DNA of 45,472 bases from Haloferacaceae archaeon. GTDB lineage: Archaea > Halobacteriota > Halobacteria > Halobacteriales > Haloferacaceae. Each line of letters opens with the position of its first letter. Within the stretch, counting starts at the first letter, position 1. The translations under genes were made by a program, and so were the position numbers. The DNA lies in contig JAQCMY010000021.1 of assembly GCA_028274865.1 (NCBI GenBank), positions 1 through 45,472 of the forward strand. The letters are read 5' to 3'. A model generated the notes under the pieces. It had not been told where the DNA came from. It worked only from the letters and a program-made list of their open reading frames with translations, and ran no database searches. This document shows positions 1-45,472 of this stretch, piece after piece.

Positions 1-146
1 TGACTCCAGAGGCCACGCCCGGTGACGAACTCCAGACTGATATACCGAGCCGCCGTCTGATCAACGGTCGGCGACGACGACCCTCTGGAGGACCGAGGCA
101 GACCGGAGATATCAGTCAATCGGGGGTTCAAATCCCTCCAACCCCA
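1..146 (+). tRNA. tRNA-Trp (anticodon CCA), 5' part cut off by the window edge, interrupted by a 101-nt intron (10-110)
   Basis: The anticodon loop cuCCAga lies at 4-10, with CCA at 6-8. The 3' exon (111-146) reads A38, anticodon-stem 3' strand TCAGT, 5-nt variable loop CAATC, T-arm GGGGG-TTCAAAT-CCCTC (122-138), acceptor 3' strand CAACCCC and discriminator A (139-146). Bases 1-3 pair with 112-114. No CCA is encoded. Confidence 0.8.
10..110 (+). ncRNA. tRNA-Trp intron carrying a box C/D-like methylation guide (two antisense elements)
   Basis: The intron sits at the canonical 37/38 position. C-like GTGACGA lies at 22-28 and C'-like ACGACGA at 74-80. Antisense element 35-43 (GACTGATAT) is complementary to 109-117, and element 82-90 (CCTCTGGAG) is complementary to 4-12. 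Each element is followed by CCGA (45-48 and 93-96), so the N+5 rule points at U39 (nt 112) and C34 (nt 6). Confidence 0.7.
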
Positions 147-372
147 TACTGTCGTTAAATCCCGACAGCGACAGTGAGCCGCCGATCTTGCGAGTTCTGC
201 GGCGACAGGATAACCGCAGCACCTGTCAGGTATTCTGTACTGCCCGACGGGGGGTGTCGGACACGACCCGGGCATACGACACATAGACCGATACGGACAC
301 GTATCAGACGGTTCCGGAGGCAGGCGCCGAACCGTCGGCGCGGATCCCGTCTGTCCCGAGGAACTACGTGGA

Positions 373-975
373 TTGCTGGCGACGGCGCCGTGTACGAGTG
401 GCGAAATAACACTCCCCGAGACAGACGGTCAGAGCGGCGGAGAAGCGACGTACGCCGATAGGCTCGACACCCTCGAGGGGAAGCGGCTCGCGTACGTCGA
501 CTGGGGGAAAGCAAACGGCGACCGGCTCTACGAGGAGTTCGAGCGGATTCTGACGGAGGGGTTCGGCGTCGAGGCGCTCGACTACTACCTGAAGCCGACG
601 CCCTCGAGTCCGATACCCCGGGAGACGCTCGAGGAGATCTACGAGTCCGACGCCGAGGGCGTCGTCTTGGCCATCGCCGACTGCGGGTCGTGCAACTCCT
701 CGATCGCCGTCGACGCCGTAACGCTCGAGGAGCAGAACATCCCGACGGTGCAGGTAATCACGGACAAGTTCCTCGGCCTCAACACCAAGATATCCGGGAG
801 CCACGGCTACGACAAGCTCCCGCTCATCACCCTCGACCACCCCACGCGGTACCTGGGCGAAGACGACGTCCACGACATCGCCGAACGCATCACGTGGACC
901 GTCCACGAGATTCTGACCTGCGAGGAGTGTCTCCTCGGCCCCGAGACGGGCGAGACGGCTGCCGAGGGAACGTAG
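373..975 (+). CDS. UGSC-family protein, Cys-type homolog (motif CGSC at codons 682-693)
   Basis: The 200-aa acidic ORF has high GC3. The motif AIADCGSCNSS corresponds to the U-G-S-C signature with Cys (TGC) in place of Sec. The size fits the family as I remember it (about 190 aa). The TTG start at 373 is uncertain because there is no in-frame ATG. Confidence 0.6.
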   Translation: MLATAPCTSGEITLPETDGQSGGEATYADRLDTLEGKRLAYVDWGKANGDRLYEEFERILTEGFGVEALDYYLKPTPSSPIPRETLEEIYESDAEGVVLAIADCGSCNSSIAVDAVTLEEQNIPTVQVITDKFLGLNTKISGSHGYDKLPLITLDHPTRYLGEDDVHDIAERITWTVHEILTCEECLLGPETGETAAEGT

Positions 976-979
976 GTCC

Positions 980-1601
980 ATGGGCGTGCAGGTTTCGAGC
1001 GACCCGGAGGAGCTGCTCGAGTATCTCTCCGAGAACGACCTCTCTGACGGACTTCCCGTCGTTCCGCCGACCGAGGAGCGCGTCGGTCGAACGCTGGCTC
1101 ACACCGACAGGGACGCCGACGAGGTGCTCCTGGAACTGCCGCCGCTGTTCAACGAACTCGACGTCGAGTCGCTGGCCAGGTGCGCCGTTATGGCGGAGTG
1201 TCGCCCCGAGTACTGTCCGGTCGTGGAGGCGACGTTCGACGCGCTCTCGGAGTGGACGAACCTCCGGGCCGTCGCGGGGACGACGAGCGGCTTCGCCATC
1301 GGCGAGTTCGTGAACGGGCCCATCCGGGACGAGTTCGACACGAACGCCGGGACAGGCGTGTTCGGTCCGGGCTACCGGTCGAACGCGACCATCGGCAGAG
1401 CGGTGAACCTCGCGTTCATGATGGTCGGCGAGATGGTCCCGGGCACCGGGACGATGGCGACCCACGCTCACCAGGGGCGCTACACGTACTGCCTGGCCGA
1501 GAACGAGGAGGAGTCGCCGTGGGAGCCGTTCCACGCCGACTTCGGAGACCTCGACCCGGACACGAGCGCGGTGACGGTCAAGTCCGCCCACGTTCCCCCA
1601 C
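980..1601 (+). pseudogene. Truncated gene for the conserved partner of UGSC-family proteins (N-terminal ~205 codons only)
   Basis: Good coding character runs up to ...SAVTVKSAHV (about 1595) and includes DGLPVVPPTEERV, CRPEYCPVV, GPGYRSNATIGRAVNL and THAHQGRYTYCLAENEE. After that the same frame becomes Arg/Pro-rich nonsense up to the track stop at 2023. Homologs as I remember them are about 370 aa. Confidence 0.5.
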
Positions 1602-2262
1602 CACGTCAGCGAGGAGGAAGTCCGGGGGTACGGCGACAACGACCCGCAGCCGTCGGAACTCCTCGAGGCCATCGTCCAGACGGCTGTCGTCGAGAGCCGC
1701 CTCGGGGAGGTCTCGGACGCCCACGGCCGGATACGCCGTCTCGTCGACGACCTGCTGGCGCTGACACGCGCGGACAGGGGCGTCGACGGGACCGAGCCCC
1801 AGTCGCTCGCCGACGTCGCGAAGGCGTGCTGGGCGAACGTCGACACCGCCCGCGCGGCGCTCGTGACGGGCACGGACGTCCGGCTCCGTGCCGACCGGGG
1901 ACAGCTCCAGCGGCTCCTCGGGAACCTCGTGCGGAACGCCGTAGAGCACGGCGTCGCGGACGAGGCCGCCGGCTCCGGGGCGCCCCCCGGCTGCCGACGT
2001 CTCCGACCCGAGCGTCACGGTGACGGTCGGAGCGCTCCCGGACGACGACGGGTTCTACGTCGCGGACGACGGAGTCGGCATCGCGCCGGAGCGCCGGGTG
2101 GAGGTGTTCGAGGCTGGCCACCCGACGGCGGGGAGCGGGACCGGCCTCGGCCTCCGCATCGTCGAACAGGTGGCGACGGCCCACGACTGGACCGTCGACC
2201 TGACCGAGAGCGCGGACGGCGGAGCGCGGTTCGAGTTCCGCGGTGTCGAGGTCGTCGACTGA
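1575..2262 (+). pseudogene. Histidine kinase remnant (part of the H-box region plus HATPase_c), lacking a sensor domain and frameshifted
   Basis: Frame 0 (1575 to about 1990) reads ...RIRRLVDDLLALTRADRG...SLADVAKACWANVDTA...[22 protein letters not shown] (N box). Frame 1 (about 1987-2262) reads [29 protein letters not shown]...[20 protein letters not shown]...GGARFEF (G1/G2 boxes). The frame switch coincides with a C6 run at 1983-1988. No N-terminal sensor or start codon is present. Confidence 0.65.
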
Positions 2263-2334
2263 CCGTCCGCGCCGTCGGGGGCGTCCGCAGGTCGGGGCGT
2301 GGCGAGCGGCTGCGTCGCCGACAGGGGCCACACG

Positions 2335-2341
2335 CTTTTAC
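2335..2341 (+). promoter_or_regulatory. TATA-like box (CTTTTAC) about 26 nt upstream of the lipA ATG; leaderless-type promoter
   Basis: It is the only A/T-rich patch in a GC-rich spacer. The spacing matches the pattern seen upstream of many genes in this window. Confidence 0.45.
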
Positions 2342-2363
2342 TCGGGCCCGGTAACCGAGTGGC

Positions 2364-3296
2364 ATGAGCGGGCAGGCCTCGCGCCGCAAGCCCGACTGGC
2401 TGAAGACCCGGCCCGCGAGCGGGCAGCAGTTCGCGGAGATATCGCGGACGCTCCGTGACCACGACCTCGTCACCGTCTGTGAGGAGGCGTCGTGCCCGAA
2501 CCGCGGCGAGTGCTGGAGCGGCTCGAACGGGTCGCCCGGCACGGCGACGTTCATGCTGATGGGCGACCGCTGCTCGCGGGGCTGTAACTTCTGTGACGTC
2601 GAGACCGGCGGAACCGAGCCGCTCGACCCCGACGAACCGGAGAACGTCGCGAGCGCCGTCGCCGAGATCGGCCTCGACTACGTGGTGCTCACCTCCGTCG
2701 ACCGCGACGGCCTGCCCGATCAGGGGGCGAGCCACGTCGCAGAGACGGTGCGGGCGATACGGCGACGCAACCCGGACGTGCTGATCGAGGCGCTCGTCCC
2801 GGACTTTCGGGGCGATCCCGAACTCGTCGACCGGGTGGCGCGCGCACGACCGGACGTGTTCGCGCACAACGTCGAGACGGTCGAACGGCTCCAGCAGCCG
2901 GTGCGTGACCCTCGTGCCGGCTACGACCAGTCGCTCGCGGTGCTGGAGCGGGCGGCCCGCGAGCACGACCTGCGGACGAAGACGAGCCTGATGCTCGGCG
3001 TCGGCGAACACGCCGCCGAGGTGTACGAGGCGCTCGCGGACTGCCGCGCCGCCGGCGTCGACGTCGTGACCCTCGGACAGTACCTCCGGCCGTCGTCGTC
3101 GCACCTCCCCGTCGAGCGGTACGTCCACCCCGAGACGTTCGAGACGTGGCGTGCGGTCGCGGAGACGGAGCTCGGCTTCCTCTACTGCGCGAGCGGCCCC
3201 CTCGTCCGGTCGTCGTACCGCGCGGGCGAACTGTTCGTCGAAGCGCTGGAGCGCGAGGGGTCGGTCGAGGCGGCCCGCGCCGCGGCGCGAGAGTAG
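2364..3296 (+). CDS. lipA: Lipoyl synthase
   Basis: KPDWLK, CEEASCPNRGECW and the radical-SAM motif CSRGCNFCDV are present. The 310-aa length is typical of LipA. Confidence 0.95.
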   Translation: MSGQASRRKPDWLKTRPASGQQFAEISRTLRDHDLVTVCEEASCPNRGECWSGSNGSPGTATFMLMGDRCSRGCNFCDVETGGTEPLDPDEPENVASAVAEIGLDYVVLTSVDRDGLPDQGASHVAETVRAIRRRNPDVLIEALVPDFRGDPELVDRVARARPDVFAHNVETVERLQQPVRDPRAGYDQSLAVLERAAREHDLRTKTSLMLGVGEHAAEVYEALADCRAAGVDVVTLGQYLRPSSSHLPVERYVHPETFETWRAVAETELGFLYCASGPLVRSSYRAGELFVEALEREGSVEAARAAARE

Positions 3297-3327
3297 CCGT
3301 TATTCCGCCGGGGGTGCTGGAGCGAGC

Positions 3328-4095
3328 ATGAGTCTCGCAGACGCCGAGAGGTGGCGAATCGTCGACGAGCGGACGCCACGCCCGGAGCCGGTCCACCACG
3401 GGGTCGACGCGGAACTGCTGGACAGCGTCGGAGCGGGCGAGGCGCCGCCGACCCTCCGGCTCTGGGACCGGTCTGCGCGGTCGGTCCTGATCGGTCGATT
3501 CCAGTCGTACGAGGACGAGGTGGCGACGGCGTACGTCGAGCGCGAGGGGATCACCGTCGTCCGGCGACTCACCGGCGGCGGCGCGGTGTACTGCGAGCCC
3601 GGCGGCGTGTTGACCTACTCGCTCGCCGCGCCGCGAGACGCCCTCCCGGACGACGTGGCCGAGGGGTTTCGCGTGTGCAACGAGTGGGTCGCCGCGGTCC
3701 TGCGCGAACTCGGCGTCGACGCCCGCCACGACCCGCTGAACGACATCGCGGGTCCGGACGGCAAGATAGCCGGCGCGGCACAGCTCCGGACCGCCGACGC
3801 AGTGCTCCACCACGCCGTCCTGAGCCACACGCTCGACGCCGCCGAGATGGTCCGGGTGCTCCGCATCGGGGCCGACAAGCTCTCGGAGAAGGCCGTCGCG
3901 TCGGCTGAGCGCGCCGTCGCGCCGGTCGGTACGGCCGTCGACGCGACGCCGGGCGAGGTGACCGACGCCCTCCGCGAGGGGTTCCGCGAGCGGTTCGGCG
4001 GCGCGGACGGGTCGCTGACCGACGCGGAGCTGGCGGGGGGGAGGCGGCGGGCCGAGGAGCGGTTCGCGCGACACGAGTGGACGCGTGTTCGATAG
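3328..4095 (+). CDS. lplA: Lipoate-protein ligase family protein (BPL/LPL catalytic domain)
   Basis: RRLTGGGAVYCEPG and the catalytic-Lys motif GKIAGAAQ are present, and the gene sits next to lipA. I moved the start to the ATG at 3328 because the upstream part of track ORF 3151 is Arg-rich junk. Confidence 0.85.
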   Translation: MSLADAERWRIVDERTPRPEPVHHGVDAELLDSVGAGEAPPTLRLWDRSARSVLIGRFQSYEDEVATAYVEREGITVVRRLTGGGAVYCEPGGVLTYSLAAPRDALPDDVAEGFRVCNEWVAAVLRELGVDARHDPLNDIAGPDGKIAGAAQLRTADAVLHHAVLSHTLDAAEMVRVLRIGADKLSEKAVASAERAVAPVGTAVDATPGEVTDALREGFRERFGGADGSLTDAELAGGRRRAEERFARHEWTRVR

Positions 4096-4102
4096 TGAAC
4101 GT

Positions 4103-4112
4103 CTATCTTTTT
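4103..4112 (+). promoter_or_regulatory. A/T-rich box CTATCTTTTT: T5 run 13 nt after the lplA stop and TATA-like element about 29 nt before GTG 4137
   Basis: Oligo-T tracts act as archaeal termination signals. The spacing to the next start codon fits a leaderless promoter. Confidence 0.4.
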
Positions 4113-4136
4113 GCTGCCGGAGACGATTCTACATGT

Positions 4137-5297
4137 GTGGAACCCCCCGAAGTCGACGAACTCACGCCTCCGCACCGAACACTGATGGGCCCGGGCCCGA
4201 GCGACGTCAACCCGCGGGTTCTCCGTTCGATGTCGACGCCGCTGGTCGGCCACCTCGACCCCTCCTTCGTCGAGATCATGGACGAGGTTCAGGAACTCCT
4301 GCGCTACGTCTTCCAGACCGACAACCAGTGGACCCTGCCGGTGAGCGGAACCGGGTCGGCAGCGATGGAGGCCTGTATCGGTAACCTCGTCGAGCCCGGC
4401 GACAGCGTCCTCCTGCGGACGGAGGGCTACTGGGGCGACCGGATGGCGGAGATGGCACGCCGCGCCGGCGGTACGGTCGTCTCGCTCCCGACGGCGGCAA
4501 ACGACCCCGTCGGGATGGCGGAGTACGAACGCGCCTTCGCCGAGGCGGAGATCGACGTGGTCGGCATCTGCCACGCAGACACGACGACGGGGATTCGCCA
4601 GCCAAACGTCGGCGAGATGACCGACGTGGCCCACGACCACGGCGCGTACGTGATCGCGGACTGTGTCACCTCGCTCGGCGGCGTCCCGGTCCACGTCGAC
4701 GACTGGGGGGTCGACGCGGCCTACTCTGCGGCCCAGAAGTGTCTCTCCGCCCCGCCCGGCGCGAGTCCGCTCACGATCTCCGACCGCGGGATGGCGAAGG
4801 TGCTCGACCGCGACGAGGACGTGCGGTCGTGGTACCTCGACCTCTCGCTCCTGGAGGGGTACTGGGGCGACGAACGGGCGTACCACCACACCGCACCGAT
4901 CACGAACACCTACGCCCTTCGCGAGGCGCTACGGGTCGCAGCCGAGGAGGGGATCGAGGCGCGCTGGGACCGTCACGCGCGGGTCTCGGAGCGACTGGTC
5001 GAGGGGCTCGCGGACCTCGGGCTCTCGATGAACCCGCCCGAGGGGCTCGCGCTGCCGTCGCTCAACGCCGTTCGGGTGCCCGACGGGGTCGACGACGGGG
5101 CCGTCATCGACCACCTGCGCGAGGCGTACGACATCGAGGTCGCAGCCGGGCTCGGCGGGCTCTCGGGGGAGATCTGGCGGATCGGGACGATGGGCTACTC
5201 GGCCCGTGACAAGAACGTCGCCTACCTCCTCGACGCGATGGCCGACGCCCTCGCAGCCGAGGGGTACGAGCAGACGACGGCAACGACGCCGGCCTAG
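4137..5297 (+). CDS. Class V pyridoxal-phosphate aminotransferase (alanine-glyoxylate / serine-pyruvate aminotransferase family)
   Basis: [33 protein letters not shown] and SAAQKCL (PLP lysine region) are present. The GTG start at 4137 was chosen from the TATA spacing. The track ORF starts at 4077. Confidence 0.85.
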
Positions 5298-6331
5298 AGC
5301 GACCGCAGGAACGCCCGCACCCGCGTCGCCGTCTCGGTCCACGTCGGGTGTGCCCGCACCGTCTCGAGCGCCGCCTCGCTCGCCGCCCCGAGTGCCGCCG
5401 GGTCGCGGGCGTAGCGCCCGACTGCCCGTGCCACGCCCGCCGCGTCACCCGGGTCGACGAGGACGCCGTTCTCGCCGTCGACGAACTCGCGGGCGCCGCC
5501 GGCGGCGCTCGCGACGACCGGACATCCGGCGCCCATCGCCTCCAGCGCCGCGATGCCGTAGCCCTCGTACGTCGACGGCATCGCGAACACGTCCGCGTCG
5601 CGCAGGTGTTCGCGCAGGCGCTCGTCCGGGGCGCGGCCCCGGAACCGCACCCGGTCGGCGACGCCGAGCGCAGCTGCCCGCGCCCGGAGCGCGGCGACGT
5701 AGCCGGGGGCCGGCGTCGACCCGACGACGTCGAGCGTCCACGGCGTGTCGACACGCGCGAGGCCGTCGAGCAGGGTCGGGTGGCCCTTCCGCGGCAGGAC
5801 GGTGCCGACGGTGACGACGCGGAGCGGCGCGCCCGGGTCGCGCGACACGGCGTCCTCGGGCGGGCCGTCGGCGAGGCGGTTCCAGCCGGGGCGGGCGACG
5901 ACGGCGGGAGTCGGGTCGACGAGCTCCGCGACCGTCGCGCGGGTCGTCTCGCCGTTGCAGACGTAGGCGTCACACCGGGCGAGAAACCGGCGCTCGAGCG
6001 CGCGGTCGACCCGCCGTCGCGGCGCCGGGCCGGGTTCGGACGCCCGGAGGTGGTGGACGACCGCGACGGCGGGCGCGGGCAGCGGACAGAACGCGAGCGA
6101 GGGGTGACAGAGCTCGTCGACGAGGAGGACGTCGACGTCGAGGGCGGCGAGGCGGCGCCGGACGGCGGGCCGGAGGTTGTGCGCGAGAGCACGGCGCCGG
6201 CCGGTCTCGGGGAGCGAGACGCGGACGACGGTGTCGCCACGGGCACGCAGGCCGTCTGCCACCCGGCGGTCGTAGAGGTAGCCGCCGGAGCGACAGTCGA
6301 GGGGGCCGTAGACGACGACGCCGACGCGCAC
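5294..6331 (-). CDS. Glycosyltransferase, GT-B fold, GT4/group-1 type
   Basis: The C-terminal domain has RKG...L, the PSTYEGYGIAALEAMGAGCPVV (EX7E) motif and GENGVLV. The GTG start at 6331 overlaps the upstream TAG by 1 nt (TAGTG). The part of the track ORF upstream of 6331 is Arg-rich. Confidence 0.8.
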   Translation of the reverse strand: MRVGVVVYGPLDCRSGGYLYDRRVADGLRARGDTVVRVSLPETGRRRALAHNLRPAVRRRLAALDVDVLLVDELCHPSLAFCPLPAPAVAVVHHLRASEPGPAPRRRVDRALERRFLARCDAYVCNGETTRATVAELVDPTPAVVARPGWNRLADGPPEDAVSRDPGAPLRVVTVGTVLPRKGHPTLLDGLARVDTPWTLDVVGSTPAPGYVAALRARAAALGVADRVRFRGRAPDERLREHLRDADVFAMPSTYEGYGIAALEAMGAGCPVVASAAGGAREFVDGENGVLVDPGDAAGVARAVGRYARDPAALGAASEAALETVRAHPTWTETATRVRAFLRSL

Positions 6332-6711
6332 TACGCCTCGGGCTCGTACGCCACGGCGGCGGTCTCGTCCTCCCAGAGCCGGAGGCGAAGCGTCGTCTCC
6401 GGGGGGAGCTCCGTCTCCGCCTCGAACCGCTCGACGACGAACCGGGCGAGGCGTTCCGCGCTCGGGTTCAGCCCCGCGAACTCGTCGAGGTCGTTCAGCG
6501 TCGCGTCCTCGTAGCGGTCGACGGCTGCCGCGAGGCCGCCTTTCACCTCGTCGATGTCGACGAGGTAGCCCCACTCGTCGAGCTCCGGGCCGGAGAGGGT
6601 CAGCTCCGCCCGGAACGTGTGACTGTGGCGCTCGCCCTCGACCGGACCGGGGTCGGGGACGGTGAGCCAGTGCCAGGCGACGAACTCGCGGACGACGGTG
6701 ACCTCGTACAC
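6331..6711 (-). CDS. 6-pyruvoyl-tetrahydropterin synthase (PTPS/QueD) fold protein, Cys-less variant
   Basis: The 126-aa protein has His in WHW and in ERHSH (a three-His Zn pattern) and YLVDIDEVK typical of the T-fold family. No Cys precedes the HxH motif. Confidence 0.8.
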   Translation of the reverse strand: MYEVTVVREFVAWHWLTVPDPGPVEGERHSHTFRAELTLSGPELDEWGYLVDIDEVKGGLAAAVDRYEDATLNDLDEFAGLNPSAERLARFVVERFEAETELPPETTLRLRLWEDETAAVAYEPEA

Positions 6712-6712
6712 G

Positions 6713-7741
6713 CTACGTCACCTCCCGGTGGTCGAGAAGGACCCCGACCGGCGAGTCGGGGCCGTCGAGGCGTCGGTAGGCCGCCGACGCGTCCTCGAGC
6801 GACACCCGTTCGGCGAGGAGCCGGTCGGCGTCGAGGCGGTCGAGGTGGGTCCACGCCGCGTCGATGCGCCGCTCGCGGCTCCACCGTCCCCGGCGCGCCG
6901 GGTCGATCGTGCTGACCTGCGTGCTCTCGACGGACACCCGCGAGCGGTGGAACCGGCCGCCGAGGTCGAGATCCGCGCGCTTCGTCCCGTACCACGACCC
7001 GACGAGCACCCGACCGTCGTAGCCGGTGACGGCGACGGCGTCGTCGAGGGCCGCAGGGTCGCCGGAGAGTTCGACCGCGAGGTCGGCACCGTCTGTCGCC
7101 CGGCCCGTCACGCCCGGGCCGGAGGGGTCGAACGCGTCGCGGACGTCCGCCGGGGGACCCGTCTCCGTCGCGCCGTGGACGTCGGCGAGCGACCGGCGCT
7201 CTGGCTGCGGGTCGACTGCGACGAGTTCGTCGAGCGGGTAGGCCGCGAGCAGCGCCGTCGTCGCGAGGCCGACGAGCCCCTGTCCGAACACGACTGCGCG
7301 CTCGCCGACGGCGGGCGCGGCGTCGAGACCGACGGTCACGGCCGTCTCGGCGGTCGGGAGAAGCGTCGCGGCGGCGTCGCCGACGCCGTCCGGAACGGGC
7401 ACGAGTTCGTCCGGCGACAGGCAGAAGTGGGTGTCGTGGGGGTGGAAGGCGAAGACACGCCGGCCCCGCCACGCGTCGTCGACGGCCTCACCGGTCGCCG
7501 TCACCTCGCCGACGGCGGCGTAGCCGTAGCGGAGCGGGTAGCCGCCAGAGAGGGCCGGGATACGCTCGTCTAGGTCCACCGATCCGGGCACCTCGTCGCG
7601 GTAGACCAGCAGCTCGGTGCCGGGACTGACCGCGGAGACGCGCGTCCGGACCCGCACCTCGTCGTCGTCCGGCGTCGGAACCGGGTGGTCGCGCAGCTCC
7701 ACCGACCGCTCGCCGGTGAAGTAGAGCGCGCGCGCCGGCAT
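6713..7741 (-). CDS. Medium-chain dehydrogenase/reductase (zinc-binding alcohol dehydrogenase family, apparently without catalytic Zn ligands)
   Basis: GroES-like N-terminal domain, then a Rossmann motif VVFGQGLVGLA. GYAAVGEV stands where GHE..G..V is expected. The ATG at 7741 shares one base with the upstream TGA (TGATG). Confidence 0.8.
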   Translation of the reverse strand: MPARALYFTGERSVELRDHPVPTPDDDEVRVRTRVSAVSPGTELLVYRDEVPGSVDLDERIPALSGGYPLRYGYAAVGEVTATGEAVDDAWRGRRVFAFHPHDTHFCLSPDELVPVPDGVGDAAATLLPTAETAVTVGLDAAPAVGERAVVFGQGLVGLATTALLAAYPLDELVAVDPQPERRSLADVHGATETGPPADVRDAFDPSGPGVTGRATDGADLAVELSGDPAALDDAVAVTGYDGRVLVGSWYGTKRADLDLGGRFHRSRVSVESTQVSTIDPARRGRWSRERRIDAAWTHLDRLDADRLLAERVSLEDASAAYRRLDGPDSPVGVLLDHREVT

Positions 7742-8532
7742 CAGTCGTCTGCGGCCGACTCGGGGCGTTCGTGGTCGTGCCCGAACTCGACCGCGGTGCC
7801 GTCGTGTCGGCACCGCTCGAGGGCGTGTTTCGCCGTCATGCCGGCGTCGGCAGCCGTCGGACCGGTACCGACACCGACCTTCAGCGACACGCCCGTCTCC
7901 TCCGCGACGTGGTCGATAGCCTGGCGGTACGCCGCGGTCGAGATGTCGGGAACGGCGGCGACGAAGTTGTCGCCGCCGACGAAGAAGACGAGGCCGCCGT
8001 GGGCCTCGCGGAGGTGGCCCATCAGCGAGACGGCGGCACGGTCGACGACGAGGAGCGAGTCGTAGGCGTTGAGTCGGTCGGTGTACTCGCCGGTGACGTC
8101 GTCGACGTCGAAGTGGGCGATAGCGACGTCCTCCGGACCGGGTGTCGGCGGGTCACTGGCGAATCCGAGCACCTCGCGCCGGTCGCCGTCCTGTGCGCTC
8201 CCCGCGGCCTGGACCTGCGCGGTCGCCTCGTCCAGGGCCGTCGCGGGCGAGGTGTCTGACCCGACGCCGAGGCTGGCGGTCACGGGATAGCGGTTGCCGA
8301 GCGACTCCTGGAGCCGGCGGTGGTCGTTCCGGTCGAGGCCGTTCGTCACCGCGACGAGGTTGTCGTACCGTGTCGGGAACGCGTAGCCGCCGCGTGAGCC
8401 GACGAAGGCTGCTACGTCCGCGTACAGCCGACTCTGGAGCACCTGAAGGTCCATCTCCGGGCGCGGTTCGGGGGTGACTGTCCACGGTCCGTAGTTGTCT
8501 ATCTGAACCAGCGTCAGCTGCGTTTCTGTCAT
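7741..8532 (-). CDS. GTP cyclohydrolase III (archaeal, MJ0145 family)
   Basis: MTETQLTLVQIDNYGPWTVTP, FFVGGDNF (GGDEF-like palm motif) and the 263-aa length fit. The ATG at 8532 was chosen because the upstream part of track ORF 8859 has a non-coding character. Confidence 0.85.
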   Translation of the reverse strand: MTETQLTLVQIDNYGPWTVTPEPRPEMDLQVLQSRLYADVAAFVGSRGGYAFPTRYDNLVAVTNGLDRNDHRRLQESLGNRYPVTASLGVGSDTSPATALDEATAQVQAAGSAQDGDRREVLGFASDPPTPGPEDVAIAHFDVDDVTGEYTDRLNAYDSLLVVDRAAVSLMGHLREAHGGLVFFVGGDNFVAAVPDISTAAYRQAIDHVAEETGVSLKVGVGTGPTAADAGMTAKHALERCRHDGTAVEFGHDHERPESAADD

Positions 8533-8616
8533 CTGTACCCTCAATTTGCCGCCGCATACATCGGTGTTTGGATACGCAGTCGAGAGATTCAAGCGCGACC
8601 GGCTCCCGGTCTGCCC

Positions 8617-9399
8617 GTGCGTGGCGTCGTACTCGACGTTGACGGGACAGTACTCCGCGGGTCGCGGCTGGTCGACGGGGCGCGGGCGGGGCTGGACGCG
8701 CTCGCCCGCGCCGGCGTCCGCCGGCTGTTCGTCTCGAACAACCCGACGAAGACTCCCGAGGCCTACGCGGCCCGCCTCCGCGCGGCGGGCGTCGAGGCAG
8801 ACGCCGACGCCGTCGTCACCTCCGGGACCACGACGGTCCGGTACCTCCGCGAGCACCATCCCGACGACCGGCTGCTGGTCGTCGGCGAGGACGGCCTGCG
8901 CGAGCAGCTCCGCGCCGCCGGCCTGACCGTGCTCGACGGCTACGCGGGCGACGGGCCGCCCGTCGACGCCGTCGTCGCCTCGATCGACCGTGACCTGACC
9001 TACGACGACCTCGCGGCGGCGCTGTGGGCGATACAGGACGGCGCGACGCTCGTCGGCACCGACCCGGACCGAACCATCCCGACGGCGGACCGCGACCTCC
9101 CGGGGTCGGGGGCCGTCGTCGGCGCGGTGACGAGCGTGGCCGACCGCGACCCGGACGCGGTGCTGGGCAAGCCGTCACCGACCGCACGGCGGGTCGTCCG
9201 CGAGCGTCTCGGACTCCCGCCGGCGGACTGTCTCGTCGTCGGCGACCGCCTCGACACGGACGTCGCCCTCGGCGCCGCCGCCGGGATGGAGACGGCGCTG
9301 GTACTGACCGGCGTCGCGTCACGCGCAGACGCTCGCGAAGCAGACGCCGCGCCGGACCACGTCCTCGACTCGCTCGCCGACGTCGAGGCGCTCGTCTGA
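8617..9399 (+). CDS. HAD-superfamily hydrolase, subfamily IIA (NagD / sugar-phosphatase like)
   Basis: DVDGTV (DxDGT), SNN and GKP...VGDRLDTD motifs are present. The length is 260 aa. Confidence 0.85.
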   Translation: MRGVVLDVDGTVLRGSRLVDGARAGLDALARAGVRRLFVSNNPTKTPEAYAARLRAAGVEADADAVVTSGTTTVRYLREHHPDDRLLVVGEDGLREQLRAAGLTVLDGYAGDGPPVDAVVASIDRDLTYDDLAAALWAIQDGATLVGTDPDRTIPTADRDLPGSGAVVGAVTSVADRDPDAVLGKPSPTARRVVRERLGLPPADCLVVGDRLDTDVALGAAAGMETALVLTGVASRADAREADAAPDHVLDSLADVEALV

Positions 9400-9426
9400 G
9401 GCCGTCCGTCGCCCGCAGCTCGTCGG

Positions 9427-10179
9427 TCAGTGGTGCTCCAGCGACGCGGGCGCGCCGCCGTCGAGCGTCACCGTCTCGTCGCCCTCGAGGACGTGGACGG
9501 CGGCGTCGCTGCCCGTCGCGGCCACCTCGCGGGCGAGCGCCTCGACCTCGATCTCCACCGGCGGGAACGTGTCGTAGTGCATCGGGAAGGCGTGGTCGAC
9601 GTCGACCCAGTCGACGGCGATGGCGGCCTGTGTCGGCCCCATCGTGAAGTGGTCGCCACACGGCACGGCGGCGGCGTCCGGCTCGAGGTACGGCCCGACC
9701 ACGTCGCGCATCTCGCTCATCAGGCCGGTGTCGCCGGCGTGGTAGAACGTCGTCGCCTCCGCGTCGGACTCCTGGGTCGGCATCCGGTCGCTCAGGACGT
9801 AGCCCGCCGGCATCCCGGCGTCGTACTCGTAGCCCGTCTCGATGCCGTTCGTGTGGTCCGCGCGGTGCATCGTGACGAAGACCCCGTCGAACTCGACCGT
9901 CCCGCCGATGTTCATCCCGACTCCATCGGCGAAGTCGTGGTGCTCCGTGACGTACTCGACCAGCTCGGGCGTCCCGACGACCGTCGCGTCGGTGAACGCG
10001 CCCGCGTGGGCGATGTGGTCCGCGTGTCCGTGGGTGAGCAGGACGTAGTCGACGGGGCCGGCGTCTGCCGGCTCCATCGAGGTGTGCGGGTTGTCGAAGA
10101 ACGGGTCGATCAGGAGGTCGGTCCCGCCGAGAGAGACGTGCCAGCACGAGTGACCGTGCCACGTGAGGTCCATCGTCAT
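9427..10179 (-). CDS. Metallo-beta-lactamase fold hydrolase (UPF0173-like)
   Basis: LTWHGHSCW and LLTHGHADH motifs are present. The start at ATG 10179 is supported by a TATA box at 10207-10213. Confidence 0.8.
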
Positions 10180-10206
10180 CGCGGCTCCGAGTTCGGTCGA
10201 CACGGG

Positions 10207-10213
10207 TATAAAT
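10207..10213 (-). promoter_or_regulatory. Canonical TATA box (minus strand ATTTATA) about 31 nt upstream of the MBL-fold hydrolase start
   Basis: The TTTATA-type element stands isolated in a GC-rich divergent spacer. Confidence 0.55.
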
Positions 10214-10268
10214 CGTCACGCCCCGGCGACGGGCAAGCTTCAAGCGACGGCCCGCCGAGCAGACTGCC

Positions 10269-11012
10269 GTGAGACACGTCCGCTTTCGCGACCCGAGCGG
10301 CGCGACGCGCCGTGGCAGGTGGCACGACGACGGCACCGTCTCGTTCGGGGGCGAGTCGTTCAGCCGCGACGAGGTGACGGTGCTCCCGCCCTGCGAGCCG
10401 TCGAAGGTCGTCTGTGTCGGCCGGAACTACGTCGCCCACGCAGACGAACGGGACGAGGCCCTGCCCGACCGACCGCTGCTCTTCCTCAAGCCCCCGAACG
10501 CCGTCGCCGCCCACGGCGACACGGTCCGGCTCCCGGCGGGGAAAGAGCGGGTCGAACACGAGTGCGAACTCGCCGCCGTGATCGGCGAGGGGTGTCGCCA
10601 CGTCGACGCCGACGAGGCCGAGTCCGTGGTCGCGGGCTACACCTGCCTCCTCGACGTGTCGAACCGCGACGACCAGGACCGCGAGACGAACTGGGTCCGG
10701 GGGAAGGCGTTCGACGGCGCGGCGCCGATAGGACCCGTCCTCGCCGACCCCGAACACGTCCCGGACGACGCCGCCGTCGAGACGTACGTGAACGGCGAGC
10801 GACGCCAGCACGGGACGCGTGACCAGCTCATCTTCTCGGTGCCGGAGCTCGTCGCGGAGATAACGACGTACATGACGCTCGAGCCGGGCGACGTAATCTC
10901 GACGGGGACGCCCGCCGGCGTCGCGCCGCTGGCCGACGGCGACGAGGTGCGCGTCCGTGTCGAGGGCGTCGGGTCGCTCGTGAACGGCGTCGAGCGGGAG
11001 GGCAACGCATAA
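10269..11012 (+). CDS. Fumarylacetoacetate hydrolase family protein
   Basis: KVVCVGRNY, FLKPPNA, HECELAAVIG, VISTGTPAGV and the 247-aa length fit the family. Confidence 0.85.
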   Translation: MRHVRFRDPSGATRRGRWHDDGTVSFGGESFSRDEVTVLPPCEPSKVVCVGRNYVAHADERDEALPDRPLLFLKPPNAVAAHGDTVRLPAGKERVEHECELAAVIGEGCRHVDADEAESVVAGYTCLLDVSNRDDQDRETNWVRGKAFDGAAPIGPVLADPEHVPDDAAVETYVNGERRQHGTRDQLIFSVPELVAEITTYMTLEPGDVISTGTPAGVAPLADGDEVRVRVEGVGSLVNGVEREGNA

Positions 11013-11031
11013 ATTTAGGTCCGCCTAATCG

Positions 11032-11532
11032 GTGCGCGTGAAGCTGTCGCGGCGCGACGCGCTCGCCGCGCTCGCCGGCGTCGGGAGCGCCTCGCTCGCG
11101 GGGTGTTCGGGCGACGGGTCGGCGTCGCTCCCCGTCGACTCGCTCGTCGCCCTCGCCGAGACGCTCTACCCGAGTGCCGCCTCCGGGCACCGCGAGTTCG
11201 TCGAGACGTACGTCGACGGGCGGACCCGCGGTCGGCCCGCCGAGCGCGAGGCGCTGGCGGAGACGGTCGCGGACCTGAACGGCGTGGCACGGGAGTGGTA
11301 CGACAGCCGGCTGCCGGAGCTGTCGCGCGCGGACCGCGACAGCCTCCTGCACGAGGTCGGCGTCGAGACGGCAGCGCCGCGGCGGGACGGGACGCTCGCA
11401 GAGCGGGTCCGGCGCGTCGTCGACGACCTGCTGTACGCGTTCTACACCTCGCCGACGGGCGGTGAGCTGGTCGGGACGTCGAACCCGCCGGGGTACCCGG
11501 GCGGGACGGCCTCGTACCACGAGGGGCGATGA
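11032..11532 (+). CDS. Tat-signal lipoprotein, gluconate 2-dehydrogenase subunit-3-like small subunit
   Basis: A twin-arginine motif SRRDALAALAG is followed by the lipobox LAGC. ATGA overlaps the downstream GMC oxidoreductase. The start could be GTG 11038 instead of 11032. Confidence 0.7.
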   Translation: MRVKLSRRDALAALAGVGSASLAGCSGDGSASLPVDSLVALAETLYPSAASGHREFVETYVDGRTRGRPAEREALAETVADLNGVAREWYDSRLPELSRADRDSLLHEVGVETAAPRRDGTLAERVRRVVDDLLYAFYTSPTGGELVGTSNPPGYPGGTASYHEGR

Positions 11533-13112
11533 GCCGGGCGCCGTCGGGCCGGGCGGACCTCCTCGTCGTCGGCGCGGGACCGGCGGGGTCGCTCGTCGCG
11601 CGCGAGGCTGCCGCCGCCGGGCACGACGTGGTGGTCCTCGACGCCGGGCCGCGGTTCGACGACGAGGACCGGACCGAGCGGATGGCGGCACACCTCCGGC
11701 CAGACGAGGGGTCACCGTGGCCGCGCGACCCGGAGCGGGACGGCTACACCACCGGCGGGCGGCCCTACCCGCTCGCGGCGTCGCGTGTGAAGGGGGTCGG
11801 CGGGTCGACGCTCGCGTGGCACGGGATGGCGCCGCGCCTCCGCGAGCGGGACTTCGAACTGCGGAGCCGGCACGGCGTCGCCGTCGACTGGCCGCTCTCG
11901 TACGCCGACCTGCGGCCCTGGTACGCCCGCGCCGAGCGCGCGCTCGGCGTGGCTGGCGCCGCGGACGGCGCAGAGGGGCCGCCGCGCGAGGAGCCGTACC
12001 CGATGCCGGCGTTTCCGCCGTCGGCGAGCGACCGGATACTCGCCGAGGGAGCAGAGGCGGTCGGCCTGTCGACGCGGACGGCGCCGAACGCCCGGAACTC
12101 CGAGTCGTACGACGGCGACGCTGCCTGCGTCGGCTACGGCACCTGCCGACCCGTCTGCCCGTCGGGCGCGAAGTACACCGCCGAGCGCACCGTCGCCGCC
12201 GCGGAGGCGGCCGGCGCCCGCGTCGTCGACCGGGCGCCGGTGCGCCGCCTGCGCGTCGACGGCGACCGGGTGACCGGCGCGCGGTACACGACGCCGGCGG
12301 GCGAACACGTACAGGAGGCACGCGAGGTGGTCCTCGCCGCCGGCGGCGTCGAGACCCCGCGGCTGCTCCTGCTCTCGGCGACCGGAGACCACCCGGACGG
12401 CCTCGCGAACTCGTCGGGCGCGGTCGGGCGGTACTTCCACGACCACCTGTTCGCCGGCGTCGGCGGTCGGGTCGACCGGGAGACACGCCAGCACCACGTC
12501 GGCTTCCACACGACGGAGAGCCACGCCGTCTACGACGAGGCCGACCCGGTCGTCGGGATCAAACTCGAGTTCCTGAACGACGCCGGCCCGACGCCCGTCG
12601 GCGTCGCGCTCTCGGACGGGTCGTGGGGCGACGAGCTCGCCGACCGCGTGCGCGAGGCGTACGGCGGTCACCTCGCGGTCGGCGCGCTGGTCGAACAGCT
12701 CCCCGACCCGTCGAACCGGGTGCGGCTCGACCCCGAGACGGTCGACGACGCCGGCGACCCCGTCCCCCGGGTCGAGTGGTCGCTCGACAGCCGGACGCGG
12801 CGCGGGATCGAGCGGGCGAACGAGCTCCAGCGCCGGGTGCTCGAGGCCGTCGACGCCGACCCGACGTGGACTGTCGACGCCGAGACCACCGGGCCGGCGG
12901 CCCACCAGATGGGGACGACACGGATGGGCGCCGACCCGGCAGAGAGCGTGGTCGACCCGGACTGCCGGGCCCACGACCTCCAGAATCTGTGGGTCGCGGG
13001 GTCGTCGGTGTTCCCGACCGGGGGCGCGATGAACCCGACGCTCACGATCGCGGCGCTGGCGCTCCGGCTCGGCAGCCGGCTGGCAGACCGGCTGTCCGGC
13101 GAGCGGGACTGA
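11529..13112 (+). CDS. GMC-family FAD-dependent oxidoreductase
   Basis: N-terminal DLLVVGAGPAG...VVVLDAG dinucleotide fold and C-terminal HQMGTTRMG and NLWVAGSSVFPT motifs are present. The length is 527 aa. Confidence 0.85.
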   Translation: MSRAPSGRADLLVVGAGPAGSLVAREAAAAGHDVVVLDAGPRFDDEDRTERMAAHLRPDEGSPWPRDPERDGYTTGGRPYPLAASRVKGVGGSTLAWHGMAPRLRERDFELRSRHGVAVDWPLSYADLRPWYARAERALGVAGAADGAEGPPREEPYPMPAFPPSASDRILAEGAEAVGLSTRTAPNARNSESYDGDAACVGYGTCRPVCPSGAKYTAERTVAAAEAAGARVVDRAPVRRLRVDGDRVTGARYTTPAGEHVQEAREVVLAAGGVETPRLLLLSATGDHPDGLANSSGAVGRYFHDHLFAGVGGRVDRETRQHHVGFHTTESHAVYDEADPVVGIKLEFLNDAGPTPVGVALSDGSWGDELADRVREAYGGHLAVGALVEQLPDPSNRVRLDPETVDDAGDPVPRVEWSLDSRTRRGIERANELQRRVLEAVDADPTWTVDAETTGPAAHQMGTTRMGADPAESVVDPDCRAHDLQNLWVAGSSVFPTGGAMNPTLTIAALALRLGSRLADRLSGERD

Positions 13113-13159
13113 CGGGCCGGGATGCCGGGGTTGAAGTCCCGGCCGACCCACCTCGCGGT

Positions 13160-14230
13160 ATGAACACGCGGGATCTGTCCTCGCACGAGCCGTACGTCCC
13201 CGGACGGGGCATAGAGGAGGTGGCCCGGGAACTCGGCGTCGCTGCCGCCGACCTCACGAAGCTCTCGTCGAACGAGAACCCGTACGGCCCGAGTCCGCGC
13301 GCCGTCGAGGCGATGGAGGCGGCGGTCGGCGGCGTCCACCGGTACCCGAAGGCGTCGCACACCGACCTGACGGCGGCGCTCGCCGACGAGTGGCGCCTCG
13401 ACCCCGCGCAGGTGTGGGTGTCGCCCGGCGCGGACGGCGCGCTCGACTACCTGGCCCGGGCGACGCTGGAGCCGGGCGACGGGGTGCTGGTGCCCGACCC
13501 CGGGTTCGCGTACTACGCCATGTCGGCGCGCTACCACAACGCCCGGGTCGAGACCTACCCCGTGACGAAGCCCGACGACTTCGCCCAGTCCGCCGACCGG
13601 GTGCTCGACGCCTACGACGGCGAACGGCTCGTCTACCTCACCTCGCCACACAATCCGAGCGGGAGCGAGATCGCCCTCGACGAGGTGCGGACGCTCGCGG
13701 AGCGGGTCGACCCGGAGACGCTCCTCGTCGTCGACGAGGCGTACGGCGAGTACTCGGCGGCAGCGAGCGCCCGGACGCTCGTCGACGAGTACGACAACGT
13801 CGCCGTGACGCGGACGTTCTCGAAGGCGTACGGGCTCGCCGGCCTCCGGGTCGGCTACGGACTCGTCCCGGCGTCCTGGGCGGACGCCTACGCCCGGGTG
13901 AACACCCCCTTCGCGGCGAACGACCTCGCCTGCCGTGCCGCGAACGCGGCGCTCGACGACGACGACCACCTCCGACGGTCGGTCGACGGGGCGCGCCGGT
14001 CGCGAGAGCGGCTGCGCGACGGCCTCGACGTCCGGACGTGGCCGAGCGGCGGCAACTTCGTGCTGGCCGAGGTTGGCGACGCGGCAGCCGTCGCGGAGGC
14101 GGCGAAGCGCGAGGGCGTCATCGTCCGCGACTGCGGGAGCTTCGGCCTCCCCGGCTGTATCAGGGTGACCGCCGGCACCGCCGAGGAGACAGCCGAGGGC
14201 GTCGCGGTCCTCAACCGCGTGACCGACTGA
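13160..14230 (+). CDS. hisC: Histidinol-phosphate aminotransferase
   Basis: KLSSNENPYGPSP, SPHNPSG and RTFSKAYGLAGLRVGY (PLP lysine) are present. The ATG at 13160 lies inside a long artefactual track ORF. Confidence 0.9.
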   Translation: MNTRDLSSHEPYVPGRGIEEVARELGVAAADLTKLSSNENPYGPSPRAVEAMEAAVGGVHRYPKASHTDLTAALADEWRLDPAQVWVSPGADGALDYLARATLEPGDGVLVPDPGFAYYAMSARYHNARVETYPVTKPDDFAQSADRVLDAYDGERLVYLTSPHNPSGSEIALDEVRTLAERVDPETLLVVDEAYGEYSAAASARTLVDEYDNVAVTRTFSKAYGLAGLRVGYGLVPASWADAYARVNTPFAANDLACRAANAALDDDDHLRRSVDGARRSRERLRDGLDVRTWPSGGNFVLAEVGDAAAVAEAAKREGVIVRDCGSFGLPGCIRVTAGTAEETAEGVAVLNRVTD

Positions 14231-14742
14231 TGCGGGTGGCGCTGACCGGCACGCCGGGGACGGGAAAGACCAGCGCCGCCGCCGAACTCGGCGTCCCGGT
14301 CGTCGCGCTGAACGACGTCGTCGAGCGCGAGGGGCTGTGGACGGAGCGCGACGACGAGCGGGGCTCGCTGGTGGCCGACCTCGACGCGGTCGAGGCGTGG
14401 CTCGCCGAGGCGGCACCGGCTGTCGACCACGTCGTCGAGTCACACCTGGCACACCTGTTCCCCGCGGACCGGACGGTGGTACTGCGGTGTCGCCCCGACC
14501 GGCTCCGCGAACGACTGACCGGCCGCGGCGCAGCCGAGGCGGCAGCCGCGGAGAACGCCGAGAGCGAGGCACTCGACGTGGTGCTGTCGGAGGCCGTCGC
14601 GGAGCAGGGCCGCGGGTCGGTGTACGAGGTCGACACGACGGCGCTGACGCCGGGCGAGGCGGCCACGGCAGTCGAGGCCGTCTTCGCCGGCGAGCGGGCG
14701 CCGAGCGCCGGAACCGTCGACTTCACCGGGTACGTCGAGTGA
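14230..14742 (+). CDS. AK6/Fap7-type adenylate kinase-like NTPase
   Basis: The P-loop ALTGTPGTGKTS is present and the length is 170 aa. The ATG overlaps the hisC TGA (ATGA). Confidence 0.8.
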   Translation: MRVALTGTPGTGKTSAAAELGVPVVALNDVVEREGLWTERDDERGSLVADLDAVEAWLAEAAPAVDHVVESHLAHLFPADRTVVLRCRPDRLRERLTGRGAAEAAAAENAESEALDVVLSEAVAEQGRGSVYEVDTTALTPGEAATAVEAVFAGERAPSAGTVDFTGYVE

Positions 14743-15338
14743 CGCTCGACCGGCTGCGCCCGGTCGCGGAGCGCGCACTCGGTCCCTTCGTCGCCGCGGC
14801 AGAGCGAGTCGGCCTCGGGCCGGACGGGGTGAGCGCCGTCGCCTTCGGCTGTGCCGTCGCCGCCGCCGTCGTCTTCGCTCGTGGTCCGTCTCTCGCCTAC
14901 CTGCTCGCCGCGGCGCTGGTGCTCGCGAACGGGTGGTTCGACCTGGTGGACGGCGCGCTGGCGCGCGCCACCGACGAGGCGTCGGCGGGCGGAGACCTCC
15001 TCGACCACGTTCTCGACCGGTACGCCGACGTCGCGCTCGTCGCCGGCGCGGCGGCGGGGCTCGACGCCTTCGCCCTCGGACTGGCGGCGGTGACCGGCGT
15101 CCTCCTCACGTCGTACATGGGGACCCAGATACAGGCGGTCGGGCTGGGCCGGGAGTACGGCGGGTTGCTGGGCCGGGCAGACCGGCTCGCGCTCGTCGGC
15201 GCGGCCGGCGGCGCGACGGCGCTCTACCCCCGCGACCTCGGGCCGTTCACCCTCCTCGGGTGGGCGCTCGTCGTCCTCGCCGTCGCGGGCCACCTCACCG
15301 CAGTTCAGCGGTTCGCCGGCGCGTGGCGCGACCTCTGA
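14739..15338 (+). CDS. CDP-alcohol phosphatidyltransferase family protein (archaetidylinositol-phosphate-synthase-like size)
   Basis: The motif DLVDGALAR...GGDLLDHVLDRYAD matches DGx2ARx8Gx3Dx3D. The protein is multi-TM and hydrophobic. The GTG start overlaps the upstream TGA (GTGA). Confidence 0.8.
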   Translation: MTLDRLRPVAERALGPFVAAAERVGLGPDGVSAVAFGCAVAAAVVFARGPSLAYLLAAALVLANGWFDLVDGALARATDEASAGGDLLDHVLDRYADVALVAGAAAGLDAFALGLAAVTGVLLTSYMGTQIQAVGLGREYGGLLGRADRLALVGAAGGATALYPRDLGPFTLLGWALVVLAVAGHLTAVQRFAGAWRDL

Positions 15339-15351
15339 CCCGGCTGCACAC

Positions 15352-15359
15352 CTTTTTAC
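15352..15359 (+). promoter_or_regulatory. TATA-like box CTTTTTAC about 27 nt upstream of the MBF1 ATG
   Basis: An isolated A/T patch with spacing consistent with a leaderless transcript. Confidence 0.45.
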
Positions 15360-15382
15360 GCCACACGACACACGTACGGGTC

Positions 15383-15904
15383 ATGCCGCAGTGTGAGATG
15401 TGCGGAGCCGAGACGTCGTCGCTCACCACCACGAAGGTCGAGGGCGCGGAGCTCGAGCTCTGTGACGACTGCTCGGACTTCGGCACCGAGGTCCGAACGA
15501 CGTCGTCGTCCGGGTCGACGAAGTACTCGACGTCCTCGTCGGACGGGTCGTCGTCGGGGGACTCGTCGTCGACCGGCTCGTCGTCGGGCGGGTCGAGCCG
15601 CCGCACCGACATGTTCGACGACATGGACGAGGTGGCGACCGACTACGACCAGCGTATCCGTCAGGCCCGGGAGAGCGAGGAGCTGAGCCAGGAGGACCTC
15701 GCGAACGGGCTCAACGAGAAGGCGAGTCTGATCCGGAAACTCGAGCGCGGCGACGTACTCCCGTCCGACGGCGTCAAGCGGAAGCTCGAGCGCCGTCTCG
15801 ACATCTCCCTGACCGAGGGCAGCGGCGACGCCGACACGGACTGGGACGGCGGCGACTCGACGACCACGACGCTCGGCGACGTGGTGAAGCGCAAGGACGA
15901 CTAG
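15383..15904 (+). CDS. mbf1: Archaeal multiprotein-bridging factor 1 family (Zn-ribbon plus HTH, XRE type)
   Basis: N-terminal CEMCG...CDDC zinc ribbon, then a Ser-rich linker, then a C-terminal HTH (LSQEDLANGLNEKASLIRKLERGD). Confidence 0.85.
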   Translation: MPQCEMCGAETSSLTTTKVEGAELELCDDCSDFGTEVRTTSSSGSTKYSTSSSDGSSSGDSSSTGSSSGGSSRRTDMFDDMDEVATDYDQRIRQARESEELSQEDLANGLNEKASLIRKLERGDVLPSDGVKRKLERRLDISLTEGSGDADTDWDGGDSTTTTLGDVVKRKDD

Positions 15905-15936
15905 ACGGCAGGCAGCTTACAGCCGACGGGCCAGAC

Positions 15937-16272
15937 ATGGACGTGACACCGGTATCCGCAGAGCGGACAGCCGAACCCCTCGACGGCGTCCACCTCGCAC
16001 GGGCCGCAGCGGGCGAGCGGGCGAGCGTACAGCACTTCCGGATCGAACCGGGCGCGACCGTCGACCGACACGCACACGAGAACGAACAGCTCGGCTGGCT
16101 CGCCGCGGGGTCGCTCGTCTTCCGTCTCGACGGCGAGGAGGTGACCGTCGAGGCCGGCGACTCCTACGCGATCGGCGGCGGCGAGCGCCACGGCGCGCAC
16201 AACCGCGGCGACGAGGACGCCGTCGGGGTCGAGGTGTTCGTCCCCGCGCGGGAGTCGCCGCCGTGGGAGTGA
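15937..16272 (+). CDS. Cupin domain protein
   Basis: The 111-aa protein has G..VDRHAHENEQ and GERHGAHN cupin motifs. Confidence 0.75.
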   Translation: MDVTPVSAERTAEPLDGVHLARAAAGERASVQHFRIEPGATVDRHAHENEQLGWLAAGSLVFRLDGEEVTVEAGDSYAIGGGERHGAHNRGDEDAVGVEVFVPARESPPWE

Positions 16273-16321
16273 GACCGAACCGAACGCAACAGCTTAACGC
16301 CTCCCACGCGCCCTGAGAGAC

Positions 16322-16963
16322 GTGTTCGTCCTCGTCAACCTGAAGGCGTACGACGTCGACCCCGTCGCCGTCGCGGAGCACGCGGCTGCCGTCGCCGACA
16401 GTCACGACGCGCGGGTCGCCGTCTCGCCGCAGACCGCGCACCTCGACCGCGTCGCGGCGACCGGCGTCGAGACCTGGGCCCAGCACGCCGCGCCGACCGG
16501 GCACGGCAGCCACACCGGGAGCCAGCACGCGGCTGCCGCCGCCGACGCCGGCGCGGTCGGGACGCTCCTGAACCACTCCGAGCGCCGGCTCCGCCTCGCG
16601 GACGTCGACGACGGCCTCGGCGCCGCCGGGCGCGCCGGCCTCTCGACGGTCGTCTGTGCGAACAACCCGGCACAGGCCGCGGCGGCGGCGAGTCTCGGCC
16701 CGGACGCCGTCGCGGTCGAGCCGCCGGCGCTCATCGGCGGCGACGTCTCCGTCGCGAGCGCCGACCCGGCTGTCGTCGAGGAGTCCGTCGCCGCCGTCGA
16801 GCGGGTCGACCCCGACGTGGCGACCTACTGCGGCGCCGGCGTCTCGACCGGCGACGACGTGGCCGCGGCAGCCGACCTCGGCGCGGAGGGTGTTCTGCTC
16901 GCCAGCGCCGTCGCGAAGGCAGACGACCCGCGCGGCGTCCTCGAGAACCTCGTCACTCGATGA
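16322..16963 (+). CDS. tpiA: Triosephosphate isomerase (archaeal short type)
   Basis: [14 protein letters not shown] and [10 protein letters not shown] are present. The length is 213 aa. The GTG start has a GCTTAAC box about 27 nt upstream. Confidence 0.9.
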
Positions 16964-19900
16964 TCTCCGCGTCCTGACCGTCCCGGGGGTCGCCGGAGGC
17001 GGTTACGGACGACCGGCCGGTGTCGTCCGACGTCCCGGACGAGTCGGCGCCGTCCGTGGTGTCGTCTGACGCCTCGGCTCCTCGGTCCGGCTCGTCGACG
17101 AACTCCGCCTCGTCGACGAACTCGACGTCTTCCTGGCGGAACGCCGGCGTGAGGGCGTCCTCGTCTGCCTCGACGAACTCGACGTCCGGGTCGGTGACGG
17201 CAGCGTCCGGCGCGCCGGCCTCGTCGACGTCGGCGAGCGTCCAGCCGTGGACCGGGTCCTCGACGAACGCCGCCTCGACGGAGCGCAGGACGTCCGCGAG
17301 GTCGTTCTCGTGGAGACGGTCGTCGTACTCCTCGCGCACCAGCGCCGGCAGGGCGTAGGCGTACTTGCCCTTGCCGACGTGGTCGACGAGGCCGGCGCGC
17401 CGCAGCCGGCGAATCCGCCCGTACGCGAGCTCGCGGTCCGCGTTCCCGCCCGCCGCGACGTGGGCCTCGACCGGCGTGACCGGCCCCTCGCTCCGGACGT
17501 GTCGCAGCATCGCCGTCGGCGGCTCGTCCAGCGACGCCACCCGGTCCGCGAGGTCCGCGACGAGCGCCTCGTGGGTGCCGAGGGTCATCCGCGCCGGGCC
17601 GGCAGCGGCGGGGTCGTCGCCGGCTGCCTCGTCCGCTCCGTCGGCACGACCGACAGCAACCGGCTGCTGGTCCGTCCCGGCGGGCCGGTCCCCGGAGCCG
17701 GTCTCGTCCGCCGCCCTGGGTCCCGACGGCTCGGCGGCGTCCGGAGCGTCCGTGTCCGCCCGTTCGGGCCCGGGCCGGTCGGCAGACTCGCCCGTGTCCC
17801 GCTCCGTCGGGGCTGTCCGCTCGCCGCCCGCGGTCGGGGGCGGCCCGCCGTCCCGTGGCGGCTGCCCGTCGGCGTCTCGGGGCGCCGCCGCGTCGGCGCC
17901 GGCGTCCGGCCACTCGCCGGTGCCGTCGAGGTCGACGCCATCGGTGTCGCTCGCGCCGTCGGTCGGCGCCGACCGCCCGGCGTCGCCCGCCGTCTCGTCC
18001 CGGTGTGGCGCGTTCGAGCGGTCGAGCAGCGCCTGCGAGAACCGCTCGGCCATCTGCTCGAGGTTCCGTGCCTCCCCCAGCTCCGCCTCTAACTCCGCGA
18101 TACGGGCCTCCTTGCGCTCCAGCTCCTGCCGGAGGTCCGCGAGTTCGGACTCGCGGCGCTGCTGTTCGTCGGTGATGGCGCGCAGGTCCGAGACGAGGTC
18201 GTCGTCGACGCTCTTCAGCTCCGGTCGCTCGAACTCGTCGAGGCCGGGGGTCGCGCCGGCGTCGAACGTCCGCTTGCGGTGGAACTGGACGCGCCGGATC
18301 GACTCCGACCAGTCGGTCATCAGGAACGCCTCGCCGTCGTCGAGGTCCTCCACCGCCTCCGCGTGCTCCCGGTCGATGATGCGGCGCACGACCTGCGTGT
18401 CGTTGTCCCAGGTCAGACGGTGCCAGCAGAGCCAGTCACACTGGGTGATGTAGTCCTTCTTGACGTTCGCCGGCCGCTGGCTGATGCCGAGGAGCCCGAG
18501 ACCGTGCTTGCGTCCACGCTTGCCGATCTTGACGAGCATCCGCCCCGCGTCCGTCGTGCCGCCGCCCTCCGGAATGTACTCGTGGACCTCCTCGACGAGC
18601 AGGAGGAACGGCTGTTTCAGCTTCTTCTCCTTCGCGAACAGGTGTCGCGCCGTCTCGAAGACGAGTTCGTCGGCGACGGCCTCGTCCAGGTAGCCCGACA
18701 CGTCGAGGACGATCGGGACGTTCTGCTCCAGGGCGAGCGAGGCGAGCTTCTCGGCGTGTTCCGGCGCGACCTGGATGTCGCACTCGTCGTCCGCGCCGGC
18801 GTGGAGCAGTTCGAACTCCTCTTTCAGCCCGTAGTACTCGCCCTCGACGTCGACGATGAGGAGCGGGTAGCCGTCGTCGAGCAGCCGCTCCGCGACGACG
18901 CTGGCCGAGTTGGAGTTGTGGACGAAGACGCCGTTGGCGACGAAGTTGTCGTTGACCGCCACGTCGAGGTCGTACACCGTCCGTTCCGCGTCGAACTCCT
19001 CGACTTCGGCAACCCGCTTCCACTGGACGTCCGACTCACCGAATGCGCGGGCACGACCGCCGATTCCGAGCTCCTCGACGATCCGGTTGTACGTCTCTCG
19101 ACCAGCCTTCTGCTGTCGCGTGAGGTGGTTGACCGATGCGCCGTCGACCCGCCGGTCGCTGTCGCGCGCCGTCCACCCTGCACTCCGGGCCGCGGCGTTG
19201 AGCACCGGGCCGAAGTTCGGGATCGTGTCCTTCGAGTTGTAGCGGTCGCCGTCGGCCCGGGTCCGACACAGCGCGTCGAGCGCCTCGGACTTCGACCCGA
19301 CGCTCAGGTCGACGACGTCGCGGAACCGGTCCAGACAGAACGCGTCGACCCCGAGCCGACGGTACCGACGCCGCTCCCCCTCGTGGCGCGTGAACTTCTC
19401 GCGGACCGTCGTCGAGACGCCGAACCCTCTGAGCAGTTCGCGAAGCCCGTCGACCAGCGGCTCAGACTTCGACATCGCCGTGACGGTCGAGTCACCGACC
19501 GTACCGTCGCCGTCGACGTACCCCGAGAGGAGCCCGGCCCGGAACGATTCGGGCGTGTCGAACGCCCAGTTCGGGATCGACTTCTCCGCCGCGCCTCGAC
19601 CGAACTCCGCCTCGAAGAAGCGGGCGAGCGGCTGGAATCCCTTGTTGCAACTCCGGTCGTCGACGTCGTAGCCCCGGGACCGGAGGAACGCCTTCACTTC
19701 CTCGTCGACGTTCGAGATCTGGATCGTCAGGTGCGAGTCGAACGACCCCTCGGCGAGGTAGAGACCGACCTCCTTGCCGGTCTCGAAGTCGAGAGCGAGG
19801 TGTCTGTCGTCGGTCCGGGGACCGCTCTGTATCACGCCGCCGTCGACGACGAGGTCGTTCGCTCCGTCGTCGACGTAATCGGCGAGGTCGATCTCGGTGG

Positions 19901-20369
19901 TGGACGCCGTGCTGGGGAGTTCGCGGGCGAGCGGCATCCACGTCCCCGCCTCGAGTTCGTCGCCGCGAACCGGGACGATCTCCGTTCCGTCGACCGTGAG
20001 GAAACTGTGGTCCTCCGTCCCGACGAGTTCGGTTCCGTCCTCCAGCGTGACGCGCAGGAGCCGGTCGTCGGTGTGTCGGATCGTCGCCCGAACCTCCCGG
20101 AACTCCTGCTCGAACGTGTGGCGGTTCAGCGAGAGGACGCGGTCGCCCTCCTCGACGGCCTCGATTGGCTTGCGCCCCGACTCGGTGTGGACGGGCGTCC
20201 CCTCGAGGATGCTCTTGCCGCTCCCAGACTTCCCGGTGACGAACCCGCGGCCGGTGAGGAGTTCGACGACCGGGAGCGAGACGCTCGCACCCGGTGCCGT
20301 CCCGTCGCCGCCCGGTCCGTCGCTCACGTCCGCGACGGTTATCGTCCGCGTCGTGGGCCCATCGCTCAT
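16953..20369 (-). CDS. HerA/FtsK-like (DUF87-type) P-loop ATPase with coiled coil, acidic disordered region and C-terminal winged-helix domain; contains an intein
   Basis: Walker A TGKSGSGK|SNS is restored after removing residues 53-485. Walker B is [10 protein letters not shown] and [14 protein letters not shown] follows. The heptad-like segment is [25 protein letters not shown]. The C-terminal segment [21 protein letters not shown] is wHTH-like. Confidence 0.85.
18915..20213 (-). mobile_element. Full-length intein (433 aa) with LAGLIDADG homing-endonuclease domain, inserted in the Walker A motif
   Basis: The N-terminal splice residue is Ser (SILEGTPV, block A). Block B is GTEDHSF (TxxH). 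The LAGLIDADG motifs are [10 protein letters not shown] and [12 protein letters not shown]. The C-terminal blocks are [21 protein letters not shown] followed by +1 Ser. Removing the element recreates GKSGSGKSN. Confidence 0.85.
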
Positions 20370-20407
20370 CTACCGCCACGGTGACGACGGCTCCACATAG
20401 TTCCGCG

Positions 20408-20429
20408 TCAGACGGGCGACAGACGGGCG
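20408..20429. repeat. Tandem direct repeat: CAGACGGGCG twice with 11-bp period, in the dinB / ATPase spacer
   Basis: 20409-20418 and 20420-20429 are identical. The repeat lies just upstream of a TATA-like AACTATGT (minus strand, 20395-20402), which is about 29 nt before the ATPase ATG. Confidence 0.6.
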
Positions 20430-20432
20430 GTC

Positions 20433-21656
20433 TCAGCCGTCGAACTCCTCCAGCGACGCCTGCCCGCCGGGTCCCGTGCCGTGTGACGGGTCGCTCCCGT
20501 CGCCGGTCCACCCGTCGAGGCTCGACTGCTCGGCGTCCGCGAAGGACAGCTTCGAGAGCCGAACGCCGACCTTGCGGACCGTCGCGTCCGCGAACTCGGA
20601 GAGCAGGTCGAGCGCCGTCTCGCGAACGAGCCCCGGGTCGTCGACGGGGCCGGGGAGCGACCGGGCACGCGTCGAGACGTCGAACGGCGGCTGGACGACC
20701 TTCACGCCGGTGGTGCGGTAGAGCGCGCCCTCCGACCGTGCGCGCTCGGCGACGTCGGCGGCGAGGCCGCGGGCGCGCTCCCGGACCCGCTCGTGGTCGT
20801 CCGTCGGGTCGGCGAACGCCGACTCTCGCGAGAGGCTCTTCGGACGTCCGCGCGGCGTCACGGGCCGGTCGTCGTCACCCCGGGCGCGGTCGTAGAGTGT
20901 GCGCCCGCGCTCGCCGAACCGCTCGCGCAGGACCGTCGGGTCTGCCGCGGCGACGTCGCCGGCCGTCTCGACGCCCAGCTCCGCGAGCGTCGACGCGGTG
21001 ACGGGACCGACGCCGTGGACGACCTCGACGGGGAGCGGAGCGAGAAAGTCGCGCACCGCGCCCGGCGGGACGACGACGAGCCCGTCCGGCTTGTCGTGGT
21101 CGCTCGCCACCTTCGCGGCGCTCATGCTGGGTGCGACGCCGACACTCGCAGGCACCCCTGCCTCGCGCTCGATACGGGACTTGACGTGCCGGGCGTACCC
21201 CTCGGCCAGCCGCCGATCCTCCCCCGGAACCCGGTCCCAGGAGGTGCGGTCGCTCGCGTCGAGGTACGCCTCGTCGACACTCACCTCTCGCACCACGTCG
21301 GCGGCGTCGTGGAGGACGGCCTTTAGCTCCGCCGCGACCTCGCGGTAGAACGCCATGTCGACCGGGAGGTAGACCCCGGTACCGTCGGGGTCGTCTGCGG
21401 ACGCGCGCCGCGGGAGCAGGTCGAGCGCCCGCGAGACGGACTGGGCGCTCTCGACGCCGTACTCGCGTGCCTCGTAGCTGGCGGTGGCGACGGCGCCCGC
21501 CGTCTCGCCCGGCTCGTAGCCCATCCCGACGACGACCGGCTCTCCCGCGAGTTCGGGCCGACGCCGTCGCTCACAGGAGGCGTAGAAGCAGTCCATGTCG
21601 ACGTGGACCACGACCCGCGGGTCGTCGTCCCCGGCGACGGGGAGCCGGCTGCTCAC
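20433..21656 (-). CDS. dinB: Y-family DNA polymerase IV
   Basis: VVHVDMDCFYASCE, ASYEAREYGV, SVDEAYLD and the 407-aa length fit. Confidence 0.9.
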   Translation of the reverse strand: MSSRLPVAGDDDPRVVVHVDMDCFYASCERRRRPELAGEPVVVGMGYEPGETAGAVATASYEAREYGVESAQSVSRALDLLPRRASADDPDGTGVYLPVDMAFYREVAAELKAVLHDAADVVREVSVDEAYLDASDRTSWDRVPGEDRRLAEGYARHVKSRIEREAGVPASVGVAPSMSAAKVASDHDKPDGLVVVPPGAVRDFLAPLPVEVVHGVGPVTASTLAELGVETAGDVAAADPTVLRERFGERGRTLYDRARGDDDRPVTPRGRPKSLSRESAFADPTDDHERVRERARGLAADVAERARSEGALYRTTGVKVVQPPFDVSTRARSLPGPVDDPGLVRETALDLLSEFADATVRKVGVRLSKLSFADAEQSSLDGWTGDGSDPSHGTGPGGQASLEEFDG

Positions 21657-21714
21657 GGGCAGCCGTTCGGGCGGACGGGACTAAGCCTGTGCCGCGGGGC
21701 GAAAGTAGACGGCG

Positions 21715-22143
21715 CTACTTCAGCCGCTCCTGGAGGAAGGAGGGGTGGGCAGCGGTGACACCGTCGATGTCGAGGACGTCGCGCTGGATGACGTCTCCGA
21801 GCGCGTTGCCGTCGGCGGCGCGCACCTCGGCCATCAGCGTGTGGTCGCCGGAGGAGGAGTAGAGCCGCTCGACGGCGTCGAGTCCCTCCAGTGACCGGGC
21901 CGCGTCGACGTAGCGCTCGCTGGCGACCTCGATACCGACGATCGCGATCGACTGGCCCGAGAGCTTCTTCGGGTCGACCTCGGCGGAGTAGCCGACGATG
22001 ACGCCGTCCTCTTCCAGCCGGCGGATGTACTTCCGGACCGTCGGCTTCGACACACCGGCTCGCTCGGCTATCTCGGCGTAGGAGGCCTGCGCGTCCTCTT
22101 CGAGAACCTCGAGGATGCGCGTCTCGGTCGAAGCCGTTGTCAC
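21715..22143 (-). CDS. Lrp/AsnC family transcriptional regulator
   Basis: The N-terminal HTH is ILEVLEEDAQASYAEIAERAGVSKPTVRKYIRRLEEDGVI, followed by a C-terminal RAM/ACT-like domain. The length is 142 aa. Confidence 0.9.
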   Translation of the reverse strand: MTTASTETRILEVLEEDAQASYAEIAERAGVSKPTVRKYIRRLEEDGVIVGYSAEVDPKKLSGQSIAIVGIEVASERYVDAARSLEGLDAVERLYSSSGDHTLMAEVRAADGNALGDVIQRDVLDIDGVTAAHPSFLQERLK

Positions 22144-22165
22144 GTACTACGCTTTGTGATGCCCG

Positions 22166-22197
22166 AAAAAATACCTTCCGAAACCGAAACCTCGGTT
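22166..22197 (-). terminator. Hairpin (AACCGA-ggtt-TCGGTT on the minus strand) followed by a T6 run, downstream of porB; the T6 run also sits about 25 nt upstream of the lrp GTG
   Basis: The 6-bp stem with a 4-nt loop lies at 22182-22197 and the A6 run on the plus strand at 22166-22171. Oligo-T is the archaeal termination signal, and the A/T patch is also at TATA distance from the lrp start. Confidence 0.45.
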
Positions 22198-22206
22198 CGC
22201 CCCGCC

Positions 22207-23145
22207 TCAGCGGTGTTTCGCGAGGAACGCGTCGGCGCTTCGCTCCCACTCGTAGTCCGTGTCGAAGTACCGCTCGGCGAGGGGTTCGTCCGGCATCTCG
22301 CCGATCGCGCGCTTCTCCTGCCCGTAGGAGGGCCGGTCGTCGTCGCGGTAGTAGACGCCGGTCAGCACCTCGCCCTCGTACAGCTTGTCCTCCGTCTCGC
22401 GCATCAGCTCCTGGGCCTCGGCCCGGTCGGTCGGGTCGAACTCGAAGTCCTCGGAGTCGTTTATATCGACGTAGGGGACGTACTGCTTGGCGTCCTTGTT
22501 CCACGTCGGACACTGCGTGAGGAAGTCGATGTGGGCGAACCCGTCGTGTTCGATCGCCTCGACGAGGATGCGCTGGGCCTGGTTCGGGTTGACCGCGGCG
22601 GTCCGGGCGACGAAGGAGGCACCGGAGGTGAGCGCGAGCGACAGGGGCCGGATCGGGTCTTTCGCGCTCCCCGAGGGCTGGGTCTTCGACTTGTGACCCT
22701 TCGGGCTGGTCGGGGACGTCTGTCCCTTCGTCAGCCCGAATATCTCGTTGTTGAACACGATGTAGGTCATGTCGTGGTTCTCCCGGGCGGTGTGCATGAA
22801 GTGGTTCCCGCCGATACCGTAGCCGTCGCCGTCGCCGCCGGCGGCGACCACCTCGACGCCGGGGTTCGCCATCTTGGCGGCCCGGGCCACGGGCAGCGAG
22901 CGCCCGTGGATCGTGTGGAAGCCGTAGCTCTCGAAGTACGAGTTCAGCTTGCCGGAACAGCCGATGCCGGTCACCAGCAGCGTCTCGTCGGGCGTCCGCC
23001 CGACCTCGGGCATCGCACCCTTCAGCGCCTTCAGGACGCCGAAGTCGCCACAGCCCGGACACCACGTCGGCTGGGGCTCCAGCCCGGGGGTGAACTCCTC
23101 GCGGTCGCTCGCTCGCTCCTCGCCGATACCGGTGAATGTGCTCAT
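22207..23145 (-). CDS. porB: 2-oxoacid:ferredoxin oxidoreductase beta subunit (size and context suggest the pyruvate enzyme)
   Basis: TWCPGCGDFG and the TPP-binding region GDGDGYGIGGNH are present. ATG 23145 gives MSTFTGIGEE, typical of the family, and lies 4 nt after the porA TAA. Confidence 0.85.
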   Translation of the reverse strand: MSTFTGIGEERASDREEFTPGLEPQPTWCPGCGDFGVLKALKGAMPEVGRTPDETLLVTGIGCSGKLNSYFESYGFHTIHGRSLPVARAAKMANPGVEVVAAGGDGDGYGIGGNHFMHTARENHDMTYIVFNNEIFGLTKGQTSPTSPKGHKSKTQPSGSAKDPIRPLSLALTSGASFVARTAAVNPNQAQRILVEAIEHDGFAHIDFLTQCPTWNKDAKQYVPYVDINDSEDFEFDPTDRAEAQELMRETEDKLYEGEVLTGVYYRDDDRPSYGQEKRAIGEMPDEPLAERYFDTDYEWERSADAFLAKHR

Positions 23146-23149
23146 TGTG

Positions 23150-25042
23150 TTAGTCACCTGCTGCGGGGACGAAGCGGGTCTCGTTGCCCGGAACCTCCCC
23201 GTCGCCGTCGATGTTCGTCTCGAACCCCTCGACTACCTCGGCCGGCTCGAAGGGGTTGCCGTTGTACTTCAGGAGGCTTGCGAGCTGGTCGTCGCCCGTC
23301 CCGAGCTCCTTCTGGGTCAGCCCGCGGAACTGTGCGGAGGCGTTCATCTCGACGACCAGCGCCTCGTCGACGCCCCGGAGGAACGCCCGCACCTCCTCGA
23401 CCGGGTACGGCATCAGTTCGCCGACGGTCAGCGCCTTCACCGAGTGGCCGGCGTCGTTCAGGCGGTCGACCGCCTCCTCGACCGTACCCTGCTGGCTGCC
23501 GAACGTGAGGACGCCGTGTTCGGCGTCTTCCGGGCCGTACGCGTCGTTCAGCGTGTCGCCGTCGAGGTCGGCGCGGATCGCCCGGAGCTTCTCCGAGCGC
23601 CGGTCGACCTGCGCGACGCGGTTGTCGGGGTCCTCGCTGATGTGTCCTGGCGCGTTGTGCTCGTTGCCGGTGACGAGGTGGCGGCCGCCCTTCTGTCCGG
23701 GGACGGACCGCGGACTGACCCCGTCCTCGACGTCGTGACGGAACCGCTCGAACTTGCCCGAGGCGTCGTGGGGTGCGTCGGCGATCTGGTCCTCTGTCAG
23801 CACCGAGCCGGGGTCGGTGTTGGGCTCGCGGTCGAAGTGGCTCGCCGGGACGTTGACCAGTTCGCCGCCGAGCTTCTGGTCGTACAGCAGAATCGCCGGG
23901 ATCTGGTACTCGTAGGCGACCTGAAACGCCCGCCGTGCGTGGTCGTACGCCTCCGCGACGGTGCCGGGCGCGAACACGACGCGGTTCGAGTCGCCCTGGC
24001 TCGTGTAGAGAACGTGTTCGAGGTCGGCCTGTTCGGGCTTGGTCGGCATCCCCGTCGACGGGCCGGCCCGCATCGCCTCGATGAGGACGACGGGCGTCTC
24101 GGACATCTCCGCGAGCCCGAGCGGCTCCGACATCAGCGCGAACCCGCCGCCGGAAGAGCCGGACATCGACTTCACCCCCATGTGAGAGGCACCGATCGCG
24201 AGCGCCGCGGCGGCGATCTCGTCCTCGACCTGTTCGGAGACGCCGCCCAGCTGCGGCAGGCAGTTGGACATGATCGTGAACACCTCGGTCCACGGCGTCA
24301 TCGGGTAGCCGGCGATGAACCGGCAGCCCTCGTCGATCGCGCCGTAGGCGATCGCGTCGGAGCCCGACAGGAGCACCTGCTCCTCCTCGTGGTCGCCCTC
24401 CGGGACGCGTACGGCGGTCGCGTCGACGTCGAACGCCGACTGGACGTGTTCGTACGCCTCGTCGAAGACGGTGAGGTTCGCGTCGAGGATCTTCTCCGGC
24501 ATCGCGTCCCGCATCATCGACTTGATCGTCTCCGGCTCGATGCCGGTGATGGCGCAGGTGCAGGCCACGCCCGCGGTGTTGCGCATCACCTCCCGACCGT
24601 GTTCGCGGGCCATCGTCCGGAGGTCGACCGGGAAGACGTGCCAGTCGTTCGCCTCGGCGCGTTCGTCGAGGTCGGCGACGGACTCCTCGTCGAGGAGGCC
24701 GGAGTCGTAGACGATGACGCCGCCCTCCCGGAGGTCGTCGAGGTTCTCGGCCAGCGGCTTCGCCTCCTCGTTGCCGTAGTAGGCGCCGTCCCGGGGGTTC
24801 CGGGCGAAGGAGTCACCCAGCGCGAGGAGGAAGTTGTAGCCGTCGCCGCGCGAGCGTACCGGCTCCGACGACGCCCGTACCTCCGTGTACGTGTGTCCGC
24901 CGCGGATGCGCGACGGGTAGTGACGGTGGGTGAACACGTTGAGGCCGGAGCGCATCAGCGCCTTGGCGAAGTTCTGGCTCGTCGAGGCGATGCCGTCGCC
25001 CGACCCACCAGCGACCCGCCAGATGAGTTCGTCGTCTGTCAT
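23150..25042 (-). CDS. porA: 2-oxoacid:ferredoxin oxidoreductase alpha subunit
   Basis: WRVAGGSGDGIASTSQNFAKA and GYPMTPWTE are present. The length is 630 aa and the gene is adjacent to the beta subunit. Confidence 0.88.
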   Translation of the reverse strand: MTDDELIWRVAGGSGDGIASTSQNFAKALMRSGLNVFTHRHYPSRIRGGHTYTEVRASSEPVRSRGDGYNFLLALGDSFARNPRDGAYYGNEEAKPLAENLDDLREGGVIVYDSGLLDEESVADLDERAEANDWHVFPVDLRTMAREHGREVMRNTAGVACTCAITGIEPETIKSMMRDAMPEKILDANLTVFDEAYEHVQSAFDVDATAVRVPEGDHEEEQVLLSGSDAIAYGAIDEGCRFIAGYPMTPWTEVFTIMSNCLPQLGGVSEQVEDEIAAAALAIGASHMGVKSMSGSSGGGFALMSEPLGLAEMSETPVVLIEAMRAGPSTGMPTKPEQADLEHVLYTSQGDSNRVVFAPGTVAEAYDHARRAFQVAYEYQIPAILLYDQKLGGELVNVPASHFDREPNTDPGSVLTEDQIADAPHDASGKFERFRHDVEDGVSPRSVPGQKGGRHLVTGNEHNAPGHISEDPDNRVAQVDRRSEKLRAIRADLDGDTLNDAYGPEDAEHGVLTFGSQQGTVEEAVDRLNDAGHSVKALTVGELMPYPVEEVRAFLRGVDEALVVEMNASAQFRGLTQKELGTGDDQLASLLKYNGNPFEPAEVVEGFETNIDGDGEVPGNETRFVPAAGD

Positions 25043-25197
25043 AGATAAATCGGCCCGTGAGGGCCACCGATATCAGGTTACCGACGCCTCCGTATATGGT
25101 TTGCTGTGCCATCTCGATGATAGATCGTGAACGTGGGCGTCTCGACCGCTCTCGCTGTTCCTCGCGCTCCCGTGTGTGTCGGTAGCGCGGTTCGCGG

Positions 25198-26433
25198 TCA
25201 GTCGTCGGGGTCGACTGGCCGGGCCGACGACGCCGCCTCGTCGGGGTCGGTCCGCGGGCTCGACGGGTGGTAGTCGGTGTCGTACTCGCCGGAGCGCCCG
25301 TCGAGGCGGTCCGGGTGGACCCGCCCGCCGAGGAGCATGAAGTCGAGCACCGTGACCCGGAGCATCGCCTCCACCACCGGCACCGCGCGCGGCGGGAGCG
25401 ACGGGTCGTGCCGGCCGACGACCTGGGCCGTCTTCTCGTCGCCAGTCTCCCAGTCGACCGTGCGCTGCTCCTTCGGAATCGACGTCGGCGCGTGCCACGT
25501 CACCTCGCCGTAGATCGGCTCGCCGGTCGTGATACCGCCCTGGAGGCCGCCGTGGTCGTTGCCGACCGGCACGGGGTCGCCCTCCGCCGCGACGACGTCC
25601 TCGGGGGCGTCCTCGCGCCCCGCGAGCGTCCAGTTCTCGTTGCGGTCGTGGCCGCGCCACTCGGCGGCCTCGCTGCCGAGACCGTACTCGAACGCCGTCG
25701 TCGCCGGGATGGACATCATCGCCCGGCCCAGGCGGGCGGGGACGGAGTCGAACCGCGGCGCGCCGAGGCCGCGAGGGACGCCCCGAATCTCGAACTCGAC
25801 GGCGCCGCCGATGGAGTCGCCCTCCTGCTGGTACCGGTCGATCGCCTCGCGCATCCGGGCTGCCGTCTCGGGGTGAGCACACCGCACCTCGTTCTCCTCG
25901 GCGTGGTCGACCATCTCTTCGAAGCTCACCTCCGGCGCCTCGATGTCGCCGATTCGGTTGACGTGGGCCTTCACCTGGACGTCGTGGGTCGACTGGTCCA
26001 GCACCGCGCCCGCTATCGCCCCGGCGGCGACCCAGTTCACCGTCTCGCGGGCCGACGACCGCCCGCCGCCGCCCCAGTTGCGCGTGCCGAACTTCGCGGA
26101 GTAGGTGTAGTCGCCGTGGCTCGGCCGCGGCGCCGTGACGAACGGCTCGTACTTGCCAGACTTCGCGTCCTTGTTCTGGATCGTCATGCCGACCGGCGTC
26201 CCGGTCGTGTAGCCGTCCTGGAGCCCGGAGTTGATCGTCACCTCGTCGGGCTCGCCGCGCGAGGTGGTGATCATCGACTGGCCGGGCTTGCGTCGGTCGA
26301 GCTCGCGCTGGATCGTCTCCTCGTCGAGCTGGACCCCTGCGGGACAGCCGGAGACGATACACCCCATCCCCGGACCGTGGCTCTCGCCGTAGGTCGACAG
26401 GCGGAAGAGCCGCCCGAACTCGTTCCCGTTCAC
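25198..26433 (-). CDS. aroC: Chorismate synthase
   Basis: GNEFGRLFRLSTYGESHG and GGGRSSARET are present. GTG 26433 gives the family-typical N-terminus MNGNEFG and sits about 29 nt from an A/T box. The alternative ATG 26472 adds 13 atypical residues. Confidence 0.9.
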   Translation of the reverse strand: MNGNEFGRLFRLSTYGESHGPGMGCIVSGCPAGVQLDEETIQRELDRRKPGQSMITTSRGEPDEVTINSGLQDGYTTGTPVGMTIQNKDAKSGKYEPFVTAPRPSHGDYTYSAKFGTRNWGGGGRSSARETVNWVAAGAIAGAVLDQSTHDVQVKAHVNRIGDIEAPEVSFEEMVDHAEENEVRCAHPETAARMREAIDRYQQEGDSIGGAVEFEIRGVPRGLGAPRFDSVPARLGRAMMSIPATTAFEYGLGSEAAEWRGHDRNENWTLAGREDAPEDVVAAEGDPVPVGNDHGGLQGGITTGEPIYGEVTWHAPTSIPKEQRTVDWETGDEKTAQVVGRHDPSLPPRAVPVVEAMLRVTVLDFMLLGGRVHPDRLDGRSGEYDTDYHPSSPRTDPDEAASSARPVDPDD

Positions 26434-26556
26434 GTTGTTCCGGTTCGCGCGCGCGAACTTAACTTTCGCCACTCGGGCGAGCCGTCCGGCACCCGGCGAG
26501 GCGGGCAGGCGGGCAGCCGGACCGGGCGTGTCTCCCGCGCCCCGGTCCGTGGTGTC

Positions 26557-27729
26557 TCACCACATCGCGTCCAGCGTCGCCCGGAGTGTCTCGACCGTCG
26601 GGTCGAACCCCGGCGGTCCGTTTCCGACGATCCCGTCCGCTGCCGTCGCCTCCGCGACCGCGTCCAGTTCGTCCTCGCTCGGGCCGTCGACGTCGCGGAG
26701 TCGGCTCGGGAGTCCCAGCGCGTCCCGCACCTCGCGGACCGCCGCGACGACGCTCGCGGGGTCGCTCGCGACGCCGAGACCCGCCGCCAGCCTGTCGAGG
26801 CCGGAGCGGTCCTCGGCGAGGACGGCGTTTACGACGTGGGGCGCCGCGACCGCGTGGGCCTCGCCCTGCTGAACCGCGTCGCCCCGGAGCGTGTGGCCGA
26901 AGGCGTGGATCGGACCCAGCGTCGTTCCGTGGGGCCGCGAGATGCCGTACTGGACGAGGACGACACCGACAACCGCGCGCTCCATCGCCGCGCCGTCGTC
27001 GAGACAGTCCGGCAGGCCGTCGGCGAGGTAGCGCAGGCCACGCGTCGCCGTCGCGTGGACGACCGGGTTGGCGTTCCGGGCGTAGCAGGACTCGACGCCC
27101 TTGTCGAACCCGTTCATCGCCGAGCCCCGGAGCGCGCCGGCGGGCGTCGTCTCGAACAGGGCCGGGTCGTAGACGGCGTGGTCGGGCATCAGGCGCCGGT
27201 CGCCCAACCCCGCCCGCGGGCCGTCCGGAAACGAGACGGAGCCGCCGATAGAGAGGTCGGCGCCCGCGAACGTCGTCGGGACGACCGCCGTCGGGAGCAG
27301 GTCGGCGTCCGCCGGCGCGCCGATACTGCCCGTGCGCTCTGCCTCGCGCTCCAGCCTGGCCGGGCGACGGTGGTCTGCCGCGAGGAGGCGTGTCGCCTTC
27401 GCGACGTCGAGGCTGGAGCCGCCGCCGACGGCGACGAGTCCGTCCGCCTCCGTCGCACGCAGGCGGTCGAGTGCGCCGTACGCGCCCATCACGTCCTTGT
27501 CCGGCGTCGTGCCGTCGAACACGCCGGCCAGCCGGCTGCCCAGTCCCGCCCGGAGCGGGCCCATCAGGTCGTCGTTCGCGCCGACGTTCGAGCCACAGAC
27601 GACGAGCGCCCGCTCGACGCCGTGGCGCGCCAGCGCCTCGTCGAGTTCGTCGACCGCACCACGACCGACCGAGAGGTCCGCGGGCGTGTACGCGTGCTCG
27701 AACGACGGCACGCCGCTCGTATCGATCAC
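26557..27729 (-). CDS. Iron-containing (group III) alcohol dehydrogenase family protein
   Basis: The 390-aa protein has ALVVCGSN...GG, GGGSSLDVAK and His-rich metal-site regions (HAFGH, EAHAVAAPH). Confidence 0.85.
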   Translation of the reverse strand: MIDTSGVPSFEHAYTPADLSVGRGAVDELDEALARHGVERALVVCGSNVGANDDLMGPLRAGLGSRLAGVFDGTTPDKDVMGAYGALDRLRATEADGLVAVGGGSSLDVAKATRLLAADHRRPARLEREAERTGSIGAPADADLLPTAVVPTTFAGADLSIGGSVSFPDGPRAGLGDRRLMPDHAVYDPALFETTPAGALRGSAMNGFDKGVESCYARNANPVVHATATRGLRYLADGLPDCLDDGAAMERAVVGVVLVQYGISRPHGTTLGPIHAFGHTLRGDAVQQGEAHAVAAPHVVNAVLAEDRSGLDRLAAGLGVASDPASVVAAVREVRDALGLPSRLRDVDGPSEDELDAVAEATAADGIVGNGPPGFDPTVETLRATLDAMW

Positions 27730-27904
27730 GGTCGGACGAGCGGGCGGGGGTCGCTAAAGCGTGTGGGAACGCCCGGGTGGACCACGCCACCGGCAGCCGG
27801 GCTCGACCCGCGGGCGACGACGCGCCACGGCGGTCCGGCCCGCTCCCCGACGGACAGCCGGGGCCGCGCGCCCGGTCGGGCAGTGCGTCGGGACGGCCTC
27901 GCCC

Positions 27905-29191
27905 TCAGTCCGCGGTCACGTCGGCGCCGAGGCCCGCGAGCGTCTCGAAGAAGCCCGGAAACGAGACGTCGACGTGTTCCGCGCCCGCGATCGTCGTCTC
28001 GCCCTCGGCGACCAGTCCGGCAACCGCCAGCGCCATCACGACCCGGTGGTCGCCCCGCCCGTCGACGCGCGCGCCCCGGAGCGTCGTCTCGCCGCCGTGG
28101 ACGGTCAGCGCGTCCTCGCGTTCCGTGACGGCGGCGCCCATCGCCGCCAGCTCCCCGGCCATCGCGCTCACGCGGTCGGTCTCCTTGTACCGGACGTGTT
28201 CGGCGTCGACGATGTGGGTGTCGCCGTCGGCGACGGCGCCCAGCACCGCGACCGTCGGCAGGAGGTCCGGCGTGTCGGCGACGCTCACCTCGACGCCGGA
28301 GAGCGGCGCGCGCTCGACCCGGAGTTCGCCCGCCGCGCGGTCCCACTCGACCGCCGCGCCCATCCGCTCGGCCACGTCGACGACCGCGGTGTCGCCCTGC
28401 GCGCTCTCGCGGGCACCCTCGACGACGACGGCCTCGTCTGCCGCGACGGCGCCTGCCGCGAGGAGGTACGAGAGCGAGGAGAAGTCGCCGGGCACGTCGT
28501 ACGTCGCCGCCTCGTAGGCCTGGCCGCCGTCGACGGCGTAGCCCGCCGCCGTCTCGCGGGCGTCGACGCCGAAGTCGTCGAGCAGTTCGAGCGTCACCTC
28601 GACGTACGGGGCGGACTTCAGCGCCGTCGTCAGGTCGACGCGCACGCCCTCGTCGGTGACGGCGCCGGCCATCAGGAGGGCGGTGACGAACTGCGAGGAG
28701 ACGTCGCCGGGCAGCTCGACCGTTCCCCCGGTCACCGCCTCGCCGACGACCAGCGGCGCCTGCCCGTTCCGGCGCGTCGACTCCGCGCGCCCGCCGAGGT
28801 CCGAGACGGCCTCCAAGAGCGGTCCGTGCGGCCGCGAGCGCAGCGACGCGTCCCCGGTGAGGACGGCGAGCCCGTCACAGAGCGCGCCCGCCGCCGTCAC
28901 GAGGCGTGTCGTCGTCCCGCTGTTCCCGCAGTCGACGACGTCGTCCGGCGTCGCCGGGCGCCCGCCGAAGCCGGTGACCCGGACGGCGTCGTTCTCCGCG
29001 TCCGCGACGGTCCCACCGAACGCCTCGACCGCGGCGGTCGTCCGGCGGGTGTCGGCGCTCCGCAGCGGCGACCGGACCAGCGTCTCGCCGGCGCCGTAGC
29101 CGGCTGCGAGAACCGCCCGGTGGGTGTAGCTCTTCGACGGCGGGGCGCGGGCGCGGCCGGCGACGCGGGAGGCCGCGACGGTGACGTCCAT
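27905..29191 (-). CDS. aroA: 3-phosphoshikimate 1-carboxyvinyltransferase (EPSP synthase)
   Basis: [24 protein letters not shown] and LKSAPYVE are present. The ATG at 29191 gives MDVTVAAS. Confidence 0.9.
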
Positions 29192-29274
29192 GCCTCTCGC
29201 CGCGGCGCCGCGGGTAATCAGGCTACCGGACCCCGCCCCGACAGGCATAGGTCGGGGCAGCCACGGGGAGAGGC

Positions 29275-30456
29275 ATGGACAGCCGCGACCGCTCGGCGCT
29301 CGGCGACGTGCTCGGCGACGCCCTCGACGGCGCCGACGGCTACCTGATCGACGCCGACAGCGAGGACCCGAACCAGCGGTACGTCTCCGGCTTCGACGCG
29401 CCCGACCCGTTCCACGCCGTCTGGACGACAGACGGCGTCGCGCTCCTCGTCTCCGAACTGGAGTACGGCCGGGCGCGGTCGGAGAGCCGTGCGGCGTCGG
29501 TCGCGCGCCTCTCCGACTACGACTACCGCGAGCGGGTCGCCGAGTCGGGCCGCCGCGCGGCGCGTGCCGGCGTCGTCGCCGACTGGCTGGCCGACCGGGG
29601 CGTCGAGGCGGTACGGGCGCCCGACCGCTTCCCGCTCGGCACCGCCGACCGCCTCCGCGGGCGCGGCGTGGCCGTCGAGCCGGACCCGGACGACGCCGTC
29701 GAGCGGGCGCGGGCGGTCAAGACAGACCGGGAGGTGGACCACGTCCGCGCGGCACAGCGGGCGAACGAGGCGGCAATCGAGCGCGCGGCGGCGCTGATCC
29801 GCGAGGCCGACGTCGTCGACGGCGTCCTCCGCCACGGCGGCGAGGCGCTGACGAGCGAGCGGGTGAAAGCCGAGATAGAGCGGACGCTGCTGGACGACGG
29901 CTGCGGACTCGACGACACCATCGTCGCCTGCGGCGCGGACGCGGCGGACCCGCACGACCGCGGGAGCGGACCGCTCCGGGCCGGCGAGCCGATAGTCGTC
30001 GACGTCTTCCCGCGGTCGAAGGCGACCGGCTACCACGCCGACACGACCCGCACCTACGTCCGGGGCGAGCCCTCGGAGACGCTCGCGGAGTGGCACAGGC
30101 TGACGAACGAGGCCCGGGAGGCGGCGCTGGCAGAAGTCGAGGCCGGGACGACCGGCGCCGCCGTCCACGACGCCGCCTGCGACGTCTACGAGGACGCCGG
30201 TCTGCCGACGCTCCGTGCCGACCCCGCGGCGGAGACGGGGTTCGTCCACTCGACCGGTCACGGCGTCGGCCTCGCGGTCCACGAGCTCCCGCGCGTCTCG
30301 CCCGACGGCGGCGAACTGGCGGCGGGAAACGTCGTCACGGTGGAGCCGGGGCTGTACGACCCCGACGTGGGCGGCGTCCGGGTCGAGGATATCGTCGTCG
30401 TCCGCGAGGACGGCTACGAGAACCTGACGACGCTTCCGACCGGACTCGACCCGTAG
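29275..30456 (+). CDS. M24-family Xaa-Pro aminopeptidase / creatinase-fold metallopeptidase
   Basis: [19 protein letters not shown] and VRVED metal-ligand motifs are present. The length is 393 aa. Confidence 0.85.
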
Positions 30457-30492
30457 CGTCGGGTTCATGTCGTCCCCGTCCCGGACAGGCGT

Positions 30493-30903
30493 ATGGACGT
30501 CGACGACGAACTCGCGGACGCGCTCGGGGTTGGGGAGCCGACGGCGGGCGAGGCGCCGGCTGTCGTCGTCGTCGTCGACCACGACGCGGGCGTCCGACGG
30601 TTCGAGGCCGGCGTGACCGCGCCGGAAGGACGGACGGTCGAACGGGTGGCGGCGGGCGACCTCGAGGCGACGTTCGACGTGACGACAGGCGGACCGGGCG
30701 ACGGGGCCGTCGAGGCCCGCGCCGTCGACTTCGTCGGTGCCGGGCGGACGCCGCCGGTCGTGCTCTTCGGCGTCCGGTTCGACGCGCCGGTCGACCACGA
30801 GCGGGTCGGGTTCACGGCGCGACAGCTCGTCGACCACGAGGAGGGGGACGTCGACGGGTCGGCACTCCGGGTCGAGCCGGCGGAGCGCACCGAACCGCTT
30901 TAG
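30493..30903 (+). CDS. Hypothetical acidic protein
   Basis: The 136-aa ORF has high GC3 and an acidic composition. I recognise no motif. Confidence 0.5.
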   Translation: MDVDDELADALGVGEPTAGEAPAVVVVVDHDAGVRRFEAGVTAPEGRTVERVAAGDLEATFDVTTGGPGDGAVEARAVDFVGAGRTPPVVLFGVRFDAPVDHERVGFTARQLVDHEEGDVDGSALRVEPAERTEPL

Positions 30904-30926
30904 CCCGGCGCCGGGCGGTACCTGAT

Positions 30927-31730
30927 ATGGACCTGCTGGTCGTCGGTGCCGGCGCGGTCGGCAGGTGGTTCGCCGGTGTCGCGGGCGCCGACCGGGTGGC
31001 GTTCGCGGACGTCGACGACGCCGCCGCGCGGGCCGCGGCAGACCGGGCCGGCGGGCGGACGGCGGCGCTCGACGGCGACGAGTCGTTCGACGCCGTCTGT
31101 CTCGCCGTCCCGATGCCCGTCGCCTCCGGGGCAGTCGCGCGCCACGCGCCGCGGGCAGAGCGGGCGCTCCTCGACGTCGTCGGCGCGATGACCCCACCCG
31201 TCGCGGCGGGACGAGACCACGCCCCGGACCGCGAGCGCCTGTCGCTCCACCCGCTGTTCGCGCCGGAGAACGCGCCGGGGAACGTCGCCGCCGTCCACGA
31301 CGCTCCCGGCCCCCTCACCGACGACGTCCGGGCGGCGCTCGACGAGAGCGGGAACCGCGTCTTCGACACCACGCCGGCGGAGCACGACGAGGCGATGCGG
31401 ACCGTCCAGGCCGCCGCCCACGCCGCCGTCCTCGCCTACGGTCTGGCGCGCGAGTCGGTGCGCGACGAGTTCGCCACGCCCGTCTCCCGCGGCCTCGACG
31501 ACCTCGTCGCGACCGTCACGGGCAACAGCCCGCGGGTGTACCGCGACGTCCAGCAGACGTTCGACGGCGCGTCGGCGGTCGCCGAGGCCGCGCGGCGGGT
31601 GGCGACCGCCGACGACGAGGCGTTCGAGCGGCTCTACCGCTCGGCCCGGCGAGCCAGGCAGGCGGGGCGAGAGACCGAGAGCGGAGACGACGGGGCCGGT
31701 ACCGACCGCGCCGACGGCGGGGGGCGATGA
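30927..31730 (+). CDS. tyrA: Prephenate dehydrogenase
   Basis: N-terminal LLVVGAGAVG Rossmann fold, LHPLFAP, EHDEAMRTVQAAAHA and the 267-aa length fit. The ATG at 30927 lies inside a long artefactual track ORF. Confidence 0.8.
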   Translation: MDLLVVGAGAVGRWFAGVAGADRVAFADVDDAAARAAADRAGGRTAALDGDESFDAVCLAVPMPVASGAVARHAPRAERALLDVVGAMTPPVAAGRDHAPDRERLSLHPLFAPENAPGNVAAVHDAPGPLTDDVRAALDESGNRVFDTTPAEHDEAMRTVQAAAHAAVLAYGLARESVRDEFATPVSRGLDDLVATVTGNSPRVYRDVQQTFDGASAVAEAARRVATADDEAFERLYRSARRARQAGRETESGDDGAGTDRADGGGR

Positions 31731-33133
31731 CGGTCGACCGCGACGGCGTGCGCGACGCGGCGCGGTACCTCCGGTCCGTGCGGCCGGTCGACCCGGAAGA
31801 GATACACGAGTACGTCGAGGGCAGGCCCCACCCGGCGCTGGTCCGGCGCGTCCTCCGCGAGGAGGCGTACGACCTCGGCCTCGTCGAACAGCCCGACGGC
31901 ACCTTCGTTCCCGTCGACGACGACCCGGTTCCGCCGGCGGGGTGGGCGCCCGGGCGGTTCCCCGACCGGCACGAGGACGCCCTGCGAGACCTGCTTGTCG
32001 ACCGACTCGGGCCGGGCTGGGCGAGCGGCGCCTCTGGCGACGCGCTCCGGGACCGACTCGCCGAGCTAAAGGAGCGGTACTACCGGCGTGACCCCGTCGA
32101 CTACGACGAGACGACCGCGCTCGCGTACGCCGTCTACCACCTGCCGGGCTACTGGGCCGCGACGGGCTACGTCCTCGACAGGCTCGCCGCGGCGGGACTG
32201 CTCCCGCGCCGCCTCCGCGTCCTCGACGTCGGCGCGGGCGTCGGCGGGCCGGCGCTGGCGCTGTTCGACTGCCTGCCGGACGACGCTGTCGTCGACTACC
32301 ACGCCGTCGAGCAGAGCACCGCCGCCGCCGACTGCTTCGAGGCCCTCGTCGACCCGCCCCGTGGCGCGCGGACGACGGTCCACCGCGAGCCGGTCGAGTC
32401 GTTCGACGCAGCGGGGCCGTACGACCTCGTCCTCTGTGCGAACGTCCTCTCGGAGCTCGACGACCCGGTTGCCGTCGCGCGCGGACTGTTCGACCGCCTC
32501 GCCGACGACGGGACGCTCGTCGCCCTCGCGCCCGCCGACCGGAACACTGCGACGGGGCTGCGGAGGGTCGAGCGCGCCCTCGTCGACGACGGGCCGGGGA
32601 CCGCCTTCGACCCGACACTCCGGCTCTGGCCCGACGCCGCGCCGGCGGACGACTGCTGGTCGTTCGACGTCGGGCGGTCGCTCGACGCGCCGGGCGTCCA
32701 GGGCGACCTCGACGCGCAGGGCGCCGGCGGACCGGGCGACGGGACGTTCGTCAACCGGGCGGTGCGGTACGCCTACGCGCTGGTCCGGCGGGACGGGCGG
32801 CGGCGCGCCGACGTCCGGGCCGAGCGGTCGCGCCACGCCCGCCTCGGGGAGTCGGAGCGCCACGTCACGAAGCGCGTCGACGCGCTGGTGACCAAGCTCT
32901 CGCACGACCTCGGAGCGGGCGGCGCGAACCCGCTGTTCCTCGTCGGCGACGGGAGCCAGCGGACGGACCACTTCGCGGTGCTGGCCCGCGAGTCGGCGCT
33001 CAACCGCGCGCTCCGAGAGGCGCCGTACGCCGCGGTCCTCGCACTCGAGAACGTCCTCGTGCTGTGGAACGACGACGAGGCTGCGTACAACCTCGTCGTC
33101 GACGGCGAGGCGGTCGTCGACCGGGCCGCGTAG
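31727..33133 (+). CDS. Class I SAM-dependent methyltransferase, Rsm22-like
   Basis: The motif I-like sequence RVLDVGAGVGGPALA and the segment DLVLCANVLSEL are present. The length is 468 aa. The ATG overlaps the tyrA TGA (ATGA). Confidence 0.7.
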   Translation: MTVDRDGVRDAARYLRSVRPVDPEEIHEYVEGRPHPALVRRVLREEAYDLGLVEQPDGTFVPVDDDPVPPAGWAPGRFPDRHEDALRDLLVDRLGPGWASGASGDALRDRLAELKERYYRRDPVDYDETTALAYAVYHLPGYWAATGYVLDRLAAAGLLPRRLRVLDVGAGVGGPALALFDCLPDDAVVDYHAVEQSTAAADCFEALVDPPRGARTTVHREPVESFDAAGPYDLVLCANVLSELDDPVAVARGLFDRLADDGTLVALAPADRNTATGLRRVERALVDDGPGTAFDPTLRLWPDAAPADDCWSFDVGRSLDAPGVQGDLDAQGAGGPGDGTFVNRAVRYAYALVRRDGRRRADVRAERSRHARLGESERHVTKRVDALVTKLSHDLGAGGANPLFLVGDGSQRTDHFAVLARESALNRALREAPYAAVLALENVLVLWNDDEAAYNLVVDGEAVVDRAA

Positions 33134-33171
33134 GGCCGAGCGCTTTTGTCCGACCCACGGCAGGTGGCGAT

Positions 33172-33969
33172 ATGACAGAGGACCGGCGCCGGGTGCTCCT
33201 GACGAACGACGACGGTATCGACAGCGTCGGGTTCCGCGCGCTGTACGACGGGCTGTCCGCCCTCGAGGGCGTCGAGGTGACTGCCGTCGCGCCCGCCGAC
33301 GACCAGAGCGCGGTCGGCCGGCGGCTCTCGACCCGCGTCGAGGTGTGGGAACACGACCTGGGCTACGCCGTCGAGGGGACGCCCGCGGACTGTGTCGTCG
33401 CGGGCGTCGAGTCGCTCTGTCCCGACACGGACGTCGTCGTCGCGGGCTGTAACAAGGGCGCGAACCTCGGCGAGTACGTCCTGGGACGGTCGGGGACCGT
33501 CAGCGCAGCGGTGGAGGCGACGTTCTTCGACGTGCCCGCGATCGCCGCCTCGCTGTTCGTCCCGCCGGACCCGGACCGCGACTGGCGCGAGGCCGCGACC
33601 GACCCGGCGGACTACGCGGACGCCACCGGCGCGGCGGCGTACCTCGTCGACCACGCCCTCGACGCCGGGGTGTTCGACCAGGCCGACTACCTGAACGTCA
33701 ACGCGCCGCCCGCCGGCGGCGACTCTGCCCCGATGACGGTGACGTTCCCGTCCGAGACGTACGACATGCGCGCCAGCCGCGACGGCGAGCGGATCCACCT
33801 CGACGACATGGTGTGGGGTCGGCTCCACGACGGGTCGCTCGACGAGCCGGCGAACAGCGACCGTGGCGCGGTGATGGCCGGCCGGGTGAGTGTCTCGCCG
33901 CTCACCGCCCCGCACACGACCGAGCACCACGAGGCGCTCGACGCACTCGCAGAGACGTACGGGGCCTGA
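33172..33969 (+). CDS. surE: 5'/3'-nucleotidase SurE
   Basis: VLLTNDDGIDS, GTPADCV and SGTVSAA are present. The length is 265 aa. Confidence 0.9.
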   Translation: MTEDRRRVLLTNDDGIDSVGFRALYDGLSALEGVEVTAVAPADDQSAVGRRLSTRVEVWEHDLGYAVEGTPADCVVAGVESLCPDTDVVVAGCNKGANLGEYVLGRSGTVSAAVEATFFDVPAIAASLFVPPDPDRDWREAATDPADYADATGAAAYLVDHALDAGVFDQADYLNVNAPPAGGDSAPMTVTFPSETYDMRASRDGERIHLDDMVWGRLHDGSLDEPANSDRGAVMAGRVSVSPLTAPHTTEHHEALDALAETYGA

Positions 33970-33983
33970 CGCGACAGGACACT

Positions 33984-33991
33984 CCTTTATC
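33984..33991 (+). promoter_or_regulatory. TATA-like box CCTTTATC about 27 nt upstream of GTG 34015
   Basis: An isolated A/T patch at leaderless-promoter spacing. Confidence 0.45.
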
Positions 33992-34014
33992 TGGATGGAC
34001 GCCGAACTCGGGGT

Positions 34015-35265
34015 GTGAGCGAAATCGAGGACTCGACGCCGGGTGCGGAGGACGACGTCCTCTACGAGGTGGTGGTCGACGGCGTGTTCGGCGCCGTCGC
34101 CGGCTTCGCCGGGACGGTGGTACTGACGGGCTTCCTGCTGGTGTCGTCGCTGTTCGGCGGCTTCGAGTTCGAGAACTTCGCCGCGACCACGGAGATTCTG
34201 CTCCTCGACCCGTTCGTCGGGAGCCTGAGCGCCGTCGTCGGCTACGCCGTCTTCGTGGCCGGCGGGAGCATCGTCTGGCCGCTGATGCTGGCCTCTATCG
34301 GCACCTACCTCCCTGGCGACGAGTTCTCGACGAAGGGAACCGTCTTCGGAATCGTCGTCTGGCCGGGGTTCGTCCTCGGCTTCGGCGGCGTCGTCGAGGC
34401 ACAGACGCTCGGATACGCCTCGTTCGTCGTGCTCTCGCTCTTTGGCCACGCCGCCTACGGCTACGTGATGGGCGACACCTTCGACCGGCTCTACGCCTCC
34501 TCGCGGCCGGTGATCGCCAACGGCGTCTCGCCGTTCGACCTCGCGGAGCGGTCCGTCGCCGACGCCGGCGGCACCGCGACCGAGAGCCGGTCGGCACGGA
34601 CGCAGGCCGCGGCGCGTGCCCGCGCTGCCGCCGACGAGGAGGCTACCGCCGCCGACCCCGTGCGCGACGTCGACGTCGAGGACCTGCCGCCGCTGCTCCG
34701 GTTCGACCAGGCGATCGAGCGCATCGACGCCGAACTCGACGACGACTACCCGCAGTTCGACGCGTTCGAGCGGGAGTACGAGCAGATGAAGCGCTCGCCG
34801 GCGAACCGCCAGACCCTCGTCAGCGACCTGCGCGCCGACCTCGCGGGGCTCTACGAGCGGCTCCCGGACGAGGACGGCACGGTCGAGCGCTGGCTCGACT
34901 CGATGGAGGGACGGATGGACACGTACCTCAAGGCCGGGCGGACGCCGTCGCTGACGCTCAACCTCGTGGACGTCACGCTGGCACAGGACGGCGAACCGGC
35001 GGCGGTCGAGAGCCTGCGCGAGTCACTCGCCACCGCCACGGTGACGGTACTCAACCAGGGCGACCGCTCCGGCGCCGTCGTCCGGGTCTCGTTCTACAAC
35101 GACGACGACATTCTCCTCCGGAGCGACGACCTCTCGATGGGCTACATGGACCCCGGTGAGCGGAAGCAGCTCTCGACGAAGGTGTACGTCCCCTCGATCG
35201 CCGACCACTACGAGGCGACCGTGCTGAACCCGAGCGAGGACCAGCGGTTCATCGAGGGGCTCTAG
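34015..35265 (+). CDS. Membrane protein: N-terminal polytopic domain (about 4-5 TM) plus a C-terminal soluble domain of about 230 aa
   Basis: Hydrophobic segments occupy residues about 20-160. An Ala/Arg-rich linker follows, then an acidic soluble domain. GC3 is high throughout. I recognise no family. Confidence 0.65.
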   Translation: MSEIEDSTPGAEDDVLYEVVVDGVFGAVAGFAGTVVLTGFLLVSSLFGGFEFENFAATTEILLLDPFVGSLSAVVGYAVFVAGGSIVWPLMLASIGTYLPGDEFSTKGTVFGIVVWPGFVLGFGGVVEAQTLGYASFVVLSLFGHAAYGYVMGDTFDRLYASSRPVIANGVSPFDLAERSVADAGGTATESRSARTQAAARARAAADEEATAADPVRDVDVEDLPPLLRFDQAIERIDAELDDDYPQFDAFEREYEQMKRSPANRQTLVSDLRADLAGLYERLPDEDGTVERWLDSMEGRMDTYLKAGRTPSLTLNLVDVTLAQDGEPAAVESLRESLATATVTVLNQGDRSGAVVRVSFYNDDDILLRSDDLSMGYMDPGERKQLSTKVYVPSIADHYEATVLNPSEDQRFIEGL

Positions 35266-35552
35266 CGCCACTCCCGCTGTTCGACCTTGTTCAGTTCGAT
35301 GAGCAGGCGGAAGACGGCCTTCACGAGGTGGGTGTCGAGGTCGAACCGCTCCGCGTTCGCCGCCGCGCGCTCCATCACCGCCTCCTCTTGCTCCTCGTCG
35401 ACCGTGGCCATGCCGCGCTCGGCTTTTACCTGTGCCACGGAGGTCGCGACGTACGTCCGGCGGGCGGCGAGGTCGACGATCTCGCGGTCTATCGACTCTA
35501 TCTCCGCCCGGAGTTCGTCGAGTGTGAGATCCTCGAGTGCCGGTTCGGTCAC
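35262..35552 (-). CDS. Chorismate mutase (AroQ class)
   Basis: LDELRAEIESIDREIVDLAARR is typical of AroQ. GTG 35552 overlaps the aroK TGA (GTGA) and gives 96 aa. The alternative ATG 35594 would overlap aroK by 46 nt. Confidence 0.8.
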   Translation of the reverse strand: MTEPALEDLTLDELRAEIESIDREIVDLAARRTYVATSVAQVKAERGMATVDEEQEEAVMERAAANAERFDLDTHLVKAVFRLLIELNKVEQREWR

Positions 35553-36451
35553 GTCATCGTCCGCGCGCCGTCCGTTCGTGTCGTCGTGAGCCATGTGGTT
35601 CCCTCGCGTTCGTCCCACGCGTCCCGCACGCGCGTCAGTTCCTCGCGCCCGCCGACCGCGACGACGCTCGGCCCGGTGCCCGACAGCGAGACGCCCGTCG
35701 CGGCGTCCATCGCCTCGACCGCGGGGTCGGCCGAGAAGCCGAGCGCCGCCGAGAACGCCAGTCCGTTGACCGTCATCGCCTCCGCGAACCGCCCGTCGAG
35801 CGCCAGCTCTTCCACCAGCCGGGCGACGGGGGCGACCGCCACACACCGCCCGGTCTCGGCGTCGGCGCTGTAGACCCGCTCCGGCGGCGTCCAGACGAGG
35901 ACGTCCCAGTCGACGGTCTCGCGGGCGAGCAGTGCGTCCTCGTCGTTGTCGGTGACGGTGACGCCGCCGAGCATCGACGCGCTTGCGTCGTCGAACGCAC
36001 CCGTCACCGTCACGCCGGCGTCGCGGGCAGCCGCGACACCGAGACGGCAGGCCTCGACCCGGTCGACGGTCGGCCCGTCGCCGGCCTCGCCGGCATCGCC
36101 GGCCCGACCGGGGTCGTCTGTAACCGGCACCCCCAGCGCGTCGAGCGTCGCGAGCACCGTCGCGTTCGCGGCGGCGCTCGACGACTTCAGCCCCGCGGCG
36201 GTCGGCACCTCGCTCTCGGTGCGGACGTGGCCGGCCTCGCCCGCGCCGTAGCGGCCGGTCGTCAGGTCGAGGCAGCGCTCGATCAGGGTGGTGTCGAGGG
36301 CCGGGTCGCCGGCGACGTCGCCCGTCGTCTCCGACCCGCCGAGTTCGACCGTCGCCGTCGTCTCGGCGTCGATCGCGAACGCCGACCCGCGGCCCGTCGC
36401 GAGGGCGTTCAGAACCGTCCCGGCGCCGAGCGCCGTCGCGCGACCTGTCAC
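35549..36451 (-). CDS. aroK: Archaeal GHMP-type shikimate kinase
   Basis: GAGTVLNALATGRGSAFAID and PTAAGLKSSSAAANA (GHMP motif II) are present. The length is 300 aa. The rest of the 1014-aa track ORF is antisense to cdc48. Confidence 0.85.
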   Translation of the reverse strand: MTGRATALGAGTVLNALATGRGSAFAIDAETTATVELGGSETTGDVAGDPALDTTLIERCLDLTTGRYGAGEAGHVRTESEVPTAAGLKSSSAAANATVLATLDALGVPVTDDPGRAGDAGEAGDGPTVDRVEACRLGVAAARDAGVTVTGAFDDASASMLGGVTVTDNDEDALLARETVDWDVLVWTPPERVYSADAETGRCVAVAPVARLVEELALDGRFAEAMTVNGLAFSAALGFSADPAVEAMDAATGVSLSGTGPSVVAVGGREELTRVRDAWDEREGTTWLTTTRTDGARTMT

Positions 36452-36478
36452 GCGTCTATCCGAGCGCGCAGGGATGTT

Positions 36479-36973
36479 ATGGCTACCGGAAGGGAGCGCG
36501 ACGCTTTTTCGCCTGCGGGACCAGTTTCGGGTGTGAAGGGCCACACCGAGGTTGCGCCCGCGACGCTCTCCGTCTCCCTGGTCGACCACGGCGTCGAGGT
36601 GGAGTACCTCGACGGGCGCTCGGTGCTCTACCGCGGCGTGCCGGAGGCGATGACGGGACCGCTCCGCGCCCGGCCGGGGCGGGAGGTCCACGTCCTCGTC
36701 ACCGACGGCACGGACGGCGTCCTCGTCTACGTCGAGGACCGAACGACCGAGGACGAGATACTCGAGGCCACCGGCGTCGGACGGCTCCTCCTCCCCGACG
36801 ACGGCGAGCGCGAGCGCGAGGTGTTCCCCGGCGTTCGCGCGGCCCGCGTCGGCGACTTCCGGGTCGAGGTGCGGGCCGACCCGGGCGCGGTCGACGAACG
36901 GGTGTTCGTCTTCGCGGAGGACGAGTGGGGCGAGGAGTCGTACGAGTTCGTGAGCGAGGAGGGCAGCCGGTGA
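36479..36973 (+). CDS. Hypothetical acidic protein
   Basis: The 164-aa ORF has good GC3 and is the coding-like C-terminal part of track ORF 35537..36973. I recognise no motif. Confidence 0.55.
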   Translation: MATGRERDAFSPAGPVSGVKGHTEVAPATLSVSLVDHGVEVEYLDGRSVLYRGVPEAMTGPLRARPGREVHVLVTDGTDGVLVYVEDRTTEDEILEATGVGRLLLPDDGEREREVFPGVRAARVGDFRVEVRADPGAVDERVFVFAEDEWGEESYEFVSEEGSR

Positions 36974-37132
36974 CCCCCGTCGTGTGGTGCAGCCGCTCGC
37001 GCAGGACACCCGGCTGTGCGTTCGGCGGCGACGACAGCTCTCGCGGCCTCGAGGCCGGGACCGGCCGTGACGCGGCGAGCGCGGAACCGAGCCGCGGCGG
37101 CGCCGAGCGGACCGCGGAGGGGCACCGCTGAG

Positions 37133-39244
37133 ATGTCGGGGGTCGAACTGACCGTCCGCGCGGCGGAGAAGCGCGACGCGGGGCGGGGTATCGCCCGCCT
37201 CCCGGAGGCGACCCGGTCGACGCTCGGCGTCCTCAGCGGCGACCCCGTCGTCGTCGAGGGCGAGCGCCCGGCGATCGTAAAGTGCTGGCCGGCCCGCACC
37301 GGCGTGCCGGACGGCACGGTCCAGGTCGACGCCGACACGCGGGCGAACGCCGGCGTCAAGGTCGGCGAGACGGCACAGGTGTCGACGACAGGGACGCTCG
37401 CCGCCGCCGACCGTGTCGACCTCGTCCCCGTCGGCGGCGTCGACGTCGACGCCGACGACGACGCCGTCGTCGCCGCCGCGACGGAGGCCGTCCGCGACCG
37501 GCCCGTCCGCGCCGGCCAGACCGTCCGGGTCGAGCGCGTCGACGCGACCGTGCGGGTGCGCGAGACGGAGCCGACGGGCGACGTACGGGTCGGCGACTCG
37601 ACGACCGTGGCCGTCGACCTCGACGCCGAGACGCCGGCGGACGAGTCCGACGACCCGGCGCCGGCGAGCGGAATAACCTACGAGGACATCGGCGGCCTCG
37701 ACGACGAGCTCGACCTCGTCCGCGAGATGGTCGAACTCCCGCTCTCGGAGCCGGAGCTGTTCGCGCGCGTCGGTGTCGAACCGCCGCGGGGCGTCCTCCT
37801 CTACGGCCCGCCGGGCACGGGCAAGACGCTGATCGCGAGGGCCGTCGCGAACGAGGTGGACGCGTCGTTTTTCACCGTGAGCGGCCCGGAGATCGTCTCG
37901 AAGTACAAGGGCGACAGCGAGGAGCGCCTGCGCGAGACGTTCCGGGAGGCCCGCGAGGCGGCGCCGTCGGTGGTGTTCTTCGACGAGATCGACTCCATCG
38001 CCGGGGAACGCGACGGCGACTCGGACGTCGAGAACCGCGTCGTCGGCCAGCTGCTGTCGCTGATGGACGGCCTCGACGACCGGGGCGACGTCGTCGTGGT
38101 CGGCGCCACGAACCGTCTCGACAGCCTCGACCCCGCGCTCCGGCGCGGCGGTCGGTTCGACCGCGAGATCGAGATCGGCGCCCCGAACGAGTCCGGCCGG
38201 CGGGAGATCCTCGCGGTCCACGCCCGTGGCGTGCCGCTCGCCGACGACGTCGATCTCGACGCCGTCGCGGCGCGCACGTACGGGTTCGTCGGCGCGGACC
38301 TCGCGACCCTGCTGAAGGAGGCGGGGATGACCGCGCTCCGGCGCGCCCGTGCCGAGGAGACGCCGACGGCGGAGATCGCGGTGAGGCGACGCGACGTCGA
38401 GTCGGCGCTCGCGAGCGTCGAGCCCAGCGCGATGCGGGAGTACGTCGCCGAGCAGCCGACCGAGGGGTTCGAGGCGGTCGGCGGACTCGACGACCCGAAG
38501 GCCGCGCTCTCGCGCGCCGTCGAGTGGCCGCTCCGGTACGAGCCGCTGTTCGCGGCTGCGGACGCGACGCCGCCGACCGGCGTGTTGCTCCACGGTCCGC
38601 CCGGCACGGGCAAGACCCTGCTGGCGCGGGCGATCGCCGCCGAGGCGGGGGTGAACCTCGTCACCGTCGCCGGCCCCGAACTGCTCGACCGCTACGTCGG
38701 CGAGTCCGAGAAGGCCGTCCGCGAGGTGTTCGAACGGGCCCGACAGGCCGCGCCGTCGGTCGTCCTCCTCGACGAGGTGGACGCGGTCGCGCGGGCCCGG
38801 GGCGGCGGCGAGAGCGGGGTCGGCGAGCGCGTCGTCTCACAGCTCCTGACCGAACTCGACCGTGCCGCGGACAACCCCTCGCTCGCCGTCGTCACGACGA
38901 CGAACCGGCGGGACGCGCTCGACCCCGCCCTGCTCCGCCCCGGTCGACTGGAGACCCACGTCGAGGTCCCGGCGCCGGACCGCGGCGCCAGGCGGGCGAC
39001 GTTCGCCGTCCACACGACGGGGAAGCCGCTGGCCGACGACGTCGACCTCGACGCGCTCGCCCGCGAGACGGCGGGCTACTCCGGCGCCGACGTCGAGGCG
39101 GTCGTGCGCGAGGCCGCGATGGCCGCGATCGAGCGCGTGACCGAGCGCCACGGCGACGCCGCGAACGACCACCCAGACGAGGTGGTCCTGACCGAGGCGG
39201 ACTTCGACGCCGCGCTCCGGTCGGTGCCGGGGTCGCTGGCCTAG
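37133..39244 (+). CDS. cdc48: CDC48/VCP-type AAA+ ATPase (N domain plus two AAA modules)
   Basis: The N domain contains GIARLPEATRSTLGVLSGDPVVVEG. Two Walker A motifs GPPGTGKTL are present, with Walker B FFDEID and LLDEVD, plus second-region-of-homology arginines. Confidence 0.9.
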   Translation: MSGVELTVRAAEKRDAGRGIARLPEATRSTLGVLSGDPVVVEGERPAIVKCWPARTGVPDGTVQVDADTRANAGVKVGETAQVSTTGTLAAADRVDLVPVGGVDVDADDDAVVAAATEAVRDRPVRAGQTVRVERVDATVRVRETEPTGDVRVGDSTTVAVDLDAETPADESDDPAPASGITYEDIGGLDDELDLVREMVELPLSEPELFARVGVEPPRGVLLYGPPGTGKTLIARAVANEVDASFFTVSGPEIVSKYKGDSEERLRETFREAREAAPSVVFFDEIDSIAGERDGDSDVENRVVGQLLSLMDGLDDRGDVVVVGATNRLDSLDPALRRGGRFDREIEIGAPNESGRREILAVHARGVPLADDVDLDAVAARTYGFVGADLATLLKEAGMTALRRARAEETPTAEIAVRRRDVESALASVEPSAMREYVAEQPTEGFEAVGGLDDPKAALSRAVEWPLRYEPLFAAADATPPTGVLLHGPPGTGKTLLARAIAAEAGVNLVTVAGPELLDRYVGESEKAVREVFERARQAAPSVVLLDEVDAVARARGGGESGVGERVVSQLLTELDRAADNPSLAVVTTTNRRDALDPALLRPGRLETHVEVPAPDRGARRATFAVHTTGKPLADDVDLDALARETAGYSGADVEAVVREAAMAAIERVTERHGDAANDHPDEVVLTEADFDAALRSVPGSLA

Positions 39245-42081
39245 TCCCAGAACGACCGGGTGCGGGCGTACTCGCGCTCTCGGTCGAGCAGGTCGCGGTA
39301 GAACTCGTCTTCGTTCCGGCGGAGCTTCCCGATGATCCGTGCCGCGGTCTGTGGCCCGACGCCACGGGCGCGGAGCGCGATCGCCGCCCGCTTGCCGTGG
39401 GCCTGGACGAGGTTGGCGTTCCGGTGTGCCCGCTCGACCAGCGACCGCTGCTCCTCGTCCCGGCTGTTCGACTGCACCGCCGCGAGCGTCTCCTCGTCGT
39501 ACGGCGACAGCGCGGCGACACGGGTCGCGCCACAGTCGGGGCACTCCGGGTCGTCGGGGACGCGTCGAACCTTCGTCCGGCGGGTCCACCCGGTGCAGTG
39601 GAGACAGACCAGCACCACCCCGTCGTCGAGGATGCGCTCGCGGACGGTGTCGACCACGCCCGCGTCGGCGTTCTCTGGGACCAGAAACTCCCGACCGCCG
39701 GAGCGACCGCCGGTTCCGATCGGTGTCGACCCCCGTTCGACGACGACGTCGATCTCGTCGCGCTGGATCCGCCGGAGGAGCGCCGCCGCGCCGTCGACGT
39801 CGAGGTCGTCGTGGAACACCTGTCGGACGGCCTCGTCGAACACCGGCGTGTCCTCCAGGGCGGCCATCAGCCGGTCGGCGCCCATCCGGTCGCCCCGGTC
39901 CCGGTCCAGCCGGCCGAACGTCGTCGCGACGTCGACGAGCGCGAACTTCAGCGCGTCCGAGCGCTTCAGGGCGAGTTCGAGGAGCGCCGCGACGTGGTCC
40001 GGGTCGGTCTCTCGAAGCACCTCGACGACAGCCGGCGGGCCGACGCCGCGTGGCACCTCCAGTTCGACGCGGTACGGGTCGACCTCCAGCCCGACCGACG
40101 AGCCGGTTCGCTGGCCGAGGAGCGCCGCGACGAGCCGGCCGAGAGACTCGTTCACTCGGTGGCCAAACGGCGCGTTCAACACCACCTCGCGGCCCCGCCC
40201 CTCGACGACGAGCCGGTCGGCGGTCGGAACCGCGTGGTCGGCCTCGACCTGGCGCTCGACCCGTTCTAGCCCGGCGGCGAGGGTGCGCTCGTCCGCCGGA
40301 AACTCGGCTGCCGTCTCCGCGGCGACCGTAGAGCTGTCGGCATCGGGCGCGCGGAGGCGGTCCGCGGCGCGTTCACGAACCGTGCCGACGTCGTTCGCCA
40401 CCGCCGCGGGGACGGGAATCTCCCGCCCGACCCACGACGGCACCTCGCCGGCGGGGTCTCCGACGGGCGAGACCTCGACGCGCTCCTCCTCCTCGTCGAC
40501 GTTCGCGACCCGCCACATCCGTCCGCCGTGGACGAACGTCGACCCCGGCTCCGCGAAGTTGACGACGAACCGCTCGTCGAGGCTCCCGACGTGAGACTGC
40601 GAGGAGACGTCGTACACCCCGAACGTCGTCTCGTCGGGGATCATCGACAGGTTGGCGTAGAAGTACTGCCAGGTTCCGCCGGACGTCTCCAGCCGGTCGG
40701 TCTCCTCCTCCAGCCACAGCACCCGGTTGCCGGACAGTTCGCGGACCACCTGCCGGAACGCCTCCGCGTCGAGGTCGCGGAACGGGTACGCCCGACACAC
40801 CACCTCGTAGGCACGGCGGGCGCTCACCTCGCCCTCGTCCATCACCAGCCCCGCGACCTGGTTCGCGACGACGTCGAGGCTCCCCTCGTGGATTGCCGCG
40901 GGTTCGACCGCGCCGTCGAGCGCCCGTCGGGCGATCGCGAGCGCCTCCAGCGTGTCGTCGGCACCGCTCGTGACGACCGTCCCCTCCGAGACGCGGTCGC
41001 GGCGGTGGCCCGCACGGCCGACGCGCTGGAGCAGTCGGGCCACCTCGCGGGGGCTGTTGTACTGGACGACGTGGTCGACCCGCCCGACGTCGATGCCGAG
41101 CTCCATCGACGAGGTACAGACGAGCCCGTCGAGTTCGCCCGACTTGAACGCCGTCTCGGCCTCCAGGCGCGCGTCGCGCGAGAGCGACCCGTGGTGGACG
41201 CCGATCGGCTCGTCGAGCGCTGTGAACCGCGCCGCCAGCGCCTCTGCCGTCGACCGGGTGTTGACGAAGACGAGCGTCGACTCGTTCTCGCGGACGGCGT
41301 CGCGTATCGCCCGGACGTGTGCCGCGAGTTCGGGGTCGGTCGCGAGCTCGCCGGCCAGCCGCTCGTCCTCGGCGGTCACCTCGGGCGCGACGACGTCGAC
41401 GGCGAACCGCGAGCCGGCGTCGACCTCGACGACCGCACAGCCCCGCGCGCCGGTGAGGAACTGCCCGACCTCGTCGGGGTCGCCGACCGTCGCGGAGAGG
41501 CCGACGCGCTGGACCGGACCGGCGACCTCGCGCAGGCGCTCGAGGCCGACGGCCAGCTGTGCGCCGCGCTTCGAGGCCGCGAGCTCGTGGACCTCGTCGA
41601 CGACGACGTGGGCGACGTCCGCGAGCGCGCGCCGGAGCTTCGAGCCGGTGAGCATCGCCTGGAGCGTCTCCGGCGTCGTGACGAGGACGTCCGGCGGGTC
41701 GTCGGCCTGCTTCGACCGCTGGTAGTCCGAGGTGTCGCCGTGCCGGACGTCGACCGCGAGGTCGAGTTCCTCACCCCACCAGTCCAGGCGCTCGCGCATG
41801 TCGCGGTTGAGCGCGCGGAGCGGCGTGACGTACAGGACGCTGATCCCGAAGCGGCTGTCTGCCTCGTCGACGGCGGAGAGGACGGGTAGCATCGCCGTCT
41901 CGGTCTTGCCCGTGCCCGTCGGCGCGACGACCAGGGCGTTCCGACCGCCGGCGATCGGCGGGATCGCCCGGCGCTGTGGCTCGGTCGGGGTGGAGAATCC
42001 CCGCTCCGAGAGCGCCGCGCGGACGCCCGGATTCAGGTGGGTGAAGGCGTCTGCCCCGGTCAGTCGCTCGCCGTCTGCCAT
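39241..42081 (-). CDS. lhr: Lhr-family (large helicase related) DEAD/DEAH-box helicase
   Basis: PTEPQRRAIP, VVAPTGTGKTE and the DEVH box (VVDEVHEL) are present. C-terminal Lhr-type domains follow, with a Cys4 cluster CLHC...CPDC. ATG 42081 gives 946 aa. Confidence 0.9.
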   Translation of the reverse strand: MADGERLTGADAFTHLNPGVRAALSERGFSTPTEPQRRAIPPIAGGRNALVVAPTGTGKTETAMLPVLSAVDEADSRFGISVLYVTPLRALNRDMRERLDWWGEELDLAVDVRHGDTSDYQRSKQADDPPDVLVTTPETLQAMLTGSKLRRALADVAHVVVDEVHELAASKRGAQLAVGLERLREVAGPVQRVGLSATVGDPDEVGQFLTGARGCAVVEVDAGSRFAVDVVAPEVTAEDERLAGELATDPELAAHVRAIRDAVRENESTLVFVNTRSTAEALAARFTALDEPIGVHHGSLSRDARLEAETAFKSGELDGLVCTSSMELGIDVGRVDHVVQYNSPREVARLLQRVGRAGHRRDRVSEGTVVTSGADDTLEALAIARRALDGAVEPAAIHEGSLDVVANQVAGLVMDEGEVSARRAYEVVCRAYPFRDLDAEAFRQVVRELSGNRVLWLEEETDRLETSGGTWQYFYANLSMIPDETTFGVYDVSSQSHVGSLDERFVVNFAEPGSTFVHGGRMWRVANVDEEEERVEVSPVGDPAGEVPSWVGREIPVPAAVANDVGTVRERAADRLRAPDADSSTVAAETAAEFPADERTLAAGLERVERQVEADHAVPTADRLVVEGRGREVVLNAPFGHRVNESLGRLVAALLGQRTGSSVGLEVDPYRVELEVPRGVGPPAVVEVLRETDPDHVAALLELALKRSDALKFALVDVATTFGRLDRDRGDRMGADRLMAALEDTPVFDEAVRQVFHDDLDVDGAAALLRRIQRDEIDVVVERGSTPIGTGGRSGGREFLVPENADAGVVDTVRERILDDGVVLVCLHCTGWTRRTKVRRVPDDPECPDCGATRVAALSPYDEETLAAVQSNSRDEEQRSLVERAHRNANLVQAHGKRAAIALRARGVGPQTAARIIGKLRRNEDEFYRDLLDREREYARTRSFWD

Positions 42082-42188
42082 CGAACGGACGTTCGTGACG
42101 GCGGCCCTTGAGACGTGTGTTCGGCGCCGTGGGCCCGAACGTTGAGGTGGCTGCCGGTCGCACGACCGGCGTGAACCACACCCTGTTG

Positions 42189-42425
42189 ATGTGGGGCTCA
42201 CTCGCCGTCTTCGGGGCGCTCGCGGCCGGCGAAGCGGTGCTCGCGGTCCGTGCCGCCCCGGGTGTCCCGGTCGTCGAGGCAGCCGCGGCGTTCGCCGCCT
42301 TCCTCGTCCTCGGAGGGGCACTGATGGCGCTCCGTGACCCCGGGACGTTCGAGCCGCCGGCGCCGTGGGTCGCCTACGTCGCCGCCGCGAGCACCGTCGT
42401 CTACGCCGTCTCTGCCGTCGTCTAG
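42189..42425 (+). CDS. Small hydrophobic protein (78 aa, about 3 TM), opposite strand between rpe and lhr
   Basis: By my count about 70 of 79 codons end in G/C, which is the coding signature of this genome. There are three hydrophobic stretches. The stop shares a CTAG with the rpe stop. I know of no homolog. Confidence 0.45.
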   Translation: MWGSLAVFGALAAGEAVLAVRAAPGVPVVEAAAAFAAFLVLGGALMALRDPGTFEPPAPWVAYVAAASTVVYAVSAVV

Positions 42426-43174
42426 ACGCGGCGGTAGTCGCCGAGACGCGTTCCGTCGAGCAGGTAGACCTCGCCGTCGGCGAGAGCGTCGGGGAGGAAC
42501 GGCGCGAGAAACGCCTCGGCCTCGACGTTCACCCGCGTCCCGCCGGACCGGCCGTTGAACGCCGGGACGACGACGAGTTCCGGGTCGGAGGCTGGCCACG
42601 CGACGTCGCCGTCGTCGGCGAACGGGCCGCTTTGGAGCCGGCCACGGAGCCACGCGCGCTCGGAGCGCGCGCCGCCGACGGCGTCCTCGAGCCGGACCCG
42701 CGGGTGTTCGTGGCCGACGACGACCGACTCGGCGCCGAGCACAGCCGGCGCCGGCCAGGTGTGACCGTGGGCGAACCCGACCGGTCCGGCGCGCCACCCC
42801 GTCGGGTCGCGCACGTCGACGGGGCGGTCGGCGAGCGCCTCGGCGACTCCCGCGTCGTGGTTGCCGGGGACGAGCGTCACCGCCGCGCGGTCGAGCGCCG
42901 CGTCGACGAGTGCGCGGAGCTCCGCCGTCTCGGCGCCCGACGGGTCGCCGATGCGGTGCGCGAGGTCGCCGACGACGACGAGACGGTCGGCGTCGGTGCG
43001 GTCGAGGAGCGAACAGAGCCGGTCCCGCCGGGCGTCGGCGGCGGAGTCGAGCTCCACGCCGCGCTCGTAGCGCAGGCCGGCCTCGATGCCGGCGTGGACG
43101 TCCGCGACGACGAGGGCGCGCTCTCCGTCGAGGTCGGCCGTCGCCGCCGGTTCGCCCGGCACCGGGTCGATCAA
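42422..43174 (-). CDS. rpe: Calcineurin-like metallophosphoesterase, RPA-associated (Rpe-like)
   Basis: VVADVHAG, VVVGDLAH, PGNHD and GHEH motifs are present. A TTG start at 43174 overlaps the rpap1 TGA (TTGA). Alternative starts are GTG 43162 or 43210. Confidence 0.8.
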   Translation of the reverse strand: MIDPVPGEPAATADLDGERALVVADVHAGIEAGLRYERGVELDSAADARRDRLCSLLDRTDADRLVVVGDLAHRIGDPSGAETAELRALVDAALDRAAVTLVPGNHDAGVAEALADRPVDVRDPTGWRAGPVGFAHGHTWPAPAVLGAESVVVGHEHPRVRLEDAVGGARSERAWLRGRLQSGPFADDGDVAWPASDPELVVVPAFNGRSGGTRVNVEAEAFLAPFLPDALADGEVYLLDGTRLGDYRRV

Positions 43175-44634
43175 ATCGGCTTGAGCGTCGTCTCGTCCGG
43201 CTCGTAACACCGACCGCTCATCAGGGCGTCCTGGACGGCCTCCTCGACGGCGTCCGGGTCGGCACCGTGGTCGTCGACGACGCGCGCGACGACGGTCTCG
43301 CGGTCCGCGCCGGAGCCGTCGTCGAGCGCCCGCATCGCGTCGACGACGGCGTCCTCGAGGTCGGCACCGGCGGCTGTGTCGTGTTCGGGGCCGTCCTCCT
43401 CGGCGTCTGTCGCCGCGGCTGCTCCGTCGGCCCCGGCGGCGTCATCGTCTGCGGATGCCTCCGGCTCCGGTACGTCGATGTCGGCCTCGCCCGCCGAGTC
43501 GACCTCTGTCGCCGTCTCGAACTCCGTGCCGAACTCCGCGGCCTCCGCGCGCTCCGTCTCGTCCATCTCGTAGAGACCGTCGTCGTCGAACTCGCCGGTG
43601 TCGAAGTCCCCGAGGTCGTCCGTCGGTCCGGACGGATCGTCGTCCGTCGCCGCTGTGGCCTCGGGCTCGTCGGTCGGCGCCGCGTCGGCAGGCGAGCCGA
43701 CGTCTGTCGGCGCCGCAGGAGCCTCGTCCGTCGGGTCGGCCCCCGTCGTCGACGTCGACTCGGCCTCCGGCGCCGCCTCGGCTGTCGGGTCGCCGTCCGC
43801 TCCCGACCCGACCGTCGCCTCGGGAGCCTCGCCGGCGTCGGCGGCTACGTCCGCCTCTGCCGGGGCGCGGCTGTCGGGCGTCCCCGTGGCCGCCGTCGGC
43901 CGCGACGGGAGCGGTCCGAGTGTCGCCGCGCCGCCCGCTGCCGGCGCGAGCGAGAGTCCCGAGACTGCGTCGCGCTCGCCGGCGACGAGCTCCAGCGCCT
44001 CGACGGCCATCCGCCGAACCTCGTCGAGGTACGCCTCGGTCGTGCCGTACCGCTCGAGTGCCAGCGGCACCCCCGCGGCGAGTGACTCGGAGACGCCCTC
44101 GTCGGCGAGGGCGGCTCGCAGCTCGTCGCCGCGTGCCTCGCGGCCGAGCGCGTCGGCGGCGACGGCGACGCGGCGGAGCGTCGCCCGGGCGGCGTCGACC
44201 ACCCACCGGTCGCGGGTGTCGGCGTCGACGGCGTTGACCGACTCGGGGCGGAGCGAGGAGAACACGCGGTCGCCGTCTTCCGGCTCGAACGTCCGGGCTT
44301 TGCCGGTGAGCGCGACGAACTCCGGCGGCTCGGTCCGCTCGAAGAACGCCAGCGCCTCCGGCTGGTACTGGCCGGCGTACGAGACGAACGCTCCCGTCGG
44401 GTCGGCGACGCGGGCGCGCACCACCCCGTCGTTGACCTGCTCCACCTCCGTCAGCACGCCGACGGCGAAGGCGCGGTTGACACGCGCGCCCGTCGGCAGG
44501 ACGACGTAGTTCGGCGCGCGCTCCTCGTCGCTCTCGCGGTAGGAGACGGTCACGTCGTCGAACTCCGCGGCGAGCAGACGGGCCGCCACCTCGCGTCGGC
44601 CCGGCCCGTCGTCGCCGTCGTCGCTCGAGCTCAT
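43171..44634 (-). CDS. rpap1: RPA-associated protein (COG3390-like OB-fold partner) with a long acidic linker
   Basis: The N-terminal OB-like region is NYVVLPTGARVNRAFAVGVLTEVE. About 180 aa of Asp/Glu/Thr/Pro/Ala-rich linker follow, then a conserved-looking C-terminal domain. The ATG overlaps the rpa1 TGA (ATGA). Confidence 0.75.
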   Translation of the reverse strand: MSSSDDGDDGPGRREVAARLLAAEFDDVTVSYRESDEERAPNYVVLPTGARVNRAFAVGVLTEVEQVNDGVVRARVADPTGAFVSYAGQYQPEALAFFERTEPPEFVALTGKARTFEPEDGDRVFSSLRPESVNAVDADTRDRWVVDAARATLRRVAVAADALGREARGDELRAALADEGVSESLAAGVPLALERYGTTEAYLDEVRRMAVEALELVAGERDAVSGLSLAPAAGGAATLGPLPSRPTAATGTPDSRAPAEADVAADAGEAPEATVGSGADGDPTAEAAPEAESTSTTGADPTDEAPAAPTDVGSPADAAPTDEPEATAATDDDPSGPTDDLGDFDTGEFDDDGLYEMDETERAEAAEFGTEFETATEVDSAGEADIDVPEPEASADDDAAGADGAAAATDAEEDGPEHDTAAGADLEDAVVDAMRALDDGSGADRETVVARVVDDHGADPDAVEEAVQDALMSGRCYEPDETTLKPI

Positions 44635-45472
44635 TCCGCGGCCTCCAGGTCGGCAAGCGTCTCCGCGGCCAGCCGCGCCGGCGGCTCGCCCGCCGGGTCG
44701 AACTCCGTCGCGTCGAGGTTCGCGCCGTACTCGTCGACCGAGATGGTCCCCCGGACGCGGAACGCCCGTCCGACGATCGACTCGGCGATGTCCTCCTGGA
44801 CGACGCCGCGGTCCATCGCCTCCGTCGCGGCGGCGCGGGCCGCCTCCAGCCCGCCGCCGTACACCGCTTCGGTCAGTTCGTCGTCCAGAATCGCCGTCAC
44901 CGTCTCCGTCCCGTCGTCGAGAATCGCCTTCACGCGCAGGTCGTCGACGGCGTCGACCTCGCCGTGAGACCGGCACTGCCCGTTCTGGACGACCCGAGAG
45001 CAGTTCGGACAGCGCTCGATGAGACCGGAGCCGTCGCGCACGCCGATGACGCTCGCGACCACCTCGACGTCGAACAGGCCGCCGCTCTCGACCGCCTCGG
45101 CGAGCGTGAGCCGCGGCGCGTCCTCGACCACGTCGACTGGCCGGTCGAGCGGCGTCGCCTCGGTGAACTCTGTGAGGTTCACCTGCGGCACGCCCCGGAA
45201 CTCCCGGACGTAGACGTCCGAGAGCCGGAGCGTCGCGCCCTCGACGAGCGCGTCGCGACACTGCCAGTCGGTGAACGGCAGCCGCGCCGTCTCGTCGGCG
45301 AGCACGCCCTCGCGGATGGTCGTCTCGCCGTCTCGCCCGTCGATCGTCCGGTCGTCTGCCTCTCGCACCTGTACCTCGACGGTCCGTCCCCGGTCGCCGG
45401 GGCGCAGGTCCCGCAGGTCGCGGTCGCCGCCGACCTCGTGTGGCACCTCGACCGGGTCGGCCGTCCTGACCG
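44631..45472 (-). CDS. rpa1: Replication protein A (ssDNA-binding, OB folds plus Zn finger), N-terminus beyond the window edge
   Basis: OB-fold signatures (EGVLADETARLPFTDW) and the zinc finger CPNCSRVVQNGQCRSHG are present. The reading frame stays open to nt 45472. Confidence 0.8.
   Translation of the reverse strand, partial: VRTADPVEVPHEVGGDRDLRDLRPGDRGRTVEVQVREADDRTIDGRDGETTIREGVLADETARLPFTDWQCRDALVEGATLRLSDVYVREFRGVPQVNLTEFTEATPLDRPVDVVEDAPRLTLAEAVESGGLFDVEVVASVIGVRDGSGLIERCPNCSRVVQNGQCRSHGEVDAVDDLRVKAILDDGTETVTAILDDELTEAVYGGGLEAARAAATEAMDRGVVQEDIAESIVGRAFRVRGTISVDEYGANLDATEFDPAGEPPARLAAETLADLEAAE

Follow-up and report, generated by a model that had tools for sequence, protein, structure and literature searches.

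A cyclohydrolase and glycosyltransferase operon in a Haloferacaceae archaeon as a candidate branch off early riboflavin and F420 synthesis

A four-gene operon of a Haloferacaceae archaeon, found in a 45,472-nt stretch of DNA that we call the window, is the Haloferacaceae version of a gene cluster that spans archaea, many bacteria and haptophyte algae. The arrangement is far beyond chance; its gene order is repeated in dozens of Halobacteria species, and unrelated phyla show analogous enzymes. We lean towards reading the operon as an uncharacterized branch off early riboflavin/F420 synthesis, the chemistry of which we infer, leading to a glycosylated pteridine or pyrimidine. An earlier note on this DNA had stated that no characterized pathway was known to join these families, and we found none either.

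The operon runs head-to-tail on the minus strand from arfA, encoding GTP cyclohydrolase III (GCH III; 263 aa, positions 7741-8532, ATG start, TGA stop), through a zinc-less MDR-superfamily oxidoreductase (342 aa, 6713-7741, ATG start) and a PTPS-fold (T-fold, COG0720) protein (126 aa, 6331-6711, GTG start), to a GT4 glycosyltransferase (GT-B, retaining-type; 345 aa, 5294-6331, GTG start). At the GCH III/MDR junction, TGATG (7739-7743), the A of the TGA stop is also the A of the MDR ATG, giving a 1-nt overlap. A single-base spacer separates the MDR stop from the PTPS GTG (TAG-c-GTG, 6709-6715), and at the PTPS/GT4 junction, TAGTG (6329-6333), the G of TAG is the G of the GT4 GTG, again a 1-nt overlap. 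These reading frames and junctions had been described in the earlier note, with which all coordinates and start and stop codons agree; its view of the four genes as one coupled unit also stands, on the start/stop overlaps and on the recurrent linkage described below. The GC3 of the four frames, 0.87-0.95, matches the expectation for real genes in a genome of 73% GC. An 84-bp divergent intergenic region (8533-8616) presumably holds the promoter or promoters of the operon and of a HAD-IIA phosphatase gene on the plus strand (8617-9399; Hydrolase_6, E = 5e-28; Hydrolase_like, E = 2.5e-23), which reaches no NCBIfam equivalog. This divergent HAD/GCH III pairing is seen in at least 12 Haloferacaceae loci, and the phosphatase possibly serves a dephosphorylation step of the orphan pathway or of riboflavin synthesis. 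Another, different HAD is located after GT4 in locus L169. The published RbkR consensus, TnnCA-N4-TGnnA, has zero matches across the whole 45-kb window.

The GCH III family call is upheld by PF05165 (E = 3e-84) and by NCBIfam NF002587, 'GTP cyclohydrolase IIa' (367 bits, cutoff 306), and the protein shares 65% identity with its Haloferax elongans orthologue at the equivalent position. Since deletion of arfA in H. volcanii causes riboflavin auxotrophy (PMC8305020) and only about half of haloarchaeal loci have a linked GCH III, arfA is probably a housekeeping riboflavin gene. The MDR protein matches ADH_zinc_N (E = 6e-9). Across 56 members of its family, Ser, Tyr and Ala stand in for the catalytic zinc ligands Cys, His and Glu, respectively, and the structural zinc lobe is deleted, so with every ligand lost the protein had rightly been called Zn-less. 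Family motifs are kept from Halobacteria through Streptomyces, and judged by its sequence this MDR is a specific orthologous family, weakly similar to inosose and polyol dehydrogenases. The structures nearest to its AF2 model (pLDDT 81) are polyol and threonine dehydrogenases, with which it shares 16-18% identity.

The PTPS-fold protein is a PF01242 member (E = 4e-22) that falls below the QueD cutoff (39.9 versus 89.25 bits). His14, His29, His31, Glu25 and Glu114 vary little or not at all, Asp occupies the position of QueD His71, and Cys is absent, in agreement with its earlier description as Cys-less. Its top PDB sequence match is SCO6650 (3D7J; E = 1.7e-16), and its AF2 model (pLDDT 92) has a TM score of 0.84 against that structure at an identity of only ~29%. 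The family has been seen before: PTPS-IV is a known orphan family with the crystal structure of SCO6650 (PMC5041015; PMC5445326), and the window protein is its His-retaining sister. An unpublished remark that runs counter to our reading ties PTPS-IV to F420 synthesis (PMC5041015); we found no published follow-up since 2016 in the literature searched. In contrast to SCO6650, the window protein keeps all three metal-binding His residues, reading xGPEGExHSH instead of FGPAQxLHGA, and the third His is missing throughout a Streptomyces/haptophyte subtype, FGPAQxLHG[A/C/I]. SCO6650 itself reportedly showed neither bound zinc nor PTPS activity in the hands of Spoonamore and colleagues in 2008, and together with the missing His this means that metal-assisted chemistry cannot be universal. 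Every T-fold enzyme with an established role is known to bind a purine or pterin-like ring. The window protein retains this fold together with the Glu that anchors the substrate, and such a conserved pterin/purine anchor suggests that the chemistry centers on the heterocycle.

Glycos_transf_1 (3e-30) and Glyco_trans_1_4 (1.7e-32) uphold the GT4 family call at E values of 1e-30 to 1e-32, alongside Glyco_transf_4 (6e-11), and the translation carries the E-x7-E motif as EGYGIAALE. The nearest solved relatives are generic (Tll1590, MshA and PimB'), with BGluT reached only at 1e-8; the closest of them use inositol phosphate or phosphatidylinositol, not pterins, which counts against the acceptor proposed below.

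Relatives of the PTPS gene are present in 308 GTDB species of Halobacteria, and we counted its neighbors in 57 full-flank Halobacteria species loci. The conserved linkage claimed in the earlier note is borne out there, with MDR in 49, GT4 directly downstream in 41, and GCH III within 7 kb in only 31. The unit extends beyond the four genes proposed: a SAM methyltransferase equals GT4 in conservation (41/57 each), and recurrent extra members include DUF7475 (28/57), a CDP-alcohol phosphatidyltransferase (24/57) and a flippase-like LPG_synthase_TM protein. The absence of GCH III from about half of these neighborhoods counts against a pathway reading. Neither the methyltransferase, the CDP-alcohol transferase, the flippase-like gene nor DUF7475 occurs in the 45-kb window, and because the first two are absent the product here may be different or incomplete.

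The cluster recurs well outside the haloarchaea. Salinibacter ruber encodes a GCH II-RibD_C fusion, MDR, PTPS and methyltransferase. In Streptomyces, a CDP-OH transferase, MDR, PTPS-IV, GT4 and methyltransferase, each of which has the corresponding haloarchaeal family as its best match, are joined by LPG_synthase_TM, a creatininase and a Met-switch GCH II. The consensus operon of uncultured bacteria consists of CDP-OH transferase, LPG_synthase_TM, DUF7475, GCH II, RibD_C, MDR, PTPS, GT4 and methyltransferase, with MDR in 18/22 and RibD_C in 13/22 loci with enough upstream sequence, and GT4 immediately following the PTPS gene in 29/33 loci with enough downstream sequence. The same set is found in a 26% GC marine bacterium and in a 35% GC contig, reading frames often overlap in the clusters of these unrelated lineages, and haptophyte proteins carry three PTPS-IV domains fused to a methyltransferase domain (E = 1e-16), a Rosetta-stone fusion. 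None of the core members (MDR, PTPS, GT4, methyltransferase) reaches an NCBIfam equivalog. The closest comparison is the S. coelicolor SCO6650-SCO6655 cluster, which shares the families and order MDR, T-fold, GT4, methyltransferase and has in its vicinity a CDP-alcohol transferase as well as a GTP cyclohydrolase (the FAPy-forming GCH II SCO6655); its T-fold protein is likewise an orphan. The window differs in entering through GCH III rather than Met-switch GCH II plus creatininase, and in lacking the methyltransferase, CDP-alcohol transferase and flippase-like genes.

The MDR-PTPS-GT4 core thus adjoins non-homologous GTP cyclohydrolases (GCH III, GCH II-RibD_C fusions, or GCH II with creatininase) across archaea, Salinibacter, Streptomyces and many uncultured bacteria. 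This makes it very probable that the pathway is fed, as the earlier note had supposed, by a GTP cyclohydrolase, and the type is the one that each lineage uses. Its choice of FAPy as branch point is unlikely: the GCH II of bacterial clusters is of the canonical Tyr-type (14/14) and is accompanied by RibD_C domains that exceed the riboflavin-specific ribD_Cterm cutoff, and Streptomyces pairs a Met-type GCH II with a creatininase, a family that includes the archaeal deformylase ArfB and the bacterial BrbF. We conclude from these neighbors that the intermediate common to the clusters has lost its formyl group and is probably in the reduced, ribityl form.

In the pathway we propose, ArfA would open GTP to the formylaminopyrimidine nucleotide FAPy, and in the window would supply both riboflavin synthesis and the orphan branch. 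An ArfB-type deformylase and the ArfC reductase, encoded elsewhere in haloarchaea, would convert FAPy to 2,5-diamino-6-(5-phosphoribitylamino)pyrimidin-4(3H)-one. The zinc-less MDR, probably NAD-dependent, would then perform a redox step on this phosphoribitylamino-pyrimidinone; our simplest guess is that it oxidizes the 2'-hydroxyl, letting the 5-amino group close a dihydropteridine ring. Glu114 of the T-fold protein may grip the 2-amino-4-oxopyrimidine face while its His3 metal site and carboxylates, with no Cys, would finish ring closure or a side-chain rearrangement. With a nucleotide sugar as donor, GT4 would glycosylate a side-chain hydroxyl in a reaction resembling that of MshA on a polyol phosphate, yielding a glycosylated pteridine or ribitylaminopyrimidine in the window organism. 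Where the extra genes are present, the product would also be methylated; attachment to a lipid or alcohol through a phosphodiester, and transport across the membrane, are probable there too. We infer on chemical grounds both the sequence of reactions and the closing of the ring. The archaeal riboflavin/F420 route (ArfA, ArfB, ArfC) has in common with this scheme a bona fide ArfA and, as the putative branch point, the ArfC product, and bacterial clusters carry the equivalents GCH II and RibD_C. By contrast, MDR, T-fold protein, GT4 and methyltransferase have no counterpart in that route, and ArfB and ArfC lie outside the haloarchaeal neighborhood (no RibD_C and one creatininase hit among 80 loci).

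It is unlikely that the downstream genes instead serve riboflavin/F420 synthesis itself, as missing deformylase, pyrimidine deaminase or phosphatase steps or as F420 genes. Such a role would suit their co-transcription with arfA and the three gaps of the haloarchaeal pathway, where arfA is needed for riboflavin (PMC8305020), and a Zn-His3 T-fold protein could in principle hydrolyze a formamide or amidine. However, the glycosyltransferase, SAM methyltransferase, CDP-alcohol phosphatidyltransferase and flippase-like protein are core members with no riboflavin or F420 role, and a deformylase would be superfluous in bacterial clusters that begin with a deformylating Tyr-type GCH II. HVO_1235 and HVO_2483 are already candidates for the haloarchaeal gaps, and the lack of a follow-up to the PTPS-IV/F420 remark in the literature searched also speaks against this role. 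F420 synthesis is reported to have been reconstituted heterologously without any gene of the cluster.

We consider it improbable that the operon makes a FAPy-based pterin glycoside of halophiles, such as a halopterin, in stepwise parallel to the cyanobacterial pteridine-glycoside route (GCH I, PTPS, sepiapterin reductase, BGluT/PgtA). In favor of such a product, charged pterins are known from haloarchaea and a neopterin glycoside from Sulfolobus. The two enzyme sets also match superficially, each having one enzyme that opens the GTP ring, one with a T-fold, an oxidoreductase that uses a nicotinamide cofactor and a glycosyltransferase of the GT4 class, and BGluT is a detectable weak relative of the window GT4. 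Against this, entry is through GCH III or GCH II followed by a RibD_C reductase rather than GCH I, the T-fold protein lacks the catalytic Cys of PTPS/QueD and has Asp for His71, a zinc-less MDR replaces the SDR, GT4 is nearer to MshA, PimB' and Tll1590 than to BGluT, and the conserved cluster adds a methyltransferase and membrane components. With GCH II plus RibD_C in most clusters and a creatininase-type gene in Streptomyces, FAPy is not the common substrate. The halopterin idea raised earlier is further weakened because the cluster is not halophile-specific, occurring also in Streptomyces, soil and sediment bacteria, the 26% GC marine bacterium and haptophytes.

Equally improbable is a lipid head group made by discarding the pyrimidine, in which GCH, RibD_C, MDR and T-fold protein would release 5-phosphoribitylamine (1-amino-1-deoxypentitol, 'aminopentanetetrol') for glycosylation, N-methylation and attachment to CDP-archaeol or CDP-diacylglycerol. 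Ribitylamine is chemically an aminopentanetetrol, lipids with this head group are known from some thermophilic bacteria and, in N-methylated form, from Methanospirillum, and the recurrent CDP-alcohol phosphatidyltransferase, LPG_synthase_TM, methyltransferase and MshA/PimA-like GT4 would fit such a product. Yet spending GTP and throwing away the pyrimidine would be extravagant for a bulk head group, the conserved T-fold Glu suggests that the heterocycle matters, and no CDP-alcohol transferase is seen near the clusters of S. ruber, L086 and L168. According to a review, halophilic archaea also lack aminolipids (PMC4244643). Finally, the core could act on something not derived from GTP, such as a sugar or cyclitol phosphate destined for a glycolipid, with arfA merely adjacent. 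That reading would suit the 31/57 linkage and the resemblance of MDR to inosose/polyol dehydrogenases and of GT4 to MshA and PimB', but is very improbable given the ring preference of T-fold enzymes and a core that independently sits, often with overlapping frames, beside three solutions to making a diaminopyrimidine nucleotide (GCH III, GCH II-RibD_C, and GCH II with creatininase and RibD_C) in unrelated lineages.

A glycosylating branch off early riboflavin/F420 synthesis, the reading we prefer, has precedents. In a folate bypass of Chlamydia, the GCH II product undergoes a TrpF-catalyzed Amadori rearrangement to dihydroneopterin phosphate, and the faba bean makes the pyrimidine glucosides vicine and convicine with VC1, a GCH II. 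Both divert a riboflavin-pathway diaminopyrimidine nucleotide, one into a pterin and the other into a pyrimidine glycoside that a glycosyltransferase forms. All enzyme families differ from those of the cluster, where the reduced, ribityl form is implicated and a redox-driven ring closure is a proposal only. If our reading is true, a GTP-derived early intermediate of the riboflavin pathway would be turned into a sugar-bearing compound in archaea, many bacteria and haptophytes.

Four minus-strand genes lie head to tail in the window, encoding a GTP cyclohydrolase III (GCH III, arfA; 7741-8532; PF05165 and NF002587), an MDR-type oxidoreductase (6713-7741) and a PTPS-fold or T-fold protein (6331-6711), both placed by Pfam and NCBIfam families, and a GT4 glycosyltransferase recognized by Pfam GT-B models (5294-6331). 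This operon is real and deeply conserved. Its junctions, GAC-TGATG-CCG, ACG-TAG-C-GTG-TAC and GCG-TAGTG-CGC, are exactly the TGATG, TAG-c-GTG and TAGTG that the earlier note had read, and together with the head-to-tail frames they bear out its view of one translationally coupled unit. GC content at the third codon position is 0.87-0.95 in the four frames, in a window of 73% GC.

On the downstream side of the operon, a convergent class V aminotransferase gene (about 4077-5297, plus strand) overlaps the GT4 gene by 4 nt and is itself preceded by lipA and an lplA-like gene (lipoyl synthase and lipoate-protein ligase-like; 2364-4095, plus strand). Further housekeeping genes encode the beta and alpha subunits of a 2-oxoacid:ferredoxin oxidoreductase (22207-25072, minus strand), and a 1138-aa ORF (16953-20369, minus strand) combines an intein splicing domain with a LAGLIDADG homing-endonuclease domain. 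Apart from arfA, the window ORFs that were checked, a part of the total, include no gene of riboflavin, folate or F420 synthesis. On the other side, a HAD-IIA phosphatase gene (8617-9399, plus strand) diverges from arfA across a gap of 84 bp, and this divergent pair recurs in at least 12 Haloferacaceae loci. The phosphatase stays below every NCBIfam equivalog threshold. Its role could be that of the missing 5-amino-6-ribitylaminouracil-phosphate phosphatase, a gap in haloarchaeal riboflavin synthesis (PMC8305020), or it could provide a step of the orphan pathway. A different HAD gene sits directly behind GT4 in one other locus (L169). The RbkR operator consensus TnnCA-N4-TGnnA (PMC5397151) has zero matches across the whole window, a weak test given how crude the consensus is. 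A role in anti-phage defense was rejected, as PADLOC models matched none of the four proteins.

Close relatives of the T-fold protein occur throughout Halobacteria, with one bacterial relative, from Salinibacter ruber, at 55% identity. Scanning one genome per GTDB species, we found relatives in 308 species, and the best 80 loci all belong to Halobacteria; the nearest, MAG A07HB70, is 94-99% identical over the four proteins. The survey of gene neighborhoods that the earlier note had proposed shows that the linkage is kept across the class. In the 57 loci having full 7-kb flanks, the T-fold gene is accompanied by genes for the MDR (49/57), GT4 (41/57), a class I SAM methyltransferase of ~305 aa (41/57), GCH III (31/57), the membrane protein DUF7475 (28/57) and a CDP-alcohol phosphatidyltransferase (24/57). 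These and the other neighborhood counts are lower bounds, since ORF calling was approximate (GC3-based for haloarchaea, longest-ORF for metagenomes) and the HMMs were home-made. GCH III is found either directly ahead of the MDR, as in the window, or behind the methyltransferase. The window-type order GCH III-MDR-PTPS-GT4, with neither methyltransferase nor transferase nearby, accounts for 12 of the 57 loci, several of them from Haloferax; four Haloferax species other than H. volcanii show the four-gene arrangement. In the full 45-kb window, tblastn detected no methyltransferase, CDP-alcohol transferase or DUF7475. Across the 80 haloarchaeal loci, a RibD_C pyrimidine reductase is encoded in none and a creatininase-family protein in one; the ArfC-type reductase and the deformylase lie outside the neighborhood. 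Other genes near the cluster in some Halobacteria (for example, at L058 3086-5071, L060 989-2104 and L073 4951-5835) encode a GFO/IDH/MocA-aldo/keto-reductase fusion (19/80), a second glycosyltransferase, of the GT1 family (15/80), and a sulfatase-like protein (12/80).

The cluster extends well outside the archaea. S. ruber has the order [GCH II-RibD_C fusion]-MDR-PTPS-methyltransferase. For Streptomyces we used a genome that encodes a close match (98% identity) to SCO6650, the PTPS-IV protein, and there the order is CDP-alcohol transferase, MDR, PTPS-IV, GT4, methyltransferase-like, LPG_synthase_TM (flippase-like), creatininase-family and GCH II; five of these proteins (CDP-alcohol transferase, MDR, PTPS-IV, GT4 and methyltransferase) have the corresponding haloarchaeal families as their best matches. 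A metagenome scan seeded with bacterial-type sequences yielded 80 loci of 42-70% GC, whose consensus operon comprises CDP-alcohol transferase, LPG_synthase_TM, DUF7475, GCH II, RibD_C, MDR, PTPS, GT4 and methyltransferase, often in overlapping frames and followed by unrelated housekeeping genes (lspA, pseudouridine synthase). Where flanks were sufficient, MDR was present in 18/22 loci, RibD_C in 13/22, GCH II in 11/22, GT4 in 29/33 and methyltransferase in 21/33. A 26% GC contig from a presumably streamlined marine bacterium (L168; GCA_902582755.1) holds seven genes, for creatininase (7258-8025, minus strand, beside the cluster), MDR, PTPS-IV, GT4, methyltransferase, RibD_C and GCH II, and the PTPS clusters matching it (P0441 and P0468) have about 400 members each, Tara Oceans sequences among them. 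On a contig of 35% GC the order is CDP-alcohol transferase, methyltransferase, GCH II-RibD_C, MDR, PTPS, GT4, HAD. A locus labeled as from an uncultured Thermotogae bacterium (L083) encodes GCH II-RibD_C, MDR, PTPS and CDP-alcohol transferase, and its proteins are 44-53% identical to the MDR, PTPS and GT4 of the window; this may reflect either a wrong taxonomic label on the MAG or a transfer of the cluster. In an exhaustive profile search over 1.84 billion representatives, the top ranks went to proteins of 375-855 aa (P0362, P0361 and P0364) with three tandem PTPS-IV domains, whose cluster mates come from the haptophytes Emiliania huxleyi, Gephyrocapsa oceanica and Prymnesium. With three such domains, a single chain would in effect contain its own T-fold trimer. 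At its C-terminus, the 855-aa form scores against the HMM of the haloarchaeal methyltransferase with E 1.2e-16, which makes it a Rosetta-stone fusion of two cluster members, PTPS-IV and the methyltransferase. The operon of the earlier note is real and was drawn too narrowly, as it has more members and a wider range, and its orphan status had been partly anticipated in PTPS-IV, SCO6650 and SCO6655.

Only GCH III, out of the four window proteins, passes a curated equivalog-level threshold (NF002587, 367.1 bits against a cutoff of 306; PF05165, E 3.4e-84), and no NCBIfam equivalog cutoff is reached by the core MDR, T-fold, GT4, methyltransferase or CDP-alcohol transferase. By orthology, the window ArfA is predicted to convert GTP to FAPy (formylaminopyrimidine nucleotide) monophosphate. 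The H. volcanii arfA, HVO_1284, was annotated on the basis of a deletion that causes riboflavin auxotrophy; its product is 44% identical to MJ0145, and three gaps are left in the haloarchaeal riboflavin pathway (PMC8305020).

The MDR forms a distinct orthologous family. Comparing 56 members from Halobacteria, Salinibacter and Streptomyces with an E. coli Tdh reference sequence, we found in 56/56 that the catalytic zinc ligands Cys/His/Glu are replaced by Ser/Tyr/Ala and that the structural-zinc Cys4 lobe is deleted, and a zinc-dependent MDR alcohol or polyol dehydrogenase was rejected on both counts. The family has its own conserved motifs (SxxSxGTExLxY, YGY, GSWYG and FHR...SSQVST) and retains the two-domain MDR fold and the Rossmann GxGxxG as GQGLVG; an Asp after the second strand suggests NAD as the probable cofactor. 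In its AF2 model (pLDDT 81), the closest structures are polyol and threonine dehydrogenases at 16-18% identity, with a TM score of about 0.75 to butanediol, sorbitol and threonine dehydrogenases.

The T-fold protein is modeled with confidence (AF2, pLDDT 92.4) as the beta-beta-alpha-alpha-beta-beta monomer of its fold, with QueD, SCO6650 and PTPS as the best Foldseek matches (TM 0.78-0.84). His14, His29 and His31, the putative zinc ligands, show little or no variation within the haloarchaeal and bacterial subtype, and Glu114, the C-terminal heterocycle-anchoring Glu of T-folds, is invariant even against Streptomyces. The catalytic residues differ: the protein has zero Cys, Glu25 stands where QueD has its Cys, and the Asp70-His71 pair of QueD is not kept, the family having Glu/Arg-Asp there. 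The catalytic Cys motif (CxxxHGH in QueD, CxxxxxHGH in PTPS-II) with its Asp-His partners is missing, and the QueD model score is 39.9 bits against a cutoff of 89.25. PTPS-III, the folate DHNA replacement defined by ExxHGH (PMC5041015, PMC5445326), was rejected, as the window reads E-G-E-R-H-S-H, with Glu at -4 and no HGH. Reviews of COG0720 divide it into PTPS-I to -VI, with PTPS-IV marked by an FGPAQ signature and a GTP_cyclohydro2 (PF00925) neighbor (PMC5041015, PMC5445326). Strict PTPS-IV membership fails on that signature, the window having PGPVEGE with G-P alone in common. The best PDB sequence match is nevertheless SCO6650 itself (3D7J; E 1.7e-16, full length), and the gene-neighborhood families of the window protein and PTPS-IV, including the GTP cyclohydrolase, pair one to one. 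Among the top 150 representatives, the motif FGPAQxLHG[A/C/I], without the third His, occurs in Streptomyces, marine bacteria and haptophytes, and xG[PA]E..H[SAT]H in Halobacteria, Salinibacter and many bacteria. Because FGPAQ is missing while intermediates such as FGPEGSLHSH bridge the two motif classes, the window protein is best read from its sequence as a His-retaining sister subtype of PTPS-IV, not a strict member.

The GT4 is a generic retaining GT-B enzyme, with matches to Glyco_trans_1_4, Glycos_transf_1 and Glyco_transf_4 and the E-x7-E motif EGYGIAALE in the translation. Its best solved relatives are Tll1590 (3e-19), MshA (2e-14) and PimB' (1e-11). Membership of the pteridine glycosyltransferases (BGluT/PgtA) was rejected, BGluT being a weaker match than these three (1e-8, over the C-terminal domain only).

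Three non-homologous routes to the diaminopyrimidine nucleotide of the riboflavin pathway are attached to this one core, a strong argument that its substrate is that nucleotide or the reduced form of it. Very probably a GTP cyclohydrolase supplies the core, joined in bacteria by a pyrimidine reductase. A switch residue, Tyr or Met, is reported to decide whether GCH II deformylates (Spoonamore et al. 2006). Cluster-linked bacterial GCH II has the canonical Tyr in all 14 scorable cases (14/14), as in the LRAYNLQ of S. ruber, while the Streptomyces enzyme reads LRAMALQ, the FAPy-forming SCO6655 type, with a creatininase-family gene alongside (in locus L085, 13119-13883, minus strand, adjoining the Met-switch GCH II gene at 13919-14608, plus strand). 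The creatininase family includes the archaeal FAPy deformylase ArfB and bacterial BrbF (PMC9478397), which suggests that the creatininase gene provides an ArfB/BrbF-like deformylase partner for the cyclohydrolases of Streptomyces and L168. The RibD_C proteins score above the cutoff of ribD_Cterm, a riboflavin-specific model. Given the Tyr-type GCH II, the creatininase beside the Met-type enzyme and the riboflavin-type RibD_C, the common intermediate is deformylated and most likely reduced to the ribityl form. FAPy, the intermediate favored by the earlier note, is unlikely to be the branch point, as the same three observations speak against it.

We propose that the MDR would oxidize a ribityl diaminopyrimidine phosphate; ribityl reduction followed by this oxidation would achieve what GCH I does in its Amadori step. 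The oxidation would permit closure to a dihydropteridine, formed or rearranged by the T-fold protein, and a side-chain hydroxyl would then be glycosylated by GT4. Elsewhere, a methyltransferase, a phosphatase and the CDP-alcohol transferase and flippase-like pair would complete the molecule and bring it to its location. We lean somewhat towards this pathway in its general form. It is possible, if doubtful, that the product is a glycosylated, methylated GTP-derived ribitylamino-pyrimidine or pteridine which, where CDP-alcohol transferase, flippase-like and DUF7475 genes are present, is also attached through a phosphodiester to a membrane lipid and displayed on the outer leaflet, the window organism making a soluble or unlinked glycoside. 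The specific ring-closure chemistry is a still more speculative suggestion and is rather unlikely to be right.

Of the other explanations, a lipid head-group pathway that releases ribitylamine ('aminopentanetetrol') would account for the methyltransferase and the membrane genes; it would be metabolically extravagant, and aminolipids are absent from halophilic archaea according to a review (PMC4244643). Gap-filling in riboflavin or F420 synthesis by the downstream genes is disfavored: the cluster includes a glycosyltransferase, a methyltransferase and membrane genes, and there are clusters beginning with a deformylating GCH II. The FAPy/halopterin version of the earlier note is also disfavored, by the distribution beyond halophiles and by the RibD_C and creatininase genes. 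The repeated analogous displacement of the entry enzyme all but rules out a chance adjacency of core and GTP cyclohydrolase.

The enzyme set is unlike every characterized GTP-derived pathway. In the literature searched, we found no published reaction or product for the MDR, T-fold protein, GT4 or methyltransferase and, in agreement with the earlier note, no characterized pathway joining the four families. Current names for family members, such as '6-carboxytetrahydropterin synthase', 'zinc-dependent alcohol dehydrogenase' and 'bacteriochlorophyllide a dehydrogenase', are misnomers. For more than 15 years there was no explanation for PTPS-IV/SCO6650 or for the unusual FAPy-forming GCH II of Streptomyces, and both are placed here in a single cluster of 6-9 genes. 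It is present in haloarchaea, Streptomyces and Salinibacter, in many uncultured bacteria of sediment and soil, in a marine bacterium of very low GC and, as a fusion protein, in haptophytes. Judged by the comparative anatomy of the cluster, the pathway likely branches off at a ribityl diaminopyrimidine nucleotide, and the cluster offers a defined enzyme set and genetically tractable hosts in Haloferax and Streptomyces. Because such a drain on the riboflavin pathway is so widely kept, the product is likely to be an important metabolite; if the membrane-linked product is real, it would be a lipid-anchored cofactor, pigment or signal of the pterin or flavin-precursor type.

Follow-up and report, generated by a model that had tools for sequence, protein, structure and literature searches.

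A conserved haloarchaeal ATPase gene is interrupted at its P-loop by 433 codons, and the question arises whether this insertion is a genuine intein, in what kind of host it resides and whether it is still able to move. The gene lies in a stretch of 45,472 nucleotides from a Haloferacaceae archaeon (contig JAQCMY010000021.1 of assembly GCA_028274865.1), which was analysed as a whole and is called the window below. The sequence data argue with high confidence for an intein of class 1 that carries a LAGLIDADG homing endonuclease with two motifs. It separates the Walker A Lys from the Ser in a HerA-superfamily ATPase conserved among haloarchaea, and it is predicted to splice and to cut a specific DNA target.

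Anatomy of the interrupted gene and nature of its host

The precursor is a HerA-superfamily/DUF87 ATPase that carries a coiled coil and an acidic linker and ends in a WH_Halo-type domain, with the intein inserted in the ATPase part. Its features, in the coordinates of the window, are the following.

16953..20369, (−), precursor open reading frame, 1138 aa; the end coordinate takes in the stop codon
20214..20369, (−), N-extein, 52 aa, closing with the beginning of Walker A (GKSGSGK)
18915..20213, (−), intein, 433 aa, Ser1 to His432-Asn433, precursor aa 53–485; missing precisely from the allele of the uncultured archaeon A07HB70
19914..20213, (−), N-terminal splicing (HINT) region, intein aa 1–100; dN/dS 0.14
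20190..20213, (−), block A including Ser1, inside the N-terminal splicing region
19995..20021, (−), block B, GTEDHSFLT (T66 to H69), inside the N-terminal splicing region
19032..19913, (−), endonuclease insert, intein aa 101–394; dN/dS ~0.27; the segment that two mini-inteins (P0129 and P0130) are without
19737..19769, (−), LAGLIDADG motif 1, intein aa 149–159, putative catalytic Glu155; contains LYLAEGSF
19497..19532, (−), LAGLIDADG motif 2, intein aa 228–239, putative catalytic Asp; contains GYVDGDGT
18915..19031, (−), C-terminal splicing region, intein aa 395–433; dN/dS 0.18
18936..18980, (−), block F (VYDLDV..NDNFVA), in the C-terminal splicing region
18915..18935, (−), block G, NGVFVHN, in the C-terminal splicing region
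16953..18914, (−), C-extein, 653 aa
18912..18914, (−), Ser+1, at once the Walker A Ser and the first C-extein codon
18576..18611, (−), Walker B, in the C-extein
18462..18488, (−), SQRP motif, in the C-extein
~17346..17513, (−), WH_Halo-like region, in the C-extein
18903..20225, (−), junction-proximal extein DNA, 12 nt per side (20214..20225 and 18903..18914); 6 differences from the A07HB70 empty allele, agreeing with the occupied allele of the relative L002

The intein begins with SILEGTPV and ends with GVFVHN, and the C-extein opens with SNSASVV. A first-pass annotation of the window had proposed a LAGLIDADG intein of this length at these borders, and both the borders and the residues quoted for it proved correct by sequence, Pfam and NCBIfam. 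The Pfam models Intein_splicing (PF14890, 9.4e-24, above cut-off) and LAGLIDADG_3 (PF14528, 1.7e-13) match the insertion, as does NCBIfam intein_Cterm (TIGR01443, above cut-off), and the best profile match is PRK14898, a model of intein-containing RpoA'', which spans intein aa 25–433 at 1e-53; TIGR01445 stays slightly under its cut-off (23.0 vs 24.5). The splicing determinants named earlier (Ser1, a TxxH block B, the terminal HN and Ser+1) were all found, as Ser1, T66-E-D-H69, H432-N433 and Ser+1 along with block F, and they are kept in 27 out of 27 full-size relatives. Each of the two LAGLIDADG motifs likewise retains its terminal acidic residue, Glu in LYLAEGSF and Asp in GYVDGDGT, as had been read from the sequence before, and most relatives retain them too. 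Block F reads NDNF, with Asp where many inteins show His (HNF), which is not disqualifying because the solved intein PI-PkoII has Glu at this position. Matches to solved inteins were obtained by sequence (PDB 2cw7, 6rpq and 1mi8), and an AlphaFold2 model of the intein, computed from a three-sequence alignment, had a mean pLDDT of 37. Judged by its motifs and profile matches, the intein annotation is far beyond chance, and the element is to be regarded as a genuine intein of the ordinary kind.

Removal of the intein rebuilds the P-loop GKSGSGKSN, as had been predicted, and this loop aligns with that of solved HerA structures; Walker B and the SQRP motif of the spliced host also align with them (PDB 4d2i, 9x1l and 8xau). 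The DUF87/HerA central-domain model (PF01935) matches the protein at 3.7e-4, below its cut-off, when the intein is present and at 2.5e-10, above the cut-off, after its removal, and the exteins of occupied alleles are under purifying selection (dN/dS = 0.28). Since the DUF87 model passes its cut-off only in the intein-free form, the HerA motifs align and the occupied exteins are constrained, the host must be functional once the intein is excised.

The initial description of the host as a HerA/FtsK-like ATPase holds at the level of the HerA superfamily (DUF87) and does not extend to HerA itself. The host scores only 40–52 bits where HerA equivalog cut-offs are 800–970 (for NF040819, 52 bits vs 970, with about 100 residues aligned), and the N-terminal HAS barrel of HerA is absent; the host Walker A begins at residue 45, therefore there is no space for such a barrel. 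The C-terminus of the host is a coiled coil followed by a haloarchaeal WH_Halo domain. True HerA was thus ruled out, and the host is assigned by its domains to the HerA superfamily (PF01935). According to a review, Haloferax volcanii is without HerA/NurA (PMC7776575); it does carry a homologue of the host gene that is 73% identical (P0055).

Occupied and empty alleles among haloarchaea

An intein occupies the same Lys/Ser site in at least 29 further haloarchaeal sequences. Nineteen GTDB species genomes and 9 metagenome contigs show the pattern GKSGxGK/S...HN/SN (slashes mark the junctions). Within the occupied set, some copies are intact, others have degenerate endonuclease motifs, and two (P0129 and P0130) are mini-inteins, with lengths of 174 and 163 aa. 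LAEG and DGDG are retained in 16 of the 18 genome copies; the acidic residues are gone in L019, L020, L029, L030 and P0127, and Lys replaces the motif-1 Glu in L024. The reading frame is open in all 18 full-size copies analysed, down to 57% identity, and the endonuclease region evolves under purifying selection at dN/dS ~0.27, the splicing blocks showing 0.14–0.18. The intact, degenerate and mini forms are interpreted from these sequences as stages of the homing cycle. Relatives of the intein are already labelled "intein/homing endonuclease" by automatic annotation.

Empty alleles are far more numerous. The scaffold KI543177 of the uncultured archaeon A07HB70 is collinear with the window at ~95.5% nucleotide identity over ~20 kb and is without exactly the 1299 bp of the intein. 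The DNA alignment breaks at window positions 20214 and 18917, exactly where the intein ends on either side. The proposed split of the Walker A Lys from its Ser was likewise confirmed. The spliced window sequence was aligned codon for codon with this empty allele, whose site reads GGGAAGTCGGGGAGCGGAAAG/TCGAACACTGCGAGCGTCGTC; the A07HB70 copy of the host gene is itself broken up by a frameshift. A further 228 homologues are intein-free with a contiguous P-loop, so that the search for empty and occupied alleles suggested at first reading yielded both kinds, the former including A07HB70 and the latter the carriers at the same site. Metagenome contigs that skip the intein also exist (contig X3 skips 1317 nt and adds 18, i.e., net 1299), and as they were matched at a 90% identity threshold, their species may differ from that of the window.

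The nearest intein, that of L002, is 87% identical at the amino acid level, and its extein is 92% identical. Across the occupied set, the identity of the inteins rises with that of the exteins (Spearman 0.57). Since the divergences are correlated and the L002 intein is about as diverged as its extein, much of the history fits vertical descent with occasional loss rather than frequent homing.

The bases next to the insertion were read as a sign of recent flux. The 30 nt at the junction are only 80% identical to A07HB70, though the whole gene is 97% identical, and their identity to the occupied allele L002 is 93%, against just 88% over the whole gene. Six mismatches in 25 nt against A07HB70 have P ~1e-4 to 1e-3. 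The tract with these discordant relationships extends for less than ~60 bp to one side and less than ~90 bp to the other; it is probably a co-conversion tract or a remnant of the homing site, and it would fit a gain in the window lineage or a loss in that of A07HB70 alike. In addition, the intein DNA of L008 and L009 is 100% identical between flanks of 83–95% identity; the two derive from a single co-assembly, in which a graph-traversal chimera could have given this identity. The occurrence of occupied and empty alleles in genomes that are 95.5% identical was also counted as recent flux. Taken from the intact motifs and the allele pattern, mobility of the intein has probably been retained.

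The composition of the intein was said to differ from the acidic host by more A/T-ending codons and more Lys and Arg, and this impression is weakly borne out. GC3 is 0.889 in the intein and 0.94 in the ATPase extein next to it (p = 0.02), and Arg is raised (9.9% vs 7.7% in the extein); Lys is not enriched (2.5% in both the intein and the whole extein), and GC3 is ordinary for the genome. The other genes of the window have a mean GC3 of 0.896 (sd 0.041), with the intein within this range, and 42% of 433-codon windows elsewhere have an equally low value. With a pI of 4.8 against 4.3–4.6 in the comparison, the intein is still acidic. A foreign composition was rejected on these grounds, GC3 and pI lying inside the host range, and the composition is fully ameliorated to the host; it therefore does not point to an intein that came in recently from a distant donor.

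Proposed action of the intein and competing explanations

The 1138-residue precursor would be translated with its P-loop broken. An N–O acyl shift at Ser1 would then produce an ester that is attacked by Ser+1, i.e., by the Walker A serine itself, and Asn433 would cyclise with the assistance of His432, giving a 705-residue ATPase with an intact GKSGSGKS loop and a free 433-residue intein. The endonuclease of the latter would be expected to cut the uninterrupted P-loop DNA of intein-free alleles arriving, e.g., via haloarchaeal mating or recombination, and repair off the occupied allele would copy the intein with a few flanking bases into the empty one. By such cutting and copying the element would persist in a cycle in which it invades, its endonuclease decays, it shrinks to a mini-intein and it is lost.

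The most serious competitor, itself unlikely, is a splicing-competent intein with a dead endonuclease, inherited vertically as a passenger, the presence/absence pattern being produced by losses when intein-free alleles replace occupied ones in ordinary homologous recombination. The correlated divergences of intein and extein (similar to each other in the pair of the window and L002), the ameliorated composition and the existence of several relatives with clearly dead endonucleases and of the two mini-inteins are all in accord with it. However, the constraint on the endonuclease region and the lack of stop codons in 18 copies are hard to explain without a function, and the catalytic Glu and Asp are present both here and in 16 of the 18 genome copies. 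Moreover, the junction bases group with another occupied allele and not with the nearest genomic relative, and the identical inteins of L008 and L009 also speak for movement.

An improbable explanation is that the host has co-opted the intein as a conditional switch, in which salt, redox or another signal gates splicing and thereby controls the ATPase post-translationally, with the flanking P-loop residues adapted to this. The insertion occupies the most function-critical position of the host, inside the P-loop, so that the precursor could not bind ATP. Salt-dependent splicing has reportedly been seen with a haloarchaeal intein, which was counted in favour of this explanation. Occupied alleles also have unusual P-loop residues, namely Gly or Ala at position −3 (14/27 vs 8/228 in empty alleles) and Ser at position +3 (18/27 vs 27/228). 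Co-adaptation of the intein with a loop tuned for splicing, splicing then being a conditional, e.g., salt-dependent, gate on the active ATPase, is likewise improbable; if true, it would make the element more than a neutral parasite. The clustering of inteins in P-loops has been discussed as possibly functional (PMC4760082). Nevertheless, most haloarchaea manage without the intein, as the 228 empty homologues indicate, and so does the 95.5%-identical relative; the preference for P-loops is explained by selfish homing to conserved sites, and the flank differences equally by hitch-hiking during co-conversion.

Finally, the window is probably part of a metagenome-derived genome and the A07HB70 host gene is fragmented by frameshift, which brings to mind an artefact of assembly or annotation, or else a non-intein HINT-domain insertion left in place. 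The probability of this is very close to nil. The occupied allele is real, because an independent metagenome contig of 2430 nt from another run covers both of its junctions with 9 mismatches. The same codon carries an insertion at 28 other loci, the splicing residues are complete, and the unspliced product would have a 433-aa insert within the Walker A motif of a gene under purifying selection. An intein predicted to splice and to home is preferred over these alternatives.

Relation to known inteins and significance

Among known systems, the MCM-a (cdc21-a) intein of the archaeal MCM helicase comes closest; it is listed for Halobacteria (PMC4071816), and its P-loop site has been described (PMC4760082). 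It also separates the Walker A Lys from the Ser, at GDPGTAK/S...HN/SQLL (P0138 and P0142) vs GKSGSGK/S...HN/SNS in the window, and shares Ser1, Ser+1 and a LAGLIDADG endonuclease (E ~1e-40, 28–33% identity), while its host is an AAA+ MCM and not a HerA/FtsK-superfamily ATPase. An identity of ~30% gives no hint that an intein recently moved from one of these sites to the other. Inteins of RNA polymerase A'' (rpolA, PRK14898) give the best profile match, and Rpb1/A'' inteins (P0134, P0144 and P0153) were the top non-allelic matches in a search of 1.84 billion proteins; they differ in host and in site (...HN/TLNS) and are ~30% identical. The nearest solved structure by sequence (3.5e-15) is PI-PkoII (PI-TkoII), the Pol intein of Thermococcus kodakarensis (PDB 2cw7). 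Its N-splicing region, LAGLIDADG motif 2 and C-splicing region align with those of the window intein, and it likewise has an acidic residue for His in block F, but it is 537 aa long and belongs to a family B DNA polymerase of a hyperthermophile, and the alignment is partial. A recent derivation of this intein from an allele at another site was rejected, as beyond the same-site family the scores fall from >250 to <180 bits at ~30% identity.

Soucy et al. (2014) listed 24 haloarchaeal intein alleles in 13 genes, namely cdc21, polB, pol-II, dtd, gyrB, helicase-b, ligase, rfc, rir1, rpolA, udp, topA and top6B (Table 1, PMC4071816). The HerA/DUF87 ATPase is absent from this list, and in a literature search neither a paper joining an intein with DUF87 nor a described HerA intein was found.

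The finding changes no concept. It places a further host gene, for a HerA-like ATPase specific to haloarchaea, among the P-loop ATPases invaded between Lys and Ser and reinforces the known preference of inteins for the P-loop motif. The intein is also a candidate source of a LAGLIDADG enzyme and a splicing domain that are new and adapted to salt. Alleles of four kinds, namely occupied, empty, degenerate and mini, coexist at this site, an empty one in a 95.5%-identical genome, and the locus is therefore a handy natural marker with which gene flow and the dynamics of homing could be followed in hypersaline communities.

An intein in the Walker A motif of a haloarchaeal ATPase

The 433-aa segment encoded on the minus strand of the Haloferacaceae contig is a genuine LAGLIDADG intein, to all appearance intact, situated at the Walker A Lys/Ser bond of a HerA-superfamily (PF01935/DUF87) ATPase. 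The coordinates and all the residues quoted in the first-pass annotation proved right when the translation of the ORF was checked.

Features of the intein, its host gene and the neighbouring genes
16298..16963, plus strand: triose-phosphate isomerase gene
16953..20369, minus strand: precursor ORF, encoding 1138 aa
18915..20213, minus strand: intein, 433 aa, precursor residues 53-485
18903..18914 and 20214..20225: junction-adjoining P-loop DNA, whose residues co-vary with occupancy (loci L002-L030)
Intein block B: GTEDHSFLT, T66xxH69
Intein aa 149-159: LAGLIDADG motif 1 (11 residues)
Intein aa 228-239: LAGLIDADG motif 2 (12 residues)
20433..21656: dinB
21715..22143: Lrp/AsnC
22207..25072: 2-oxoacid:ferredoxin oxidoreductase (OFOR)
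36974..39244: CDC48
39241..42528: Lhr helicase

The intein starts with SILEGTPV immediately after the last ten residues of the N-extein and ends with NGVFVHN, directly followed by host SNSASVV. Pfam models Intein_splicing (9.4e-24, above the cut-off) and LAGLIDADG_3 (1.7e-13) were matched by this segment. Among NCBIfam models, the top match was the intein within the RpoA'' model PRK14898 (1e-53, intein residues 25-433 covered); the intein C-terminal model passed its cut-off, and the N-terminal one stayed slightly under it (23.0 vs 24.5 bits). In sequence, the closest solved structure is that of PI-PkoII, the Pol intein endonuclease (2cw7, 3.5e-15), which gave one alignment each for the N-splicing region, LAGLIDADG motif 2 and the C-splicing region. 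These matches bear out the first identification as a LAGLIDADG intein, which is very likely splicing-competent.

It had also been proposed that excision restores the P-loop of a HerA/FtsK-like ATPase. The first part of this proposal stands: with the intein present, the HerA central domain PF01935 scored 3.7e-4, under the cut-off, and after deletion of the intein in silico it passed with 2.5e-10, while the rebuilt ten-residue P-loop aligned with TGAGKSN, its counterpart in solved HerA hexamers. The host aligns with these structures in its Walker B (LLVEEVHE) and SQRP motifs, too. The second part holds at the level of the superfamily only, and the host is not HerA proper: HerA equivalog models gave 40-52 bits against cut-offs of 800-970. 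The protein has no room for the N-terminal barrel of HerA and, unlike HerA proper, carries in its C-terminal part a coiled coil, an acidic linker and the haloarchaeal WH_Halo domain PF26491, in this order. The linker (17000..18400) comprises about 200 aa, is very acidic, of low complexity, rich in Pro/Ala/Asp/Gly, with GC up to 0.81, and its length is highly variable across homologues (C-exteins of 391-770 aa). According to a review (PMC7776575), H. volcanii is without HerA/NurA; its homologue of the host gene (P0055) is 73% identical.

The neighbours of the host gene are chromosomal housekeeping genes, and its 3' end overlaps the convergent 3' end of the triose-phosphate isomerase gene by 11 nt (16953..16963). 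No intein domain was found by Pfam in the neighbouring genes in a scan omitting the OFOR beta subunit (22207..23157). The suggestion that the intein uses more A/T-ending codons and more Lys and Arg than its host was confirmed only marginally. GC3 of the intein is lower than that of the adjoining extein (0.889 vs 0.94, p=0.02) and Arg is elevated (9.9% vs 7.7%), but this GC3 is ordinary for the window: the mean of the other genes is 0.896 (sd 0.041), and a value as low as this occurs in 42% of 433-codon windows elsewhere. Lys makes up 2.5% of the intein and 2.5% of the whole extein. The pI is 4.8 vs 4.3-4.6. The adaptation of the intein to a high-GC halophile as host is complete.

Occupied and empty alleles

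Database searches revealed both occupied and empty alleles. A related insertion was found in 19 halobacterial genomes (one genome per GTDB species scanned), in nine further loci from a metagenome scan and in ten more protein database entries, with an identical insertion codon in all of them (GKSGxGK/S[IV]L...FVHN/SN). A contiguous P-loop was found in 228 empty homologues. Among homologues of the spliced ATPase domain, the best 120 (about 560-615 aa), belonging to Haloferax, Halogeometricum, Halobellus, Halorubrum, Halobaculum, Halapricum and other genera, are all uninterrupted, as are all 108 further homologues from a search seeded with a different lineage.

The key empty allele, P0005, belongs to the uncultured archaeon A07HB70. 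Scaffold KI543177 of this genome and the window are collinear for about 20 kb, with a nucleotide identity of about 95.5%, so that two such close genomes differ in the presence of the intein, which is one of the signs of recent movement. The alignment breaks at 20214 and 18917, therefore exactly the 1299 intein bases are absent from A07HB70, and the fused flanks match it codon for codon across GKSGSGK-SN(S/T)ASVV. An assembly artefact as the source of the occupied allele was ruled out by a 2430-nt contig from a separate public run, which extends across the entire intein and past its two junctions and differs at nine positions. The empty A07HB70 gene (L001:10001-12118) was called as two ORFs (284 and 296 aa), and a frameshift within the acidic linker is the apparent cause; the window copy is a single intact ORF. 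A 1293-N gap in the same scaffold (L001 7758-9050) truncates dinB and hides the Lrp/AsnC regulator and the OFOR beta subunit.

Probable homing cycle and traces of movement

The same-site intein family shows all the stages expected from the homing cycle. In 16 of the 18 genome copies analysed, among them that of the window, the intein is full-size with both catalytic acids intact, in agreement with the acidic residues noticed at first sight in both motifs. These acids are replaced in the full-size copies L019, L020 (A07HR60), L029 and L030 and in the frameshifted P0127; the motif-1 Glu is changed to Lys in L024, and frameshifts near the 3' end occur in L016 and L018. Two mini-inteins, 174 and 163 aa long, consist of splicing blocks only: P0129 (Halalkaliarchaeum sp. 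AArc-CO) and P0130. L019, L020, L029, L030 and P0127 represent a divergent same-site branch (436-453 aa, 40-57% identical to the window intein), with acids gone in both motifs, all splicing residues kept and the reading frame open; its members are endonuclease-dead inteins becoming mini-inteins.

Median pairwise dN/dS in 18 open full-size copies was 0.14 in the N-splicing region, 0.18 in the C-splicing region, 0.27 in residues 101-340 (linker and endonuclease), 0.26 in residues 341-394 and 0.28 in the host ATPase domain. Therefore, purifying selection of comparable strength acts on the endonuclease part and on the host enzyme. This selection is the main argument that the endonuclease is functional now or was so until very recently. 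Homing is likely to be currently active.

Close to the junction, no more than 12 nt away, the window and A07HB70 differ at six positions (-12, -3, +3, +7, +9, +12), the next differences being at -48 and +93. With the 3% divergence of the gene itself, six or more in a stretch of 25 nt have a probability of about 1e-4; with 4.5%, it is about 1e-3. Over 30 nt at the junction, these two are 80% identical against 97% for the whole gene, whereas the window and the occupied allele L002 are 93% identical there against only 88% for the whole gene. The intein-adjoining bases therefore follow the history of the intein, not that of the genome. They behave as a short co-conversion tract would, and this fits either intein gain in the window lineage or loss in A07HB70.

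P-loop residues also co-vary with occupancy. At -3, Ser is present in 220/228 empty alleles, and Gly or Ala in 14/27 occupied vs 8/228 empty ones (Fisher p=1e-10); at +3, Thr is present in 201/228 empty alleles, and Ser in 18/27 occupied vs 27/228 empty ones (p=2e-9), both statistics ignoring kinship. The contrast persists between close relatives: Halorientalis L017 is occupied and has GKSGGGK, and its four nearest extein homologues (83-89% identity) are all empty with GKSGSGK; Halegenticoccus soli is occupied with Gly, and H. tardaugens is empty with Ser. Hitch-hiking of donor flanks by co-conversion is the simplest explanation, the alternative being a junction adapted for splicing.

L008 and L009, representing two species, have inteins 100% identical over about 1300 nt (3001-4296 in each locus), with exteins 88-95% identical, downstream flanks then 83-85% identical, and different, non-syntenic upstream genes. 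This looks like a very recent transfer or homing event; it may also be a chimeric path through the assembly graph, as both MAGs share one co-assembly (SRP185896_co2). Against frequent transfer are the correlation of intein and extein identities (Spearman 0.57) and the fact that the nearest intein, that of L002, has diverged to much the same degree as its extein (87% and 92% aa identity, respectively).

Relation to known inteins

In a search of 1.84 billion representative proteins, the same-site family ranked first (189-584 bits for full-size forms); beyond it, scores fell to at most 180 bits at about 30% identity, the first other hosts being RNA polymerase A''/Rpb1 and MCM. Nothing points to a recent jump from a different allele, non-allelic matches being about 30% identical. 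The MCM matches are MCM-a inteins at GDPGTAK/S...HN/SQLL, sharing with the window intein the Walker A Lys/Ser position, Ser1 and Ser+1. Thus, the architecture and site logic are those of the well-known class of P-loop inteins, discussed in PMC4760082.

For Halobacteria, Soucy et al. (PMC4071816) catalogued 24 alleles in 13 genes, and the host gene is not one of these. A literature search, with InBase and the Novikova supplementary tables outside its scope, gave no intein-DUF87 link and no description of a HerA intein; relatives are already annotated in databases as 'LAGLIDADG family homing endonuclease' or 'intein/homing endonuclease'. In our opinion, the general interest of the window intein is moderate to low. 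It adds one more example to the P-loop hotspot, is useful as a population marker and offers a halophilic splicing domain and a halophilic endonuclease.
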